Source: Mobula birostris (Eukaryota). From it: 64,000 nucleotides of DNA. Below are positions 1 to 64,000 of the stretch, piece after piece (positions within the stretch are counted from its first letter, which is position 1; every line of letters begins with the position of its first letter). The notes under the pieces are model-generated. The model did not search any database, was not told where the DNA came from, and worked only from the letters and a program-made list of their open reading frames with translations. Location: positions 4,593,079-4,657,078 of the forward strand of contig NC_092377.1 in NCBI RefSeq assembly GCF_030028105.1, read 5' to 3'. The position numbers and the translations under genes were made by a program.

Positions 1-619
1 TCTTGTTATTTTATGCTCTTTTATTTCATGTTCTTGTTAGTTATTGCTATTTATTTATATCTGCATTTGCACAGTTTGTTGTTCATCGATCCTGTTTACA
101 GTTACAGGACTCCAACGAAGGGTTTCGGCCCAAAACGTTGACTATACTTTATTCCAGAGATGCTGCCTGGCCTGCTGAGCTCCTTCAGCATTTTGTGTGT
201 GTTGCTCGGATTTCCGGCATCTGCAGAATTTCTCTTTGTTTACCGGTCAAGATAGCACCAGTGCACAAAGCTATCTCTTTCACTTCTTTTATATTTTCTT
301 TCTATTTCAGACGTGTTTCTGGTATCGTGAGACCCTGCAATCTTGTAGTTGTTTACACGATTTGTTTGATTTTGCACGTGGGGGGTTGCTTATCTTGTCA
401 TTTGTGTAATTTGTTTTTTGCACGTGGGGTTTTAATGTTCTTTTGACATTTGTCGCTTGTGTGTGCAGGGATAGTCTTCCTCTTTCCACTTGCATCATTT
501 GTTTTATTTTGAGCCTGGAGGTATGATGTTTTTCTTTGAACGGCTTCATGGTTTTCTTTGTTTCGTGGCTGTCTAGAGAAGACAAATCTCAGAGTTGCAT
601 AGTGCATACCCACATTGAT

Positions 620-1030
620 AGTAAATATACCTTGAACCTGAAAACAAAGCAGCTTCAGCACCAACCCCTGCAGAATACCAGTAGTCACACCAGCAGCCAA
701 CCAGGAAAGGCTCCCTTTCTTCCCAGTCTCTGCCTCCTGCCAATCAACTAATCCTTTATGCATCTTTTTTTGTAATACCATGGACTCTTAACTTGTTAAG
801 CAGCTTCATGTGTTGCACCTTGTCAAAAGCCCTCTGCAAATCCAAGTAGACAACATCCACCGATTCTCCTTTGTCTATCCTGCTTGTTATTTCTTCAAAG
901 AATTCCATTGGATTTGTCAGGCAAGATTTTCCTTTGAGGCCCATTTTGTCATGTGCCTCCAAGTACCCCTAAACCACATACGAAACAATTGGTTACAGCA
1001 CCTTCACGGCCATTGAGGTCAGGGTAACTC
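620..1030 (-). mobile_element. CR1 LINE RT fragment
   Basis: ORF 756..962 has GKSCLTN..EFFEEIT..IDKG..VDVVYLD..AFDKV, the CR1 RT motif. Confidence 0.85.
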
Positions 1031-1039
1031 GCCTATGAT

Positions 1040-1552
1040 TTCCGGCAACACACATAAAATGGTGGTCGAACTGAGAAGGCCGGGCAGCACCTACGGAAAA
1101 AACTACAGTCGACGTTTCGGGCCAAGACCCTTCAGCCGGACTGGGAAAAGAAGACAAGGAGTAGATTTAAATGTTGAGGAGGGGAGAGAGAAACACAAGG
1201 TGACAGGTGAAACTGGGAGGGGGAGGGATAAAGCAAGGAGCTGGGAAGCTGATTGATGAAAGTGATACAGCGGGAGAAGGGGAAGGCTGAATTGAGTGGA
1301 CAGAAGGCCATGGAAGAAAAAAAAGTGTGGAGGAGCACCGGAGGGAAGCGATGGGCAGGCCAGGAGATGAGGTGAGAGAGGGGAGAGGGGATAGTGAATG
1401 GTGAAGGAGAGGTAAGGGGGCTGCAGACATTACAGGAAGCTCGAGAAATCAATGCTCATGCCATCAGGTGGAGAGAACCCAGACGGAATATAAGGCGTTG
1501 TTCCTCCAACGTGATGGCACGAGCATTGATTTCTCGAGTTTCCTGTAATGTC
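1040..1552 (-). mobile_element. Penelope-like element 3' fragment (GIY-YIG C-terminus plus pLTR) with inverted terminal duplication
   Basis: Minus strand reads LEEQRLIFRLGS..PDGMSIDFSSFL* across a frameshift, followed by a pyrimidine-rich pLTR and a hammerhead-like motif. 1426-1466 is repeated inverted at 1512-1552. Confidence 0.8.
1106..1143 (-). ncRNA. Degenerate minimal hammerhead ribozyme motif in Penelope pLTR
   Basis: Minus strand: cagtc-CGGCTGA-a-ggg-tcttgg-ccc-GAAA-c-GTC-gactg. Stem I cagtc/gactg, stem II ggg/ccc; two core substitutions. Confidence 0.55.
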
Positions 1553-2377
1553 AGTACCAATTGGTATCAACGATATAGGTAGAAAAAGGGAGGAGGTCCT
1601 AAAGAGAGAATTCAGGGAGTTAGGTAGGAAGCTGAAAGGCAGTACCTCTAGGGTAGTAATCTCAGGATTGCTGCCTGTGCCACGTGCTAACGATTGTAAG
1701 GATAACATGATCAGGCATATTAATATGCGGCTGAGAGACTGGAGTAGGGGGCAGGATGCAGATCATTGGGGCCTCTACTGGGGGAGGAATGACCTGTACA
1801 AAAAGGACAGGTTACATCTGAACCCAAAGGGGTCCAATATCCTAGTGGGCACAGTTAATAGAGCTGTCAGGGAGGGTTTAAGCTAATTGGGCAGGGGGAT
1901 GTGAACCAGAGTGATAGGGCTGAGGAAGGGGAAAACAGAAATAAATCAAGGATAGCATTCAACAGAGATGATAGAAAGAACAGGCAGGAGATGAGGCTTA
2001 ATCAAAGCCAGTGGCATGAATTACATGGCAATAGAGACGTGGTGCAGTTAAAACAGAAAGCAACAAATACTGGACTGAGAGTGTTGTATTTGAATGCATG
2101 CAGCATAAGGAATAAAGTGGATGATCTTGAAATTCAGCTACAGATTGCCAAATATGACGTTGTGGCCATCTCTGAAACTTGGCTAAAAGATGGCTGCCAT
2201 TGGGAGTTGAACGTCCAAGGATATACGGTGTATCGGAAGGATAAGTTAGTAGGCAGAAGGGATGGTGTGGTCCTGTGGATTAGAAATATTCTTAAATCAT
2301 TAGAAAGCGATGAAAGGTGTGGAGTCTCTATGGGTTGAGTTAAGAAATGGCAAGGGTAAAAGGACCCTAATGGCAGT
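1553..2377 (+). mobile_element. CR1 LINE fragment: ORF1 SGNH esterase C-terminal part and start of ORF2 endonuclease
   Basis: IGINDIG...VVISGLLPV...DRLHLN, then LYLNACSIRNK...YDVVAISETW; truncated at the junction at about 2378. Confidence 0.85.
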
Positions 2378-4823
2378 TGTTTAAGTCCTTCTGCAGGCTA
2401 TCTGTTTGCTCAACAATACCTGCCCCTCTGCCAATCTTCATACCATCTGCAAACTTGGCAACAAAGCCATCAGAGTATTTTTCAAGTATGTTAAAAATTT
2501 AAAAAAAACTGTAATTGTCCATATTATCCATACTCCTCATGATTTCATAATCTTCTATCAGGTCCCCTCTCATTCTCCGGTTTTGCAGGGAATAAAGTTC
2601 GAGTGTGGCCAACCCCTCCCTATAACTCAGGCCCTCTAATCCAGGAAGCGTCCTCATTAATCTCTTTAGCACTGCCTCCAGCCTGACATGTCCTTTTGCT
2701 AACAGAGTGACCAAAACTGTACACAATACTCCAAGTCTCACTAATAATTCAAACAAATACAACATACTCTCTCAAATCTTACACTCAATGTCCTGGCTGA
2801 CGGCTAAACACTATCTTCACCAACATGTCTACCTGTGATGCCACCTTCAACAATCTATACACTTGTACTCCGAGGCCTCTCTGTGCCATCTGTTGCCCTC
2901 TGCTGGTGTTACTCTCCAAAATGCATCACCTCAGCCTAATGCAGGTTGAAATCAATTTGCCATTCCTCATCCCATCTCCCTAACAGATCCAGATCTCTTT
3001 GTAATTCATTGTCACCTGTTTCACCGTCAACAATTTCCCTTAATTTAGTGGTAGAAAAGTACAGCACAGAAACATACCCTTTGGCCCATCTAGCTGGTGC
3101 CTATTCCCATCGACCTGCCTGAGAACATAGCCCTGCATATACCAACCATCAATGTACCTCTCCAAACGTCTCTTAAACATTGAAATTGAGCTTGCATACA
3201 CCTCCTGTGCTGGAAGCTCGTTCCACAATGTCATGATCCTCTGAGTGAAGAAGTGTCTCCTCATGTTCCCCTTAAACTTTTCACCCTTCAACTTCAAATT
3301 ACACAACCTCAATGGCAAAAGCCTCCTTGCATTTACCCGATGTACATTCTGCATATCATCAGAAAAGAATGTTAGTCAGAATTCAGTCGGAGAATCGACC
3401 CACAAATATTGCACTCTGCTCCCATCATTGAGCCAATTCTGAATCCAGCTCTTCAGCTTCCCTGAATCCCATGTAATAAGGACACAAGAATATAAAAAAT
3501 AGGAGCAGGAGTCGGCCATCTGGCCCGTCGAGCCTGCTCCACCATTTAATAAGATCATGGCTGATCTGGCCATGGACTCACCTCCACCTACCCGCCTTTT
3601 CCCCATAATCCTTAATTCCCCTACTATGAAGAAATCTATCTAACCTAGTCTTAAATATATATACTGAGGTAGTCTCCACTGCTTTATTGGGCAGAGAATT
3701 CCACTGATTCACCACTCTCTGGGAATAGCAGTTCCTCCTCATCTCTGTCTTAAATCACTCCCCCGAATCTTAAGGCTATGTCCCCTAGTTGTAGTCTCAC
3801 CTATCAGTGGAAACGACATTCCTGCCTCTATCTTATCCAACCTTGAAGATTATCCTGCCTTAGGGGACCTTGTCAAAGGCCTTATTAAAGATGATGGAGA
3901 CAACATCCACTGCCTTACTGTCAACTAGTCCTTTGGTTACTCCTTTGAAAAACACCCAATGTTTTGTCAATACATGACCTCCCATGCAGAAAAGCCATGC
4001 TGACTATTCCTGATCAGACCATAAGACTATAAGACATTGGAGCAGAATTAGGCCGCTCAGCCCTTGGTGCTGAGGAAGGTAAATGCCATGTTAGCATTCA
4101 TTTCAAGAGGTCTACAATATAGGAGTAGAGATGTGATGCTGAGGCTTTATAAGGCACTGGTGAGGCCTCACCTTGAGTATTGTGAACAGTTTTGGGCTCC
4201 TTGTCTAATAAAAGATGTACTGGCATTGGAGAGGTTTCAGAGGAGGTTCACAAGGATGATTCCAGGAATAAAAGGGTTATCATACAAGGAACGCTTGATA
4301 GCTCTGGGTTTGTACTCGCTCGAATTTAGAAGGATGAGTAGAAACCTCATTGAAACCTTTCAAATGTTGAAAGGCCTATACAGAGTAGATGTGGAAAGGA
4401 TGCTTCCCTTGGTGGGGGAGTCTAGGACAAGAGGGCACAGGCTCTGGATACAGAGGTGTCCATTCAAAACAGAGATGCAGAGAAATTTCTTGAACCAGTG
4501 AGTGGTAAATTTGCATGATTTATTACCACAAGCAGCTGTGGAGGCCAGGTCATTGGGAGTATTTAAGGCAGAGATTGATAGGTTCTTGATTGGACAAGGC
4601 ATCAAAGATTACGGGGAGAAGGCCAGACAGTGGGCTTGAGGAGGGGAAAAAAGGATCAACCACGATTGGATGGTGGAGCAGACTCAATGGGCTGAATGGC
4701 CCAATTCTGCTGTTATGTCTTATGGTCTTATGGACTTGTCTCCACAGCTGTCAGGAGCAGTGAATGCCACAGCATTATCACTCTCTTGCTAAAGAAGTCC
4801 CTCCCCTTTAAGGTCTTTTAAGA
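2378..4823 (+). repeat. Direct repeat copy 1 (about 2.4 kb mosaic of CR1 fragments) upstream of V1
   Basis: Matches 6929-9868 at offset 4551; identical ORFs at 2406/6957 and 2499/7050. Confidence 0.9.
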
Positions 4824-5300
4824 CAGCGGTCCCCAACCACCGGGCCGTGGACTGTTATCGGGCTGCAAAGCATGCGCTACCGGGCCGTGAGGAAACAATA
4901 TGAGTCAGCTGCACCTTTCCTCATTCCCTGTCACACACTGTTGAACTTGAACATAGTGTTGACAACTGTCCTGTATTTGCCGGGGCATCCCGTATATTGG
5001 GCTAAATTGGTTTGTCCCGTATTTTCCCCGCAAAGGTAGAGCATTCCTATGAATCCTTTCGTGCCAAAATAGCGTAAAACGAAGAAGCAATTACCATTAG
5101 TTTATATGGGGAAAATTTTTGAGCGTAAACAGACCCAAAGAGTAACCTAAGAAATCATACCAAATAACACATAAAACCTAAAATAACATGAACATATAGT
5201 AAAAGCAGGAATGATATGATAAATACACAGCCTATATAAAGTAGAAATAACGTATGTACAATATAGTCGGGAAGATGAGGACAAAACCAATTTGTGGGGA
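4824..5300. mobile_element. Probable non-autonomous DNA transposon fragments (hAT/MITE-like end cagcggtccccaac)
   Basis: Terminal motif resembles hAT/Charlie-type ends; no partner TIR identified. Confidence 0.3.
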
Positions 5301-5364
5301 AAAAATTGGCACGTACGTGCATGCACACATCATCAACTGACCTTCCGCTGTTTACTGCCCACAG

Positions 5365-5727
5365 GTGTAAATGCAGGGACAGTCCTGATCCAATCACCAG
5401 GAGTTGTGAAGGTGCGTGAAGGTGGAACGGTGCAGATACAGTGTGACCTGCAGAGTGACAACGTGGATTACACTGTGGATAAATATGATGTACACTGGTA
5501 CGACTCACACAGTAAACTGACAGGTCATCATAATATACTTGGTCTTACCAGTACTGGCCATATTTACAGATCATGGCGCTTCTCCGATCGATTTCAGCTT
5601 TCCAGGAACGTCACCACTAACAGCTACTCACTGACCATCAGCAAGGTGAAGGTCACCGACCCTAAACTTTACATCTGTGGCATTTGGGGGTCGGTCTTTG
5701 GAAAGGGAACCCAGCTGAATGTGACCA
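5365..5727 (+). CDS. Exon V1: N-terminal V-set Ig domain with fused J segment
   Basis: Acceptor tttactgcccacag|GT, donor ACCA|gtgagt. Encodes (G)VNAGTVLIQSP...QIQC...DVHWY...DRFQLSR...SLTISKV..TDPKLYICGIWGSVFGKGTQLNVT, with B-strand Cys, C-strand Trp, F-strand Cys and FGxG. GVNA resembles the split-leader end seen in Ig V exons. Confidence 0.92.
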
Positions 5728-8700
5728 GTGAGTACTTCGTGTTGGTTGTATTTCTTGTCACGTCTCTGTATCAACATCTACAGATAACGATGACACATTG
5801 GTCCCAGTTTTATAGAAATGCCTGTTATTATTAGTTTCTGCTGCAGAATAACGACTGGGACAAACTGATTTTTTAACTGAACAATGTCGATAACTCTTCA
5901 CTGGCTCCTGAGTTCAGGGTTAATCAGGGAAAGAGGATAAATGCTGGTATTGCCAGTGATTTCCGTGTCTCTGAATAGACGAATGCAAGGTGAGGGACAG
6001 CCATTGCACGGACTCAGGTGCTGAAAAACAAAAGCACCCAGAGGAATAACAGATGCCATCTGAATAAAACAGGACATTGACTGGACTGCAGGCATCATTA
6101 AAACAATGAGGATAATAATGAGATTTTGGCCACTTACCCCAGAAAATATGTGCTGGTATTGGAGAGACCTAAGACCATGAGATATAGGAGCAGAAATTAG
6201 GCTATTTGCTCCATCATTCAATCATGTCTGATTCTCTTTTCCTCTCCTCGACCCTACTCCCAAACCTTCTCCCTGTAACCTGTGATGCCGTGTCCAATCA
6301 AGAAAAGATCAAGCTCAGCTTTAAATACACCCAACGACCTGGTATCCAGAGCTGTCTCTGGTAATAGATTACACAAATTCACCACTCTGCCTAAAGAAAT
6401 TTTTCTGCATGGGAAACGTCCTTTTCACACCTACTCTTTCTAGGCCTATCAACATTTTAAAGGTTTCAGTGAGGTGTCCCCTCATCCTTCTATATTCCAG
6501 TGAATACAGACCCAGAGCCTCATATGATAAATCTTTAATTCCCAGAATTATTGTTGTAAACCTCCTTTGAAACCTCTCCAATGCCAGCACATCTTTTCTT
6601 CGATGAGGAGCCCAAAACTGTTCACAATACTCAAGGTGAGGCCTCATCAGTGCCTTATAAAGCTTCAGCATCAAATTCTTACTCTTGTCTTCTATACCTC
6701 TTGAAATGAAAGCTAACATTGCATTTGCCTTCCTCAGCACTGGCTCAACCTGAAAGTTAACCTTCAGGGTGCTCTGCACAAGGATTCCCGGACTTTGCAT
6801 CTCAGACTTTTGAATCTTCTCCCAGTTTGGAAAATAGTCCACACACTTATTTCTACTACCAAAGTGCATGGCCATGCATTTTCCAACATTGTATTTCATT
6901 TGGAACTCTCTTGCCCATTCTCCTAATCTGTTTAAGTCCTTCTGCAGGCTATCTGTTTGCTCAACAATACCTGCCCCTCTGCCAATCTTCATACCATCTG
7001 CAAACTTGGCAACAAAGCCATCAGAGTATTTTTCAAGTATGTTAAAAATTTAAAAAAAACTGTAATTGTCCATATTATCCATACTCCTCATGATTTCATA
7101 ATCTTCTATCAGGTCCCCTCTCATTCTCCGGTTTTGCAGGGAATAAAGTTCGAGTGTGGCCAACCCCTCCCTATAACTCAGGCCCTCTAGTCCAGGAAGC
7201 GTCCTCATTAATCTCTTTAGCACTGCCTCCAGCCTGACATGTCCTTTTGCTAACAGAGTGACCAAAACTGTACACAATACTCCAAGTCTCACTAATAATT
7301 CAAACAAATACAACATACTCTCTCAAATCTTACACTCAATGTCCTGGCTGACGGCTAAACACTATCTTCACCAACATGTCTACCTGTGATGCCACCTTCA
7401 ACAATCTATACACTTGTACTCCGAGGCCTCTCTGTGCCATCTGTTGCCCTCTGCTGGTGTTACTCTCCAAAATGCATCACCTCAGCCTTATCCAGGTTGA
7501 AATCAATTTGCCATTCCTCATCCCATCTCCCTAACAGATCCAGATCTCTTTGTAATTCATTGTCACCTGTTTCACCGTCAACAATTTCCCTTAATTTAGT
7601 GGTAGAAAAGTACAGCACAGAAACATACCCTTTGGCCCATCTAGCTGGTGCCTATTCCCATCGACCTGCCTGAGAACTTAGCCCTGCATATACCAACCAT
7701 CAATGTACCTCTCCAAACGTCTCTTAAACATTGAAATTGAGCTTGCATACACCTCCTGTGCTGGAAGCTCGTTCCACAATGTCATGATCCTCTGAGTAAA
7801 GAAGTTTCTCCTCGTGTTCCCCTTAAACTTTTCACCCTTCAACTTCAAATTACACAACCTCAATGGCAAAAGCCTCCTTGCATTTACCCGATGTACATTC
7901 TGTATATCATCAGAAAAGAATATTAATCAGAATTCAGTCGGAGAATCGACCTGCAACCATCGCATTCTGCTCCCATCATTGAGCCAATTCTGAATCCACC
8001 TCTTTAGCTTCCCTGAATCCCATGTAATAAGGACACAAGAATATAAAAAATAGGAGCAGGAGTCGGCCATCTGGCCCGTCGAGCCTGCTCCACCATTCAA
8101 TAAGATCATGGCTGATCTGGCCATGGACGCATCTCCACCTACCCGCCTTTTCCCCATAATCCTTAATTCTCCTACTATGAAGAAATCTATCTAACCTAGT
8201 CTTAAATATATATACTGAGGTAGTCACTGCTTTATTGGGCAGAGAATTCCACTGATTCACCACTCTCTGGGAATAGCAGTTCCTCCTCATCTCTGTCTAA
8301 AATCACTTCCCTGAATCTTGAGGCTATGTCCCCTAGTTCTAGTCTCACCTATCAGTGGAAACAACATTCCTGCCTCTATCTTATCCAACCTTGAAGATTA
8401 TCCTGCCTTGGGGTACCTTGTCAAAGGCCTTATTAAAGATGATGGAGACAACATCCACTGCCTTACTGTCAACTAGTCCTTTGGTTACTCCTTTGAAAAA
8501 CATCCAATGTTTTGTCAGTACATGACCTCCCATGCAGAAAAGCCATGCTGACTATTCCTGATCAGACCATAAGACTATAAGACATTGGAACAGAATTAGG
8601 CCGCTCAGCCCTTGGTGCTGAGGAAGGTAAATGCCACGTTAGCATTCATTTCAAAAGATCTAGAATACAAGAGCAGGGATGAGACTTCGCGATGGCGAGG

Positions 8701-11700
8701 TTGGGATTAGTGCGGAGAGAGTGGAGGGCAGTGCGTTCAGAGGGAGTGACAATGTTTAGGAGCAACACCTCATATACTGTCTAGGTAGTCTCCAGCCCCT
8801 TGGTATGAACATAGAATTCTCCAACTTCTGGTAATTTCCTCCCCCTCCCTTTCCCTATTCCTATGTCACTCTGCCCCCTCCCCCAGCTGCCTACCACCTC
8901 CCTCATGATTCCGCCTCCTTCTACTACCCATTGTGTTTTCCCCTATTCTTTCTCCACCTTTCCTGCCTATCACCTCCCTGCCTTCCCTCCCCTACCCCTT
9001 TATCTTTCCCCTTACTGGTTTTTCACCTGGAACCTGCCAGCCTTCTCCTTCCCACCCTCACCCACCTTCTTTATAGGGCCTCTGCCCCTTCCCCCTACAG
9101 TCCTGATGAAGGGTTCCGGCCCAAAACGTCGACTGATCGTTTCCACGGATGCTGCCCGACCTGCTGAGTTCCTCCAGCGTGTTGTGAGAAGAGCAGGGGT
9201 GAGATGCTGAGGCTTTAAAGGCACTGGTGAGGCCTCACCTTGAGTATTGTGAACAGTTTTGGGCTCCTTGTCTAATAAAAGATGTGCTGGCATTGGAGAG
9301 GGATCAGAGAAGGTTCACAAGGATGATTCCAGGAATGAAAGGGTTATCATACAAGGAATGCTTGATAGCTCTGGGTCTGTACTCGCTTGAATTTAGAAGG
9401 GTGAGGGGAAATGTTGAAAGGCCTATACAGAGTAGATGTGGAAAGGATGCTTCCCATGGTGGGGGAGTCTAGGACAAGAGGGCACAGGCTCTGGATGCAG
9501 AGGTAGCCATTCAAAACAGAGATACAGAAAAATTTCTTGAACCAGAGTGGTAAATTTGCATGATTTATTACCACAAGCAGCTGTGGAGGCCAGGTCATTG
9601 GGTGTCTTTAAGGCAGAGATTGATAGGTTCTTGATTGGACAAGGCATCAAAGATTAGGGGGAGAAGGCCAGACAGTGGGCCTGAGGAGGGGAAAAAAGGA
9701 TCAACCATGATTGAACAGTGGAGCAGACTCAATGGGCTGAATGGCCCAATTTTGCTCTTATGTCTTATGGTCTTATGGACTTGGCTCCCTAGCTGTCAGG
9801 AGCAGTGAATGCCACAGCATTATCACTCTCTTGCTAAAGAAGTCCCTCCCCTTTAAGGTCTTTTAAGAGACTCCTGGATAGGTACATGGAGCTAAGAAAA
9901 ATAGAGGGCTATGGGTATCCCTAGGTAGTTTCTAAATTAAGACATGTTCGGCACAGCTTTGTGGGCTGAAGGGCCTGTATTGTGCTGCAGGTTTTCTATG
10001 TTTCTATCCCTGTTCTAAAGGGACATCCTTCTTTGCTGAGGCTGTGCCCTCTGCTCCTTGACTCCCCCACATCATTGCAACGTCCACCCTGTCTAGGCCT
10101 TTTAGTATTCGTAGTTTACAATGAGATTCCCCTTCATTCTTCTATAATTAGACAATAGGTTCAGGAGTAGGCCATTCAGCCCTTCGAGCCAGCACAGCCA
10201 TTCACTGTGATCATGGCTGATCATCCACAATCAGTACCCTGTTCCTGCCTTCTACCCATATCCCTTGGCTCTGCTATCTTTTGTGTGAATACAGGCCCAG
10301 AACCATCAAATGCTCCACATATGTTAACCCTTTCATTCCTGGGATTATTCTCCTGTACCACTTCTCCAATTCCAGCACATCCTTTCAAAGATGAGGGTTG
10401 AAAACTGCTCACCATATCCCAAGAGCAGTTTGATCCATGTCCGGTACGGTCGCAGCATTGCACCCCTTCACCAAGTAAGGTGTGCAGTTCCAGTCACCGA
10501 TCAAAAGTTTGAAACAGTGCAGAGAAAAGTTACATAGATCTTGCCAGGACTTCAGGACCTGAGTTACAGGGAAACGTTGAATAGGTCAGGAGTGTAAAAC
10601 ATTGAGGGAAGGTTTTATAGAGGTATTCAAAATTATGAGGGGTATAGATAAGACCACAAGACCACAAAGACAACACATCCTTTCTGACATATGGGGCCCC
10701 AAACTGTTGACAATACTCCAACCAGACTAGTGTCTTACAAAACCTCAGCATTATCTCCTTTGTTTTATATTCTATTCCCTTTGAGGTAAAAACTGGGCAT
10801 GGGGGAGTTGCACTGCTAATCAGGGACCAGAAATAAGACCAAAAGATATAGGAGCAGGATTAGGCCATTCAGCTCATCGAATCTGCTCCGCCATTCCATC
10901 ATGGCTGATCCCAGATCCCACTCAACCCCAAACACCTGCCTTCTTGCCATATCCTTTGATGCCCTGACCGATATACCCACGGACTTGGCCTCCACCACAG
11001 TCTGTAGTGGAGGGTTTTACAGATTCACTACTCTCTGGTTGTAATAACTCCTCCTTACCTCTGATTAACTGATGTCCCAATGAACCGGAATCTACTGTAT
11101 CTGCCTGGAACAGGTTACTGGGGTAGTAGTGGAGCAGGGAGTTTGTTTGACTTTAAGAGGATTTTCAATAGATATGTGAATACAAAGGGAATGGAGGGAT
11201 ATGAATGATACATAGGAGGAGGATATTTAACATAAATGAGCATCAAGGTTTTCACAACATCAAGGCCAGATGTCCTGTCCAGTTCTGTACTGTTCTACGT
11301 TCAATTCGAAGTGGGTGGTGATTACCTAAAGCACATATTTATCACCCAGCATTGGTCTCACCTGAACTCTGTAAACTCGGGAACAGCCACAACATAATAT
11401 TAATATCAGAAGCAATAAAGTGTTTGCACTTTCACAAGGGGTCGTGTAACAAAAGATGACTGCTTCAAGCTGGGGTTGAAGTGACGATATTCTCCCTTAC
11501 AGGTGCAGACGTTCCTGTCCTTGTCCAGTCCCCGAGCATACAGCGTGTCACTGAGGGTCACATGGTGTGGTTATGCTGTACCATGAGAAACGCCAGGCTG
11601 GAAGACACTGATGTCCACTGGTATCGGAAACTACCTGGGCAGGACATGGAGTGGGTTTTAACACATTCAGCAGGAGGCAGATCAGAGTGGGGACGGGGTT

Positions 11701-14700
11701 TCACGTGGAGGTTCCTGCCCTACAGAGACACGTCCAACAGCAGCTTCACCCTGACAGTCACAGACGTGGTGCACAGTGATTCTGCCGTCTATTACTGCAG
11801 AGTGTGGGGAGACATCCACGGGAATGGCACCCAGCTCATCGTAACCAGTGAGTACAAGTTCTATTTATTCAGCAGTGTGTTCCTGCATTGGGAGTTATTC
11901 CACCACCACTCACTTCCCGTGGCTGGGCACATTGTACTGAAGAACACACAGTGTAATACTGGAGCCCCACCACTGGGACACAATCCAGAGCACTGTGGCC
12001 CCTAACTCATGGGTGGGGAGCACCAACATGGTGACTGACCGTCTGCTCTGTGTGTCCAGTTGGATATTTGAAAATAAATTTCAATGCGGAGTGTGTTATC
12101 ACAGGAGAGAAAAGGAGAAACTGTTCAGTGTTCAGAGTCATAGATCAGGGTCTCTTAAATCTCAACCATCTCTCCTAAATGCTCCGAAAATAAGACATAA
12201 GAACATAAGAAATAGGAGTAGGAGTAGGAGGAGGCCGTCTGGCCCATCGAGCCTGCCCCGCCATGCAAAAAGATCATGGCTGATCTGTCTGTAAGCTCAG
12301 CTCCATCTACCTGCCTTTTCCCCATAACCCTTAATTGCCTTACTATGTAAAAACCTATCTAACTGTGCCTTAACTATATTTAGTGAGGAGGCCTGAACTG
12401 CTTCCCTGGGCAGAGAATTCTACAGATTCACCACTCTCTGGGAAAACAATTTCTCGTCATCTCCGTCCTAAATCTTCTCGCCTGAATCTTGAGACAATGT
12501 CCCCTGGTTCTCGTGATAAGACGATAAAACGATAAGTGATGCAGAATCAGTTAACACTTTTAAACAGCATCTCAAAAACCTATTTATTTAACTTGCATTT
12601 AATAAAGATCTTTTCAAAGTTCAAAGTAAATTTATTATCAAAGACCACATATGTCGCATATTCAACCCTGAAATTCATTTTCTTGTGGGCATACCCAATA
12701 AATCCAGATTGCAATAGCAACTCTTGTTGCGTGAATGAAATCGCAGAAGTAAATTACTGGTAGATACAAAGCAGCTTCTTTATTCGACAAAACAAGGTAC
12801 AGAAGGCATCATATAGAGATGCTTTCGGTGGGAAAGTCTGCCGGCCCAACGTGGGGCTCGATATTTATTTGCTAAACACAAAGGACAATTCCATATTACA
12901 AAGTATAGACAATGCTTTTTTTGAAACTACATACAAACTTCACACCTTCTGATTCGTGGCCTTCCCACAGACGCCAGCATCATCTAGACTGGGGTCCAGA
13001 GTTTTTTGGAATGCACCATTCCAAATTAAATCTACAATACATTGTCAAGGAACAGAAGACAGGTAACCAAAGCCATTTGCTAAATATAAATGACCTAAAG
13101 CCAAAAATCACTCTAACAATAACAATTATAGAGACAATGAAAGACTGCACCAACTTGGTGTTGGATGCAAGATGGCGTCGGAGAATCACGGCGACCCTCT
13201 CCGGGCTGTGTGCATCTTTTTGTCGTTAATTTTCATGTTCATGTTTATTTCTTTAATTTTATTTTTATGTTTCCCACTTATCTCATTTTAAAGCCCTTTG
13301 AACTACGTCATCTGTATGAAAAGTGCTCTATAAATGTTATTATTCTTATTACAGATGACACTGTGCAAAGGTGCCTGACTAAAAGCCCTGGAGAAGAGAA
13401 TTCTGGGTGGTGATGGATTTAAATGAACCAACTCTCCCTCTTCATTCAAACTTATTGATAATTCTACCACTCACTAAACAGAAGTTTAGGAACCACTTCC
13501 ATGGGGTTCTGGATAGCTTTGTCCCATTGAGTCAGGGAAAGGAAGGGAGGGTGAAGGAACCATGGTTGACAAGAGAAGTGGAACATCTGGTCAAGAGGAA
13601 GAAGGAAGTACACTTAAAGTTTATGAAATAAAACATCAGACGGGGCTCTTGAGAGTTATAACGCTGCCAGAAGCAATCTTCAGTTGGGACTTGGGAGAGC
13701 TGGAAGGAGCCTTGGCGAGTAGGAATAAGGAAACCCACAAGGCATTCTACACACACCTGAGGAACAGGAGAATGACTAGACTGAGGGGTGGACCAATCAG
13801 GGATAAAGGGAGAAATATTATCAACCGATGCAACGTGGTCTTCAGAATTCTCTCCAAACTATAACAGACCCCATGACTGTAGGGCAGCCAAACCTTTAGA
13901 ACCAGCCAGATATCACTGACTTCAGTAAAGAGGCTGTAAATTATTCTTGTGGTTAACATTCATTTAAATTTTAGAAATTGTTAAATGCTGGGGAAATATA
14001 CTGCCTTGTATTGAGCTCCATAAATATACATTAATGTCTACATATCCAACACACAGATCCCGCGGATGATCCCGTCCTTGTGCAGGATCCACCAATCAGC
14101 AAGGTGCCGGAGGGTGTAACTGTCCAGCTCCACTGTGCCTTGTATAATGCCAGTGTGAATGTCACCGATGTCCACTGGTACCACCAGCGGCCTGGGAACA
14201 AGAGCGAGTGGGCGTTGAGTCACTTTGTGAATGACTCTGTGAGCAGGTCTGGGTATATCTCTGATCGTTTTCAGTCTTACAGGAATGTCGTGAGTAACAG
14301 TTACATTCTGACCATCAGCAACACATCTATTAGTGACACTGCAGTGTACAACTGCAGAGTGTGGAGTTACATCTACGGAGGAGGAACACAGCTCAATGTA
14401 ACTGGTAAGTCAACGTCAGTTCACACTGACAATAACAGCATCTCAGTATTCAACCTTCACACGATGACTGTCAGACACAGGGGGTTCTGTAATGTCCCCA
14501 GTAGAACAGAGAGTTGGATGGTTTTCCCTGGAGTGTAAACTGGGAACAGTTGGGAAATAGAAAAGTGGGAAAGGACAAGTAGTCTGGAATAATATAGAAA
14601 ATTTTGGCAAATCTTTTGTGGATGAACAAGTTTTTCTCTGTAGCTCAGTACACGTGACAATTGTTACAAGAATCACTCCTTATAATAATGCTCAGTGACT

Positions 14701-17700
14701 CATAGAGAATCTGCAGTTACCAACAAGTAACTTTTATTATTTCAAGTAAAAAGCAGGTGGGTTCACACTCTTATCTACCTGTGTGTTCCCCACTAGAACC
14801 ACTGACATTCCATGCACAGTCAATGAAGAGGAATGGTATTACCTGGGAAAGGAATCTGGGGTGGCCAGGAGTTTCTCGTGGTCCCAATCTCCTCCTGTCC
14901 ATGGGGTCCTCTGTATCTGCAATGGTTGCTTTCTGGCTGCTGGAGAGTTATCGCCCCTGTGTGTATGGGTCTCCTGCGTCTTACACCGTTCCTCACCATT
15001 TGAACCATTGGATCTCCATCCCATTAGCTCAAGGTCACTTGACCTACCCGGGTCACCTTCTTACTGGTCACTGTACAGGAGCTACAGCCAACATCGTTTC
15101 ATGGTTCTGCCCATCCCAGATTTGAGTACTTGTGCCTTTACACTCTGGCTGGTCCACACCAGTTAAATGAGGCAACCCAGGCAGCATCTAATGAGATTAC
15201 AGATTATTTCTTTGGTAGGTCTGACAGTTTACATAACAAGTAGCTACTCCTCTTATAATGGTCTCAGCTTTAGCAGATCATTACCTGAAGCTTCCTGTGT
15301 CCACGTTCAGTTGCTCTGATTAGATTATCCAACAGCAAGAATCAGTTCGGAGTCCACAAATTGTGGGGAAACAAAACAACTGGCTTGTCCGTTACTTCTG
15401 GTCAACATCTCCCTCCTTTTGATCCAAAGATATTTATCTTAGGATCATCATCCTCCTCTCCTTCAGTTGACGCTCCATAGGACAGCCATGGAACCCCAGT
15501 AGGTGTGCAACACTTACATTCCAGAAATAATATTAACATTTACTAACTAAATTCACCACTTTATACTGACAATCATGTCTGCTGTTTCATGAGAGCATTA
15601 TCCTCAATTTTTGCCAGCATTTCAGCCTTCCATCTTCTCAGTTGATATTCATTGAGCAACACAATTATCAGGGTACATTAAATTAGTATTACAGCATCAT
15701 ATGGTACTATTCTTACCCATGGATGTAATTGAACATTTGGCCCCCAATTCCAAACCTTAGTCCAAAAGCCTGGATCACTCAGTATTTCATTTGCCTTACC
15801 AGCATGAGTTTTAATAACCTTAGTGTGTTCATTCCATTGATGGATGATCTCCCTTGCCTCCTCCACAACACGTGTCCAGTCTGCAGTTAAGTGAGGAATT
15901 GGTGGCAACTCAGTAACAACATAGTCCCACAGATACTCATCTGTATCAGTGCATTGGATCTTGAAGTTCTCCTTCAATACTGTGTATAATACAAATTTGA
16001 CTCCTCCATTTCTATGTCCGTTGAGAAGATATGTTTTTTTGCTCACTGAGTGTTTTCCAAGCCATGATATCACTGTTGACATGTTTGTCCGCTGTTCTGG
16101 CTCTGGAACAAGATTGACCATGGCCCCAGTCATGGTTAATTCCATTGCAACAAAATACATTATTCTCTTCATGTTGAATTAAACCTGTAACACACAAGGG
16201 TAATGTCTGCTCTTATTTCCAGTTTAAATCTTAAATTATTTTAAGTCCATTTTTGTTTTTCTAGACCATCTGATCTGGACTCTCAATTGTTTTTGGATTC
16301 AAGGCATCCATTTTTCCTCACCCAATTTTGTTTCAGGATAGGATGAACAAGCACTGGCATATTTTCTTCCTCTTTGATTTTTTGACAAAGCTCCCCTGGT
16401 TCTCAGGATGAGGGAACTGAAAATCACCCCCGTGATAGGACCTGCCCCATCTTCTTGGAACAGTTGTTCCATCCGCAAATCTCCCAAATCAAGGCTATCA
16501 TGTGCATCAATTGTTACGTGCCAATGGTGTTAACATTCCTGTTAACCCCATATCAACCAGCTTCAGCTTTTGTCTGGAGAAGTCAGTACTTTGTACACTG
16601 ATGGACTTGTTTTGTCTACAATTTCATAGGACCCTGCGAACCTTAGATTTTAAAATAAGGTGGGTTGGTTTATTCTAATTATCACTCTTTCTATGGGACT
16701 GACTTTTGAGTCAAAATAGGCTTTACTCCGTTGCTACTTCTTTCCTATTCGGTGGGTTACCACATAATTGGCCGCCTTCACTGTCTCTACCAATTGTGGT
16801 ACCCATTTTACTGACATAATCCCATCTTTCCCAACAGGAATTAGAAAAGGTGAGTCAAAAGGGTAGTGTTATGGTAGTCATGGGAGATTTTAACATGCAG
16901 GTAGATTGGGAAAATTAGGCTAGTAATAGATCTCAAGAGAATGAGTTTGTTGAAGGCCTAAGAGATAGCTGTTTAGAGCAGTTTGTTGTTAAGCTTACTA
17001 GGGGATCAGCTATACTGGTTTGTGTGTTATGTAATGAACCGGAGGTGATTAGGGAGCTTTCAAAAATCTTTGGAGTCTGGCATGTTGCCTAAGGACTGGA
17101 AAATTGCAAATGTTGCTCTTCTTTTAAGAAAGGAGGACGGCAGCAGAAAAGAAATTATAGACCAGTTAGCCTGACCTCAGTGGCTGGGAAGGTGTTGGAG
17201 TCAATTGTTAAGGATGAGGTGATGGAGTACTTGGTGACACAGGACAAGATAATACAAAGTCAGCATAGTTTCCTTCAGGGAAAATCCTGCCTGACGAACC
17301 TGTTGGAATTCTTTGAGGAGATTACAAGTATAATAGATAAAGGGGATGCAGTGAATGTTGTATATTTGGACTTTCAGATGGCCTTTGACAAGATGCCACA
17401 CATGAGGTTGCTTACCAAGCTCAGAGCCCATGGTATTACAGGAAAGTTACTAACATGGGCAAAGCGCTGGCTGATTGGTAGGAGGCAGCAAGTAGGAATA
17501 AAATGATCCTCTTCTGGTTGGCGGCCAATGACTAGTGGTGTTCTTCAGGGGTTGCTGTTGGGACCACTTTTTTTATGCTGTATGTAAATAATCTAGATGA
17601 TGGAATAGATGGCTTTTTTGCCAAGTTTGCAGATGATATGAAGATTGTTGGAGGGGCAGGTAGTGTTGAGGAAACAAGTAAGATGTATGAGGACTTAGAC

Positions 17701-20700
17701 AGATAAGGAAAATGGGCAAGAAAGTGGCAAATGAAATACAGTGTTGGAAAATGCATGGTCATGCACTTTGGTGGTAGAAATAAATGTGCGGACTATTTTC
17801 TAAACAGGGAGAAAATACTGGAATCTGAGATGCAGAGGGACTTGGGAGCCCTTGTGTAGAACACCCTGAAGGTTAGCTTGTAGGTTGAGTCGGTGGTGAG
17901 GAAGGCAAATGCCATGTTAGCATTCGTTTCCAGAGGTCTAGAATACAAGAGCAAGGATGTGATGCTGAGGTTTTATAAGGCACTGGGGAGGCCTCACCTT
18001 GAGCATTGAGAACAATTTTTGGCCCCTTATCTCAGAAAAGATGTGCTGGCATTGGAGAAGGTCCAGAAGAGGTTCACAAGGATGATTCCAGGAATGAAAG
18101 GATTATCATATGAGGAACGTTTGATGGCCCTGGGTCAGTACTCGCTGGAATTCAGAAGGACGTGGGGGGGGGGGTGGGATCTCACTGAAACCTTTTGCCA
18201 CCCAATTTTGCCAATTTGTGGCTGCCACTCCTGCCCAAATAAAGCACCTTGCTTCACCAATTTGTCGGCCTTTCTATTTCTCTCAGGAGAGAATGTTGAA
18301 AGGCCTAGACAGAGTAGATGTGGAAAGGCTGTTTCCCATGGTGGGAAGACAAGAGGGCATAACCTCAGAATAGAGGGGCACCCTTTTAAAACAGAGATGC
18401 GGATAAATTTCTTTTGCAAAAGAGTGATGAATTTGTGGAATTTGTGGAATTTGTTGTGGAGGCCAGGTCAATGGTTATATTTGAGGCAGAGATTGACAGT
18501 CTCTTGATTGGACATGGCGTCAAAGGTTACGGGGAGAAAGCCAGGAACTGGGGTTGAGGAGGAGATAGAAAAAAAGGATCAGCTACGATTGAATAGCAGA
18601 CCAGACCTGATGGGCCAAGATGGCCTAATTCTGTTCCTATGTCTTATGGTCTTGTGGTCTATGGTTTCAGGATCTGACAAATCTAATCCTATCAGCTCCT
18701 CTATTCATCTTATGTCCATTCTGGTTATGAGCTTATAAGGGGCATAACCTGTAGAAGATGGCACTGTATTCCTTTATTATCATCAGTACATAGGGCAAAA
18801 CTTCCTGTTGTTGCTATGATGTTCCATGTTGTTGCACCATTTTTGCAATAATTTTTTATAGTGTTTGATTCATCGCCTCCACAATTCCATGAGACTGTGG
18901 TCTATAGAGTATATGAAATCTCTGCTTGATCACTTAAAGTATCATGACACCCTGCATTATCTGGTCTGTGAAATGTGTGCCTTGATCCGATTTGATACTA
19001 TGGGGTAATCCCTAGTGAGTGAATATCCTTTCCAATAAGATTTTTGCAGTGGCCTTTGCTGTGTTTGTCTTAACCAGGAAAGCTACCACCTACTTTGTAA
19101 AGGTATCTATTACTACCAGAATATATTTGTATCCTCCTGGGGTGAGTGGTAAAGGACCAACATAATCTATCTGCAAATTAGTCCCAGGCCCTTCCATTGT
19201 CTGGTGTGTTGAAAGGCTCCTTTCTTTACATTTCTATTAAGATTATATTGTTTACAAATCAAACAATTTTTGAGATAATGCTCCACGTCATCCTTTATCT
19301 TTGGCCACCAGCACACTTCCTTGATCTTTTCCAGGCTGGATTCACACCCCTGGTGTCCCCATGGTACCATTGGATCACTTGGTTTCTTCCTCCCTCTGGA
19401 ACCACAAGCTTTCCTTCATGTAGGAAAACTCCATCTTTGACATCCTTGTGCTCTTTGTATATTTCAGACCCTGCACATATAATCAATTTTTAAAATTCTT
19501 TATCTTTCTTCTGTTGTTTCTGTTGTTGTTTCTTTCTGCTGTTAAATCCATAACCTTAATGTATTCTTCCTTCTGCCTCCCAATCTCACCAATCTGTGGC
19601 TGCCATTCCTGCCCAAATGAAGCACCTTGCTTCACCAATTCGTCAGCCTTTCTATTTCCCTCAGGAGATAATTTAGAGTGGGCTTTCTTTTCCCTTTGCA
19701 TCTTCAAATATGTATTGTAATAAAGCAGCAGATGCTTCCTGTCAGCTGAAACAAACCCACAGAGGCAAATGTTCTGTAAGGCTGTTACAGACGTACATAC
19801 TGTCAGAGTGTATGACTGACCCTGGCGGAAAATGTTCTGTGTGGCTAACCACATATGCTACACTGCCAATTCTGTTGCCTGTGCAATCATAGAAGAAGAA
19901 GAAGAAAGCCCTTAACTCCGAGTGGAATCATCGGGACGCCGTCATGATGGCGTTTTTTTTTAGCAGGCTTTCTTATTTTTACGAAGCCGAGTTGCCAGCT
20001 CTTGTTTCATTACGTGTGCTTTTTTAAGGTTTACGTTTAGTCCCAATGCAAATAATAATTGCAACAGTTCTGTCAATAGCTGATAATGTTCCTGCTTGGT
20101 TTCAGTCTGCAGGAGTAGATCTACATATTGTACCAAGCACTTGGGTTTTGAAAACCATTTTAAACCTTCAAATAAGCGTTGGTGAAATATAGATGGGGAA
20201 TTATAGAACTCCTGTGGTAGGACAGTCCATGTATACTATTGTTCCTGAAAGGTTAATGCAAACTTGTATTGACACTTTCTTTCTAGTGGGATTGACTAAA
20301 GTCCATTATTCATGTCACAAACTGTGATTCATAAAAACATAGAAACATAGAAAATAGGTGCAGGAGTAGGCCATTTGGCCCTTCGAGCCTGCACCGCCAT
20401 TCAGTATGATCATGGCTGATCATCCAACTCAGAACCCTGTACCAGCCTTCCCTCCATACCCCCTGATCCCTTTAGCCACAAGGGCCATATCTAACTCCCT
20501 CTTAAATACAGCCAATGAACTGGCCTCAACTGTTTCCTGTGGCAGAGAATTCCACAGATTCACCACTCTCTGTGTGAAGAAGTTTTTCCTAATCTCGGTC
20601 CTAAAAGGCTTCCCCTTTATCCTCAAACTGTGACCCATTGTGATTCATTGTGCTCTTTCATTCTGTTTGACCGCTGTACCCGGCAAGTTGCTACAGTTAG

Positions 20701-23700
20701 GGCTGTTAACGGGGTTCCTTCATTCAGCTCTCGATAGTCTATTGTCAACCTCCAACTACCATCTGGTTTCCTCACTGGCCATATGGGTGAGTTATTAGTG
20801 GAGGCAATTGGCCTCAGTACCCCTTGTTGTACTAAATTCTGTTTTATTGTGCAGATGGTAGCACTATATCCCGTTGGTAGCGTGTCGGTGGGAGTTCCTC
20901 GGGAAATGGTGCTTTGTAATTATTGTAACCGTATCTCGTAGCTTCATCTGCTAAATCATTCCAATCAGTGTCTCCATATTCACCTTCCTCTCCTTTTTCA
21001 GATCCAAAAGCACATTTTATTCCTCACTGTGCAGCAAGTTGGTCCTGCAGCTTTTGAATGTGCTTTAAACACTTTGCATGATCACCACTGTTACTCTTCC
21101 TTTCCTGTGCTGATTTCTGAATCACATTCAAAGCCGTCTTTAAATCACTGCACTGTTTCCTTAATCCTTCCACTTCATCCTTCACTTGTTCGGCTGCTTC
21201 CTCCAGTTTACTCTTGTCTGTAAGTAATTTCTCACACTTCAACTGAAATGGTTCGTGTGCATCAAGCCCATACCTCTCTGACCCTGTAAATCAGTAACCC
21301 TTTCTCGATAGGTTTCTACCTCCTTCTGGAGCCTTTTGCAGACATCCCACCCTGCAAGAACTCATTTCAGGGAGGTAGTATCATCAATTTGCGAGAGACT
21401 CCCGGAAGTTCTGGGAGAGGTGGGATGTGTGCATTAGAGTAGCTCCTTAGCAGCTAGCCAGGTAGTTTAAATAATGTTAGCTATATTAATGAATGAATGA
21501 CACCTGTTAAACTCACCTCAACATACCTTTTACATTTTAACCCACCATGGGCAAAGAAAAGTCACTGTTGCAAACAGTGCAGTGAGAAACACTGTCATGA
21601 TTTTTGACCCCTATTAGGCAGGGGTACACTTTAGTGTCGTCTGGGGTGACGTACGTTTTATATTTTCTTTTTTTGGAACACTCCGCCACTCTGACTTTTT
21701 TTGGAACTCTCTCGCTTGTGGTCTTGCTTTCGCTCGCTCTCTTTCGCGCTCGCTCTCTCTCGCTTGTGGCCACTCTCACTCGCGCTCGCTCTCGGGCTTG
21801 CTTTCTCACTTTTGCTCTCTCACTCGCGCTTGCTTTCTCGCTCTTACTCTCGCTCGCTCTCTCTCGCGCTTGCTTTCTCGCTCTCTCTCGAGCACTCTCT
21901 CTCAGAAAAATTGATTTCTGTGATATTGTATATAATTTGTGGGCATCAGGGAGCCACTATTAATATGCAGGAGACTCCCGGAACTTCCGGGAGAGGTGGG
22001 ATGTCTGCTTTTGTGTTCTCCGTTTAACCTCTCTTGCTCGGCTTCTGCTTTATGCTGATATTCTACAATTTCCTGTTGTAACCTCCCTCATGTGGCTTCT
22101 GCTTTTTGCCGATATTCTAGGATTTCCTGTTGATACCTATCTCGTTCGGCTTCAGCTTTTTGCCGCTATCCCAGGATTTCCTATTGTAACCTCTCTCGCT
22201 TCGCTTCAGCTTTTTGCCAACATTCATTTTCCGAGTCTAATCTGTGCTGTTTCGCTTTAGCATTTTGTTGTAATTCTATCAAATCCTCAATTAAACACCC
22301 AGCTGCTACTGTTCTTTTGTAATTGTTTAAACTTCCTGCTCGACAGCTTCCCTTGGGCGATTTTCCACAGATCATCACCAGCAGTTTTCCCTTCACAGCC
22401 AGGGTGACCCACAAACTCCTCGTACTGTGGCCACTTCCCCAACACGTATTTCTGGAGGTATCCCCTCCAAACAAAACAATCCAAGTCCTTTGGACTTGCA
22501 GAATTTCCTGAATTCATCATCCTGGGTTTGTAACCACTAACTGCCTAGCCCCAGATCAATATAACTCACCCACGAGATCCGACTCAAGTCTCCCTCTGAA
22601 CAAAAAGATTTATCCTCGAACCCACCCAGGGATGTCAATTCTGTTACAGAAATCACCCTTTGTAATAATGATCAGTGAGGCACAGGGAATCTGTAGTTAC
22701 TGACAAGTAACTTTTATTATTTCAACTACAAAGCTCATGGGTTCACACTTTTATCTACCTGTGCTGCCTACTAGAACCCCTGACACTCCATGAACAGTCA
22801 ACGAAGAGGAAAGGTATTACTCGGGAAAGGAGTCTCCGTTGACCAGGCGTTCCTCATGGTCCTGATCTCCACCTGTCCGTAGGGTCCTCCTTATCTGAGA
22901 TGGTTGGTCTCTGGCTCCTCGAGAGTTATCGCCCCTGAGTCTTATACTGTTCCTCATCAATTGAATCATTGGACCTCCATCCCACTGGCTCAAGTTCACG
23001 TAACCTACCTGGGTCACTTTCTTACCGGTCATTGTACAGAACTACAACCAACGTCGTTTCATGGTTCTGCCCATCCCAGCCTTTACATTCTGGCTGGTCC
23101 AAACCAGTTAAATGAGGCAACCCAGGCAGAGCCTAACGAGATTACAGGTTGCTTCTTTGGTAGGTCTGGCATTTTACATAACAAGTAGCTACTCCTCTGA
23201 GAATAGTCTCAGGTTTATTGCTCTGATTAGACTGTCCAGAATCAAGAATCGGTTCAGAGTCCACACCCTTTACAGAAAGAGTGGCTACTTGTTTGAGAAT
23301 AGTCTCAGGTTCAGCAGATCATTTCCTGAAACTTCCCATGTCCACATTCAGTTGTTCTGATTAGATTATCCAAGAGCAAGGATCAGTTCAGAGTCCATAA
23401 AAATGGGGGAAACAAAGACAACTGGTTTGTCTGCTTCCCCTGTCCTTGATCAGTCAGTAGTTTCTTCCTTCAGTTAGTCCTGACGAAGGGTCTTGGCCTG
23501 AAACATCGACTGTACCACTTCCCAGAGATGCTGCCTGGCCTGCTGTGTTCATCAGCAACTTTGATGTGTAACAACCTTATGTTTCTTGCAACGGTGCGAT
23601 CCCGAGGACGTTCCAGTTCATGTGCAGTATCCACCTATCGTTGAGCCAATTCTGAGTTCACTTCACTTTGCATCAGTCTTCACTGTGAAAGACACTAGCA

Positions 23701-26700
23701 GTGAAGGGTGTGAGAGAAGAGAAGTCAGTGTAGTTACTATAAGAGGGGAGAAGACGCTCAAAAAGATGAAAGTCATAAGTCATCTGAACCAGATGAACCA
23801 GGGTTCTGAACCTGGGCCAGGGTACTGAAAGCAGTAGCACTGAAGATTATGGAGGCATTAATAATGATCTTTCAAAAATCATTGAACTCTGGCATGGTTT
23901 CAGAGGACTGGAAAATTGCAAATCTCACTCCAGTCATTCAGAAAGGAGGAAAGCAGCAGAAACGAAATTATAGACCAGTTAGCCTGACCTCAGTGGTTGG
24001 GAAGATATTGGAATCAATTCTTAAGGATGAGCTTATGGACTACTTGGTGACACAGGACAAGATAGGACTCAGTCAGCATGGTTTCTTCAGGGAAAATTTT
24101 GCCCAACAAGCCTGTTGGAATTCTTGAAGGAGATTACAAGTAGGATAGATAAAGGGAATACAGTGGCTGTTGTATATTTGGTCTTTCAGAAGGCTTTTGA
24201 CAAGGTGCCATACATGAGGCTGCTTACCAAGCTAAGAGCCCATTGTATTACAGGAAAGTTACTAACATGGTTAGAGAATTGACTGATTGGTAGGAGACAG
24301 CGAGTGGGAATAAAAGGGTCCTTTCCTGGTTGGCTGCCAGTAACTAGTGGTGTTCGGCAGGGGTTGGTGATAGGACTGCTACTTTTTATACTGTGTATCA
24401 ATGACTTAGATGATGGAATAAATGGCTTTGTTGTCATGTTTACAGATGATGCGAAGATTGGTGGAAGGGCAGGTAGTGCTGAGGAAAGAGGTAGACTGCA
24501 GGAGGACTTAGACAGATTAGGAGAATGGGCAAGAAAGTAGGAGGTAAATACAATGTTGGAAATACATGGTCATGCACTTCGATAGTAGAAATATATATGC
24601 AGACCATTTTTTAAATAGGGAGAAAATCCAAAAATCTGAACAGCAAAGGGACTTAGGAGTCCTTATGCAGAACACCCTAAAAGTCAGTGGTGAGGAAGGC
24701 AAATGCAGTGTTAGCATTCATTTCAAGAGGTCGAGAATACAAGGGCAAGGACATGATGCTGAGGCATTATAAGGCATTGGTGAGACCTCACCTTGAGTAT
24801 TGTTAACAGTTTTGGGTTCCTTGTCTAAGAAAAGATGTGCTGGTATTGGAGACAGTTCAGAGGAGGTGCATAAGGATGATTCCAGAAATAGTAGTCATAG
24901 TCATAGTCATAGTCATAGTCATACTTTATTGATCCCGGGGGAAATTGGTTTTCATTATAGTTGCACCATAAATAATAAATAGTAATAGAACCACAAATAG
25001 TTAAATAGTAATGTGTAAATTATGCCAGTACATTATGAAATAAGTCCAGGACCAGCCTATCGGCTCAGGGTGTCTGACTCTCCAAGGGAAGAGTTGTAAA
25101 GTTTGATGGCCACAGGCAGGAATGACTTCCTATGACGCTCTGTGCTGCATTTCGGTGGAATGAGTCTCTGGCTGAATGTACTCCTGTGCCCAACCAGTGC
25201 ATTATGTAGTGGATGGGAGACATTGACCAAGATGGTATGCAACTTAGACAGCATCCTTTTTTCAGACACCACCGTGAAAGAGTCCAGTTCCATCCCTACA
25301 ACATCACTGGCCTTACAAATGAGTTTGTTGATTCTGTTGGTGTCTGCTACCCTCAGCCTGCTGCCCCAGCACACAACAACAAACATGATAGCACTGGCCA
25401 CCACAGACTCGTAGAACATCCTCAGCATCGTCCGGCAGATGTTAAAGGACCTCAGTCTCCTCAGGAAATAGAGACGGCTCTGACCCTTCTTGTAGACAGC
25501 CTCAATGTTCTTAGATCAGTCCAGTTTATTGTCAATTCGTATCCCCAGGTATTTGTAATCCTCCACCATGTCCACACTGGCCCCCTGGATGGAAACAGGG
25601 GTCACCGGTACCTTAGCTCTCCTCAGGTCTACTACCAGCTCCTTAGTCTTTTTCACATTAAGCTGCAGATAATTCTACTCATACCATGTGACAAAGTTTC
25701 CTACCGTAGCCCTGTACTCAGCCTCATCTCCCTTGCTGATGCATCCAACTATGGCAGAGTCATCCGAAAACTTCTGAAGTTGACAGGACTCTGTGCAGTA
25801 GTTGAAGTCCGAGATGTAAATGGTGAAGAGAAAGGGAGACAAGACAGTCCCCTGTGGAGCCCCAGTGCTGCTGGTCACTCTGTCGGACACCCAGTGTTGC
25901 AAGCACACGTACTGTGGTCTGCCAGTCAGGTAATCAAGAATCCATGACACCAGGGAAGCATCCACCTGCATCACCTGCAATGAAAGGGTTATCATATGAG
26001 GAATGTTTGATAGCCCTCGGTCTGTAGTCACTTGAATTTAGAAAGATAAAGGGGCAGCTCACTGAGACATTTTGAATGTTGAAAGGCCTAGACATGGTAA
26101 ACTTGGATAAGATATTTCCCATGGTTGGAGATTTTAGGACAAGAGGGCACAAACTCAGGATTGAAGAGCATCCATTTAAAGCAGAGATGCGGAGAAATTT
26201 CTTTAGCCAGAAGGTGGAATACTTGTCGAATTCATTACCACAAGCAGCTGTGAATGCCAGGTCGTTGGGTGTATTTAGGGCAGAGCTTGATAAATTCTTG
26301 ATTGGACACGGCATCAAAGGTTATGAGGAGAAGGTAGAGAATGGGGCTGAGGAGGGGAAAAAGTATCAACCATGATTAGAACAGACTCAATGGGCCAAAT
26401 GGCTTAATTCTGCTCCCATGTCTTATGGTCTTATGGAATTGGCTCTATAGCTGTTAGTTAGCAGTGAATTCCACAGTGTTATCACTCCCTTGATATAAAG
26501 AAGTTTCTATTCATCTCTGTTCTAAAGGAACATCCTTCTTTTCTGAGGCTGTGCACCCTGGTCCTTGACTCCCCGATTATAGAAAACATTATTGCAACGT
26601 CCACCATTCCTAGGCCTTTTAGTATTCGTAGTTTACAATGAGATTCTCCTTCATTTTTCTATAATACTGTGAATTCAGGCCCAGAACCATCAAATGCTCC

Positions 26701-29700
26701 ACATACGTTAATCTTTTCTCCTGGGATTATTCTCTTGAACCACCTCTCCAATTCCAGCACATCTTTTCAAAGATAAGGGTTGAAAACTGCTCACTATATC
26801 CCAAGAGTAGTTTTATCCATGTCCGGTACAGCCTCAGCATTGCACCCCTTCACCAAGTAAGGTGTGCAGTTCTAGTCACCGATCAAAAGTTTGAAAGAGT
26901 TAGAGAAAATTTACATAGTTCGTGCCAGGACTTCAGGACCTGAGTTATCGGGAAACGTTGAATAGGCTAGGAGCATAGAAGATTGAGGGGAGATTTGATA
27001 GAGGTACACAAAATTATGAGGAGCATTGATAGGGTAAGTGTAAGCAGGTGTTTTTCCACTGAGGTTAGGTGAGACGAGAACTTGAGGTCATGGTCAAGGT
27101 GAAAGGTGAAATATTTAAAGGGAAACTGAAAAGAAACTCCTTCTCTCAGGGGATGCTGTGAGTGTGGAATGAGCTGCCCATGAACTGGTGGATATGGGTT
27201 CAATTGCAACATTTAGAGAAGTTTGGATAGGTACATCAACATGACAGGTGTGGAGGGCTGTGGTCTGAGTGCAGATAGATGGGACTTGGCAGAAAAACAG
27301 GTTGGCACAAACTAGAGGGGCTGAAGGGCCAGTCATGTTACAGATATTTAAAATTTTAGCTAGATCATATGATGTAGTTCATAGAGTTCCTGTTGTAGTA
27401 AGGATGTGGAGACTGTGGAAAGACTGCAGACGAGGTTCACTGGGATGCTGCCTGGATTAGAGGGAATGAAATTCAAGAAATTCAATGAAATTGAAGGGAA
27501 AGCTTGGGCAATCTCGGATTGTTCTCCGTTGTAGCAGAAATGTCAAGCAGCAGACATGGTTTTAAGGTTTGAGCAGGGCGATGTGAGTTTACTGCTTGTT
27601 TCTCACCAACTATCAGTGACAAAATCACTCCTTTTTGAACACAAGCAGACGCCACTGAGGCTATTTAAAAACTATTCGCTCGAAGCATGGTGTTGTCTGT
27701 AACGGCCTTGCAAAGGTACATGACCAACGCTATTTACAAACTGTTCAGCAACAACATCCTGTCCCAATTAAGTGAGATAGTGTCTCAAATAAACAAAGTG
27801 AATTCTGGCTATTTTCTCAATTAGATTTTGTTATTTAAGAGATGTCCCAAATAAGCGGCTCCCAACAGCCCAATGAACCGGAATCTGCTGTATCTGCCTG
27901 GAACAGGTTACTGGGTAGTAGTGAAGCAGGAAGTGTGTTTGACTTTAAGAGGATTTTAGATGGACACGTGAATACAAAGGGTATGGAGGGATATGAATGA
28001 TGCATAGGAGGAGGATATTTAACGTAAGTGACCATCAAGGTTGGCACAACATCAAGGCCAGATGTCCTGTCCAGTTCTGTACTGTTCCACGTTCAATTCG
28101 AAGTGGGTGGTGATTACTTGAAGCACATATTTATCACCCAACCTTGGTCTCACCTGAACTCTGTAAACTCAGGAACAGCTGCAACATGATATTAATATCA
28201 GAAGCAATAAAGTGTTTGTACTTTCACAAGGGGTCATGTAACAAAAGATGACTGCTTCAAGCTGAGGTTGAAGTGATGATATTCTCCCTTACAGGTGCAG
28301 TCATTCCTGTCCTTATCCAGTCCCCGAGCATACAGCGTGTCACTGAGGGTCACATGGCGTGGTTATGCTGTACCATGAGAAACGCCAGGCTGGAAGACAC
28401 CGACGTCCACTGGTATCGGAAACTACTTGGGCAGGACATGGAGTGGGTTTTAACACACAGGGCAGGAGGCAGAGCAAAGTGGGGACGGGGTTTCTCTGAG
28501 AGGTTCCAGTCCGACAGAGACACGTCCAACAGCAGCTTCACCCTGACAGTCACAGACGTGGTGCACAGTGATTCTGCCGACTATTACTGCAGAGTGTGGG
28601 GAGATATTGACGGGAATGGCACCCAGCTCATCGTAACCAGTGAGTACAAGTTCTATTTATTCAGCAGTGCGTTCCTGCATTGGGAGTTATTCCATCACCA
28701 CTCACTTCCCGTGGCTGGGCACATTGTACTGAAGAACACACAGTGTAATACTGGAGCCCCGTCACTGGGGCACGATCCAGAGTACTGTGGCCCCTAACTC
28801 ATGGGTGGGGAGCACCAACATGGTGACTGACCGTCTGCTCTGTGTGTCCAGTTGGATATTTGAAAATAAATTTCAATGTGAAGTGTGTTATCACAGGAGA
28901 GAAAAGGAGAAACTGTTCCGTGTTCAGAGTCATAGATCAGGCTCTCTTAAATCTAAACTATCTCTCCCAAATGTTCTGAAACTGTGGAGATGCAGAATCA
29001 GTTAACACTTTTGAATGCCAGCTCAAAAAATTATTTAGTTAACAATTAACATCTTTTCAAAGTTCAAAGGAAATTTATTGTCAAAGTCCATTTTTAACAT
29101 CATATTCAACTGTGAGATTCATTTTCTTGCGGGCATACTCCATAAATCCACAACAGAATAATCACCATTGTGGAATCAATGAAAGACTGCACCAACTTGG
29201 TCTTGGATGCAAGATGGTGTCGGCGAATCACGGTGACATTTTCTGGGCTACGTGCATCTTGTTGCCTTTAATTTTCATGGTTAGTTTTATTTTTTCATTT
29301 TATTTTCATGTTTGCCCTTTCACTCTTTTTAAAGTTTCTTTGAACTGCACTGTCTGTATGAAGAGTGCTCAATGAATAAGTTATTATTATTATTATTATT
29401 ACAGCTCAGCACTGTACAAAGGTGCCTGACTAAAAGCCTTGGCTGGTGATAGATTTAGATGAACCAACTCAATTTAAGAGAAGGTTGGATAGATTTTTGC
29501 ATAGTAAGGCAATTAAGGGTTATGGGGAAAAGGCAGGTAGGTGTGTCAGGTATACGCAACCTTGTAAAAGTATCAGCAGCAATAGAACACACCTGGAATC
29601 TGGTTTTGTTGTTAACAAAACACTATTTTATTAGTAACTACGTCATTTAGTAACTTAAACCAGATAAATCAAGAATTAACGGTGTTATGCATATATAATT

Positions 29701-32700
29701 GTAAACATATACATCCCCAAACTTCTTCAGAGTAAGGGTGGTAAGTGATATAACCTTATGATGGTGTGGTAAGGAAATTCAGGTCAGTCCAAGGGTTTGA
29801 AGAGAGAGAGAGAGAGAGAGAGATTTGTAATCCCAATAAACAGGTGTCATGATCTTCCTTGATGTTCTCCTAAACTTCCAAGTTAGCCAAACTTGACCAA
29901 CTTAAAAGCGCCATCTTCAAGTGATAATCTACCAATCCAGGCAAGGGTTAGAGACACCAGTAGATTCCACAGGGTCTCCCTTACATGCACTGATAGTCAC
30001 AGATCGATTCCTCTTAATTGATCCTCAGCCCCATCCTTGTGGGCACTTAAAAGTTCAGTGGTGTCTGTGTGTCCTGCAAAAGAGACAGCCATGCTTGTAA
30101 AAATACCGGTGTGCTGAACACCAGCTGTCCATCATGTAGCTCCTCCTCTCTCCCTCTCTCTCTCTCTCTCTCTCCAGCAAGCTGCTTGCACTGTACGTCT
30201 CTCTCTCTCTCTTACTGGCATGATTCCTAAAGGCACAGTCCATAATGAATAAAACTTAAAATTACGTCACACCTCCCTCCTTTCGAGAAAAAAATTTGAT
30301 CAAAAAGCAAAGTTTTTTCCATCTATAGATTACAAAGCAATAAAGCAATACATATGTAATTACCAGGTAACACGTTACAGAAGTGAACACAGACCTTATC
30401 TTAACACCTGGACAAACAATCTGCTATAATGTTGTCAGTACCTTTAACATGTTTTATTTCCATGTCATATTCCTGCAAGATCAGACTCCAGTTCAATAAC
30501 CTTCTATTCTTATCCTTCATCTTACTCAGAAATACTAATGGATTATGATCAGTGTAAATCACAAGTAGTTTCTGCACGGGACTAATGCAGACATCAAAAT
30601 TTTGTAAGGCCATAATAAGTGATAACAACTCTTTTTCAATAGTGGAATAATTCTTCTCCTACTCATTAAATTTCTTTGAATAGTAAGCTGCAGGATGTTC
30701 AATATCATTGTCACCCTTTTGTAACAATACTGCCCCAGCAGCTTCATCACTGGCACCTACAGCTATAGAAAATAGTTTTGAAAAATCAGGTGCTTTGAGC
30801 ACAGGTTGATAACATAGAATAGTTTTTAGTTATTCAAATGCCTCTTGACAGGACTCATTCCAAACAAACCTTCCACCTTTTTTTAGTAGTGTCATTAGGG
30901 GGAGAGTGATATCTGCAAAGATTTTACAGAACTTACAGTAATACCCAACCACACCTAGAAACCTTCTTATAGCTTTCTTGCTCGTCAGAACAGGAGCCGG
31001 AACCTTGGCTTGAACAGGAGCCAATTGGCCTTGGCCTACTATGTAGCCAAGATAATTTTCAGTGGCATGGCCAAAGTCACTTTTAGCGAGGTTAGCAGTA
31101 AGGTTGGACTTGGAAAGCCTGTCAAACAGCTGCTCTACTGCCGAGATATGCTCTTCCCACGTGTCACTCTGTACAACCAAATCATCAATATAAGCCTCTG
31201 TATTTTCTAATTCTCCAATCACAGAACTAATTATTCTTTGGAATGTCCCTGGAGCATTTTTCATTCCAAAGGGTAAAACATTGTACTCATACAATCCAGA
31301 GGGTGTTATAAACGCAGAAATTTAACCATATAAGCATATAACAATTACATCACGGAATCAGGTCATCTTGGCCCATCTAGTCCATGCCGAACTCTTACTC
31401 TCACCTAGTCCCACCGACCTGCACTGGGCCCATAACCCTCCATTCCTTTCCTGTCCATATATCTATCCAATTTAACTTTAAACGACAACATCGAACCTGC
31501 CTCAACCACTTCTGCTGGAAGCTCGTTCCACACAGCCACCACTCTCTGAGTAAAGAAGTTCCCCCTCATGTTACCCCTACAACTTGGCAACTGTGACAGG
31601 TCCTGCAAAAAGTCACAACATCTTTCCTTAAATTAGGCCAGTAAAATTCCCTCATATTCCTTTTCATGGTCTTATTCACCCCAAAATATCCACCTAAAGG
31701 CATATCATGAGCCATGTTTAAAATTTCAGTCCTGTAAACCTTTGGGGCCACAACTTGGTGCACAATGGCCCAATCCTCACTTACAGGCACAGTAGGTGGT
31801 CTCCACTTTCATTAACACCCCGTCCTTTAGGAAATAGCCTACTGACTCCCTCTGAACTTCATCATCGGAGAAAACTGTTTCTTTTAAAGCCACAATCTAG
31901 GGATCTCGGTTTTGTTCCACCATAAATTCTTTCCTGGATAAAGATAAACCTTTCTCATCAGCCTGGCTACTCAAATGGTCAGCAGAAAAGTTTCTGACAA
32001 ATCATCCTGATCTGAACCCCTATTTTGGCTATTATGAGCACCAAAATCCCCTTGCCCAGAACTACCTGCGTCAGCAGACCTTTTAGTCTTGCTGTGGGCT
32101 ACTGCGCATTCAGGGTAAGTATCCGTATCCATGTGCGGATTGTTTGTAGCAGGCTTGCTTGTTAGCTGTACTGCTGGATAAACATCACCACGTGCAAGGT
32201 CATTACCCAACAGCACATCCACATTCTTCATCGGTAATTCAGATTATACCCCTATCTTAACAGGTCCTGATAACAATCTACAATTCAAAAACACCTTATT
32301 CAAAGGCACGGGCAAAGTCCCCTTTCCAATTCCTTTAACAATATTTACTTTGTCAGTTTTTGTCTTATCACCAAATTTCAAATCACTGTCCAATATCAGC
32401 CCCAATATCTCGCCAGATCCTGACAGGGACCGGGGTTGACCCCCTCCTTTATGGACACAAACCCATCTGAGACAAACCGATCGACTCCCTCCTGAGCTCA
32501 GTCAGGCCTTCCCTTCCCTGGCAGTGTCGCAACCATCTGAACACAAGCATTTGTGGTTGCCTCCTTTTCTTTTTCTTTCCCCTTCCTCAGAGCAAAACAA
32601 TTAGATGCCACATGACCGGGCTTCTTACAAAAGTAACAAGTAATACTGGAAAATTTTCCCTTCGACTGCTTCCCTTCATCCCTACTTTTGTCACTAGTCC

Positions 32701-35700
32701 CCGGCTTACTTTCTGATTTAGCCTGCGGGTTATCCTTGCTACTCCTTTGGTCGCCCTTATTTGGGAAAAACTTAACCTTATGACTTAAGGCAAACTCATC
32801 TGCTAACTCATCTGACAGGGTCGCAGCCTCTTTTTCATCTAGATACGTCCTTACTTCAACAGAGACGTGGTTTTTAAATTCTTCAATCAAATCCAACTCT
32901 CTCAAGTTGTCAATATCCTCATTCGCCCCTTTTGAGGTACACCAGTTTCTCATAGGCAAACTCCACATATGTTTGATTCCCAGACTTCCTCAAACCTTTA
33001 AACTTTGGTCTGTATGCCTCCGGAACAAACTCATAAACCTTAAGCACAGCGTCTTTCACTGTGTAATAATCAGTTGCCCCTGCCAGTCAGAGTAGAATAC
33101 GTTTGCTGTGCTTTCCCTTTAATTACACTTTGTAACAAAACAGCCCACCGGTCCACCGGCCACTGCTGATTCTGGGCTACTTTTTCAAAATGCAGTAAGT
33201 ACTTATCAACTTCTGCTTCATCAAATGGAGGTACTAGCTTAATTTCTCGGCTGACACTAAACCTATCATCAAGGTCTGGCACTTGACCTCTTTGCTGCAT
33301 TCTCTCCCTCTCGAACTGTCTCTGTATTTCTGCCTCTTCTCTCTGTTTTTCTGCCTCTTCAGCCTCGAGCTATTTTAGTTGCAACTGATGTTGTCTTCGC
33401 TCTTTCTCATCCTCCCTCTTTAATTTTTCTAACTGAAGCTGAAGCTCAGCCTCAGTAGTTTTACTTTCAGCAAACATTTCCAACACATCCTCTTCAAACT
33501 TTCCCTTGGATATATAATACTGCACTATTAACATTTGTATCTGAGCCTTCCTCATTCTAATGTTCATCTTAAGTTTTAACTTGTGAGCAATTTCCACCAG
33601 CATAACCCTCTTAGCATCATCTAATGCCTCAGATGTTGGTTCTGCCAGAAACCTACCAACCTCAACCTCCATTGCTGCTGATTTCTCACTCAAGAAAATC
33701 AAAAGGGATTTTCCCCAAACAGATCGACCATTAGGCAATCAATTAAGCACCCAATAATTTTAAAATGGCTCCAAACAATTTGTTCATATCTCGGACGAGC
33801 CTCCAATTTAGGTCACGCACATGCAAACTTGTAAAAGTAGCAGCAGCAATAGAACAAACCTGAAGTCTGGTTTTGTTGTTAACAAAACACTATTTTATTA
33901 TTAACTAGGTCATATAGTAACTTAAACCAGATAAATCAAGAGTTAATGGTGTTATGCATATATAATTGTAAATATATAAATCCACAAACTTCTTCAGAGT
34001 AAGGGTGGTAAGTAATATAGCCTTATGATGGTGTGGTAAGGAAATTCAGGTCAGTCCAAGGGTTTGAAGAGAGAGAGAGAGAGAGATTTGTAATCCCAGT
34101 AAACAGGTGTTATCGATCTTCCTTGATGTCCTCCCAAACTTCTAAGTTAGCCAAACTTGACCAACTTAAGAGCGCTGTCTTCAAGTGATAATCTACCAAC
34201 CCAGGCAAAGGTTAAACACACTAGTAGATTCCACAGGGTTGCCCTTACATGCACTAATTCCTCATAATCGATCCTCAGCCCCACCCTTGTGGGCACTTAA
34301 AAGTTCAGTGGCATCTGCATGTCCCGCAAAAGAGCAGCTACACTTGTTTAAATACTGCTGTGCTGAACACCAGCTGTCCATCATGTAGCTCCTCCCCTCT
34401 TTCTCTTTCTCCACAGCAAGCTGCTTGCGCTGTACATCTCTCTCTCTCTCTCTCTCTCTCTTACAGGCATGATTCTTAAAGGCACAGTCGATAATGAATA
34501 AAACTTTAAAATTCCGTCACAGGTGGAGATGAGTCCATGGCCAGATCAGCCATGATCTTATTGAATGGCGGAGTGGGCTTGGTGGGCCAGATTGCCGACT
34601 CCTACTCCTTTTTCTTCTGTTTTTGTGCTAACTCTCCCTCCTCATTCAAGCATTGATAATTCTACCACTCACTGAACAGAAATGTGGAGGTTGTTTAGGA
34701 ACCACTTCCATGGGGTTCTGGACAACTTTGCCCCATTGAGTCAGGGAAAGGATGGTAGGGTGAAGGAACCATGGTTGACAAGAAAAGTGGAACATCTGGT
34801 CAAGAGGAAAAAGGAACTGTACTTAAAGCTTAGGCAGTAAAAAATCAGACGGGGCTCTTGAGAGTTATAAGGTCACCAGGAACGGTTTTCAGTTGGGACT
34901 TGGGAGAGCTGGAAGGAGCGTTGTCCAGTAGGAATAAGGAAACCCCCAAGACATTCTACACATACCTGAGGAACAAGAGAATGACTAGACTGAGGGTAGA
35001 ACCGATCAGGGATAAAGGGAGAAATATTATCAACCGAACATGGTCTTCAGAATTCTCTCCAAACTATAACAGACCCCATGACTGTAGGGCAGCCAAACCA
35101 TCAGAACCAGCAAGATATCAGTAAAGAGGCTGTAAATTATTCTTGTGGCTAACATTTCTTTAAATTTTAGAAATTGTTAAATACTGGGGAAATATACTAC
35201 CTTTTATTGAACTCCATGAATATACATTAATGTCTACATATCCAACACACAGATCCCGCGGATGATCCCGTCCTTGTGCAGGATCCACCAATCAGCAAGG
35301 TGCCGGAGGGTGTAACTGTCCAGCTCCACTGTGCCTTGTATAATGCCAGTGTGACTGTCACTGATGTCCACTGGTACCACCAGCGGCCTGGGAACAAGAG
35401 CGAGTGGGCGTTGAGTCACTTTGTGAATGACTCTGTGAGCAGGTCTGGGTATATCTCTGACCGTTTTCAGTCTTACAGGAATGTCGTGAATAACAGTTAC
35501 ATTCTGGCCATCAGCAACACATCTATTAGTGACACTGCAGTGTACAACTGCAGCGTGTGGAGTTACATCTACGGAGGAGGAACACAGCTCAATGTAACTG
35601 GTAAGTCAATGTCAATTCACACTGACAATAACAGCATCTCAGTATTCAACCTTCATACGATGACTGTCAGACACAGGGGCTTCTGTAATGCCCCAGTAGA

Positions 35701-38700
35701 ACAGAGAGTTGGATGGTTTTTCCTGGAGTGTAAACTGGGAACAGTTGGGAAATGGAAAAGTGGGAAAGGACAAGTACTCTGGAATTATATAAAAAAGTCT
35801 TGGCAAATCATTTTGTGGATGAACAAGTTTTTCTCTATACCTCAGTACGTGTGACAATAATAAACCAATTTACTAAGAGCTCGCCCTGTGGGTGTGAGTT
35901 GTCAGAACTGGACAATGTTACCAATCGGAAAAACAGTCAGAGCAAGTGGATGGGAGATGAGGATAAAGTGATGTGGGTTGTATTCTTTAGACATGCCGTG
36001 GGTTACTCATAAAGACATATATTCTGGAGGAACATAACTAGAACTTTTATTTAACAGCAAACAGCAACCACATCTTAACCATACAAGCTTCTAGATCATT
36101 CTGTCAGTTCTGCCCATAGTCCGACTTTGTCCAAACACGTACTGATACATTACACGTGATGTCACCACATCTTCCTCTCCTCAAAAAGAAAAACAGTTAG
36201 CAACATTAATCAAAACAAATGCATATTTAACATGTCTCTATCAGTCTCTCTGGGGGTTTATGAACACAAATAGACCTTCTAAGTGGCTCACACAGTTCTT
36301 GTGTTTCATTGTTATTTTCATGTTTCGTTTGGTCTGTACCAGTTAATGGAAACTCCAAAGTTGGCTCTTTCTTGAGGTCTTTGGGAGGAAATTACAATTC
36401 ATTCATTAACTTGTAATCTCTTTTTTATTGAGACTTCATCATTTCAATAAAACTTCTCAATTCCTTCACGTGTTTTCGCTTCTTCAATTGGATCCTGATT
36501 CTTGTCACTCTTTGGCTTCAGATCAATATTGTACTGTACCGGAATGTTTTGTTTTTGGTGGCAATGCTTTATCAGATGCTGGTAACAAAGGGATGGGTCT
36601 GGGATTTTTCGTTATGACTTTTACTTTTGCCGCATTGGAATAAAAATCTGTTCTCTCTCTTTCTTTCATCAAGACACTGTATTCTGATTCTATGTCACTG
36701 TCCAGGACTAATACACTTTTCACCAAATTCAGTCTCTCACAGACAGATAAACCAAGTATTGACTGTACGTTCTTAGGGACGACCACAAATGAAAGCGTGT
36801 GCACAATATTTTTGTGTCATACTTTTGCCTCACATGTTCCTTTAACTGGAATGTCTGCACCTGAATACCCAGTCACTTTTAGATTTGTCTGATGTAACTT
36901 TGGTTTTGGTTTTAATGCATTAAACTCAGATTCTGCAAGAACATTTACTTGTGCACCAGTATCCAGTTTAAACAGAATAATGTTTTGGTTCACTTGCAAT
37001 GGAATAGTCCAGTCATTCTTACTTTGTTTGTTTTCACAAAGCACATCAATATAGAACTCCTCAAGTTCATTTTCAAGCACAGTATTTATGCATTTTATTT
37101 CCTTTCTACTTCTGCATGTTGTGTTGGGCACATGGCCAAGTGGTTAAGGCATTCGTCTAGTTATCTCAAGGTCGCTAGTTTGAGCCTCAGCTGTGGCAGC
37201 GTGTTTGTGCCCTTGAGAAAGGCACTTAACCACACATTGCTCTAGTGTCTGTGCGAGGAGTGGCACCCAACATAGACTTCCAATCTGCGCCTTGTAAGGC
37301 ATGAAAATGCTCGATGCAGGCTTCTCATGGTCTGAGTCGACGTTCCCTCCCTACTCCTGCAACAGTGTGAAAAATGATTATTCTTACCACAGTTGTTGCA
37401 CATTTTCCGATATGCTAGGCACTTTTTGAGGTCGGTGCTTCCACCCATAGCAATCACATATTTTTTTCCTTTCAGATGACGCCTTGCTCGCTGTCAGTTC
37501 CACTGCCATTTTATGATTTTTCGTAATACGTTCACGCCTTACAGCCTTTACGCTGCCGTTCTTGATAAAAAGTTCTTTAGCCAGCAAAATCACAGTCTCC
37601 AAAGCTTTGCAGAGCACCACAGCTTTTTACAAATTCAAATCTTGTTCTAACAGTCTTTCTCCCAGACCGTTATCCTGAATTCCGCAAACAATTCTGTCTT
37701 TAGTGAGAGAGTCTGTAAGCTCTGCAAACTCGCATGTTTTGCTGCGGTTTTTCAACTCCCTAACAAATTGATCAATCGTTTGATCAGGTCTCTGCTGACA
37801 TTTGAAAAAATTGTACCGTTCATACATCACATTATGCTTCAGTATACAAAATGTGTCAAATTTGTTGATCATCGCTTTTAGATTCAAATTATCTCCATTT
37901 TCAAAAGTAAAATGGTCATATTCCTCAACTGCGTCATCCCCAATCATGTGGAGTAGGATCGCAGCTTTCATTTTTTCCATTTTGTTTTCTGCTCCAATCA
38001 CCGATAATTAAATTTCAAATTGCTGTTTAAATCTCTTCCAGTTTTCAGCAACGTTTTCAGTCAGCTGAGGCAATTTCGGAGGTTGCAGGACTTCCATTTT
38101 TTAAAGCTGTTAGCAAACAATGAAAATGTTCGCGCACTTTTTTCCCCAATTATCTTCGCTTCTCCCGTGTTAGTGAAACATGTTATTTTTCCAGACTGAC
38201 TTCTGACACCATGTTATGTTCTTTAGACATGCCATGGGTTACTCATAAAGACACATATTCTGGAAGATCATAATTAAAACTTTTATTTAACAGCAACCAG
38301 CAATCATGTCTTAACCATACAAGCTTCTAGATCATTCTGTCAGTTCTGCACATGCTCCGACTCTGTCCAATCACGTACAGACACGTGACACGTGATGTCA
38401 CCACAATGTGTGTAAAAGAAATAGAATAGACTGGCCATTAAATTCAAAGTAAGTAAGAGAATACAATTAATGACAGAAGGAACATCATTAGAGTCATTAA
38501 TTCATAGAAAAGTACAGTAGGTCCTTCAGCCCATCTAGCCTGTGCTGAACGATTTAAACTGCTTACTCCCATCGACCTGCACTGAGATTTCCGCACCCTG
38601 ATCATCCATGTACCTATTCAAACTTCTCGTGAACATTGAAATCGAGCTTGCATGCACCACTTGTGCTGGCAGCTCGTTCCACACTCTCATGATCCTCTGC

Positions 38701-41700
38701 GTGAAGAAGATTCCCCTCATGTTCCCCTTAAACTTTTCACCTTCACCCTCAATCCATGTCATCCAGTGGTAGTCCCACCCAACCTCAGCAGAAAAAGTCT
38801 GTTTGCATTTACCCTATCTATACACCCCACAATTCTGTATACCTCTAGCAAACCTCCCTTCAATTTTCTACATTCTAAGGTATGAAAACCTAACCTATTA
38901 AATCTTTCCTCAGAGTTCAGGTCCTCTCGTCCTGGTGACATCTTTGAAAATCTCCTCTGTACTCTTTCAAACTTATTTATATCTTTCCTGACGAAAACTA
39001 CACACAATACTCGAAATTAGTACTCACCGGCATCCTATACCACTTCAACATAACATCCCATCTCCTGTACTCAATACTTTGATTTATAAAGACCAATGTG
39101 CTGAAAGCTGTCTTTATAATCCTAAACACCTGTGACGCCACTTCCAATGAATTATCAAACTGTATTCCCAAATCCCTTTGTTTCACCACACTCCTCAGTG
39201 TCCAGCCCTTGCACTTGTCTGGATTAAATTTTATCTGCCACTTTTCAGCCCATTTTTCCAGCTGGTCCAGATCCTACTGCAAGCTTTGATAGACTTCCCT
39301 GTTGTCCACTACACCCCTAGTCTTAGTGCCATATGTAAACCTTCTGATCCAATTAACCACATTATCATCGAGATCTTTTATACAGATGAAAAGTGACAAT
39401 GGACCCAGCACCGATCTCTGTGGCACTTCACTAGTCACAGACCTCCAGTCAGAGGGGCAACCATCTACCACCACTCTCTAACTTCTCCTACAAAACCAAT
39501 ATCTAAACCAATTTCAAACAAGGGAGAATCTGCAGATGCTGAAAGTCAAGTTAATACACACAAAATGCTGGAGGAACTCAGCAGGCCAGGCAACATCTAT
39601 GGAAAAGAGAAAGTCAACTTCTTAGGATGAGACCCTTCATCAGGACCAACTTACACTAATTGGACTAATCAAATTTACTACCTCATTTTGAATGCTGAGC
39701 GAGTGAACCTTCCGGACCACCCACCCATGCAGGAGCTTTTCAAAAGTCTTGCTGAAGTCCATGTAGACAACAACCACTGCCTTGCTTTCATCAACATTCC
39801 TGGTAACTTCCTTGAAAAACTCTATAAAGTTCATTAGACACAGCCTAACATGCACAAAACCATGCTGGCTATCCCAAATCAGATCATACCTATCCAAATA
39901 TTCATATATCCCATCCCTTAGAGTACCTTCCAATAACTTACGCACTTCTGATGTCCGGCTCACCTGTCTATAATTTCCTGGTTTATTTTCAGAGCCTTTC
40001 TGAAACAGTGGAACAACATTAGCTATCCTCCAATCCTCCAGTACTTCTCCGGTCACTAAGGATGATTTAAATCTCTCTCCTATCTGTTGCGGTTTCTGCA
40101 CTTGCCTCTCACAAGGTCTGGGGGAACACCTTGTCAGGTCCTGGTTGTCCCTTACAATCCTTCTGCTCCTAACATATCTGTAGAATCCCTTAGGATTCTC
40201 CTTCACCTTGTCTACTAGGATGAGCTCATGCCTTCTTTTATCCCTCTTGATGGCTAACATGAGAGGGCATAGGTTTAAGGTGCTTGGAAGTAGGTACAGA
40301 GGAGATGTCAGGGGTAGGTTTTTATGCAGAGAGTGGAGGGTGCATGGAATGCACTGCTGGCAGCGGTGGTGGAAGCAGATACAATCAGGTCTTTCAAGAG
40401 GTTCCTGGATAGGTACACGGAGCTTAGAAAAACAGAGGGCTGTGGATAACTTAAGGTAATTTCTAAAGTAAGTACATGTTCAGCACAGCATTGTGGGCCA
40501 AAGGGTCTGTATTGTGTTGTAGGTTTTCTATGTTTCTTTGAGTTTTCACAACCTACACCTGTTGGTTAAAATGAGAAAAATTCACTAACGTTGCAGAGGA
40601 GGTCATGATAGAAACTAGACAGGGTTACTGATGTTCAAACTTCAACTCATTCAGAACACCACTGCTGGACTTCTAAACAAAAACCAGGATGGAGAGCATA
40701 TCACTGAATCCTAGCTACTCAGCATTGGCTTCCTGTATCTACTAGAAATGATTTTAAAGTTCTCTTACTTGTTTTTAATGCTCTTAATGGTCTGAGACCG
40801 GAGTACCTCACAGAATCATTTTTGTTTAGTAATCCAGCTCAAGCTCTCTGGTCTTCTTCTGCTGGTCTCTTAAATTTAAACAATCTCCCTTAAAAGGTAA
40901 TTGGCAGATCACCTTTTTTGAACTATGTTCTTAAACTGTGGAATTCAGTTCCTAAAACGATAAGAATGCAGACTCAGTGGATGCCTTTAAACACCAGATC
41001 AAAACCCATTTACTTAACCATGCTTCTAATCTATTTTCATGATTATATTTATTTTTTATTTTCATCTTTGTGCTTTATCCCATTGTCGACATTTTCTGTA
41101 TGAAAAGTCCTCTTTAAATAAGTTATTACTATTATTTTTATTATTATTGGTCTCCACGATGTCTTTCCTTCGGTACAATAGCAGCACAGTAAGTCCATCC
41201 TTCACACGGCGCTCTCTCCCTTACTGACTGTTAATGAGATGTCTCAGGGAGAACTATCGGCCTCCAGTGTTCACATATTAAACCTGTCATTCAAAGGACA
41301 ATTCACATTACCAATGTTAAACTCTACCTCAATCTGTGTTATTTTTCAGAAGCAGATTACGGTTGGTCTTGGAAAGTCTTGGCCAGTATTCTCGCCGGTA
41401 TCCTCGTACTCGTCCTCTTATTCTGCATCTTAGTAACAACAATATGCTATGTGAAAAAACAGGCATGCTTTCAACAGAGATTGAAGCCAGAAGGGTAAAT
41501 AACATTTTATTTTGTATCTTCTTTCAATAATATTGAATCAAACATGGTTGGTAAAGGAATTGAATCTGAATGAAACAGTGGGAGAACACAGAAGCTCGAC
41601 CAGGATGTTGTCTGAGGTGAAGCAGTTCCGTTGTGAGGAGAGACTGGAGAAGCTGGGTCTGGTCTCCATTAGGCAGGGGAGCTCAAGGGGGACGATTGAG

Positions 41701-44700
41701 GTGTACAAAGTTATGAGGGACATATGTAAGGTATAGACTGCAGAAAACTCATCCCCATATCAGGGGTAGATAAAATTCGAGAACATGCTCTTAAGGTGAT
41801 TGGGAGGAGACTCAGAGGGGATGTGCCAGGGCCTCTTCAACCCGAGAGCAGGAATACCAGAACACACTGCCAGAGAGAGTGTCAGAAACTGGGTCACTGA
41901 CAGCACTAACAATGAACACTTAGGCAGAGAGGGCGATGGACAAGGTGCCAGATGATGGGGTTACTATGGAAGAGTCAGTATTGGTCGGCATGCAGTGCAA
42001 ACACATAAAATTACTGTAAATTCAAAATAAAAAGTGTGAAACAATGAATAACAAAACTGTCAATAGGCCATTCAGAAATCTGATGGCAGACTTTAGAAAC
42101 CATTTCTGAATCCCTAACCTTAACAAGTTTAAACAGGAAACACCAGGAGACTGTCTTACAAAGAGCAGATCGTTCAAGTAAAACACAAGGAACTCGAAGT
42201 GATTATAAAGTTTCATTAAACAACAATTAACCAATTCAGGTGCTTGAGAAACCTGGGAGCCCAGTGCTCTCCAGTGCCCCACACAGGCCAAAGAACTCAT
42301 TACAGACGGTGCTACAAGAGCCTGAAGACACACACTCAACATTTCAGGGACACCTTCACCTCTGCCATCAGATCTCTGAATGGGCAGTGAACCCTTGAAT
42401 TGTACCTCTATTTATTTTTTTCTTGCTCTGTTTTTGCACAACTTAGTTAACTTAAAATTATATATATACTTCTTATTGTAATTTATAGTTTATAATTATT
42501 ATGCATTGCAATGTATTGCTGCCACAAAACAACAAATTTCATGACATATGGCAGTGACATTACACCTGATGCTGATTCTCCCTGACGGGAGTAACAAGCA
42601 GGAAGATGTCTGGATGACATATGCCAGTGATATTAAACCAGATTCTGATTCTCCCTGACGGGAGTAACAAGCAGGGGGATGTCTGGGTGGTGAGGGTCCT
42701 GAATGGTGGATGCCGCCTTCTTGAGGCACTGCTTCTGTAATAGTCCTCGATGATGGGGATGGTTCTGTTCCCCAGCTGGCTGAGTCTACAACCCTCTTGC
42801 AATGTGTGTGTGTTGGAGCCTCTCTATCAGGCTGTTGTACAACGAGTCACAATGCTCTCCACCATCTCTCTGTAGAAATTTGCAAGAGCTTTTGGTGACA
42901 TACCAAATCTCCTCAAACTCCTATTTTCGTTGAACTGTTGGCATGTCCACTTCATGTTTGGATCAATGTGTTTATTTATTGAGATAAAGTGTGGAGTTGG
43001 CCCTTCCAGCCCTTTGAGCCACGCCACCCAACAAACCTCTAAATTTAATCCTAGCCTAGTCAGGGGATAATTTGCAGTGACCAATCCAATTCCATCAGGA
43101 GTATCAAAACGTATGTGAAACAGACAACTGCTACTTTCACAGAACTTCAATACACTGGAAAAGATAATCTGAATAATTTAACTTCTGGTAAAGTTGTCAA
43201 ATTGTTTTTAAGACATTAACAACTATCATATAGCTAATTCACTAACATTATCTTCACTGTTTACCCAGGTGCTCTACTGAATATCAGGAAACAGTGTATG
43301 CCACAGTCACAGGTAAAAAGTTCATTTCAGTGCTCATATTGAGAATTACTTCACATGATAGTTATGTTCAACAATGATTCCCAATGCAGGACAAGGGAGT
43401 AATCAATTGTTTCATCATCCTCAACAGCAACTCCAGTCCTGCCTTTTCACTCCTCTTCAATATATGCAGACAAATAAACATTCCTCATCCTCTGAAATAG
43501 AGAAGGATAAAGATTCAGAAGCCACATTAAAGAAAATTCTTCACAACTTTATCCTAACTTACTGACAGTCAGACCATACCAAGAGATTGAAATGGAATGA
43601 AAACCTCTACTCTTTTAAGATTTCAATTCCAATCAGATCTTGTATCGAAACAATCCAAACTTAAGCACTCAATATCTGCTTCAAATCAGAGGACAGCTTG
43701 CTCTAGGGCACTGTCACTGACTGGCATACAATTAATCTTGAGTTGACTTTTAAAAAATTCTCAATTCATGCACATTTTCTAAAGTTGGTTCCCATTAGTG
43801 CAAAATTAATAGCAGAAATTTCCCAAGAACAATAACATAAGATCATAAGATATAAGAGCAGACATACACTGATAAATCAATAATCTTTCAACCCCTGCCT
43901 TAAATATACATTAAACTTGGCATCCACAGCCACCCATGGCAACGGGTTCCACAGATTCACCACCCTCTGGCTAAAGAAATATCTCCTCATCTCCGTTCTA
44001 AAAGAACGCATGAGCAAAGACTTTCAAATTCTCATCCACTTGACCTTGGTTGAACTCAGACCTGTGATCATGAGTAAACTAAAGAACATACAATAAATTC
44101 TTTGATTAATCCTTTACTCCCAGTTGAAAAGTTTATGGAATAGCCAGCTGAAAGCAGCTTTGCATTGAAGCATTAGCCTGCAAGGTGCTGCACATGAGCC
44201 AAACAAAATGAGAGCCCGTGGTCTTACAGGACAGATACGGACATGGGTAGAGCATTGGCTGACTGGCTGGAGGCAATGGGTGGGAATAAAGGGAGCGTCT
44301 TCTGGTTGGTTGCCAGTAAATAGTGGTGTTCTGCAGGGTCTGTGTTAGGACCCCATCTTTCCACATTATATGTCAACAATTTGAATGAAGGAATTGATGG
44401 CTTACTGACCAATTTTGAGAACGATACAAAGATAAGTGGAGGGGCAGGTAGTGTTGAAGAAGAAGGGAGTCTGCAGAAGGACCTAGTCAGATAAGGAGAA
44501 TAGGCAAAGAAGTGGCAGATGAAATAGTGTCAGGAAGTGCATGGTCATGAACTTTGGTAGATGGAATAAAAGTTTAGACTATTTTCTAAACTGAGAGAAA
44601 AATCTGAATTCTGAGGCACAAAAGGACTTGGAAGTCCTTGTGCAGGATTCCCTAAAGCTTCATTTGCAGGTTGAGTCAGTGGTGAGGAAGGAAAATGTGA

Positions 44701-47700
44701 TGTTAGAATTTATTTCAAGAGAATCAGAATATAAAAACAAGGATACAATGCTGAAATTTCATAAAGCATTGGTCATATCACAATTGGAGTACTGTGAGCA
44801 GTTTTGAACCCTTTATCCAAGAAAGGATGTGCTGACATGGGAGAGAGCCCAGAGGAGATTCATGAGAACAATTCCAGACAAGAAAGGGATACTGAATGAG
44901 GAGCATTTGATTCCTCTGGGCTTATATTTGCTAGAGTTTAGAAAAATGAAGGGGGATCTCATTGAGGGGGAACGTGCTATCCTAGATCTGGTCCTGTAAA
45001 ATTAGTGAGACAGGTAAAATTAGTGATCTAGTAGTTAGGGACCCTCCTGGAATGAGTGATCACAGTATGACTGAGTTTCTGATACAAATGGAGGGTGCAA
45101 TAGTTTGATCTAAAACCAGTGAATTATACCTGAACAATGGAGACTACAATGGGATTTGGCTAGTGTCGACTGGGAACACTGGGCTAAATGGTGAGACAGC
45201 TGAGGAACAGATTTTACACGGAGCTCAGCAAAAGTGTATTCCAGTTAAAACCAAGCACAGTAAGGGTGGAAGAGCCAGCCTTTGATAGCTGAGGAAATAA
45301 AAGAAGGCATCAGACTAAAAGCACGTGCATAGAAAGTCACCAAGAGTAGTGGGAAACTGGACGATTGGGAAAACTTTAAAAAGCAACCAAGAACCTCTAA
45401 GGGAGCAATAAAGAAAGGGAAGCTAAATTATGAAAATAAACTTGCTCAAAATATAGAAACAGATAGTAAAAGTTTTTATAATTATATAAAGTGGAAAACG
45501 GTGTCTAAAGTGAATGTAGGTCCCTTGGAGGACAAGAAGGAGGAATCAATATTGGGTATTAAGAAATAGCTGAGGCTTTGAATGACTATTTTGTGTTGGT
45601 CTACATGGAGGAGGACATGTCTAAAATGAAAGATGTTATGGAAGCAATGGGAAGTGAGGCCCTCAGTACAATAGCTATCATTAAAGACATAGTGCTGAGC
45701 AAACTTATGGGCCTGAAGATGGACAAGCTCCCTGGTCCTGATGGAATGCGTCCCAGGGTACTGAAAGAAATAGCAGAAGTTATAGCAGAGGCTTTAGTGA
45801 TGATTTACCAAAATTCTCTGGACTATGGGCAGGTCCCAGCAGAGTGGAAAACAGTGATTGTCACGCCACTGTTCAAAAAAGGTTGCAGGCAAAAGGCAGG
45901 TAACTATTGGCCAGTTAGTTTAATATCTGTAGTTGGGAAAATGATTGAAGCTATCATTAAAGACGAAATATCGAGGCATCTGGAATGAAATGGATCCATC
46001 AGGCAGATGCAGCATGGATTCAGCAAAGGCAGGTCTTGTCTGACAAACTTACTGGAGTTCTTTGAGAATATAATGAGTTCAGAGGATAGAGGGGAACAGA
46101 TAGACATTACTTACTCGGATTTCTAGAAGGTGTTCGATAAGGTGCCACATAAAAGACTTATCCATAAGATAAGAATGCATAGAGTCGTGGTGATGTATTA
46201 GCATGGATAGAGAATTGGTTAACCAATAGAAAGTAGGGAGTTGGGGCACATGGGTGTTACTCTGGCTGGCAATCCGTGGTGAACGGTGTGCCGCAGGGTA
46301 CGGTGCTGCGCAAGCAATTGTTCAAGATATACATTAACAATCTGGTAGAGGGGACCGAGTGTAGTGTATCTAGGTTTTCTGATCACACTAAATTGAGTGG
46401 AAAAGCAAATTTTGCAGAGGAAACAGAGAGTCTGCAGAGAGCTATAGCTACGTTAAGTGAGTGGGCAAGGGTCTGGCAGATGGAGTACTACGTTGATAAA
46501 TGTGAGGTCATCCACTTTGGAAGAAAGAATGGAAGATAGGATTATTATTTAAATGGTGATAAATTGCAGCATGCTGTTGTGCAGAGGGACTTGGGAGTGC
46601 TTGTGCATGAATCGTAAAAGGTTGGTTTGCAGGTGCAGCAGACTACCAAGAAGGCAAATGGAACATTGGCCAGGGAACCAGGTTGAGGCCCATTGCATTT
46701 ATCAGCTATAGTCTGTCGCCCTCTGAGAAAAACTATCCCACGCACAAGCTGGAATATCTGGCGTTGAAATGGCCAGTGGTAGCTAAGCTGAGTGACTACC
46801 TCTACGGCGCCAAGTTTGAGGTGAGGATGGACAACAACCCCCTAACTTATATCTTGTCTTCAGTGGAAGTGGATGCCACAGGCCATCGGTGGTTGGCGGC
46901 GTTGTCTGCCTGTGATTTCAGCCTGAAATACTGGCCGGGAAGCAGGAACATCGATGCTGATGCTTTGTCCTGACGGGCGCACGAGGGACTGGACAGGATG
47001 AGGAGTGAGAGAGCGTTCCTGCCCCGGGGGTGAAGGCCATGTGTCAGTTTGCCATCACCGTGAAGGCAGAGGGAAAGGAGAGGCAGGATTGAGCGGTGGA
47101 TCAATTGGGAGCTTCTGTTGACACCATTCCCCAAGATTACCGTATCTTGACTGCTCTGAAGACAAATCAGCTGCCGGAATTGAGTTCTGGGGAAGTGGCA
47201 GCTGCTCAGCGAGATGACCCGGGCATTGGTACCATTTAGGCAACCGTCAAAAAGGGAGACATGGATCAGTTGGAGAAGACAAAACATGCATCGGTGCCTC
47301 CATTAGTGTGAGAGGTCCTGGATTCAAATCCCACAATTGTAACTCTCGGTTCGGCTACCGGCTTAATCTAAGTGATGATAGCCCCCGGCCCAGCCAAACT
47401 TAAGAAATCTCGTTTGAGTGGATGCTGAGTGATGTGTCCCCTGTTACAAATCAGTACCACGAGATAACAAATGGTACACAATAAGCGATTAAACAGTTGG
47501 GTTTTATAACTCTTAATTCAACTATATAGTTAGTAAAGAAACAGAAAAGAGAAAACAGCTCATTCTCATGAAACAGTCTATTGCGCTAACGTTGGAGCTC
47601 ACTGATAAGCCATTCGTCCACCATCGACCTCCGATCGTCACTGACCTTCGGACCCTCGCTTCAAGTCCAATCCATCCGGCAGTCTACCAACTCTCTCCAT

Positions 47701-50700
47701 TCGTATCTTCTCTCCTCATCTCTCCCCGGCAAAAAGCCCGTGAAATCCCTCTCCCAGACACACAAGAAAGAACAACATCCTGCTCGTTGGCTAACATGTG
47801 CCATTGTTTCCAGTCATCACCTAAACATTGCTGCTGCAGAGAAACCATTACCTTAGCAGTGAAACATTACAGCGTAGCAGTGAAACCTTTTCCAAGGTGT
47901 TACAGAGAAGGAAAAGTGGAAGATCAGATTGTTATTTAAATGGTAAAAAAAAATAGTAGCATGCTGCTGTGCACGGGGACTTGGGAGTGCTCGTACATGA
48001 CTCACAAAACGTTGGTTTGCAGGTGCAGCCGGCTATCAAGAAAGCAAATGCAATGTTGGCCTTCATTGCGAGAGGGATTGAATTTAAGAGCAGGGAGGTT
48101 AAACTGGAAATGTACAAGGTACTGTTGGAGCCACACCAGGAGTTCTTGTCTCCTTACTTGAGGAAGGATATACTGGCTTTGGTGCTGCTGCAGAGGAGGT
48201 TCAACAAGTTGATTCCAGAGATGAGGGTGTTAGACTATGAGGAGAGATTTAGTCGTCTGGGAGTGTACATGCTGGAATTCAGAAGAATGAGCGGAGATCT
48301 TATAGAAACATACAACTTTATGAAAGGGCTAGATAAGATAAAGGCAGGAAAGTTGGTTCCACTGGTAGGTGAGACTAGAACTAGGGGAAAAGCTTCAAGA
48401 TTCAGGGGAGTAGATCTAGGACAGAAATGAGGAGGAACTGCTTTTCCCAGACAGTGGTGAATCTATGGAATTCTCTGCCCAATGAAACAGTAGAGGCTAC
48501 CTCAATAGATATATTTAAAACAAGGGTGGATAGATTTTTGTATAGTAGGGGGAATTAAGGGTTACAAGGCAAAGCAGGTAGGTGGAGATGAGTCCATGGT
48601 CATATCAACCATGATCTTATTGAATTGCAGAACAGGCTCGACAGGCCAGATAGCCTCCTCCTGCTCCTATTTCTTATGTTCTTATGAAACCTATCAAATA
48701 TTGAAAGGCCTCGCTAGAGTAGACGTGGAGACGATGCTTCCTCCCTAGACTTCCGAGGGAGCCTTGGACCAGAGGGCATAATCTCAGGATAGGAGGATGT
48801 CTCTTTAGAACAGACGTGAGGAGGAATTTCTTAAGTCTGAGGTGATGAATTTGGAGAATTTATTGCCACAGACCTTCGTGGAGGACAAGTCATTGGGTGT
48901 ATTTAATACAGAGCTGTGAAGATTTTGATCAGTAAAGGTATTAAAGATTATGGGGAGAAGGCAGGAGAACGGGGTTGAGAGGGATAATAAATCAGCCATG
49001 ATGGAATGTGAAGTAGACCTGATGAGTTGAATAGCCTAATTCTGCTCCTCTGTCTTATGGTTTACACTTTTATAAGGCTTGATGCAGCCTGAATAACACA
49101 AAAGCAATCAACTCTGAGTCACGTGTGAGTCTTGCTTGCCATGCCCCTGTGGAGGCTCTGATGGGAAATGCTTCACATGGCATGTTCTGCAGTTTGCTGT
49201 CCCTGTCTGAATGCACCTGCTAAGGGTGAATTGAAGACCATTCATCACAATGTGATTTCAGTTCAATTATCATTCTTGTGTTGCAACTCTCAAACAAATT
49301 CTCATTTTATTTCAGCTGAAACCGAGGTGAATACACAGGCAGCCACAAATGTTACTGCGGTAAGTAACCTTCTTCAATATAACATTGAGGAATGTTTTCC
49401 ATGAACACTTTTACTTCCTAATAAATCAGGTATTGAAAGTCTGTTAGATAAACACCATTACTTCCTCTTTGACATTTAATTCAGACACTAATATGAATTA
49501 GCAGTAGGAACAGGCCCTTCCACCCCACTGTTATAAGACTATTTCTACTCTCCTATACTCACCTCTACTTTCTGAGGAGGCTGAAGAGAGCTGGACTTTG
49601 CACATCCATACTCACATCATTCTACAGATGTACAGTAGGGGCCATCCTAACAAACTGCATCACTGCGCGGTACAGAAACTGCACTGCTGCAGACAGGAAC
49701 AATCTACAACAGGCAGTCCAAACTATCCAACACATCGCCAGCACCAGCTACCCTCCATCAAGGACATAGATACAGAAAGGTGCTGGAACAGGGCCAGTAA
49801 CATCATGAAGGATCCCACCCACCCTGCTCGTGGACTGTCAGGGAGGAGGCTATGTAGCATCCACACCAGGACCTCCAGATCCAAAAACAGATACTTTCCC
49901 CAAGCAGAAAGACTGATCAACACCTCCACCCACTAACCCACCCCTGCACACCCCCAACCACCACTACTTTATCATTTCCTGTCAGTCACCTTATGTGCAG
50001 ACAGTCCTGTGCCTGACCTCACTTTATGGACATACAATCAATCTATGTATATAAGCTATTTATATAAGTATTTATATTTATTGTATATTTTTATTGGTGT
50101 GTTCTTTATCTTCTTGTGTTTTTGTGCTGCGTCAGATACAGAGTAACAATTATTTCGTTCTGCTTCACACTAGTGAAATGGAAAAGATATTGAACAATTT
50201 TGAATCTTGAAAGGATACCCTGTAGGATAGACTCTTAACCCACAATCTACCTCGTTAAGACCTTGTACCCTATTGTCTGCCTGCACTGCACTCTCTCTGT
50301 GACTGGCACACTTCATTCTGCACTCTGTTATTGGTTTATTTTGTCCTACTTCAGTGCACTGTGGTAATGATTTGATCTGTATGAACAGTGTTCAAGTTCT
50401 TCACTCTACCTCAGTACATGTGGCCAAGATAAACCAGTTTAACAATTTACCCTCAGACCTGCCCTGTTGTTTATTAAGGTCACAGTGGTTCAATTGTAAC
50501 TGCAACTCCATAATCCCATCTCCTCCAGTGACTTTTCTTCCCTTTGCTTATCAGGAATCCATCTCTTTCTCTTTTAAAGACTGAAAGGCTCTTCTTCCAG
50601 TGTCCTATCAGGAAGAGAGATCCAAAAACTCAACCATCAGAGAGAGAAAATAAAATCACCTCTCTCCAAATAAAATGGACGACTCTTATTTTTAACCAGT

Positions 50701-53700
50701 GATGCTAATTCTGGATACCCTTTCAAAGCTAAAGTAAATTTATTATCCAAGTCCCCAAAACAATCCCGAGATTCATTTTCTTGCAGGCATTCACAGTAAA
50801 TACAAAGAAACACTGTGGAATCAGTGACAAACCGTTCACAAGCTGGACAAACAACCAAAGTGTAAAAGACAACAAACAGTGGAAATACAAAAAGAGAGGG
50901 ATAAAAATAAAATAATAATAATAATAATAATAAGTAAGCAAGAAATATTCAGAACATAAGTTGGAGAGTCCTTGAATTTGAGTCTCTATGTTGTGGGATC
51001 AGTTCAGTGAGATTTTGAGTCATGTTCAAAGGAACATCTTGCCTGTCAAAATCCTTCTCTCTTCAAAACAGAAGCTCACCTGGTGAGTCCCACCTTTCCT
51101 GGTGAGACAGCATGCCCGTTCCCAGTTTTATCCTGGTTAACCTTTCCTGGACTATTCCCATCCTTCTGTAAACAGAGACCAGGTTTGAACACTGAACTCG
51201 GCACGGTAGTGTAGTGGTTAGCAAAACGTTTTACAGTACGTGCGACTTGGGTTCAATTCCCACCGCTGTGGGAGTTTGAATGCTCTCCCCATGACCTTGT
51301 GGGTTTCCCCAGGTGCTCTGGTTTCCTCCCACAGTCCAAAGATGTACCGGTTAATAGGTTAATTGGTCATTGTAAATTGTCCTGTGATTGGGCTGGAGTT
51401 AAATAGGTGGTTGCTGAGTGTCACGGTCGAGGGGCCTATTCTGTGCCGTATTGCAATTTTGTAAAAAACTCCACGTGTAAATTGTTCTGAGACAAACTAT
51501 TCTGAGGTATAACCTTGCAGGGAAACATTCAGCAAATGTCATTCAGATTTATTTATCAATGTACATCAAAACATACATTAACAACCAACACACCCAAGGA
51601 TGTGCTGCGACAGCTTGCAAGTGTCGCCACGTATTTGGCGCCAACACAACCAGCCCACAACGTTCAACAGAACTCAGTTCAAGTTCATGGTCATCTGACT
51701 GTACACGGATACAACCAAATGAAACAATGTTCCTTCGAACATACGTGTATCACAGCACATAAAACCAAATATTACCATCAATACGTTAATAAAATATCAT
51801 TCAATATGCATGTAGAGCACAGCACAGGTAAACAGTAAACAGTACACTGTCCTGGTGATGAGACCTCAGTGGTGACAGGGTATTCATTAGTCTCACAGCC
51901 TGAGGGAAGAAGCTGTTACCCAGTCTGACAGTCCCAGTCCTGATGCTCCTGTCCCTTCTTCCTGACCGTAGTGGGTCAAAGAGATTGCGGGATGGGTGGT
52001 GGGGACCCTCAACAATGCTTCAAGCTCTTCATCTGCAACACTCCCAGGAAATGTCACAAATAAGGGGGAGGGAGACTCCGATGATCCTCTTGGCAGTTTT
52101 CACTATAGTCTGCAGGGCCTTGCGGTATGATGCCTTGCAGCTTCCGTACTACACGGTGATGCAGTCAGACAGGACACTGAATGACACAATAGCAACAAGA
52201 CAACAGCAAAACAAGCTCCTTTTCCACCCTCTCATCCCCTTACATACCCATGCTAACAACCCCAGGATAGGCCACCTCTGTGCCTCCAGTATTGGCTCCA
52301 GAATCTCATGCTGACAACCCCAGGAAAAGCAGCCTCCAGTCCCTTGGTCCCGGACTCTCAATTTCCCGTCTCTGGGCCATATGCACAGACTCGACCTTTG
52401 GTCCTCTACCTCAGTAGTCATTGACTTCGGTCTTCACCTTTTGGGCTTTCTACTTCTGAACTTGAACCACTGGGGATAAATTCACTTGCCCCATCACTGA
52501 ACTGTTCCCACAAGCTATGGGCTCACTTTCGAGGACTCTTCACCTCAAGGTCTAATCTGCAGCTTGGTTCTTGTCCCTCCTGTGGGGTGAGGTCTTTCAT
52601 TGACTCTGTTTTGTTTCCTTGTATTTTCTGTGAATGCCCACAAAAGAATGAATCTCAGGGTTGTATATGGTGACATATATGTTCTACAGCATGTTGCCGT
52701 TGTTGAGTGCTGTCATCAACGACTCATGGTAACCCTAAGGATAGTGTACTTGTCCATAGAGTTTTCGTGGCAAGATAGGGAAGTAGATTTCCAGGCCTTT
52801 CTTCTTCACAGATATGCTGCTGCCCAGGTTGGGACCTGGCTTTAAATGAGATGTGAGCATTTAGCACACTTAGAAATCTGGCTAATAGCTATAAATCTCT
52901 GCCTGAGATAGTTTTGGAGTCAGATACAATACGTTTTAGAGACATTTAAACAGGCACTCAAATATATAAGGCAGAGAGAGATATGGAACAGACGGGGACC
53001 AATTGAATTCAGTCGATCGGGAAAAGATCAGCATGGCCGTATTTCCCTGCTGTATGACTCGACGACTGCACGAGATGAAAGGGAGGTGTCGGATTCCAAT
53101 GTTTTAACCCAAAGTTCCTTTGGAAGCCAGGAAATAGGCCCAAAACCTGTTGCTTCGAGATTGCTTTATTAAGCCCTTATAGAACAAAGAGACCTGGAAA
53201 TGTAGAATTGCATAGTAATCTGCCCATCACCTACACCTTCTCCCTCTGGTTCCCCAGCCTTTATTCTGCCCATCACCTACACCTTCTCCCTCTGGTTCCC
53301 CAGCCTTTATTCACAGTCTACTATCCTTTCCTATCAGATTCCTTCTTCTTCAGTCTCTTGCTCCTTCCACCTATCACTTCCCAGCTTCTCACATCATCCC
53401 TTAACCCCCACCTCCACCTCTCTCACCCTCCCCTCTAACCTGGACTCACCTGTCACCTGCCATCTTGTGTTCCTCCATCTCCCTTCTACCCTTTTTATTC
53501 TGGCTTCTGCCCTCTTCCTTCCCAGCCCCGATGAAGAGTTCATGAGCTAAAACATTGGCTGTTTATTCCTCTCCATAGATGCTGCCTGAACTAATGAATT
53601 CCTCCAGGATTGTGTGTGTGTCGCTTCAAACTAATCGCATCGTCAGTATCTCTGGTGTCTAAGATCCCTGAGGTTACAACAGAAACTGTGTGTTTAGTAG

Positions 53701-53910
53701 CCAAATGTAGCAATGTCCTGTGGGGATGGGTCAGATATAAACCAGGGGTGAGTGGTTTGTTTCAGTACTGTAAACGTCTGTGTTTTTCTGTTCCAGTCAG
53801 AGCAATCAGAGATATTTTATGCTGATATTCAGTTCCTACGGCAGAACGCAGCTCCAAGAGTCAAAGTCATTGAGGAAACAACCGAATATGCTGTCATCAA
53901 ACGTACCTAG
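5365..53910 (+). CDS. Spliced gene model (9 visible coding exons): type I membrane receptor with five germline-joined VJ Ig domains, TM and ITSM/ITIM/ITSM tail; leader exon not found in window
   Basis: Exons 5365-5727, 11503-11847, 14057-14404, 28295-28639, 35253-35600, 41350-41494, 43269-43312, 49316-49359, 53797-53910. Each has an AG acceptor and each non-terminal exon a GT donor. Phases chain 1-1,1-1,1-1,1-1,1-1,1-2,2-1,1-0,0-stop with no stop at any junction; 2096 nt in total. Joining all five V exons in one mRNA is inferred. Confidence 0.8.
6170..6930 (-). mobile_element. CR1 LINE 3' RT fragment
   Basis: ORF 6369..6992 has KANAMLAFISRG...RPHLEYC.QFW.P..RKD...LER.QRRFT. Confidence 0.85.
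8685..9188 (+). mobile_element. Penelope-like insertion with inverted 5' RT piece, GIY-YIG tail and pLTR; 16-bp TSD
   Basis: TSD aagagcaggg(a/g)tgaga at 8669-8684 and 9189-9204. 8760-8834 encodes EQHLIYCLGSLQPLGMNIEFSNFW*. The reverse complement of about 8685-8752 encodes TPSERTALHSLRTNPNLAIAK (PLE RT-upstream motif). Confidence 0.85.
9098..9135 (+). ncRNA. Minimal type I hammerhead ribozyme motif (G12 mutated)
   Basis: cagtc-CTGATGA-a-ggg-ttccgg-ccc-AAAA-c-GTC-gactg. Perfect stem I, CUGAUGA core, GUC cleavage triplet, palindromic ACGT stem III; GAAA reads AAAA. Confidence 0.65.
11503..11847 (+). CDS. Exon V2: V-set Ig domain with fused J segment
   Basis: Acceptor ttctcccttacag|GT, donor ACCA|gtgagt; 345 nt, phase 1-1. 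Encodes VLVQSP...WLCC...DVHWYRKLPGQ...DSAVYYCRVWGDIHGNGTQLIVT. Confidence 0.92.
12725..13110. mobile_element. Probable solo LTR (TG...CA, 386 bp, 4-bp TSD ctct), present only in unit A
   Basis: ctct|tgttgc...aaaatca|ctct; no counterpart at the homologous region near 29150 in unit B. Confidence 0.55.
14057..14404 (+). CDS. Exon V3: V-set Ig domain with fused J segment, heavily N-glycosylated
   Basis: Acceptor catatccaacacacag|AT, donor ACTG|gtaagt; 348 nt, phase 1-1. Encodes VLVQDP...VQLHC...DVHWYHQRPG...DTAVYNCRVWSYIYGGGTQLNVT. Confidence 0.92.
16840..18665 (+). mobile_element. CR1 LINE (EN remnant, RT, 3' tail) inserted into the ERV integrase
   Basis: ORFs 17180..17506 and 18019..18507 carry CR1 RT motifs; ERV IN sequence resumes on both sides. 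Confidence 0.85.
20333..20638 (-). mobile_element. Young CR1 3' fragment inserted into the ERV RT, 10-bp TSD
   Basis: TSD tgtgattcat at 20323-20332 and 20639-20648; nearly identical to the CR1 3' end at about 55520-55820. Confidence 0.88.
21339..22007 (-). mobile_element. Non-autonomous hAT-like DNA transposon, 13-bp TIR, 6-bp TSD
   Basis: TIR cagacatcccacc / ggtgggatgtctg; TSD cttttg at 21333-21338 and 22008-22013. Internal KRKY...YPCL...HCTVCNSDFS zinc-finger-like remnant; interrupts ERV gag. Confidence 0.72.
22616..22637 (-). promoter_or_regulatory. Primer binding site complementary to the tRNA-Asn(GUU) 3' end
   Basis: Minus strand TGACATCCCTGGGTGGGTTCGA vs expected TGGCGTCCCTGGGTGGGCTCGA (19/22), 4 nt from the LTR end. 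The reference tRNA sequence is from memory. Confidence 0.7.
23475..23512 (+). ncRNA. Minimal hammerhead ribozyme motif in a short Penelope pLTR fragment (about 23434-23570)
   Basis: tagtc-CTGACGA-a-ggg-tcttgg-cct-GAAA-c-ATC-gactg. CUGANGA and GAAA intact; stem III G>A. Confidence 0.6.
23800..24890 (+). mobile_element. CR1 LINE RT fragment
   Basis: WKIANLTPV.QKGG...NYRPVSLTSVVGK, DDAKIGG and KANA.LAFI motifs, with frameshifts. Confidence 0.85.
24890..25977 (-). mobile_element. Rex1/Babar-type LINE 3' part with (CATAGT)n tail
   Basis: GAPQGTVLSPFLFTIY.SD...QKFSDDSAIVG (25675..26031) and FYESVVASAI...WG...HPLH...SFLPVAIKLYNS (25057..25428); microsatellite at about 24890-24922. Confidence 0.75.
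28295..28639 (+). CDS. Exon V4: paralog of V2
   Basis: Same acceptor and donor context as V2; 345 nt, open. 24 nt and 15 aa differences from V2 (counted by hand). Ends DSADYYCRVWGDIDGNGTQLIVT. Confidence 0.9.
29544..34521 (-). mobile_element. Gmr1-type Ty3/Gypsy LTR retrotransposon (gag-PR-IN-RT-RH order), degenerate
   Basis: LTRs at 29544-30271 and about 33811-34521; TSD ggtg; PPT aaaggagggagg; tRNA-Pro PBS at 33788-33805 (16/18). Gag with CYFCKKPGHVASNC. The IN zinc finger (31566-31790) lies upstream of RT (LPFGMKNAP..YIDD, 30830-31294) and RNase H (30401-30628). Confidence 0.88.
35253..35600 (+). CDS. Exon V5: paralog of V3
   Basis: Same splice context as V3; 348 nt, open. 6 nt and 4 aa differences from V3. 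Ends DTAVYNCSVWSYIYGGGTQLNVT. Confidence 0.9.
35976..38405 (-). mobile_element. Internally deleted Ty3/Gypsy element (gag plus protease only)
   Basis: 194-bp LTRs at 35976-36169 and 38212-38405; 5-bp TSD atgtg; PBS tggtgtcagaag (tRNA-Leu-like) at 38200-38211; PPT at 36170-36182. Gag YERYNF..DRIVCGI, CCHC knuckle, protease FKLDTGAQVN. Confidence 0.9.
37117..37350 (+). mobile_element. tRNA-derived CORE-type SINE inserted in the Gypsy element
   Basis: A-box-like tggccaagtggttaagg; CORE-like tgtgcccttgagaaaggcacttaac; 11-bp TSD ctact(t/c)ctgca. Confidence 0.7.
38500..40540. mobile_element. Cluster of CR1 fragments (mainly minus) with a Penelope pLTR fragment at about 39520-39650
   Basis: ORFs 38535..39474 and 39640..40260 carry CR1 motifs; degenerate hammerhead motif on the minus strand at 39612-39647. 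Confidence 0.75.
40560..41140 (+). mobile_element. L2 LINE 3' fragment
   Basis: About 40708-40815 reads ILATQHWLPVSTRNDFKVLLLVFNALNGLRPEYLTE, the L2 C-terminal HWLP motif. Confidence 0.7.
41350..41494 (+). CDS. Transmembrane exon
   Basis: Acceptor tgtgttatttttcag|AA, donor AGG|gtaaat; phase 1-2. Reads (E)ADYGWSWK-VLASILAGILVLVLLFCILVTTICYV-KKQACFQQRLKPE(G): 26 uncharged, mostly hydrophobic residues (41376-41453) followed by a KK stop-transfer signal. Confidence 0.88.
43269..43312 (+). CDS. Cytoplasmic exon 1 with ITSM (TVYATV)
   Basis: Branch-like cactaac at 43240, acceptor tgtttacccag|G, donor CAG|gtaaaa; 44 nt, phase 2-1. Encodes CSTEYQETVYATVT. Confidence 0.82.
44130..46665 (+). mobile_element. 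Two adjacent degenerate CR1 LINE fragments
   Basis: PGPDGMRPRVLKEIA...NYWPVSLISVVGK (45578..45988) and GVPQG (46276..46539). Confidence 0.8.
46670..47300 (+). mobile_element. Ty3/Gypsy RNase H fragment
   Basis: SLSPSEKNYPTHKLEYLALKW...DNNPLTY...HRWLAALS..DFSLKY.PG..NIDADALS. Confidence 0.85.
47338..47904. mobile_element. Probable solo LTR (TGTAAC...GTTACA) flanked by a tRNA-Pro-like segment
   Basis: 6-bp inverted termini; adjacent 47303-47332 resembles the 3' half of tRNA-Pro (gagaggtcctggattcaaatccc). Confidence 0.5.
47905..49065 (+). mobile_element. CR1 LINE 3' fragments
   Basis: ORF 47969..48430 has KKANAMLAFIARG...; ttatgttctt-type tails. Confidence 0.8.
49316..49359 (+). CDS. Cytoplasmic exon 2 (spacer)
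   Basis: Acceptor ctcattttatttcag|CT, donor GCG|gtaagt; 44 nt, phase 1-0. Encodes (A)ETEVNTQAATNVTA and exactly bridges the phases of its neighbours. Confidence 0.75.
49570..50200 (+). mobile_element. Rex1/Babar-type LINE 3' end
   Basis: LPSIKDIDTERCWNRASNIMKDPTHP...RTSRSKNRYFPQAERLIN. Confidence 0.75.
51200..51455 (+). mobile_element. V-SINE (HE1-like) element
   Basis: tRNA-like head (tagtgtagtgg A box, gggttcaattccc B box) and V-domain core gggtttcc..ggtgctctggtttcctcccacagtccaaaga. Confidence 0.75.
53200..53620 (+). mobile_element. Penelope pLTR fragment with an internal 46-bp tandem duplication and a degenerate hammerhead motif (53523-53561)
   Basis: Pyrimidine-rich pLTR; 53220-53265 repeated at 53266-53311; cagcc-CCGATGA...AAAAc-ATT-ggctg. 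Confidence 0.65.
53797..53910 (+). CDS. Terminal cytoplasmic exon with ITIM (IFYADI) and ITSM (TEYAVI)
   Basis: Acceptor tgtttttctgttccag|TCA; phase 0. Encodes SEQSEIFYADIQFLRQNAAPRVKVIEETTEYAVIKRT-TAG; ITIM at 53812-53829, ITSM at 53881-53898. Confidence 0.86.
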   Translation, partial: SEQSEIFYADIQFLRQNAAPRVKVIEETTEYAVIKRT

Positions 53911-53940
53911 TGACTAAAAATAATTCTTCAGCAGCAGGTT

Positions 53941-53946
53941 ATTAAA
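53941..53946 (+). promoter_or_regulatory. Candidate polyadenylation signal ATTAAA (alternative AATAAA at 54436-54441)
   Basis: Hexamer 30 nt after the stop codon; positional evidence only. Confidence 0.3.
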
Positions 53947-54685
53947 TAAGTGTGTGCTTCTTGCTGGTAACTATCAGCACACGGGAGTCCAGAACATCAC
54001 ACCTTCTCAACTTCCGTCAACTACAACACGATTGTTAGGGCAATTAATTTGCTCAGGATTTTCAATTAAAGTTGGTCACTAATGAATTGGACACGGACTG
54101 TGAAGTGACTAGAGAATAACGCATTCAAGAATCAAGGAGGAGTGACTCACTAACGGTGTGATTGTCAAGTCTTTCAAAGAACAATAGTCACAGCCTTTTT
54201 TATATCTGCGCACAGAAAGTCAATTACATCAATCAAAGTTCAAAAAGTCACTCCTGTGCGTTTTATCCATTCCCACGAAAATGCCAAAGATGGTCTCTTG
54301 TCTGCCCACAACACATAGAGATAGGTTGTCAGAACATACTTCAAACTAAGATAGACTATTGCAAGCATGCTGAGAACCCTGGCCAAATGATGAGTCTTTA
54401 TTAGAACACTCAGTCCTCTTTTATTGTCATTTAGAAATAAATACATGCATTAAGAAATGATACAATGCTCCTCTGGAGAGATATCACAGAAAACAGGACA
54501 AAGCAAAGACTAACACTGACAGAACCACATAATTATGACATATAGTTACAGCAATGCAAAACAATACCATAATTTGATAAAGAACAGACCATGGGCATGG
54601 TAAAAAAGAAATCTCAAGTCCCAATCGACTCCCGAGTCCCCGATAGCAGGCAGCAAAATGGAGAAACTCCCTGCCATAAACCTCT

Positions 54686-55825
54686 TTAAAGCACACGGTA
54701 TTCGGGGTAAGGTATTGATGTGAATAGAGAATTGGTTGGCAGACAGGAAGCAAAGAGTGAGAATAAACGGAACCTTTTCAGAATGGCAGGCAGTGACGAG
54801 TGGGGTACTGCAAGGCTCAGTGCTGGGACCCCAGCTGTTTACAATATATATTAATGACTTAGACGAGGGAATTAAATGCAGCATCTCCAAGTTTGCAGAT
54901 GACACGAAGCTGGGCCGCAGTGTTAGCTGTGAGGAGGATGCTAAGTGGATGCAGGGTGACTTGGATAGGTTAGGTGAGAGGGCAAATTCATGGCAGATGC
55001 AATTTAATGTGGATAAATGTGAGGTTATCCACTTTGGTGGCAAGAACAGGAAAACATTATTATCTGAATGGTGGCCGATTAGAGAAAGGGGAGGTGCAAC
55101 GAGACCTGGGTGTCATTATACACCAGTCATTGAAAATGGGCATGCAGGTACAGCAGGCGGTGAAAAAGGCGAATGGTATGCTGACATTCATAGCAAGAGG
55201 ATTCGAGTACAGGAGCAGGGAGGTACTACTGCAGTTGTACAAGGCCTTGGTGAGACCAGACCTGGAGTATTGTGTGCAGTTTTGGTCCCCTAATCTGAGG
55301 AAAGACATTCTTGCCAAAGAGGGAGTACAAAGAAGATTCACCAGATTGATTCCTGGGATGGCAGGACTTTCAGATGATGAAAGACTGGAGTGCCTAGGTT
55401 TATACTCTCTGGAATTTAGAAGATTGAGGAGGGATCTGAGTGAAACGTATAAAATCCTAAAGAGATTGGGCAGGCTAGATGTAGGAAGATTGTTCCTGAT
55501 GTTGGGGAAGTCCAGAACGAGGGGTCACAGTTTGAGGATAAAGGGGAAGCCTTTTAGGACCGAGATGAGGAAAAACTTCTTCACACAGAGAGTGGTGAAT
55601 CTGTGGAATTCTCTGCCACAGGAAACAGTTGAGGCCAGTTCATTGGCTATATTTAAGAGGGAGTTAGATATGGCCCTTGTGGCTAAAGGGATCAGGGGGT
55701 ATGGAGGGAAGGCTGGTACAGGGTTCTGAGTTGGATGATCAGCCATGATCATACTGAATGGCGGTGCAGGCTCGAAGGGCCGAATGGCCTACTCCTGCAC
55801 CTATTTTCTATGTTTCTATGTTTTT
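54686..55825 (+). mobile_element. Young CR1 LINE 3' part (RT C-terminus and tail)
   Basis: ORFs 54736..55293 (GVLQGSVLGP..FADDTKL) and 54974..55729, joined by one frameshift; ttctatgt tail. Confidence 0.9.
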
Positions 55826-56819
55826 ATGTTTCCAAGGCACCGACAACTGCCGATGCCTTGGAAGCAGTCAACCACAGCCAACACGGAGTCCGTCCATCCG
55901 AAAAATTCGAGCCTCCGACCAGCCCCTCTGATACAGCCTCCCGAGCGCCATCCTCTGCCGACTGCCTTCAACTTATCCCCAGCCGCCAAAACGAGCAAAG
56001 CCAAGGATTTGGGGCCTTCTGCTCTGGAGATTCCAGTTACCACACAGTAGCAGCGACAGCAAAGCGGGTATTTCAGAAGTTTTCCAGATGTTCCTCCGTA
56101 CTCTCACATCTGTCTCCATCAAATCAGAATTGGGCACGGTCCCCTACTTGACAGATTACAGATATCATTCACCGGAGAGGCCGCGCCCGCTGCGTCACAC
56201 TGCCATCTTCTCCTCCCCTATTTATTTATGATATATTGAAAGATCATGAAATCCTTAGATCCAGTAAGTCATTAAAATACAAAAGTGTAATTTGTTTTGT
56301 GTGAGGGAAAACCAGGCACACTTTTTAATTGACAGAAAATTAACAGGCGACAGGGTCCTTCCTACAATCTGTGACCCTCCCTGTCTCCATCTTGTTTACT
56401 GTGCTGTGTTATGCACTTTGGCTAGCACTCTGCATATTGCCAATTAAAGGAAGGTGCAGGGGGTTAACAACTCAGACATTTTAACCCTTTATTCAGAATT
56501 TTCTTCCACAATTCTCCCACCCCGCCGTAGACCGGTGTCTGCAAAAGAGACCTCATAACCTGGGGGTAGCCGCCACATCTTTAAACAGTCTTCTTCACTG
56601 TATTCTGGGTCATACCTTTTGCCCTTAACTCGACGGTACATAGAAAAGAGGTGATTTGTTGAAAAGGGTTAGATTGCACAATTGAATTAGATAGCCAAAT
56701 CATATTATTATTATTATTATTATTATTATAGTGATAATAATTCCATAATGCACCAACTATCAAAGATGTTCCCCTGGGACCCACAGCCCTCAGAAGAATT
56801 ATTCTCTTATCTCTACAAT

Positions 56820-57600
56820 GATAGAACATAGAATAGTACAGCACATTACAGGCCCTTCAGCCCACAATGTTGTGCCGACCATCAGACCCTGCCTCCCATA
56901 TAACCCCCCCCCACCTTAGATTCCTCCATATACCTGTCTAGTAGTCTCTTAAACTTCACTAGTGTATCTGCCTCCACCACTGACTCAGGCAGTGCATTCC
57001 ACGCACCAACCACTCTCTGAGTAAAAAACCTTCCTCTAATATCCCCCTTGAACTTCCCACCCCTTACCTTAAAGCCATGTCCTCTTGTATTGAGCAGTGG
57101 TGCCCTGGGGAAGAAGTGCTGGCTGTCCACTCTATCCATTCCTCTTAGTATCTTGTACACCTCTATCATGTCTCCCATCCTCCTTCTCTCCAAAGAGTAA
57201 AGCCCTAGCTCTCTTAATCTCTGATCATAATGCATACACTCTAAACCAGGCAGCATCCTGGTAAATCTCCTCTGTACCCTTTCCAATGCTTCCACATCCT
57301 TCCTATAGTGAGGTGACCAGAACTGGACACAGTACTCCAAGTGTGGCCTAACCAGAGTTTTATAGAGCTGCATCATTACATCGTGACTCTTAAACTCTAT
57401 CCCTCGACTTATGAAAGCTAACACCCCATAAGCTTTCTTAACTACCCTATCCACCTGTGAGGCAACTTTCAGGGATCTGTGGACATGTACCCAGAGATCC
57501 CTCTGCTCCTCCACACTACCAAGTATCCTGCCATTTACTTTGTACTCTGCCTTGGAGTTTGTCCTTCCAAAGTTACCACCTCACACTTCTCCGGGTTGAA
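56820..57600 (-). mobile_element. Young CR1 3' fragment of the same subfamily as 59231-62993
   Basis: ORF 56882..57514 is nearly identical to the 62230-62990 region. Confidence 0.88.
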
Positions 57601-57789
57601 CTCTGTCTGATATAAGTACATAGCTTCATCGCACATCTGTATTTTGCACTATTACTGTTTAATGCACATTTTGTATTCTTTTTCACACCTCAATGCTTAC
57701 ATTTTGTATTTTAAGGTATATATATATTTCTCACTGAGCAATCTTGCAACAATAGGATAAATAAAGTTTTATCTGATCTTATGTATCTG

Positions 57790-58430
57790 TTTCATTCTTT
57801 TCTGGCTCTGGTTGGCTCAGTGGGTTCTGTTTTCAGTTTCATCAGGAATATTGCCACAATGTTCTTGTCCTATAATGGCACACGTTCCTCCTTTCTCAGC
57901 TAAAATAGAATCTAAGGCCATCCTGTTTTGCAAGGCCACAGTCTGAATGGCTATTACTTCAGAAGTTAAAGGCAGTTAATCTGCCTTTGTGTATCCTCCA
58001 AGGCTGAGGCAATGCCCTTAGCTAATTTTTCAAGGGTGAAGTCATATTAATCAGTTCCCGTGCCACTTTCCCTATCCCATAATAAGGGAAGTCTATCATC
58101 CAGAACTCCTCTGTGCTTATAATCACCCTTTTCTTCTGCAAGAGAGTAAGGAGGGGTTGGGTCATGAGAGTAATGTACCACAGGCACCACAAATCCAGGG
58201 TGACAGTATCCTGTCCAGTTAAAATGTAGCCGGAGTAAGTTCGATCCCCGCATTTCCAATATGTGACCACGGAGATCTTTCAGAAGTAATATGGTCACCA
58301 CACTGTAAACTAGAATTTTCTCTGCACATACTCATTCCTTTACATTGACCCATCTTAGCCATCTAACACCAGCACTTTTCAGCTGTCCAGTTAGCTCCAT
58401 GCAATCTTGGCATATTACGGTCTGTTAAAT
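57790..58430 (-). mobile_element. ERV env remnant (SU/TM boundary, fusion peptide, immunosuppressive domain)
   Basis: Minus strand: LQKKR cleavage-like site, FWMIDFPYYGIG, then LQNRMALDSILAEKGGTCAIIGQEHC (CKS-17-like, 57880-57933); frameshifted. Confidence 0.8.
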
Positions 58431-59298
58431 TGAATTGAATTGACTTCATTACTTACATCTTTCACATACATGAGGAGTAAAAATCATTACATTACATCTC
58501 CGCCTCAATGTGCAATCATAGTAATTTATAATAATTTATAATAAATAGAACAGTCAATGTAATACAGAGTACATCTAGATCAGCATCAGTTCATCAGTCT
58601 GATGGCCTGGTGGAAGAAGCTGTCTTGGAGCCTGTTGGTCCTGGCGCTTATGCTGCGGTACCACTTCCTGGATGGTAGCACATGGAATAGATTGTGGTTG
58701 GGATGACTTGGGTCCCCAATGATCCTATGGGCCCTTTTTTACACACCTGTCTTTGTAAATGTCCTGAATCATGGGAGGTTCACAACTACGGATGCGCTGG
58801 GCTGTCCACACCACTCTCTGCAGAGTCCTGTGATTGATGGAGGTACAGTTCCCATACCAGGCAGTGATGCAGCCAGTCAGGATGCTCTCAATTGTGCCCC
58901 TGTGGAAAGTTCTTAGGATCTGGGGACCCATACCAAACTTCCTCAACTGTCTGAAGTGAAAGAGCTGTTGTACATTTTTCACCACACAGCCGGTGTGGAC
59001 AGATCACGAGGTCCTCGGTGATGTGGATGCCGAGGAACTTAAAGTTGTTTACCCTCTCAACCCCAGATTCATTGATGTCAATAAGGGTTAGCCCGCCTCC
59101 ATTCCTCCTGTAGTCCACAACCAGTTCCTTTGTTTTTGCGACATTGAGGGAGAGGTTGTTTTCTTGACATCACTGTGTCAGAGAGATGACTTCTTCCCTG
59201 TAGGCCACCTCATTATTGTTTGAGATAAGGGAGAATGAGGCAGTCATAGATGAGAGCTACAGGGAGGTAGTCACACCTAGGCTGTCGGAAGCAGGTCG

Positions 59299-60006
59299 TT
59301 GGGTGACAGTCAGAAGGGGGAAAGCGAAGGTGAGCAGACAGGTAGTGAGAGCACCCCTGTAGCCATTCCCCTGAATAATAAGTTTACCGTCCTGGATACT
59401 GTTGGGGGGGACGACCGACCAGGTGTGAGCCACAGTGGCAGGGCCTCCGGCACTGAGTCTGACCCTGTGGTGCAGAAGGGTGGGACAGAGAAGAGGAGAG
59501 CTGTCATCATTGGAGACTCAATAGTCAGGGGAGCAGACAGGAGATTTTGTGGACGTGAGAAGGACACCCGCATGGTTTGTTGCCTCCCGGGTGCCAGGGT
59601 CCAGGATGTCTCTGACTGGGTGCATGACATCCTGCTACGAGAGGGAAAGCAACCAGAAGTTGTGATACATGTTGGGACCAACGACATAGGCAGGAAGAGG
59701 GATGAGGTCCTGAAGTGTGAGTTTCAGGAACTAGGCAGAAGGCTGAAGAACAGGACCTCAAGGGTGGCGTTCTCAGGATTGCTGCCAGTGCTACGTGACA
59801 GAGATGGTAAGAATTGGAGGAGATGGCAGTTGAATGCGTGGCTCAGGAGTTGGTGCAGGGAGCAGGGTTTTAGATTTTTAGATCATCAGGATCTCTTCTG
59901 GGGAAGGTGGGACCTGTACAGATTGGATGGGTTGCACCTGAACTCAAGGGGGAGCAATATCCTTGCAGATAGGTTTGCTAGCATGGTTCGGGAGGGTTTA
60001 AACTAA
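59299..60006 (+). pseudogene. CR1 ORF1p, SGNH esterase domain (N-terminus truncated)
   Basis: IIGDSIVRG, HVGTNDIG and DGLHLN blocks. Confidence 0.85.
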
Positions 60007-60041
60007 CTTGCGAGGGGGATGGGACCCAGAGTGATAGAGCA

Positions 60042-62900
60042 GTGAAAGAAGTGCATGGAGTAAAGCCAGATCTAACACACAGAGAGGCTTTGAGGAAAGA
60101 GAAGCAGAATAAACGGTGTAAAGACAGTAAGGTAGAAGGGCTGAAACGTGTGTACCTCAATGCAAGAAGCATCAGGAACAAAGGTGATGAACTGAGAGCT
60201 TGGATACATACATGGAATTATGATGTAGTGGCCATTACAGAGACTTGGCTGGCACCAGGGCAGGAATGGATTCTCAATATTCATGGATTTCAGTGCTTTA
60301 AAAGGGATAGAGAGAATGGAAAAAGGGGAGGAGGGGTGGCATTACTGGTCAGGGATACTATTACAGCTACAGAAAGGGTGGGTAATGTAGCAGGATCCTC
60401 TTTTGAGTCAATATGGGTGGAAGTCAGGAACAGGAAGGGAGCAGTTACTCTATTGGGGGTATTCTATAGGGCCCCTGGTAGCAGCAGAGATACAGAGGAG
60501 CCGATTGGGAGGCAGATTTTGGAAAGGTGCAAAAATAACAGGGTTGTTATCATTGGTGACTTTAACTTCCCTAATACTGATTGGCACCTGATTAGTAGCA
60601 AGGGTTTAGATGGGGCAGAGTTTGTTAAGTGTGTCCAGGACGGATTCCTGTCACAGTATGTGGACAGGCCAACTGGGGGGAATTCCATACTAGATCTAGT
60701 ACTAGGTAATGAACTGGGTCAGGTCACAGATCTCTCAGTGGGTGAGCATCTGGGGGACAGTGACCACCACTCCCTGGCCTTTAGCATTATCATGGAAAAG
60801 GATAGAATCAGAGAGCACAGGAAAATTTTTAATTGGGGAAAGGCAAATTATGAGGCTATAAGGCTAGAACTTGCGGGTGTGAATTGGGATGATGTTTTTG
60901 CAGGGAAATGTACTATGGACATGTGGTCGATGTTTAGAGATCTTTTGCGGGATGTAAGGGATAAATTTGTCCCGGTGAGGAAGATAAAGAATGGTAGGGT
61001 GAAGGAACCATGGGTGACAAGTGAGGTGGAAAATCTAGTCAGGAGGAAGAAGGCAGCATACATGAGGTTTAGGAAGCAAGGATCAGATGGGTCTATTGAG
61101 GAATATAGGGAAGTAAGAAAGGAGCTTAAGAAGGGGCTGAGAAGAGCAAGAAGGGGGCATGAGAAGGCCTTGGCGAGTAGGGTAAAGGAAAACCCCAAGG
61201 CATTCTTCAATTATGTGAAGAAAAAAAGGATGACAGGAGTGAAGGTAGGACCGATTAGAGATAAAGGTGGGAAGATGTGCCTGGAGGCTGTGGAAGTGAG
61301 CGAGGTCCTCAATGAATACTTCTCTTCAGTATTCACCAATGAGATGGAACTTGATGATGGTGAGGACAATATGAGTGAGGTTGAGGTTCTGGAACATGTT
61401 GATATTAAGGGAGAGGAGGTGTTGGAGTTGTTAAAATACATTAGGATGGATAAGTCCCCGGGGCCTGACGGAATATTCCCAAGGCTGCTCCATGAGGCGA
61501 GAGAAGAGATTGCTGAGCCTCTGGCGAGGATCTTTATGTCCTCGTTGTCCACGGGAATGGTACTGGAGGATTGGAGGGAAGCAAATGTTGTCCCCTTATT
61601 CAAAAAAGGTAGTAGGGATAGTTTGGGTAATTATAGACCAGTGAGCCTTACGTCTGTGGTGGGAAAGCTGTTGGAAAAGATTCTTAGAGATAGGATCTAT
61701 AGGCATTTAGAGAATCATGATCTGATCAGGGACAGTCAGCATGGCTTTGTGAAGGGCAGATCGTGTCTAACAAGCCTGATAGAGTTCTTTAAGGAGGTGA
61801 CCAGGCATATAGATGAGGGTAGTGCAGTGGATGTGATCTATATGGATTTTAGTAAGGCATTTGACAAGGCTCCACACGGTAGGCTTATTCAGGAAGTCAG
61901 AAGGCATGGGATCCAGGGAAGTTTGGCCAGGTGGATTCAGAATTGGCTTGTCTGCAGAAGGCAGAGGGTGGTGGTGGAGGGAGTACATTCAGATTGGAGG
62001 ATTGTGGCTAGTGGTGTCCCACAGGGATCTGTTCTGGACCCCTACTTTTCATGATTTTTATTAACGACCTGGATGTGGGGGTAGAAGGGTGGGTTGGCTA
62101 GTTTGCAGACGACACAAAGGTTGGTGGTGCTGTAGTTAGTGTAGAGGATTGTCAAAGATTGCAGAGAGACATTGATAGGATGCAGAAGTGGGCTGAGAAG
62201 TGGCAGATGGAGTTCAACCCGGAGAAGTGTGAGGTGGTACACTTTGGAAGGACAAACTCCAAGGCAGAGTACAAAGTAAATGGCAGGATACTTAGTAGTG
62301 TGGAGGAGCAGAGGTATCTCGAGGTACATGTCCACAGATCCCTGAAAGTTGCCTCACAGGCGGATAGGGTAGTTAAGAAAGCTTATGGGGTGTTAGCTTT
62401 CATAAATCGAGGGATAGAGTTTAAGAGTCGCAATGTAATGATGCAGCTCTATAAAATTCTGGATCGGCCACACTTGGAGTACTGTGTCCAGTTCTGGTCG
62501 CCTCACTATAGGAAGGATGTGGAAGCATTGGAAAGGGTACAGAGGAGATTTACCAGAATGCTGCCTGGTTTAGAGAGTATGTATTAGGATCAGAGATTAA
62601 GGGAGCTAGGGCTTTACTCTTTGGGGAGAAGAAGGATGAGAGGAGACATGATAGAGGCATACAAGATATTAAGAGGAATAGATAGAGTGGAGAGCCAGCG
62701 CCTCTTCCCCAGGGCACCACTGCTCAATACAAGAGGACATGGCCTTAAGGTAAGGGGTGGGAAGTTCAAGGGGGGATATTAGAGGAAGGTTATTTACTCA
62801 GCGAGTGGTTGGTGCGTGGAATGCACTGCCTGAGTCAGTGGTGGAGGCAGATACACTAGTGAAGTTTAAGAGACTACTAGACAGGTATATGGAGGAATTT
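60042..62900 (+). pseudogene. CR1 ORF2p (APE endonuclease plus RT), disrupted by a frameshift at about 62042 and a stop at 62585
   Basis: 670-aa open frame (YLNARSIRNK, ITETW, GDFN, SDH, PGPDG, YRPVSLTS, GVPQGS), then FADD in a shifted frame. Confidence 0.9.
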
Positions 62901-64000
62901 AAGTTGTGGGCTTATATGGGAGGCAGGGTTTGAGGGTCAGCACAACATTGTGGGCCAAAGGGCCTGTTCTGTGCTGTACTATTCTATGTTCTATGAGATT
63001 AGGCCAATCAATGTAGTGTCATTGGCAAATTTAATTAGAAGATTAGAGCTGTGCATGGCGACACAGTCATGGGTATACAGGGAGTAAAGGACGGGACTTA
63101 GTACACAGCCCTGAGGGGCTTCTGTGTTGAGAATCAGAGGGGTGGTGGTGGAGCTCACTCTATCACCTACCCGTGATCTGCCATGAAGTCCAGGATCCAG
63201 TTGCACAAGGCAGGGTCAAGTCCGAGGTTTCTGAGCTTCTTGTCGAGCCTGGATGGAACTATGGTGTTAAATGCTGAAATGTAGTCCAAGAAATGCATCC
63301 TCACATAAGCATCCTTCTTCTCCAGATGTGTAAGGACGGTATGTAGAGCAGCGGCTGTTGTGTCATCTGTCGATCAGTTGTATCGGCAGGTGAACTGTAG
63401 GGGTCCAGTTTGGGTGGTAGCAAGCTGCAGATGTAATCCTTGACCAGCCTCTCAAAGCATTTGCTTATTATTGAGGTGAGTGCGACAGGACATTAGTCAC
63501 TCAGGCATGTTACCTTGGTCTTTTTTGATGCAGGGACAATGGTGGATAATTTGAAGCAGGAGGGCACTCTACACTGAGAGAGGGAGGGATTAAAAACGTC
63601 TGTAAGCACACCTGCCAGTTGTGCCGCACACATCCTGAGTACTCGCCCTGGGATGCCGACCGGTCGGTCCTGTAGCCTTGTGACTGTCCACTCGTTGGAA
63701 AAGTCTGCGTACCTCAGCCTCAGAGGTGACCAGGTTGCAGGTTGTAGCAGTGGCTTTCCTCGGAGACTCAGAGTTACCAACATCGAACCGAGCGTGAAAG
63801 TGACTGAGCTCACCTGGGAGAGAGGCCGCGATGTTGGTGGCACCACAACGTTTGGTTTTGAAGTCTGCGGAGGTATGCAACTCTCGCCACAAATCATGTG
63901 TGCTATTCCTTGTGAATCTCGATTCAATCTTGTCCCTGTATTGTTGTTTCACAGCCTTGATAGCTTTGTGCAGATCGTAGCTGCTTTTCTTGAGCTCTAG

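What the first reader, a model, noticed from the sequence alone, without database searches (positions are those of the whole stretch)
43269..53910. 80-aa cytoplasmic tail with ITSM-ITIM-ITSM built from three micro-exons over 10.6 kb
The predicted tail is KKQACFQQRLKPEGCSTEYQETVYATVTAETEVNTQAATNVTASEQSEIFYADIQFLRQNAAPRVKVIEETTEYAVIKRT. TVYATV and TEYAVI fit TxYxxV/I (ITSM) and IFYADI fits the ITIM consensus. The distal tyrosines are 23 residues apart, similar to the spacing that engages tandem SH2 domains of SHP-1/SHP-2 in PD-1, Siglecs and SIRP-alpha. An extra membrane-proximal ITSM could allow SAP/EAT-2-type switching. Skipping either 44-nt exon shifts the frame, so splicing could remove the distal motifs.
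Basis: partly seen in the sequence, partly recalled or inferred. Interest (0 to 1): 0.72.

Follow-up and report, generated by a model that had tools for sequence, protein, structure and literature searches.

The report
Manta ray inhibitory receptor tail
The predicted 80-residue tail is real: it is the end of an expressed, already auto-annotated but unstudied giant manta ray immune-receptor gene, and its "off-switch" tyrosine motifs are conserved across sharks and rays, so it is a sound but fairly ordinary inhibitory receptor.

Summary
Confirmed. The window is Mobula birostris contig C9:4593079-4657078. The transmembrane (TM) exon (41350-41494) and three small exons (43269-43312, 49316-49359, 53797-53910) have canonical splice sites.

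RNA-like contigs show the exon 3 to exon 4 junction and the 3'UTR of this copy. They also show an exon 2 to exon 3 junction from a paralogue.

The gene has a leader 12.8 kb upstream of the window, five tandem germline-joined VJ-type V domains, an uncharged TM and the tail.

Five more inhibitory tail copies and at least seven copies with a built-in ITAM lie interleaved over 1.5 Mb of the same contig.

In 31 distinct tails from sharks and rays:
- The middle (xxYADI) and distal (TEYAxI) tyrosines are invariant and sit 23-24 residues apart.
- The proximal TVYATV tyrosine is kept in 25 of 31.

Most likely this is a SHP-1/SHP-2-recruiting inhibitory member of a paired receptor family. Biochemistry is untested. 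SAP switching is speculation. Tail-less and truncated isoforms are annotated in relatives.

The scan has already found this unnamed family on neighbouring DNA (s1-145052, s1-145170 and others). I found no paper on it in the held library.

The parts
5365..5727 (+). V exon 1 (type A VJ domain, ...CGIWGSVFGKGTQLNVT), phase 1-1
   Evidence: Pfam V-set E=3e-11. Splice sites read. Residues 226-346 of XP_072122946.1. The leader exon MFAAIITTLTLSVCAV|GTAAGT lies 12,835 nt upstream of the window start.
11503..11847 (+). V exon 2 (type B VJ domain, ...CRVWGDIHGNGTQLIVT)
   Evidence: Pfam V-set E=6e-13. Read.
14057..14404 (+). V exon 3 (type C VJ domain, ...CRVWSYIYGGGTQLNVT)
   Evidence: Pfam V-set E=4e-15. 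Read.
28295..28639 (+). V exon 4 (type B, duplicate of V exon 2; 93.7% nt identity)
   Evidence: Present in the RefSeq model and in the M. hypostoma orthologue.
35253..35600 (+). V exon 5 (type C, duplicate of V exon 3; 97.9% nt identity)
   Evidence: The AlphaFold model has pLDDT 93.5 and a V fold, with best Swiss-Prot AFDB matches to Ig VH/VL and CD8 beta.
41350..41494 (+). Transmembrane exon: EADYGWSW, an uncharged TM (KVLASILAGILVLVLLFCILVTTICYV) and the juxtamembrane KKQACFQQRLKPEG. Read-through of its donor gives a stop straight after PEG.
   Evidence: K1, K2, F6 and Q7 are invariant in 24 aligned tails.
43269..43312 (+). Cytoplasmic micro-exon 2 (44 nt): CSTEYQETVYATVT, the proximal ITSM-type motif TVYATV
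   Evidence: The exon and both splice sites are conserved in five paralogues. A paralogue's copy is seen spliced to exon 3 in run X2.
49316..49359 (+). Cytoplasmic micro-exon 3 (44 nt): AETEVNTQAATNVTA, a linker without tyrosine
   Evidence: A GT..AG joint leads to 53797.
53797..53910 (+). Terminal coding exon: SEQSEIFYADIQFLRQNAAPRVKVIEETTEYAVIKRT plus stop. It holds the ITIM IFYADI and the distal ITSM TEYAVI.
   Evidence: A contig in X1 covers 53797-53900, preceded by the end of exon 3.
53911..54432 (+). 3' untranslated region (at least to 54432)
   Evidence: A 476-nt contig at 53957-54432 with 0-1 mismatches is present in all four RNA-like runs.

Best explanation
Window positions 43269-53910 hold the last three coding exons of an expressed giant manta ray gene, RefSeq XP_072122946.1. 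Its true length is about 714 aa.

The protein is a type I membrane receptor. It has a signal peptide, five tandem non-rearranging VJ-type V domains (types A-B-C-B-C), an uncharged transmembrane helix and an 80-aa cytoplasmic tail.

The tail carries a membrane-proximal TVYATV motif and a distal pair, IFYADIQF and TEYAVI, 23 residues apart.

Inferred mechanism:
- After ligand engagement near an activating receptor, Src-family kinases phosphorylate the distal pair.
- The doubly phosphorylated pair docks the tandem SH2 domains of SHP-1/SHP-2-type phosphatases, as in PD-1, SIRP-alpha and PECAM-1.
- The phosphatase then damps the activating signal.

The gene is the inhibitory half of an elasmobranch multigene family. 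Its other half has near-identical V domains joined to a tail with its own ITAM.

Shown: exons, splicing of exon 3 to exon 4, expression, motif conservation, and the paired family.
Inferred: phosphorylation, phosphatase recruitment, and inhibition.
For: Gene model:
- Canonical splice sites and an open frame.
- Identity to the RefSeq protein.
- A 90% identical 714-aa orthologue in M. hypostoma with the same A-B-C-B-C-TM-tail order.

Transcripts:
- The GT..AG joint 49359->53797, exon 4 and 3'UTR contigs.

Conservation:
- Six tail copies on contig C9 all keep TVYATV, xxYADI and T/AEYA(V/I)I, although overall tail dN/dS is 0.3-1.2.
- In 24 aligned tails Y51, A52, D53, F56, E69, E70, Y74, A75 and K78 are invariant.
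- In 31 distinct tails from rays and sharks Y2 and Y3 are kept in 31 of 31, with spacing 23-24.
- The 18 motif columns are more conserved than the other tail columns (mean entropy 0.59 against 1.29 bits).

Resemblance to PD-1:
- The distal pair matches the PD-1 consensus (I/V)(D/E)YG(E/V)L(D/E)F ... (T/V)EYATI, including Phe at +5.

Paired family:
- No charged residue in the TM.
- At least seven ITAM-type TM/tail exon sets (YMALx7YGHL) are interleaved with the six inhibitory copies at C9:3.6-5.1 Mb.
- Ectodomain domains of ITAM and inhibitory forms are 94-100% identical within a species.
Against: - No biochemical evidence of any kind. Tyrosine phosphorylation, the binding partner, the ligand and the expressing cell type are all unknown.
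- The strict ITIM consensus is met by the middle motif in only 17 of 31 tails. Many ray copies have Met or Cys at -2.
- The proximal tyrosine is lost in 6 of 31 tails.
- The TM->exon 2 and exon 2->exon 3 junctions of this exact copy were not seen in reads. The TM-exon words were held only weakly by the RNA-like runs (share 0.09 in X1 and X3).
- The runs are only guessed to be RNA.
Confidence: 0.75

Rival explanations
1. The tail is not mainly inhibitory. Its TxYxx(V/I) motifs would work as SLAM-type switch motifs that recruit SAP/EAT-2-like adaptors, giving a co-stimulatory or context-dependent output.
For: Two motifs fit TxYxx(V/I). The distal one fits strictly in 28 of 31 tails.
Against: - The distal ITSM is always paired with an upstream YADI motif at a fixed 23-24 residues. 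That is the ITIM-ITSM geometry of PD-1-type phosphatase recruitment, not the repeated ITSMs of SLAM receptors.
- The extra proximal motif, which the switching idea relies on, is the least conserved (Y kept in 25 of 31).
- I did not test whether SAP/EAT-2 genes are present in this genome.
- The family already has dedicated ITAM-bearing activating partners.
Confidence: 0.1
2. The three tyrosines serve chiefly as YxxPhi endocytic or sorting signals (AP-2 binding) that control surface level, not phosphatase recruitment.
For: All three motifs also fit Yxx(hydrophobic).
Against: - Sorting signals need neither the conserved -2 residue (T or a hydrophobic one), nor the invariant A at +1, D at +2 and F at +5, nor a fixed 23-24-residue spacing between two tyrosines.
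- The family context of paired ITAM partners points to signalling.
- The two roles do not exclude each other.
Confidence: 0.07
3. The gene is a true SIRP-alpha (PTPNS1), NKp30/NCR3, CEACAM or NITR family member that has simply been misnamed.
For: - NCBI's automatic names for shark orthologues include 'tyrosine-protein phosphatase non-receptor type substrate 1-like'.
- The V domains have a J-like GxGTxLxV motif, as SIRP-alpha, NKp30 and NITR do (my knowledge of those three families).
- The YADI ... TEYAxI pair resembles SIRP-alpha's ITYADL ... TEYASI (my knowledge).
Against: - In the window's gene the ectodomain consists only of V-set domains, with no C1/C2-type domain exon.
- The canonical V-domain cysteines are present, unlike CEACAM N domains.
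- The TM has no charged residue.
- MHC class I exons lie on contigs C6 and C4593, not on C9.
- A profile of the tail found only elasmobranch proteins among 1.84 billion representatives.
- The best structural matches are Ig VH/VL and CD8 beta, not NKp30 or SIRP.
Confidence: 0.05
4. This copy is a decaying or non-functional duplicate, and the motifs are only inherited remnants.
For: - Overall tail dN/dS among paralogues is high (0.3-1.2).
- The family is turning over quickly.
- The RefSeq model carries a doubtful 208-aa N-terminal extension.
Against: - All ten coding exons are open with intact splice sites.
- Transcripts of this very copy exist.
- The M. hypostoma orthologue is intact and 90% identical.
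Confidence: 0.03

Closest known systems
PD-1 (PDCD1) cytoplasmic ITIM-ITSM module
   Same: - An ITIM-type tyrosine is followed about 24 residues later by TEYA(T/V)I. PD-1's Y223 and Y248 are 25 apart; here the distance is 23-24.
- Phe at +5 of the first tyrosine is conserved in both ((I/V)(D/E)YG(E/V)L(D/E)F against IFYADIQF).
- PD-1 is present in sharks (PMC12151841).
   Different: - PD-1 has one V domain and no proximal third motif.
- It is a single-copy gene of the CD28 family.
- The tail profile did not retrieve PD-1.
SIRP-alpha / SIRP-beta paired receptors
   Same: - A J-motif-bearing N-terminal V domain.
- A tail with YADL/I plus TEYAxI pairs at similar spacing.
- Inhibitory and activating members with similar ectodomains.
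- NCBI auto-names some shark orthologues 'PTPNS1-like'.

The SIRP tail sequence is cited from my own knowledge.
   Different: - The ectodomain here is 1-5 tandem V domains with no C1-set domains.
- The activating partners carry their own ITAM instead of a charged TM residue that pairs with DAP12.
- No detectable tail homology.
CEACAM1 / CEACAM3-type paired receptors
   Same: - ITIM/ITSM tail against a cis-ITAM(-like) tail on similar ligand-binding domains (PMC5112662).
- The tail is encoded by several very small exons.
- In mammalian CEACAM1, from my knowledge, skipping a small cytoplasmic exon shifts the frame and yields a short tail without ITIMs. This is the same logic as skipping the 44-nt exons here.
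   Different: From my knowledge, CEACAM N domains lack the canonical disulfide and are followed by C2-type domains. Here every domain is a disulfide-bearing VJ-type V domain.
Teleost novel immune-type receptors (NITRs)
   Same: Large, fast-evolving clusters of germline-joined V(J) receptors with ITIM-bearing inhibitory and activating forms, functionally likened to KIRs (PMC3031540; details from my knowledge).
   Different: - NITRs are known from bony fish and typically have V plus I-type domains, with activating forms using a charged TM residue.
- This family is so far elasmobranch-only by tail profile.
- It has up to five V domains and cis-ITAM partners.
Shark NCR3/NKp30 family and UrIg/UrIg2 (other non-rearranging VJ genes of elasmobranchs)
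   Same: A single-exon, non-rearranging VJ domain in cartilaginous fish (PMC12227049).
   Different: - NCR3 and UrIg are MHC-linked, and UrIg/UrIg2 have C1 domains (PMC12227049).
- This cluster is on contig C9, while the class I genes are on C6.
- It has no C domains and has an uncharged TM.

Membership tests
ITIM/ITSM-bearing inhibitory IgSF receptors (functional class) | Type I membrane protein with Ig-type ectodomain and a TM without a charged residue | tested here: met
   Five V-set exons. The TM KVLASILAGILVLVLLFCILVTTICYV has no charged residue.
ITIM/ITSM-bearing inhibitory IgSF receptors (functional class) | Cytoplasmic (S/I/V/L)xYxx(I/V/L) and/or TxYxx(V/I) motifs (definitions as quoted in PMC12151841) | tested here: met
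   TVYATV, IFYADI and TEYAVI in this copy. Across 31 tails the strict consensus holds in 21, 17 and 28 respectively.
ITIM/ITSM-bearing inhibitory IgSF receptors (functional class) | Evolutionary conservation of the tyrosines | tested here: met
   Y2 and Y3 are kept in 31 of 31 distinct shark and ray tails, Y1 in 25 of 31.
ITIM/ITSM-bearing inhibitory IgSF receptors (functional class) | Phosphorylation-dependent recruitment of SHP-1/SHP-2/SHIP and inhibition of ITAM signalling | not testable with these tools
   Needs phosphopeptide binding and cell assays.
Paired activating/inhibitory receptor family | Closely similar ectodomains joined to opposite signalling tails, encoded in one gene cluster | tested here: met
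   Six inhibitory and at least seven ITAM-type tail exon sets lie at C9:3.6-5.1 Mb. Type C domains of ITAM and inhibitory forms are 94-96% identical in Hemitrygon and Hypanus, and the M. hypostoma isoforms are 100% identical over 250 aa.
SIRP family | V - C1 - C1 ectodomain | tested here: not met
   All five ectodomain exons are V-set with a J motif, and there is no C-type exon.
SIRP family | Detectable homology of the cytoplasmic tail | tested here: not met
   A tail profile against 1.84 billion representatives returned only elasmobranch proteins plus two unrelated repeat proteins.
NCR3/NKp30 family | Linkage to the MHC (stated for shark NCR3 in PMC12227049) | tested here: not met
   All 23 MHC class I domain matches are on contigs C6 (174.9-180.2 Mb) and C4593. 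None is on C9.
NCR3/NKp30 family | Single VJ domain and a charged TM residue for adaptor pairing (mammalian NKp30; my knowledge) | tested here: not met
   Five V domains and an uncharged TM.
CEACAM family | N-terminal V-like domain without the canonical disulfide, followed by C2-type domains (my knowledge) | tested here: not met
   C27 and C100 are invariant in 29 aligned V domains. No C2-type domains are present.
Rearranging antigen receptors (Ig/TCR) | V exon separated from J by recombination signal sequences | tested here: not met
   V and the J-like GxGTQLxVT are contiguous in one exon in all five V exons, although the fold and sequence are closest to Ig VH/VL and TCR V.

The most novel reading that the evidence does not exclude
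The tail belongs to an undescribed, elasmobranch-restricted system of paired receptors. These are built only from tandem antigen-receptor-like, non-rearranging VJ domains (one to five per chain, four domain types).

Under this reading:
- A PD-1-like ITIM(+5 Phe)-ITSM module has been fixed since before sharks and rays diverged.
- Tail-less or truncated isoforms, made by donor read-through or by skipping the 44-nt exons, tune inhibitory strength.

This would make it a cartilaginous-fish counterpart of KIR/NITR/SIRP systems, assembled from the kind of V domain that gave rise to antibodies.
Probability: 0.3. Interest if true: 0.6.

Novelty: new member of a known kind. Interest (0 to 1): 0.42.

Why it matters
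Paired activating and inhibitory Ig-superfamily receptors (KIR, LILR, SIRP, CEACAM, NITR) are a recurring solution in vertebrate innate immunity.

This gene shows that rays and sharks run such a system with chains made purely of tandem, non-rearranging antibody-type VJ domains. The inhibitory half uses an ITIM-ITSM pair very like that of PD-1, conserved across sharks and rays.

It gives a concrete, sequence-defined target for testing SHP-1/SHP-2/SHP-2L recruitment in cartilaginous fish. It also gives a target for asking what ligands such multi-V receptors see.

For the tail alone the result is confirmatory rather than surprising. The gene is already a RefSeq model, the motif logic is textbook, and the scan has already met this family on neighbouring DNA.

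Tried and rejected
- **Literature.** The shark NCR3-family paper I recalled (tried under a DOI recalled from memory) and Flajnik 2012 (PMC3709836) are not held. Searches for NS344823, NCR3 plus ITIM, shark plus ITIM plus ITSM, MDIR, and elasmobranch paired receptors found no description of this family. So "undescribed" holds only for the held library.
- **UrIg/UrIg2** (PMC12227049) were considered and rejected because they have C1 domains.
- **MDIRs** were considered and set aside. They are CD300/TREM/pIgR-like, not VJ-type.
- **Leader exon.** Not in the window. It was found 12.8 kb upstream.
- **ITAM-type exons.** None in the window, nor in the 20 kb upstream or the 10 kb downstream.
- **Second run search on the TM exon with flanks.** The RNA-like runs X1 and X3 hold only 0.09 of the words, so expression of the TM exon of this copy is inconclusive.
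- **PDB sequence search.** The top hits for both V domains searched were antibody-type Fv constructs, so it cannot rank NKp30 or SIRP.
- **Alternative splicing between ITIM and ITAM tails** (M. hypostoma LOC134350038 X1/X2). The search of M. birostris returned no + strand ITAM-type match closer than about 228 kb upstream of the paralogue at C9:4.98 Mb whose tail best matches X1. I treat it as unproven and possibly an annotation merge.
- **Complex prediction with SHP SH2 domains** was not run. Phosphotyrosine cannot be modelled, and a spliced manta SHP sequence has no reference.
- **First Pfam calls** failed on a mistyped reference and a wrong frame and were repeated.
Full report
**1. Observation**

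All pieces of the predicted tail are on the + strand.

Reading the DNA gives these exons:
- A 145-nt transmembrane exon, 41350-41494 (acceptor TTTTTCAG|, donor GG|GTAAAT).
- Two 44-nt exons, 43269-43312 (CCCAG| ... CACAG|GTAAAA) and 49316-49359 (TTTCAG| ... GCG|GTAAGT).
- A terminal coding exon, 53797-53910 (TTCCAG| ... TAG).

Joined in phase, they translate to EADYGWSW, then the TM, then KKQACFQQRLKPEGCSTEYQETVYATVTAETEVNTQAATNVTASEQSEIFYADIQFLRQNAAPRVKVIEETTEYAVIKRT*.

A pattern for ITIM/ITSM-type motifs hits three times (TVYATV, IFYADI, TEYAVI). Among 200,000 shuffles of the same 80 residues, three or more hits occur at a frequency of 4e-4. The distal tyrosines are 23 residues apart.

**2. 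Transcripts**

Four small runs of the same organism held about half the words of 53400-54400. That is what an exon plus 3'UTR would give.

Laid on 49000-54900, their contigs show:
- A GT..AG joint from 49359 to 53797 in X2 and X4.
- Loose ends in X1 that read the start of exon 4 behind 49359 and the end of exon 3 before 53797.
- A 117-nt X1 contig whose first 13 letters are the exon 3 end and whose remainder is 53797-53900 with two mismatches.
- A 476-nt contig on 53957-54432 in all four runs.

The paralogous terminal exons differ by about 10%. They would fail the 95% threshold, so these contigs come from this copy.

One X2 contig running into exon 3 is preceded by AAGATTTGAACACAGTGTATGCCACAGTTA(CAG). 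That is the exon 2 of the paralogues at C9:3.62 and 3.74 Mb. An exon 2 to exon 3 junction is therefore seen directly, but for a paralogue.

Two cautions apply. The runs are only guessed to be RNA. And a second run search on the TM exon with its flanks showed only a 0.09 share in X1 and X3, so expression of the TM exon of this copy is not shown.

**3. The gene**

The contig length of 170,995,155 bp and the protein hits identify the genome as Mobula birostris. The window is C9:4593079-4657078.

Five single-exon V-set domains lie upstream on the same strand, all in phase 1-1. Each ends in a J-like GxGTQLxVT:
- 5365-5727 (type A)
- 11503-11847 (type B)
- 14057-14404 (type C)
- 28295-28639 (type B)
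- 35253-35600 (type C)

The leader exon MFAAIITTLTLSVCAV|GTAAGT lies 12,835 nt before the window start.

Its first 208 residues have no Pfam match. They are also absent from the 714-aa M. hypostoma orthologue LOC134350035 X1, which is 90% identical over 713 residues. I take them as an annotation artefact.

The V domains are closest in sequence and predicted fold to rearranged Ig VH/VL, TCR V and CD8 beta. However, V and J are contiguous in the germline.

**4. The family**

Search of the manta genome with the terminal exon found six copies, all on C9 between 3.62 and 4.98 Mb. I fetched 20 kb upstream of each. All five paralogues have exon 2, exon 3 and exon 4 in the same order with conserved splice sites.

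A second tail type is present in at least seven copies interleaved in the same 1.5 Mb. It reads ...ADYENV...NTYMALQRPTQSIYGHL, a canonical YxxLx7YxxL ITAM, behind an uncharged TM. None of these copies lies in the window.

Within a species, type C domains of ITAM and inhibitory forms are 94-96% identical (Hemitrygon, Hypanus). Two annotated isoforms of one M. hypostoma gene share 250 identical N-terminal residues but carry opposite tails. This is a paired activating/inhibitory receptor family.

Models with the same inhibitory tail exist in:
- Rays: Hypanus, Hemitrygon, Pristis, Leucoraja, Rhinoraja, Narcine and both Mobula species.
- Sharks: Heterodontus, Hemiscyllium, Chiloscyllium, Stegostoma, Rhincodon, Carcharodon, Scyliorhinus, Pristiophorus and Heptranchias.

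These models carry one to five V domains of four types.

A profile of 24 tails, searched against 1.84 billion representative proteins, returned only elasmobranch receptors plus two unrelated repeat proteins. At HMMER sensitivity the tail is therefore not detectably related to SIRP-alpha, PD-1 or any bony-vertebrate receptor.

**5. Conservation of the motifs**

In the 24-sequence alignment these positions are invariant:
- K1, K2, F6 and Q7 (juxtamembrane).
- V23 and V27.
- E48, Y51, A52, D53 and F56.
- E69, E70, Y74, A75 and K78.

Across 31 distinct tails:

| Motif | Tyrosine kept | Strict consensus met |
|---|---|---|
| Proximal (TVYATV) | 25 of 31 (H, S or D otherwise) | ITSM 21 of 31 |
| Middle (xxYADI) | 31 of 31 | ITIM 17 of 31 (rays often have M or C at -2) |
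| Distal (TEYAxI) | 31 of 31 | ITSM 28 of 31 |

Y2-Y3 spacing is 23 or 24 in every aligned tail where both could be located. Y1-Y2 spacing is 24-27.

Among the six manta paralogues overall tail dN/dS is 0.3-1.2. Constraint is therefore concentrated in the motifs, not spread over the tail. Mean column entropy is 0.59 bits in the 18 motif columns, against 1.29 bits in the other tail columns beyond position 14.

The extra tyrosine in STEYQE is seen only in this copy, its M. hypostoma orthologue and the C9:4.98 Mb paralogue, among the tails examined.

**6. Mechanism**

The distal pair IFYADIQF ... TEYAVI closely parallels the PD-1 consensus across jawed vertebrates, (I/V)(D/E)YG(E/V)L(D/E)F ... 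(T/V)EYATI. The match includes the Phe at +5. [quoted passage not shown]

An uncharged TM, a conserved ITIM-ITSM pair at fixed spacing and ITAM-bearing sister genes make one reading the best supported: phosphotyrosine-dependent recruitment of a tandem-SH2 phosphatase.

That step, the kinase, the ligand and the cell type are all inferred, not shown.

That motif is the least conserved, and I could not test it.

**7. Isoforms**

Consequences of alternative splicing, computed:
- Skipping exon 2 gives ...KPEG*. Reading through the TM-exon donor gives the same product.
- Skipping exon 3 gives ...TVYATVTVRAIRDILC*, which keeps only the proximal motif.
- Skipping the TM exon together with exon 2 (189 nt) stays in frame and would give a soluble protein.

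Annotated models of each kind exist in relatives:
- M. hypostoma LOC134350035 X2 ends ...RLMPEG (P0045).
- A Hemitrygon isoform ends after exon 3 (P0022).
- An M. birostris paralogue isoform joins a V exon directly to exon 3 (P0036).

They are computed gene models, not verified transcripts.

**8. Comparison and membership**

- By function it resembles PD-1 (tail module), SIRP-alpha/beta and CEACAM1/3 (paired receptors; PMC5112662) and teleost NITRs (PMC3031540).
- It is not a SIRP, because it has no C1 domains and no tail homology.
- It is not NCR3/NKp30 or UrIg. It has five V domains, no C1 domains and no charged TM residue. All 23 MHC class I domain matches are on contigs C6 and C4593, not on C9 (PMC12227049).
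- It is not a CEACAM, because the canonical cysteines are invariant.

**9. Earlier notes of this scan**

The same unnamed family was already reported on neighbouring DNA of this contig:
- s1-145052: four V domains plus an inhibitory tail, 943 kb upstream. This probably corresponds to the paralogue I located at C9:3.62 Mb.
- s1-145170: an ITAM form 77 kb downstream. It matches my ITAM hit at C9:4,735,903.
- s1-145117, s1-145053, s1-145054, s1-145055 and s1-145041.

Those agents likewise found no paper. My results were obtained before I read them, and they agree.

**10. Verdict**

- It is a new, unnamed member of a well-known kind, an ITIM/ITSM inhibitory receptor of a paired family.
- It is already present in RefSeq as an uncharacterized protein.

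Noticed in passing
G000:C9 3.87-5.14 Mb (outside the window; nearest copy C9:4735903-4736272, about 79 kb beyond the window end): At least seven copies of an alternative TM/tail exon set encode an uncharged TM and a built-in ITAM (NTYMALQRPTQSIYGHL) plus a YENV site. They are interleaved with the six inhibitory tail copies and are the activating partners of this family.
   Followed up: partly
window 11503-14404 and 28295-35600: The B-C pair of V exons is duplicated within the gene (93.7% and 97.9% nt identity; dN/dS 0.72 and 0.55). The five-domain A-B-C-B-C order is shared with M. hypostoma. Both B copies of M. birostris read WLCCTM where both copies of M. hypostoma read WLWCTM, which hints at gene conversion between the duplicated exons.
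   Followed up: partly
P0038 residues 1-208 (upstream of window; leader exon at window position -12835): The RefSeq model XP_072122946.1 carries a 208-aa N-terminal extension that reads through the 5' side of the leader exon. It has no Pfam match and is absent from the 714-aa M. hypostoma orthologue, so it is probably an annotation artefact.
   Followed up: partly
window 59982-62051 (+): A 690-aa open frame with endonuclease (Exo_endo_phos) and reverse transcriptase domains, i.e. a LINE-type retrotransposon downstream of the gene. Many shorter RT-like frames on both strands fill the introns (for example 6372-7049 on the - strand and 54974-55726 on the + strand).
   Followed up: partly
window 2385-2771 and 6936-7322: Two stretches carry identical 84-aa (+) and 90-aa (-) open frames. 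They are a repeated element or local duplication upstream of V exon 1.
   Followed up: no
P0002 and P0015 (Mobula hypostoma LOC134350038 isoforms X2 and X1): One annotated gene is given two isoforms with identical first 250 residues but opposite tails (ITAM against ITSM-ITIM-ITSM). If real, one gene would make both an activating and an inhibitory receptor by alternative splicing. It could also be a merge of neighbouring genes.
   Followed up: partly
P0048, P0049 (Chiloscyllium punctatum, Scyliorhinus torazame): Single-V-domain shark receptors carry a diverged version of the same tail (for example NPVYATV ... KYAELRF ... AEYAVV). This suggests an older one-domain subfamily.
   Followed up: no
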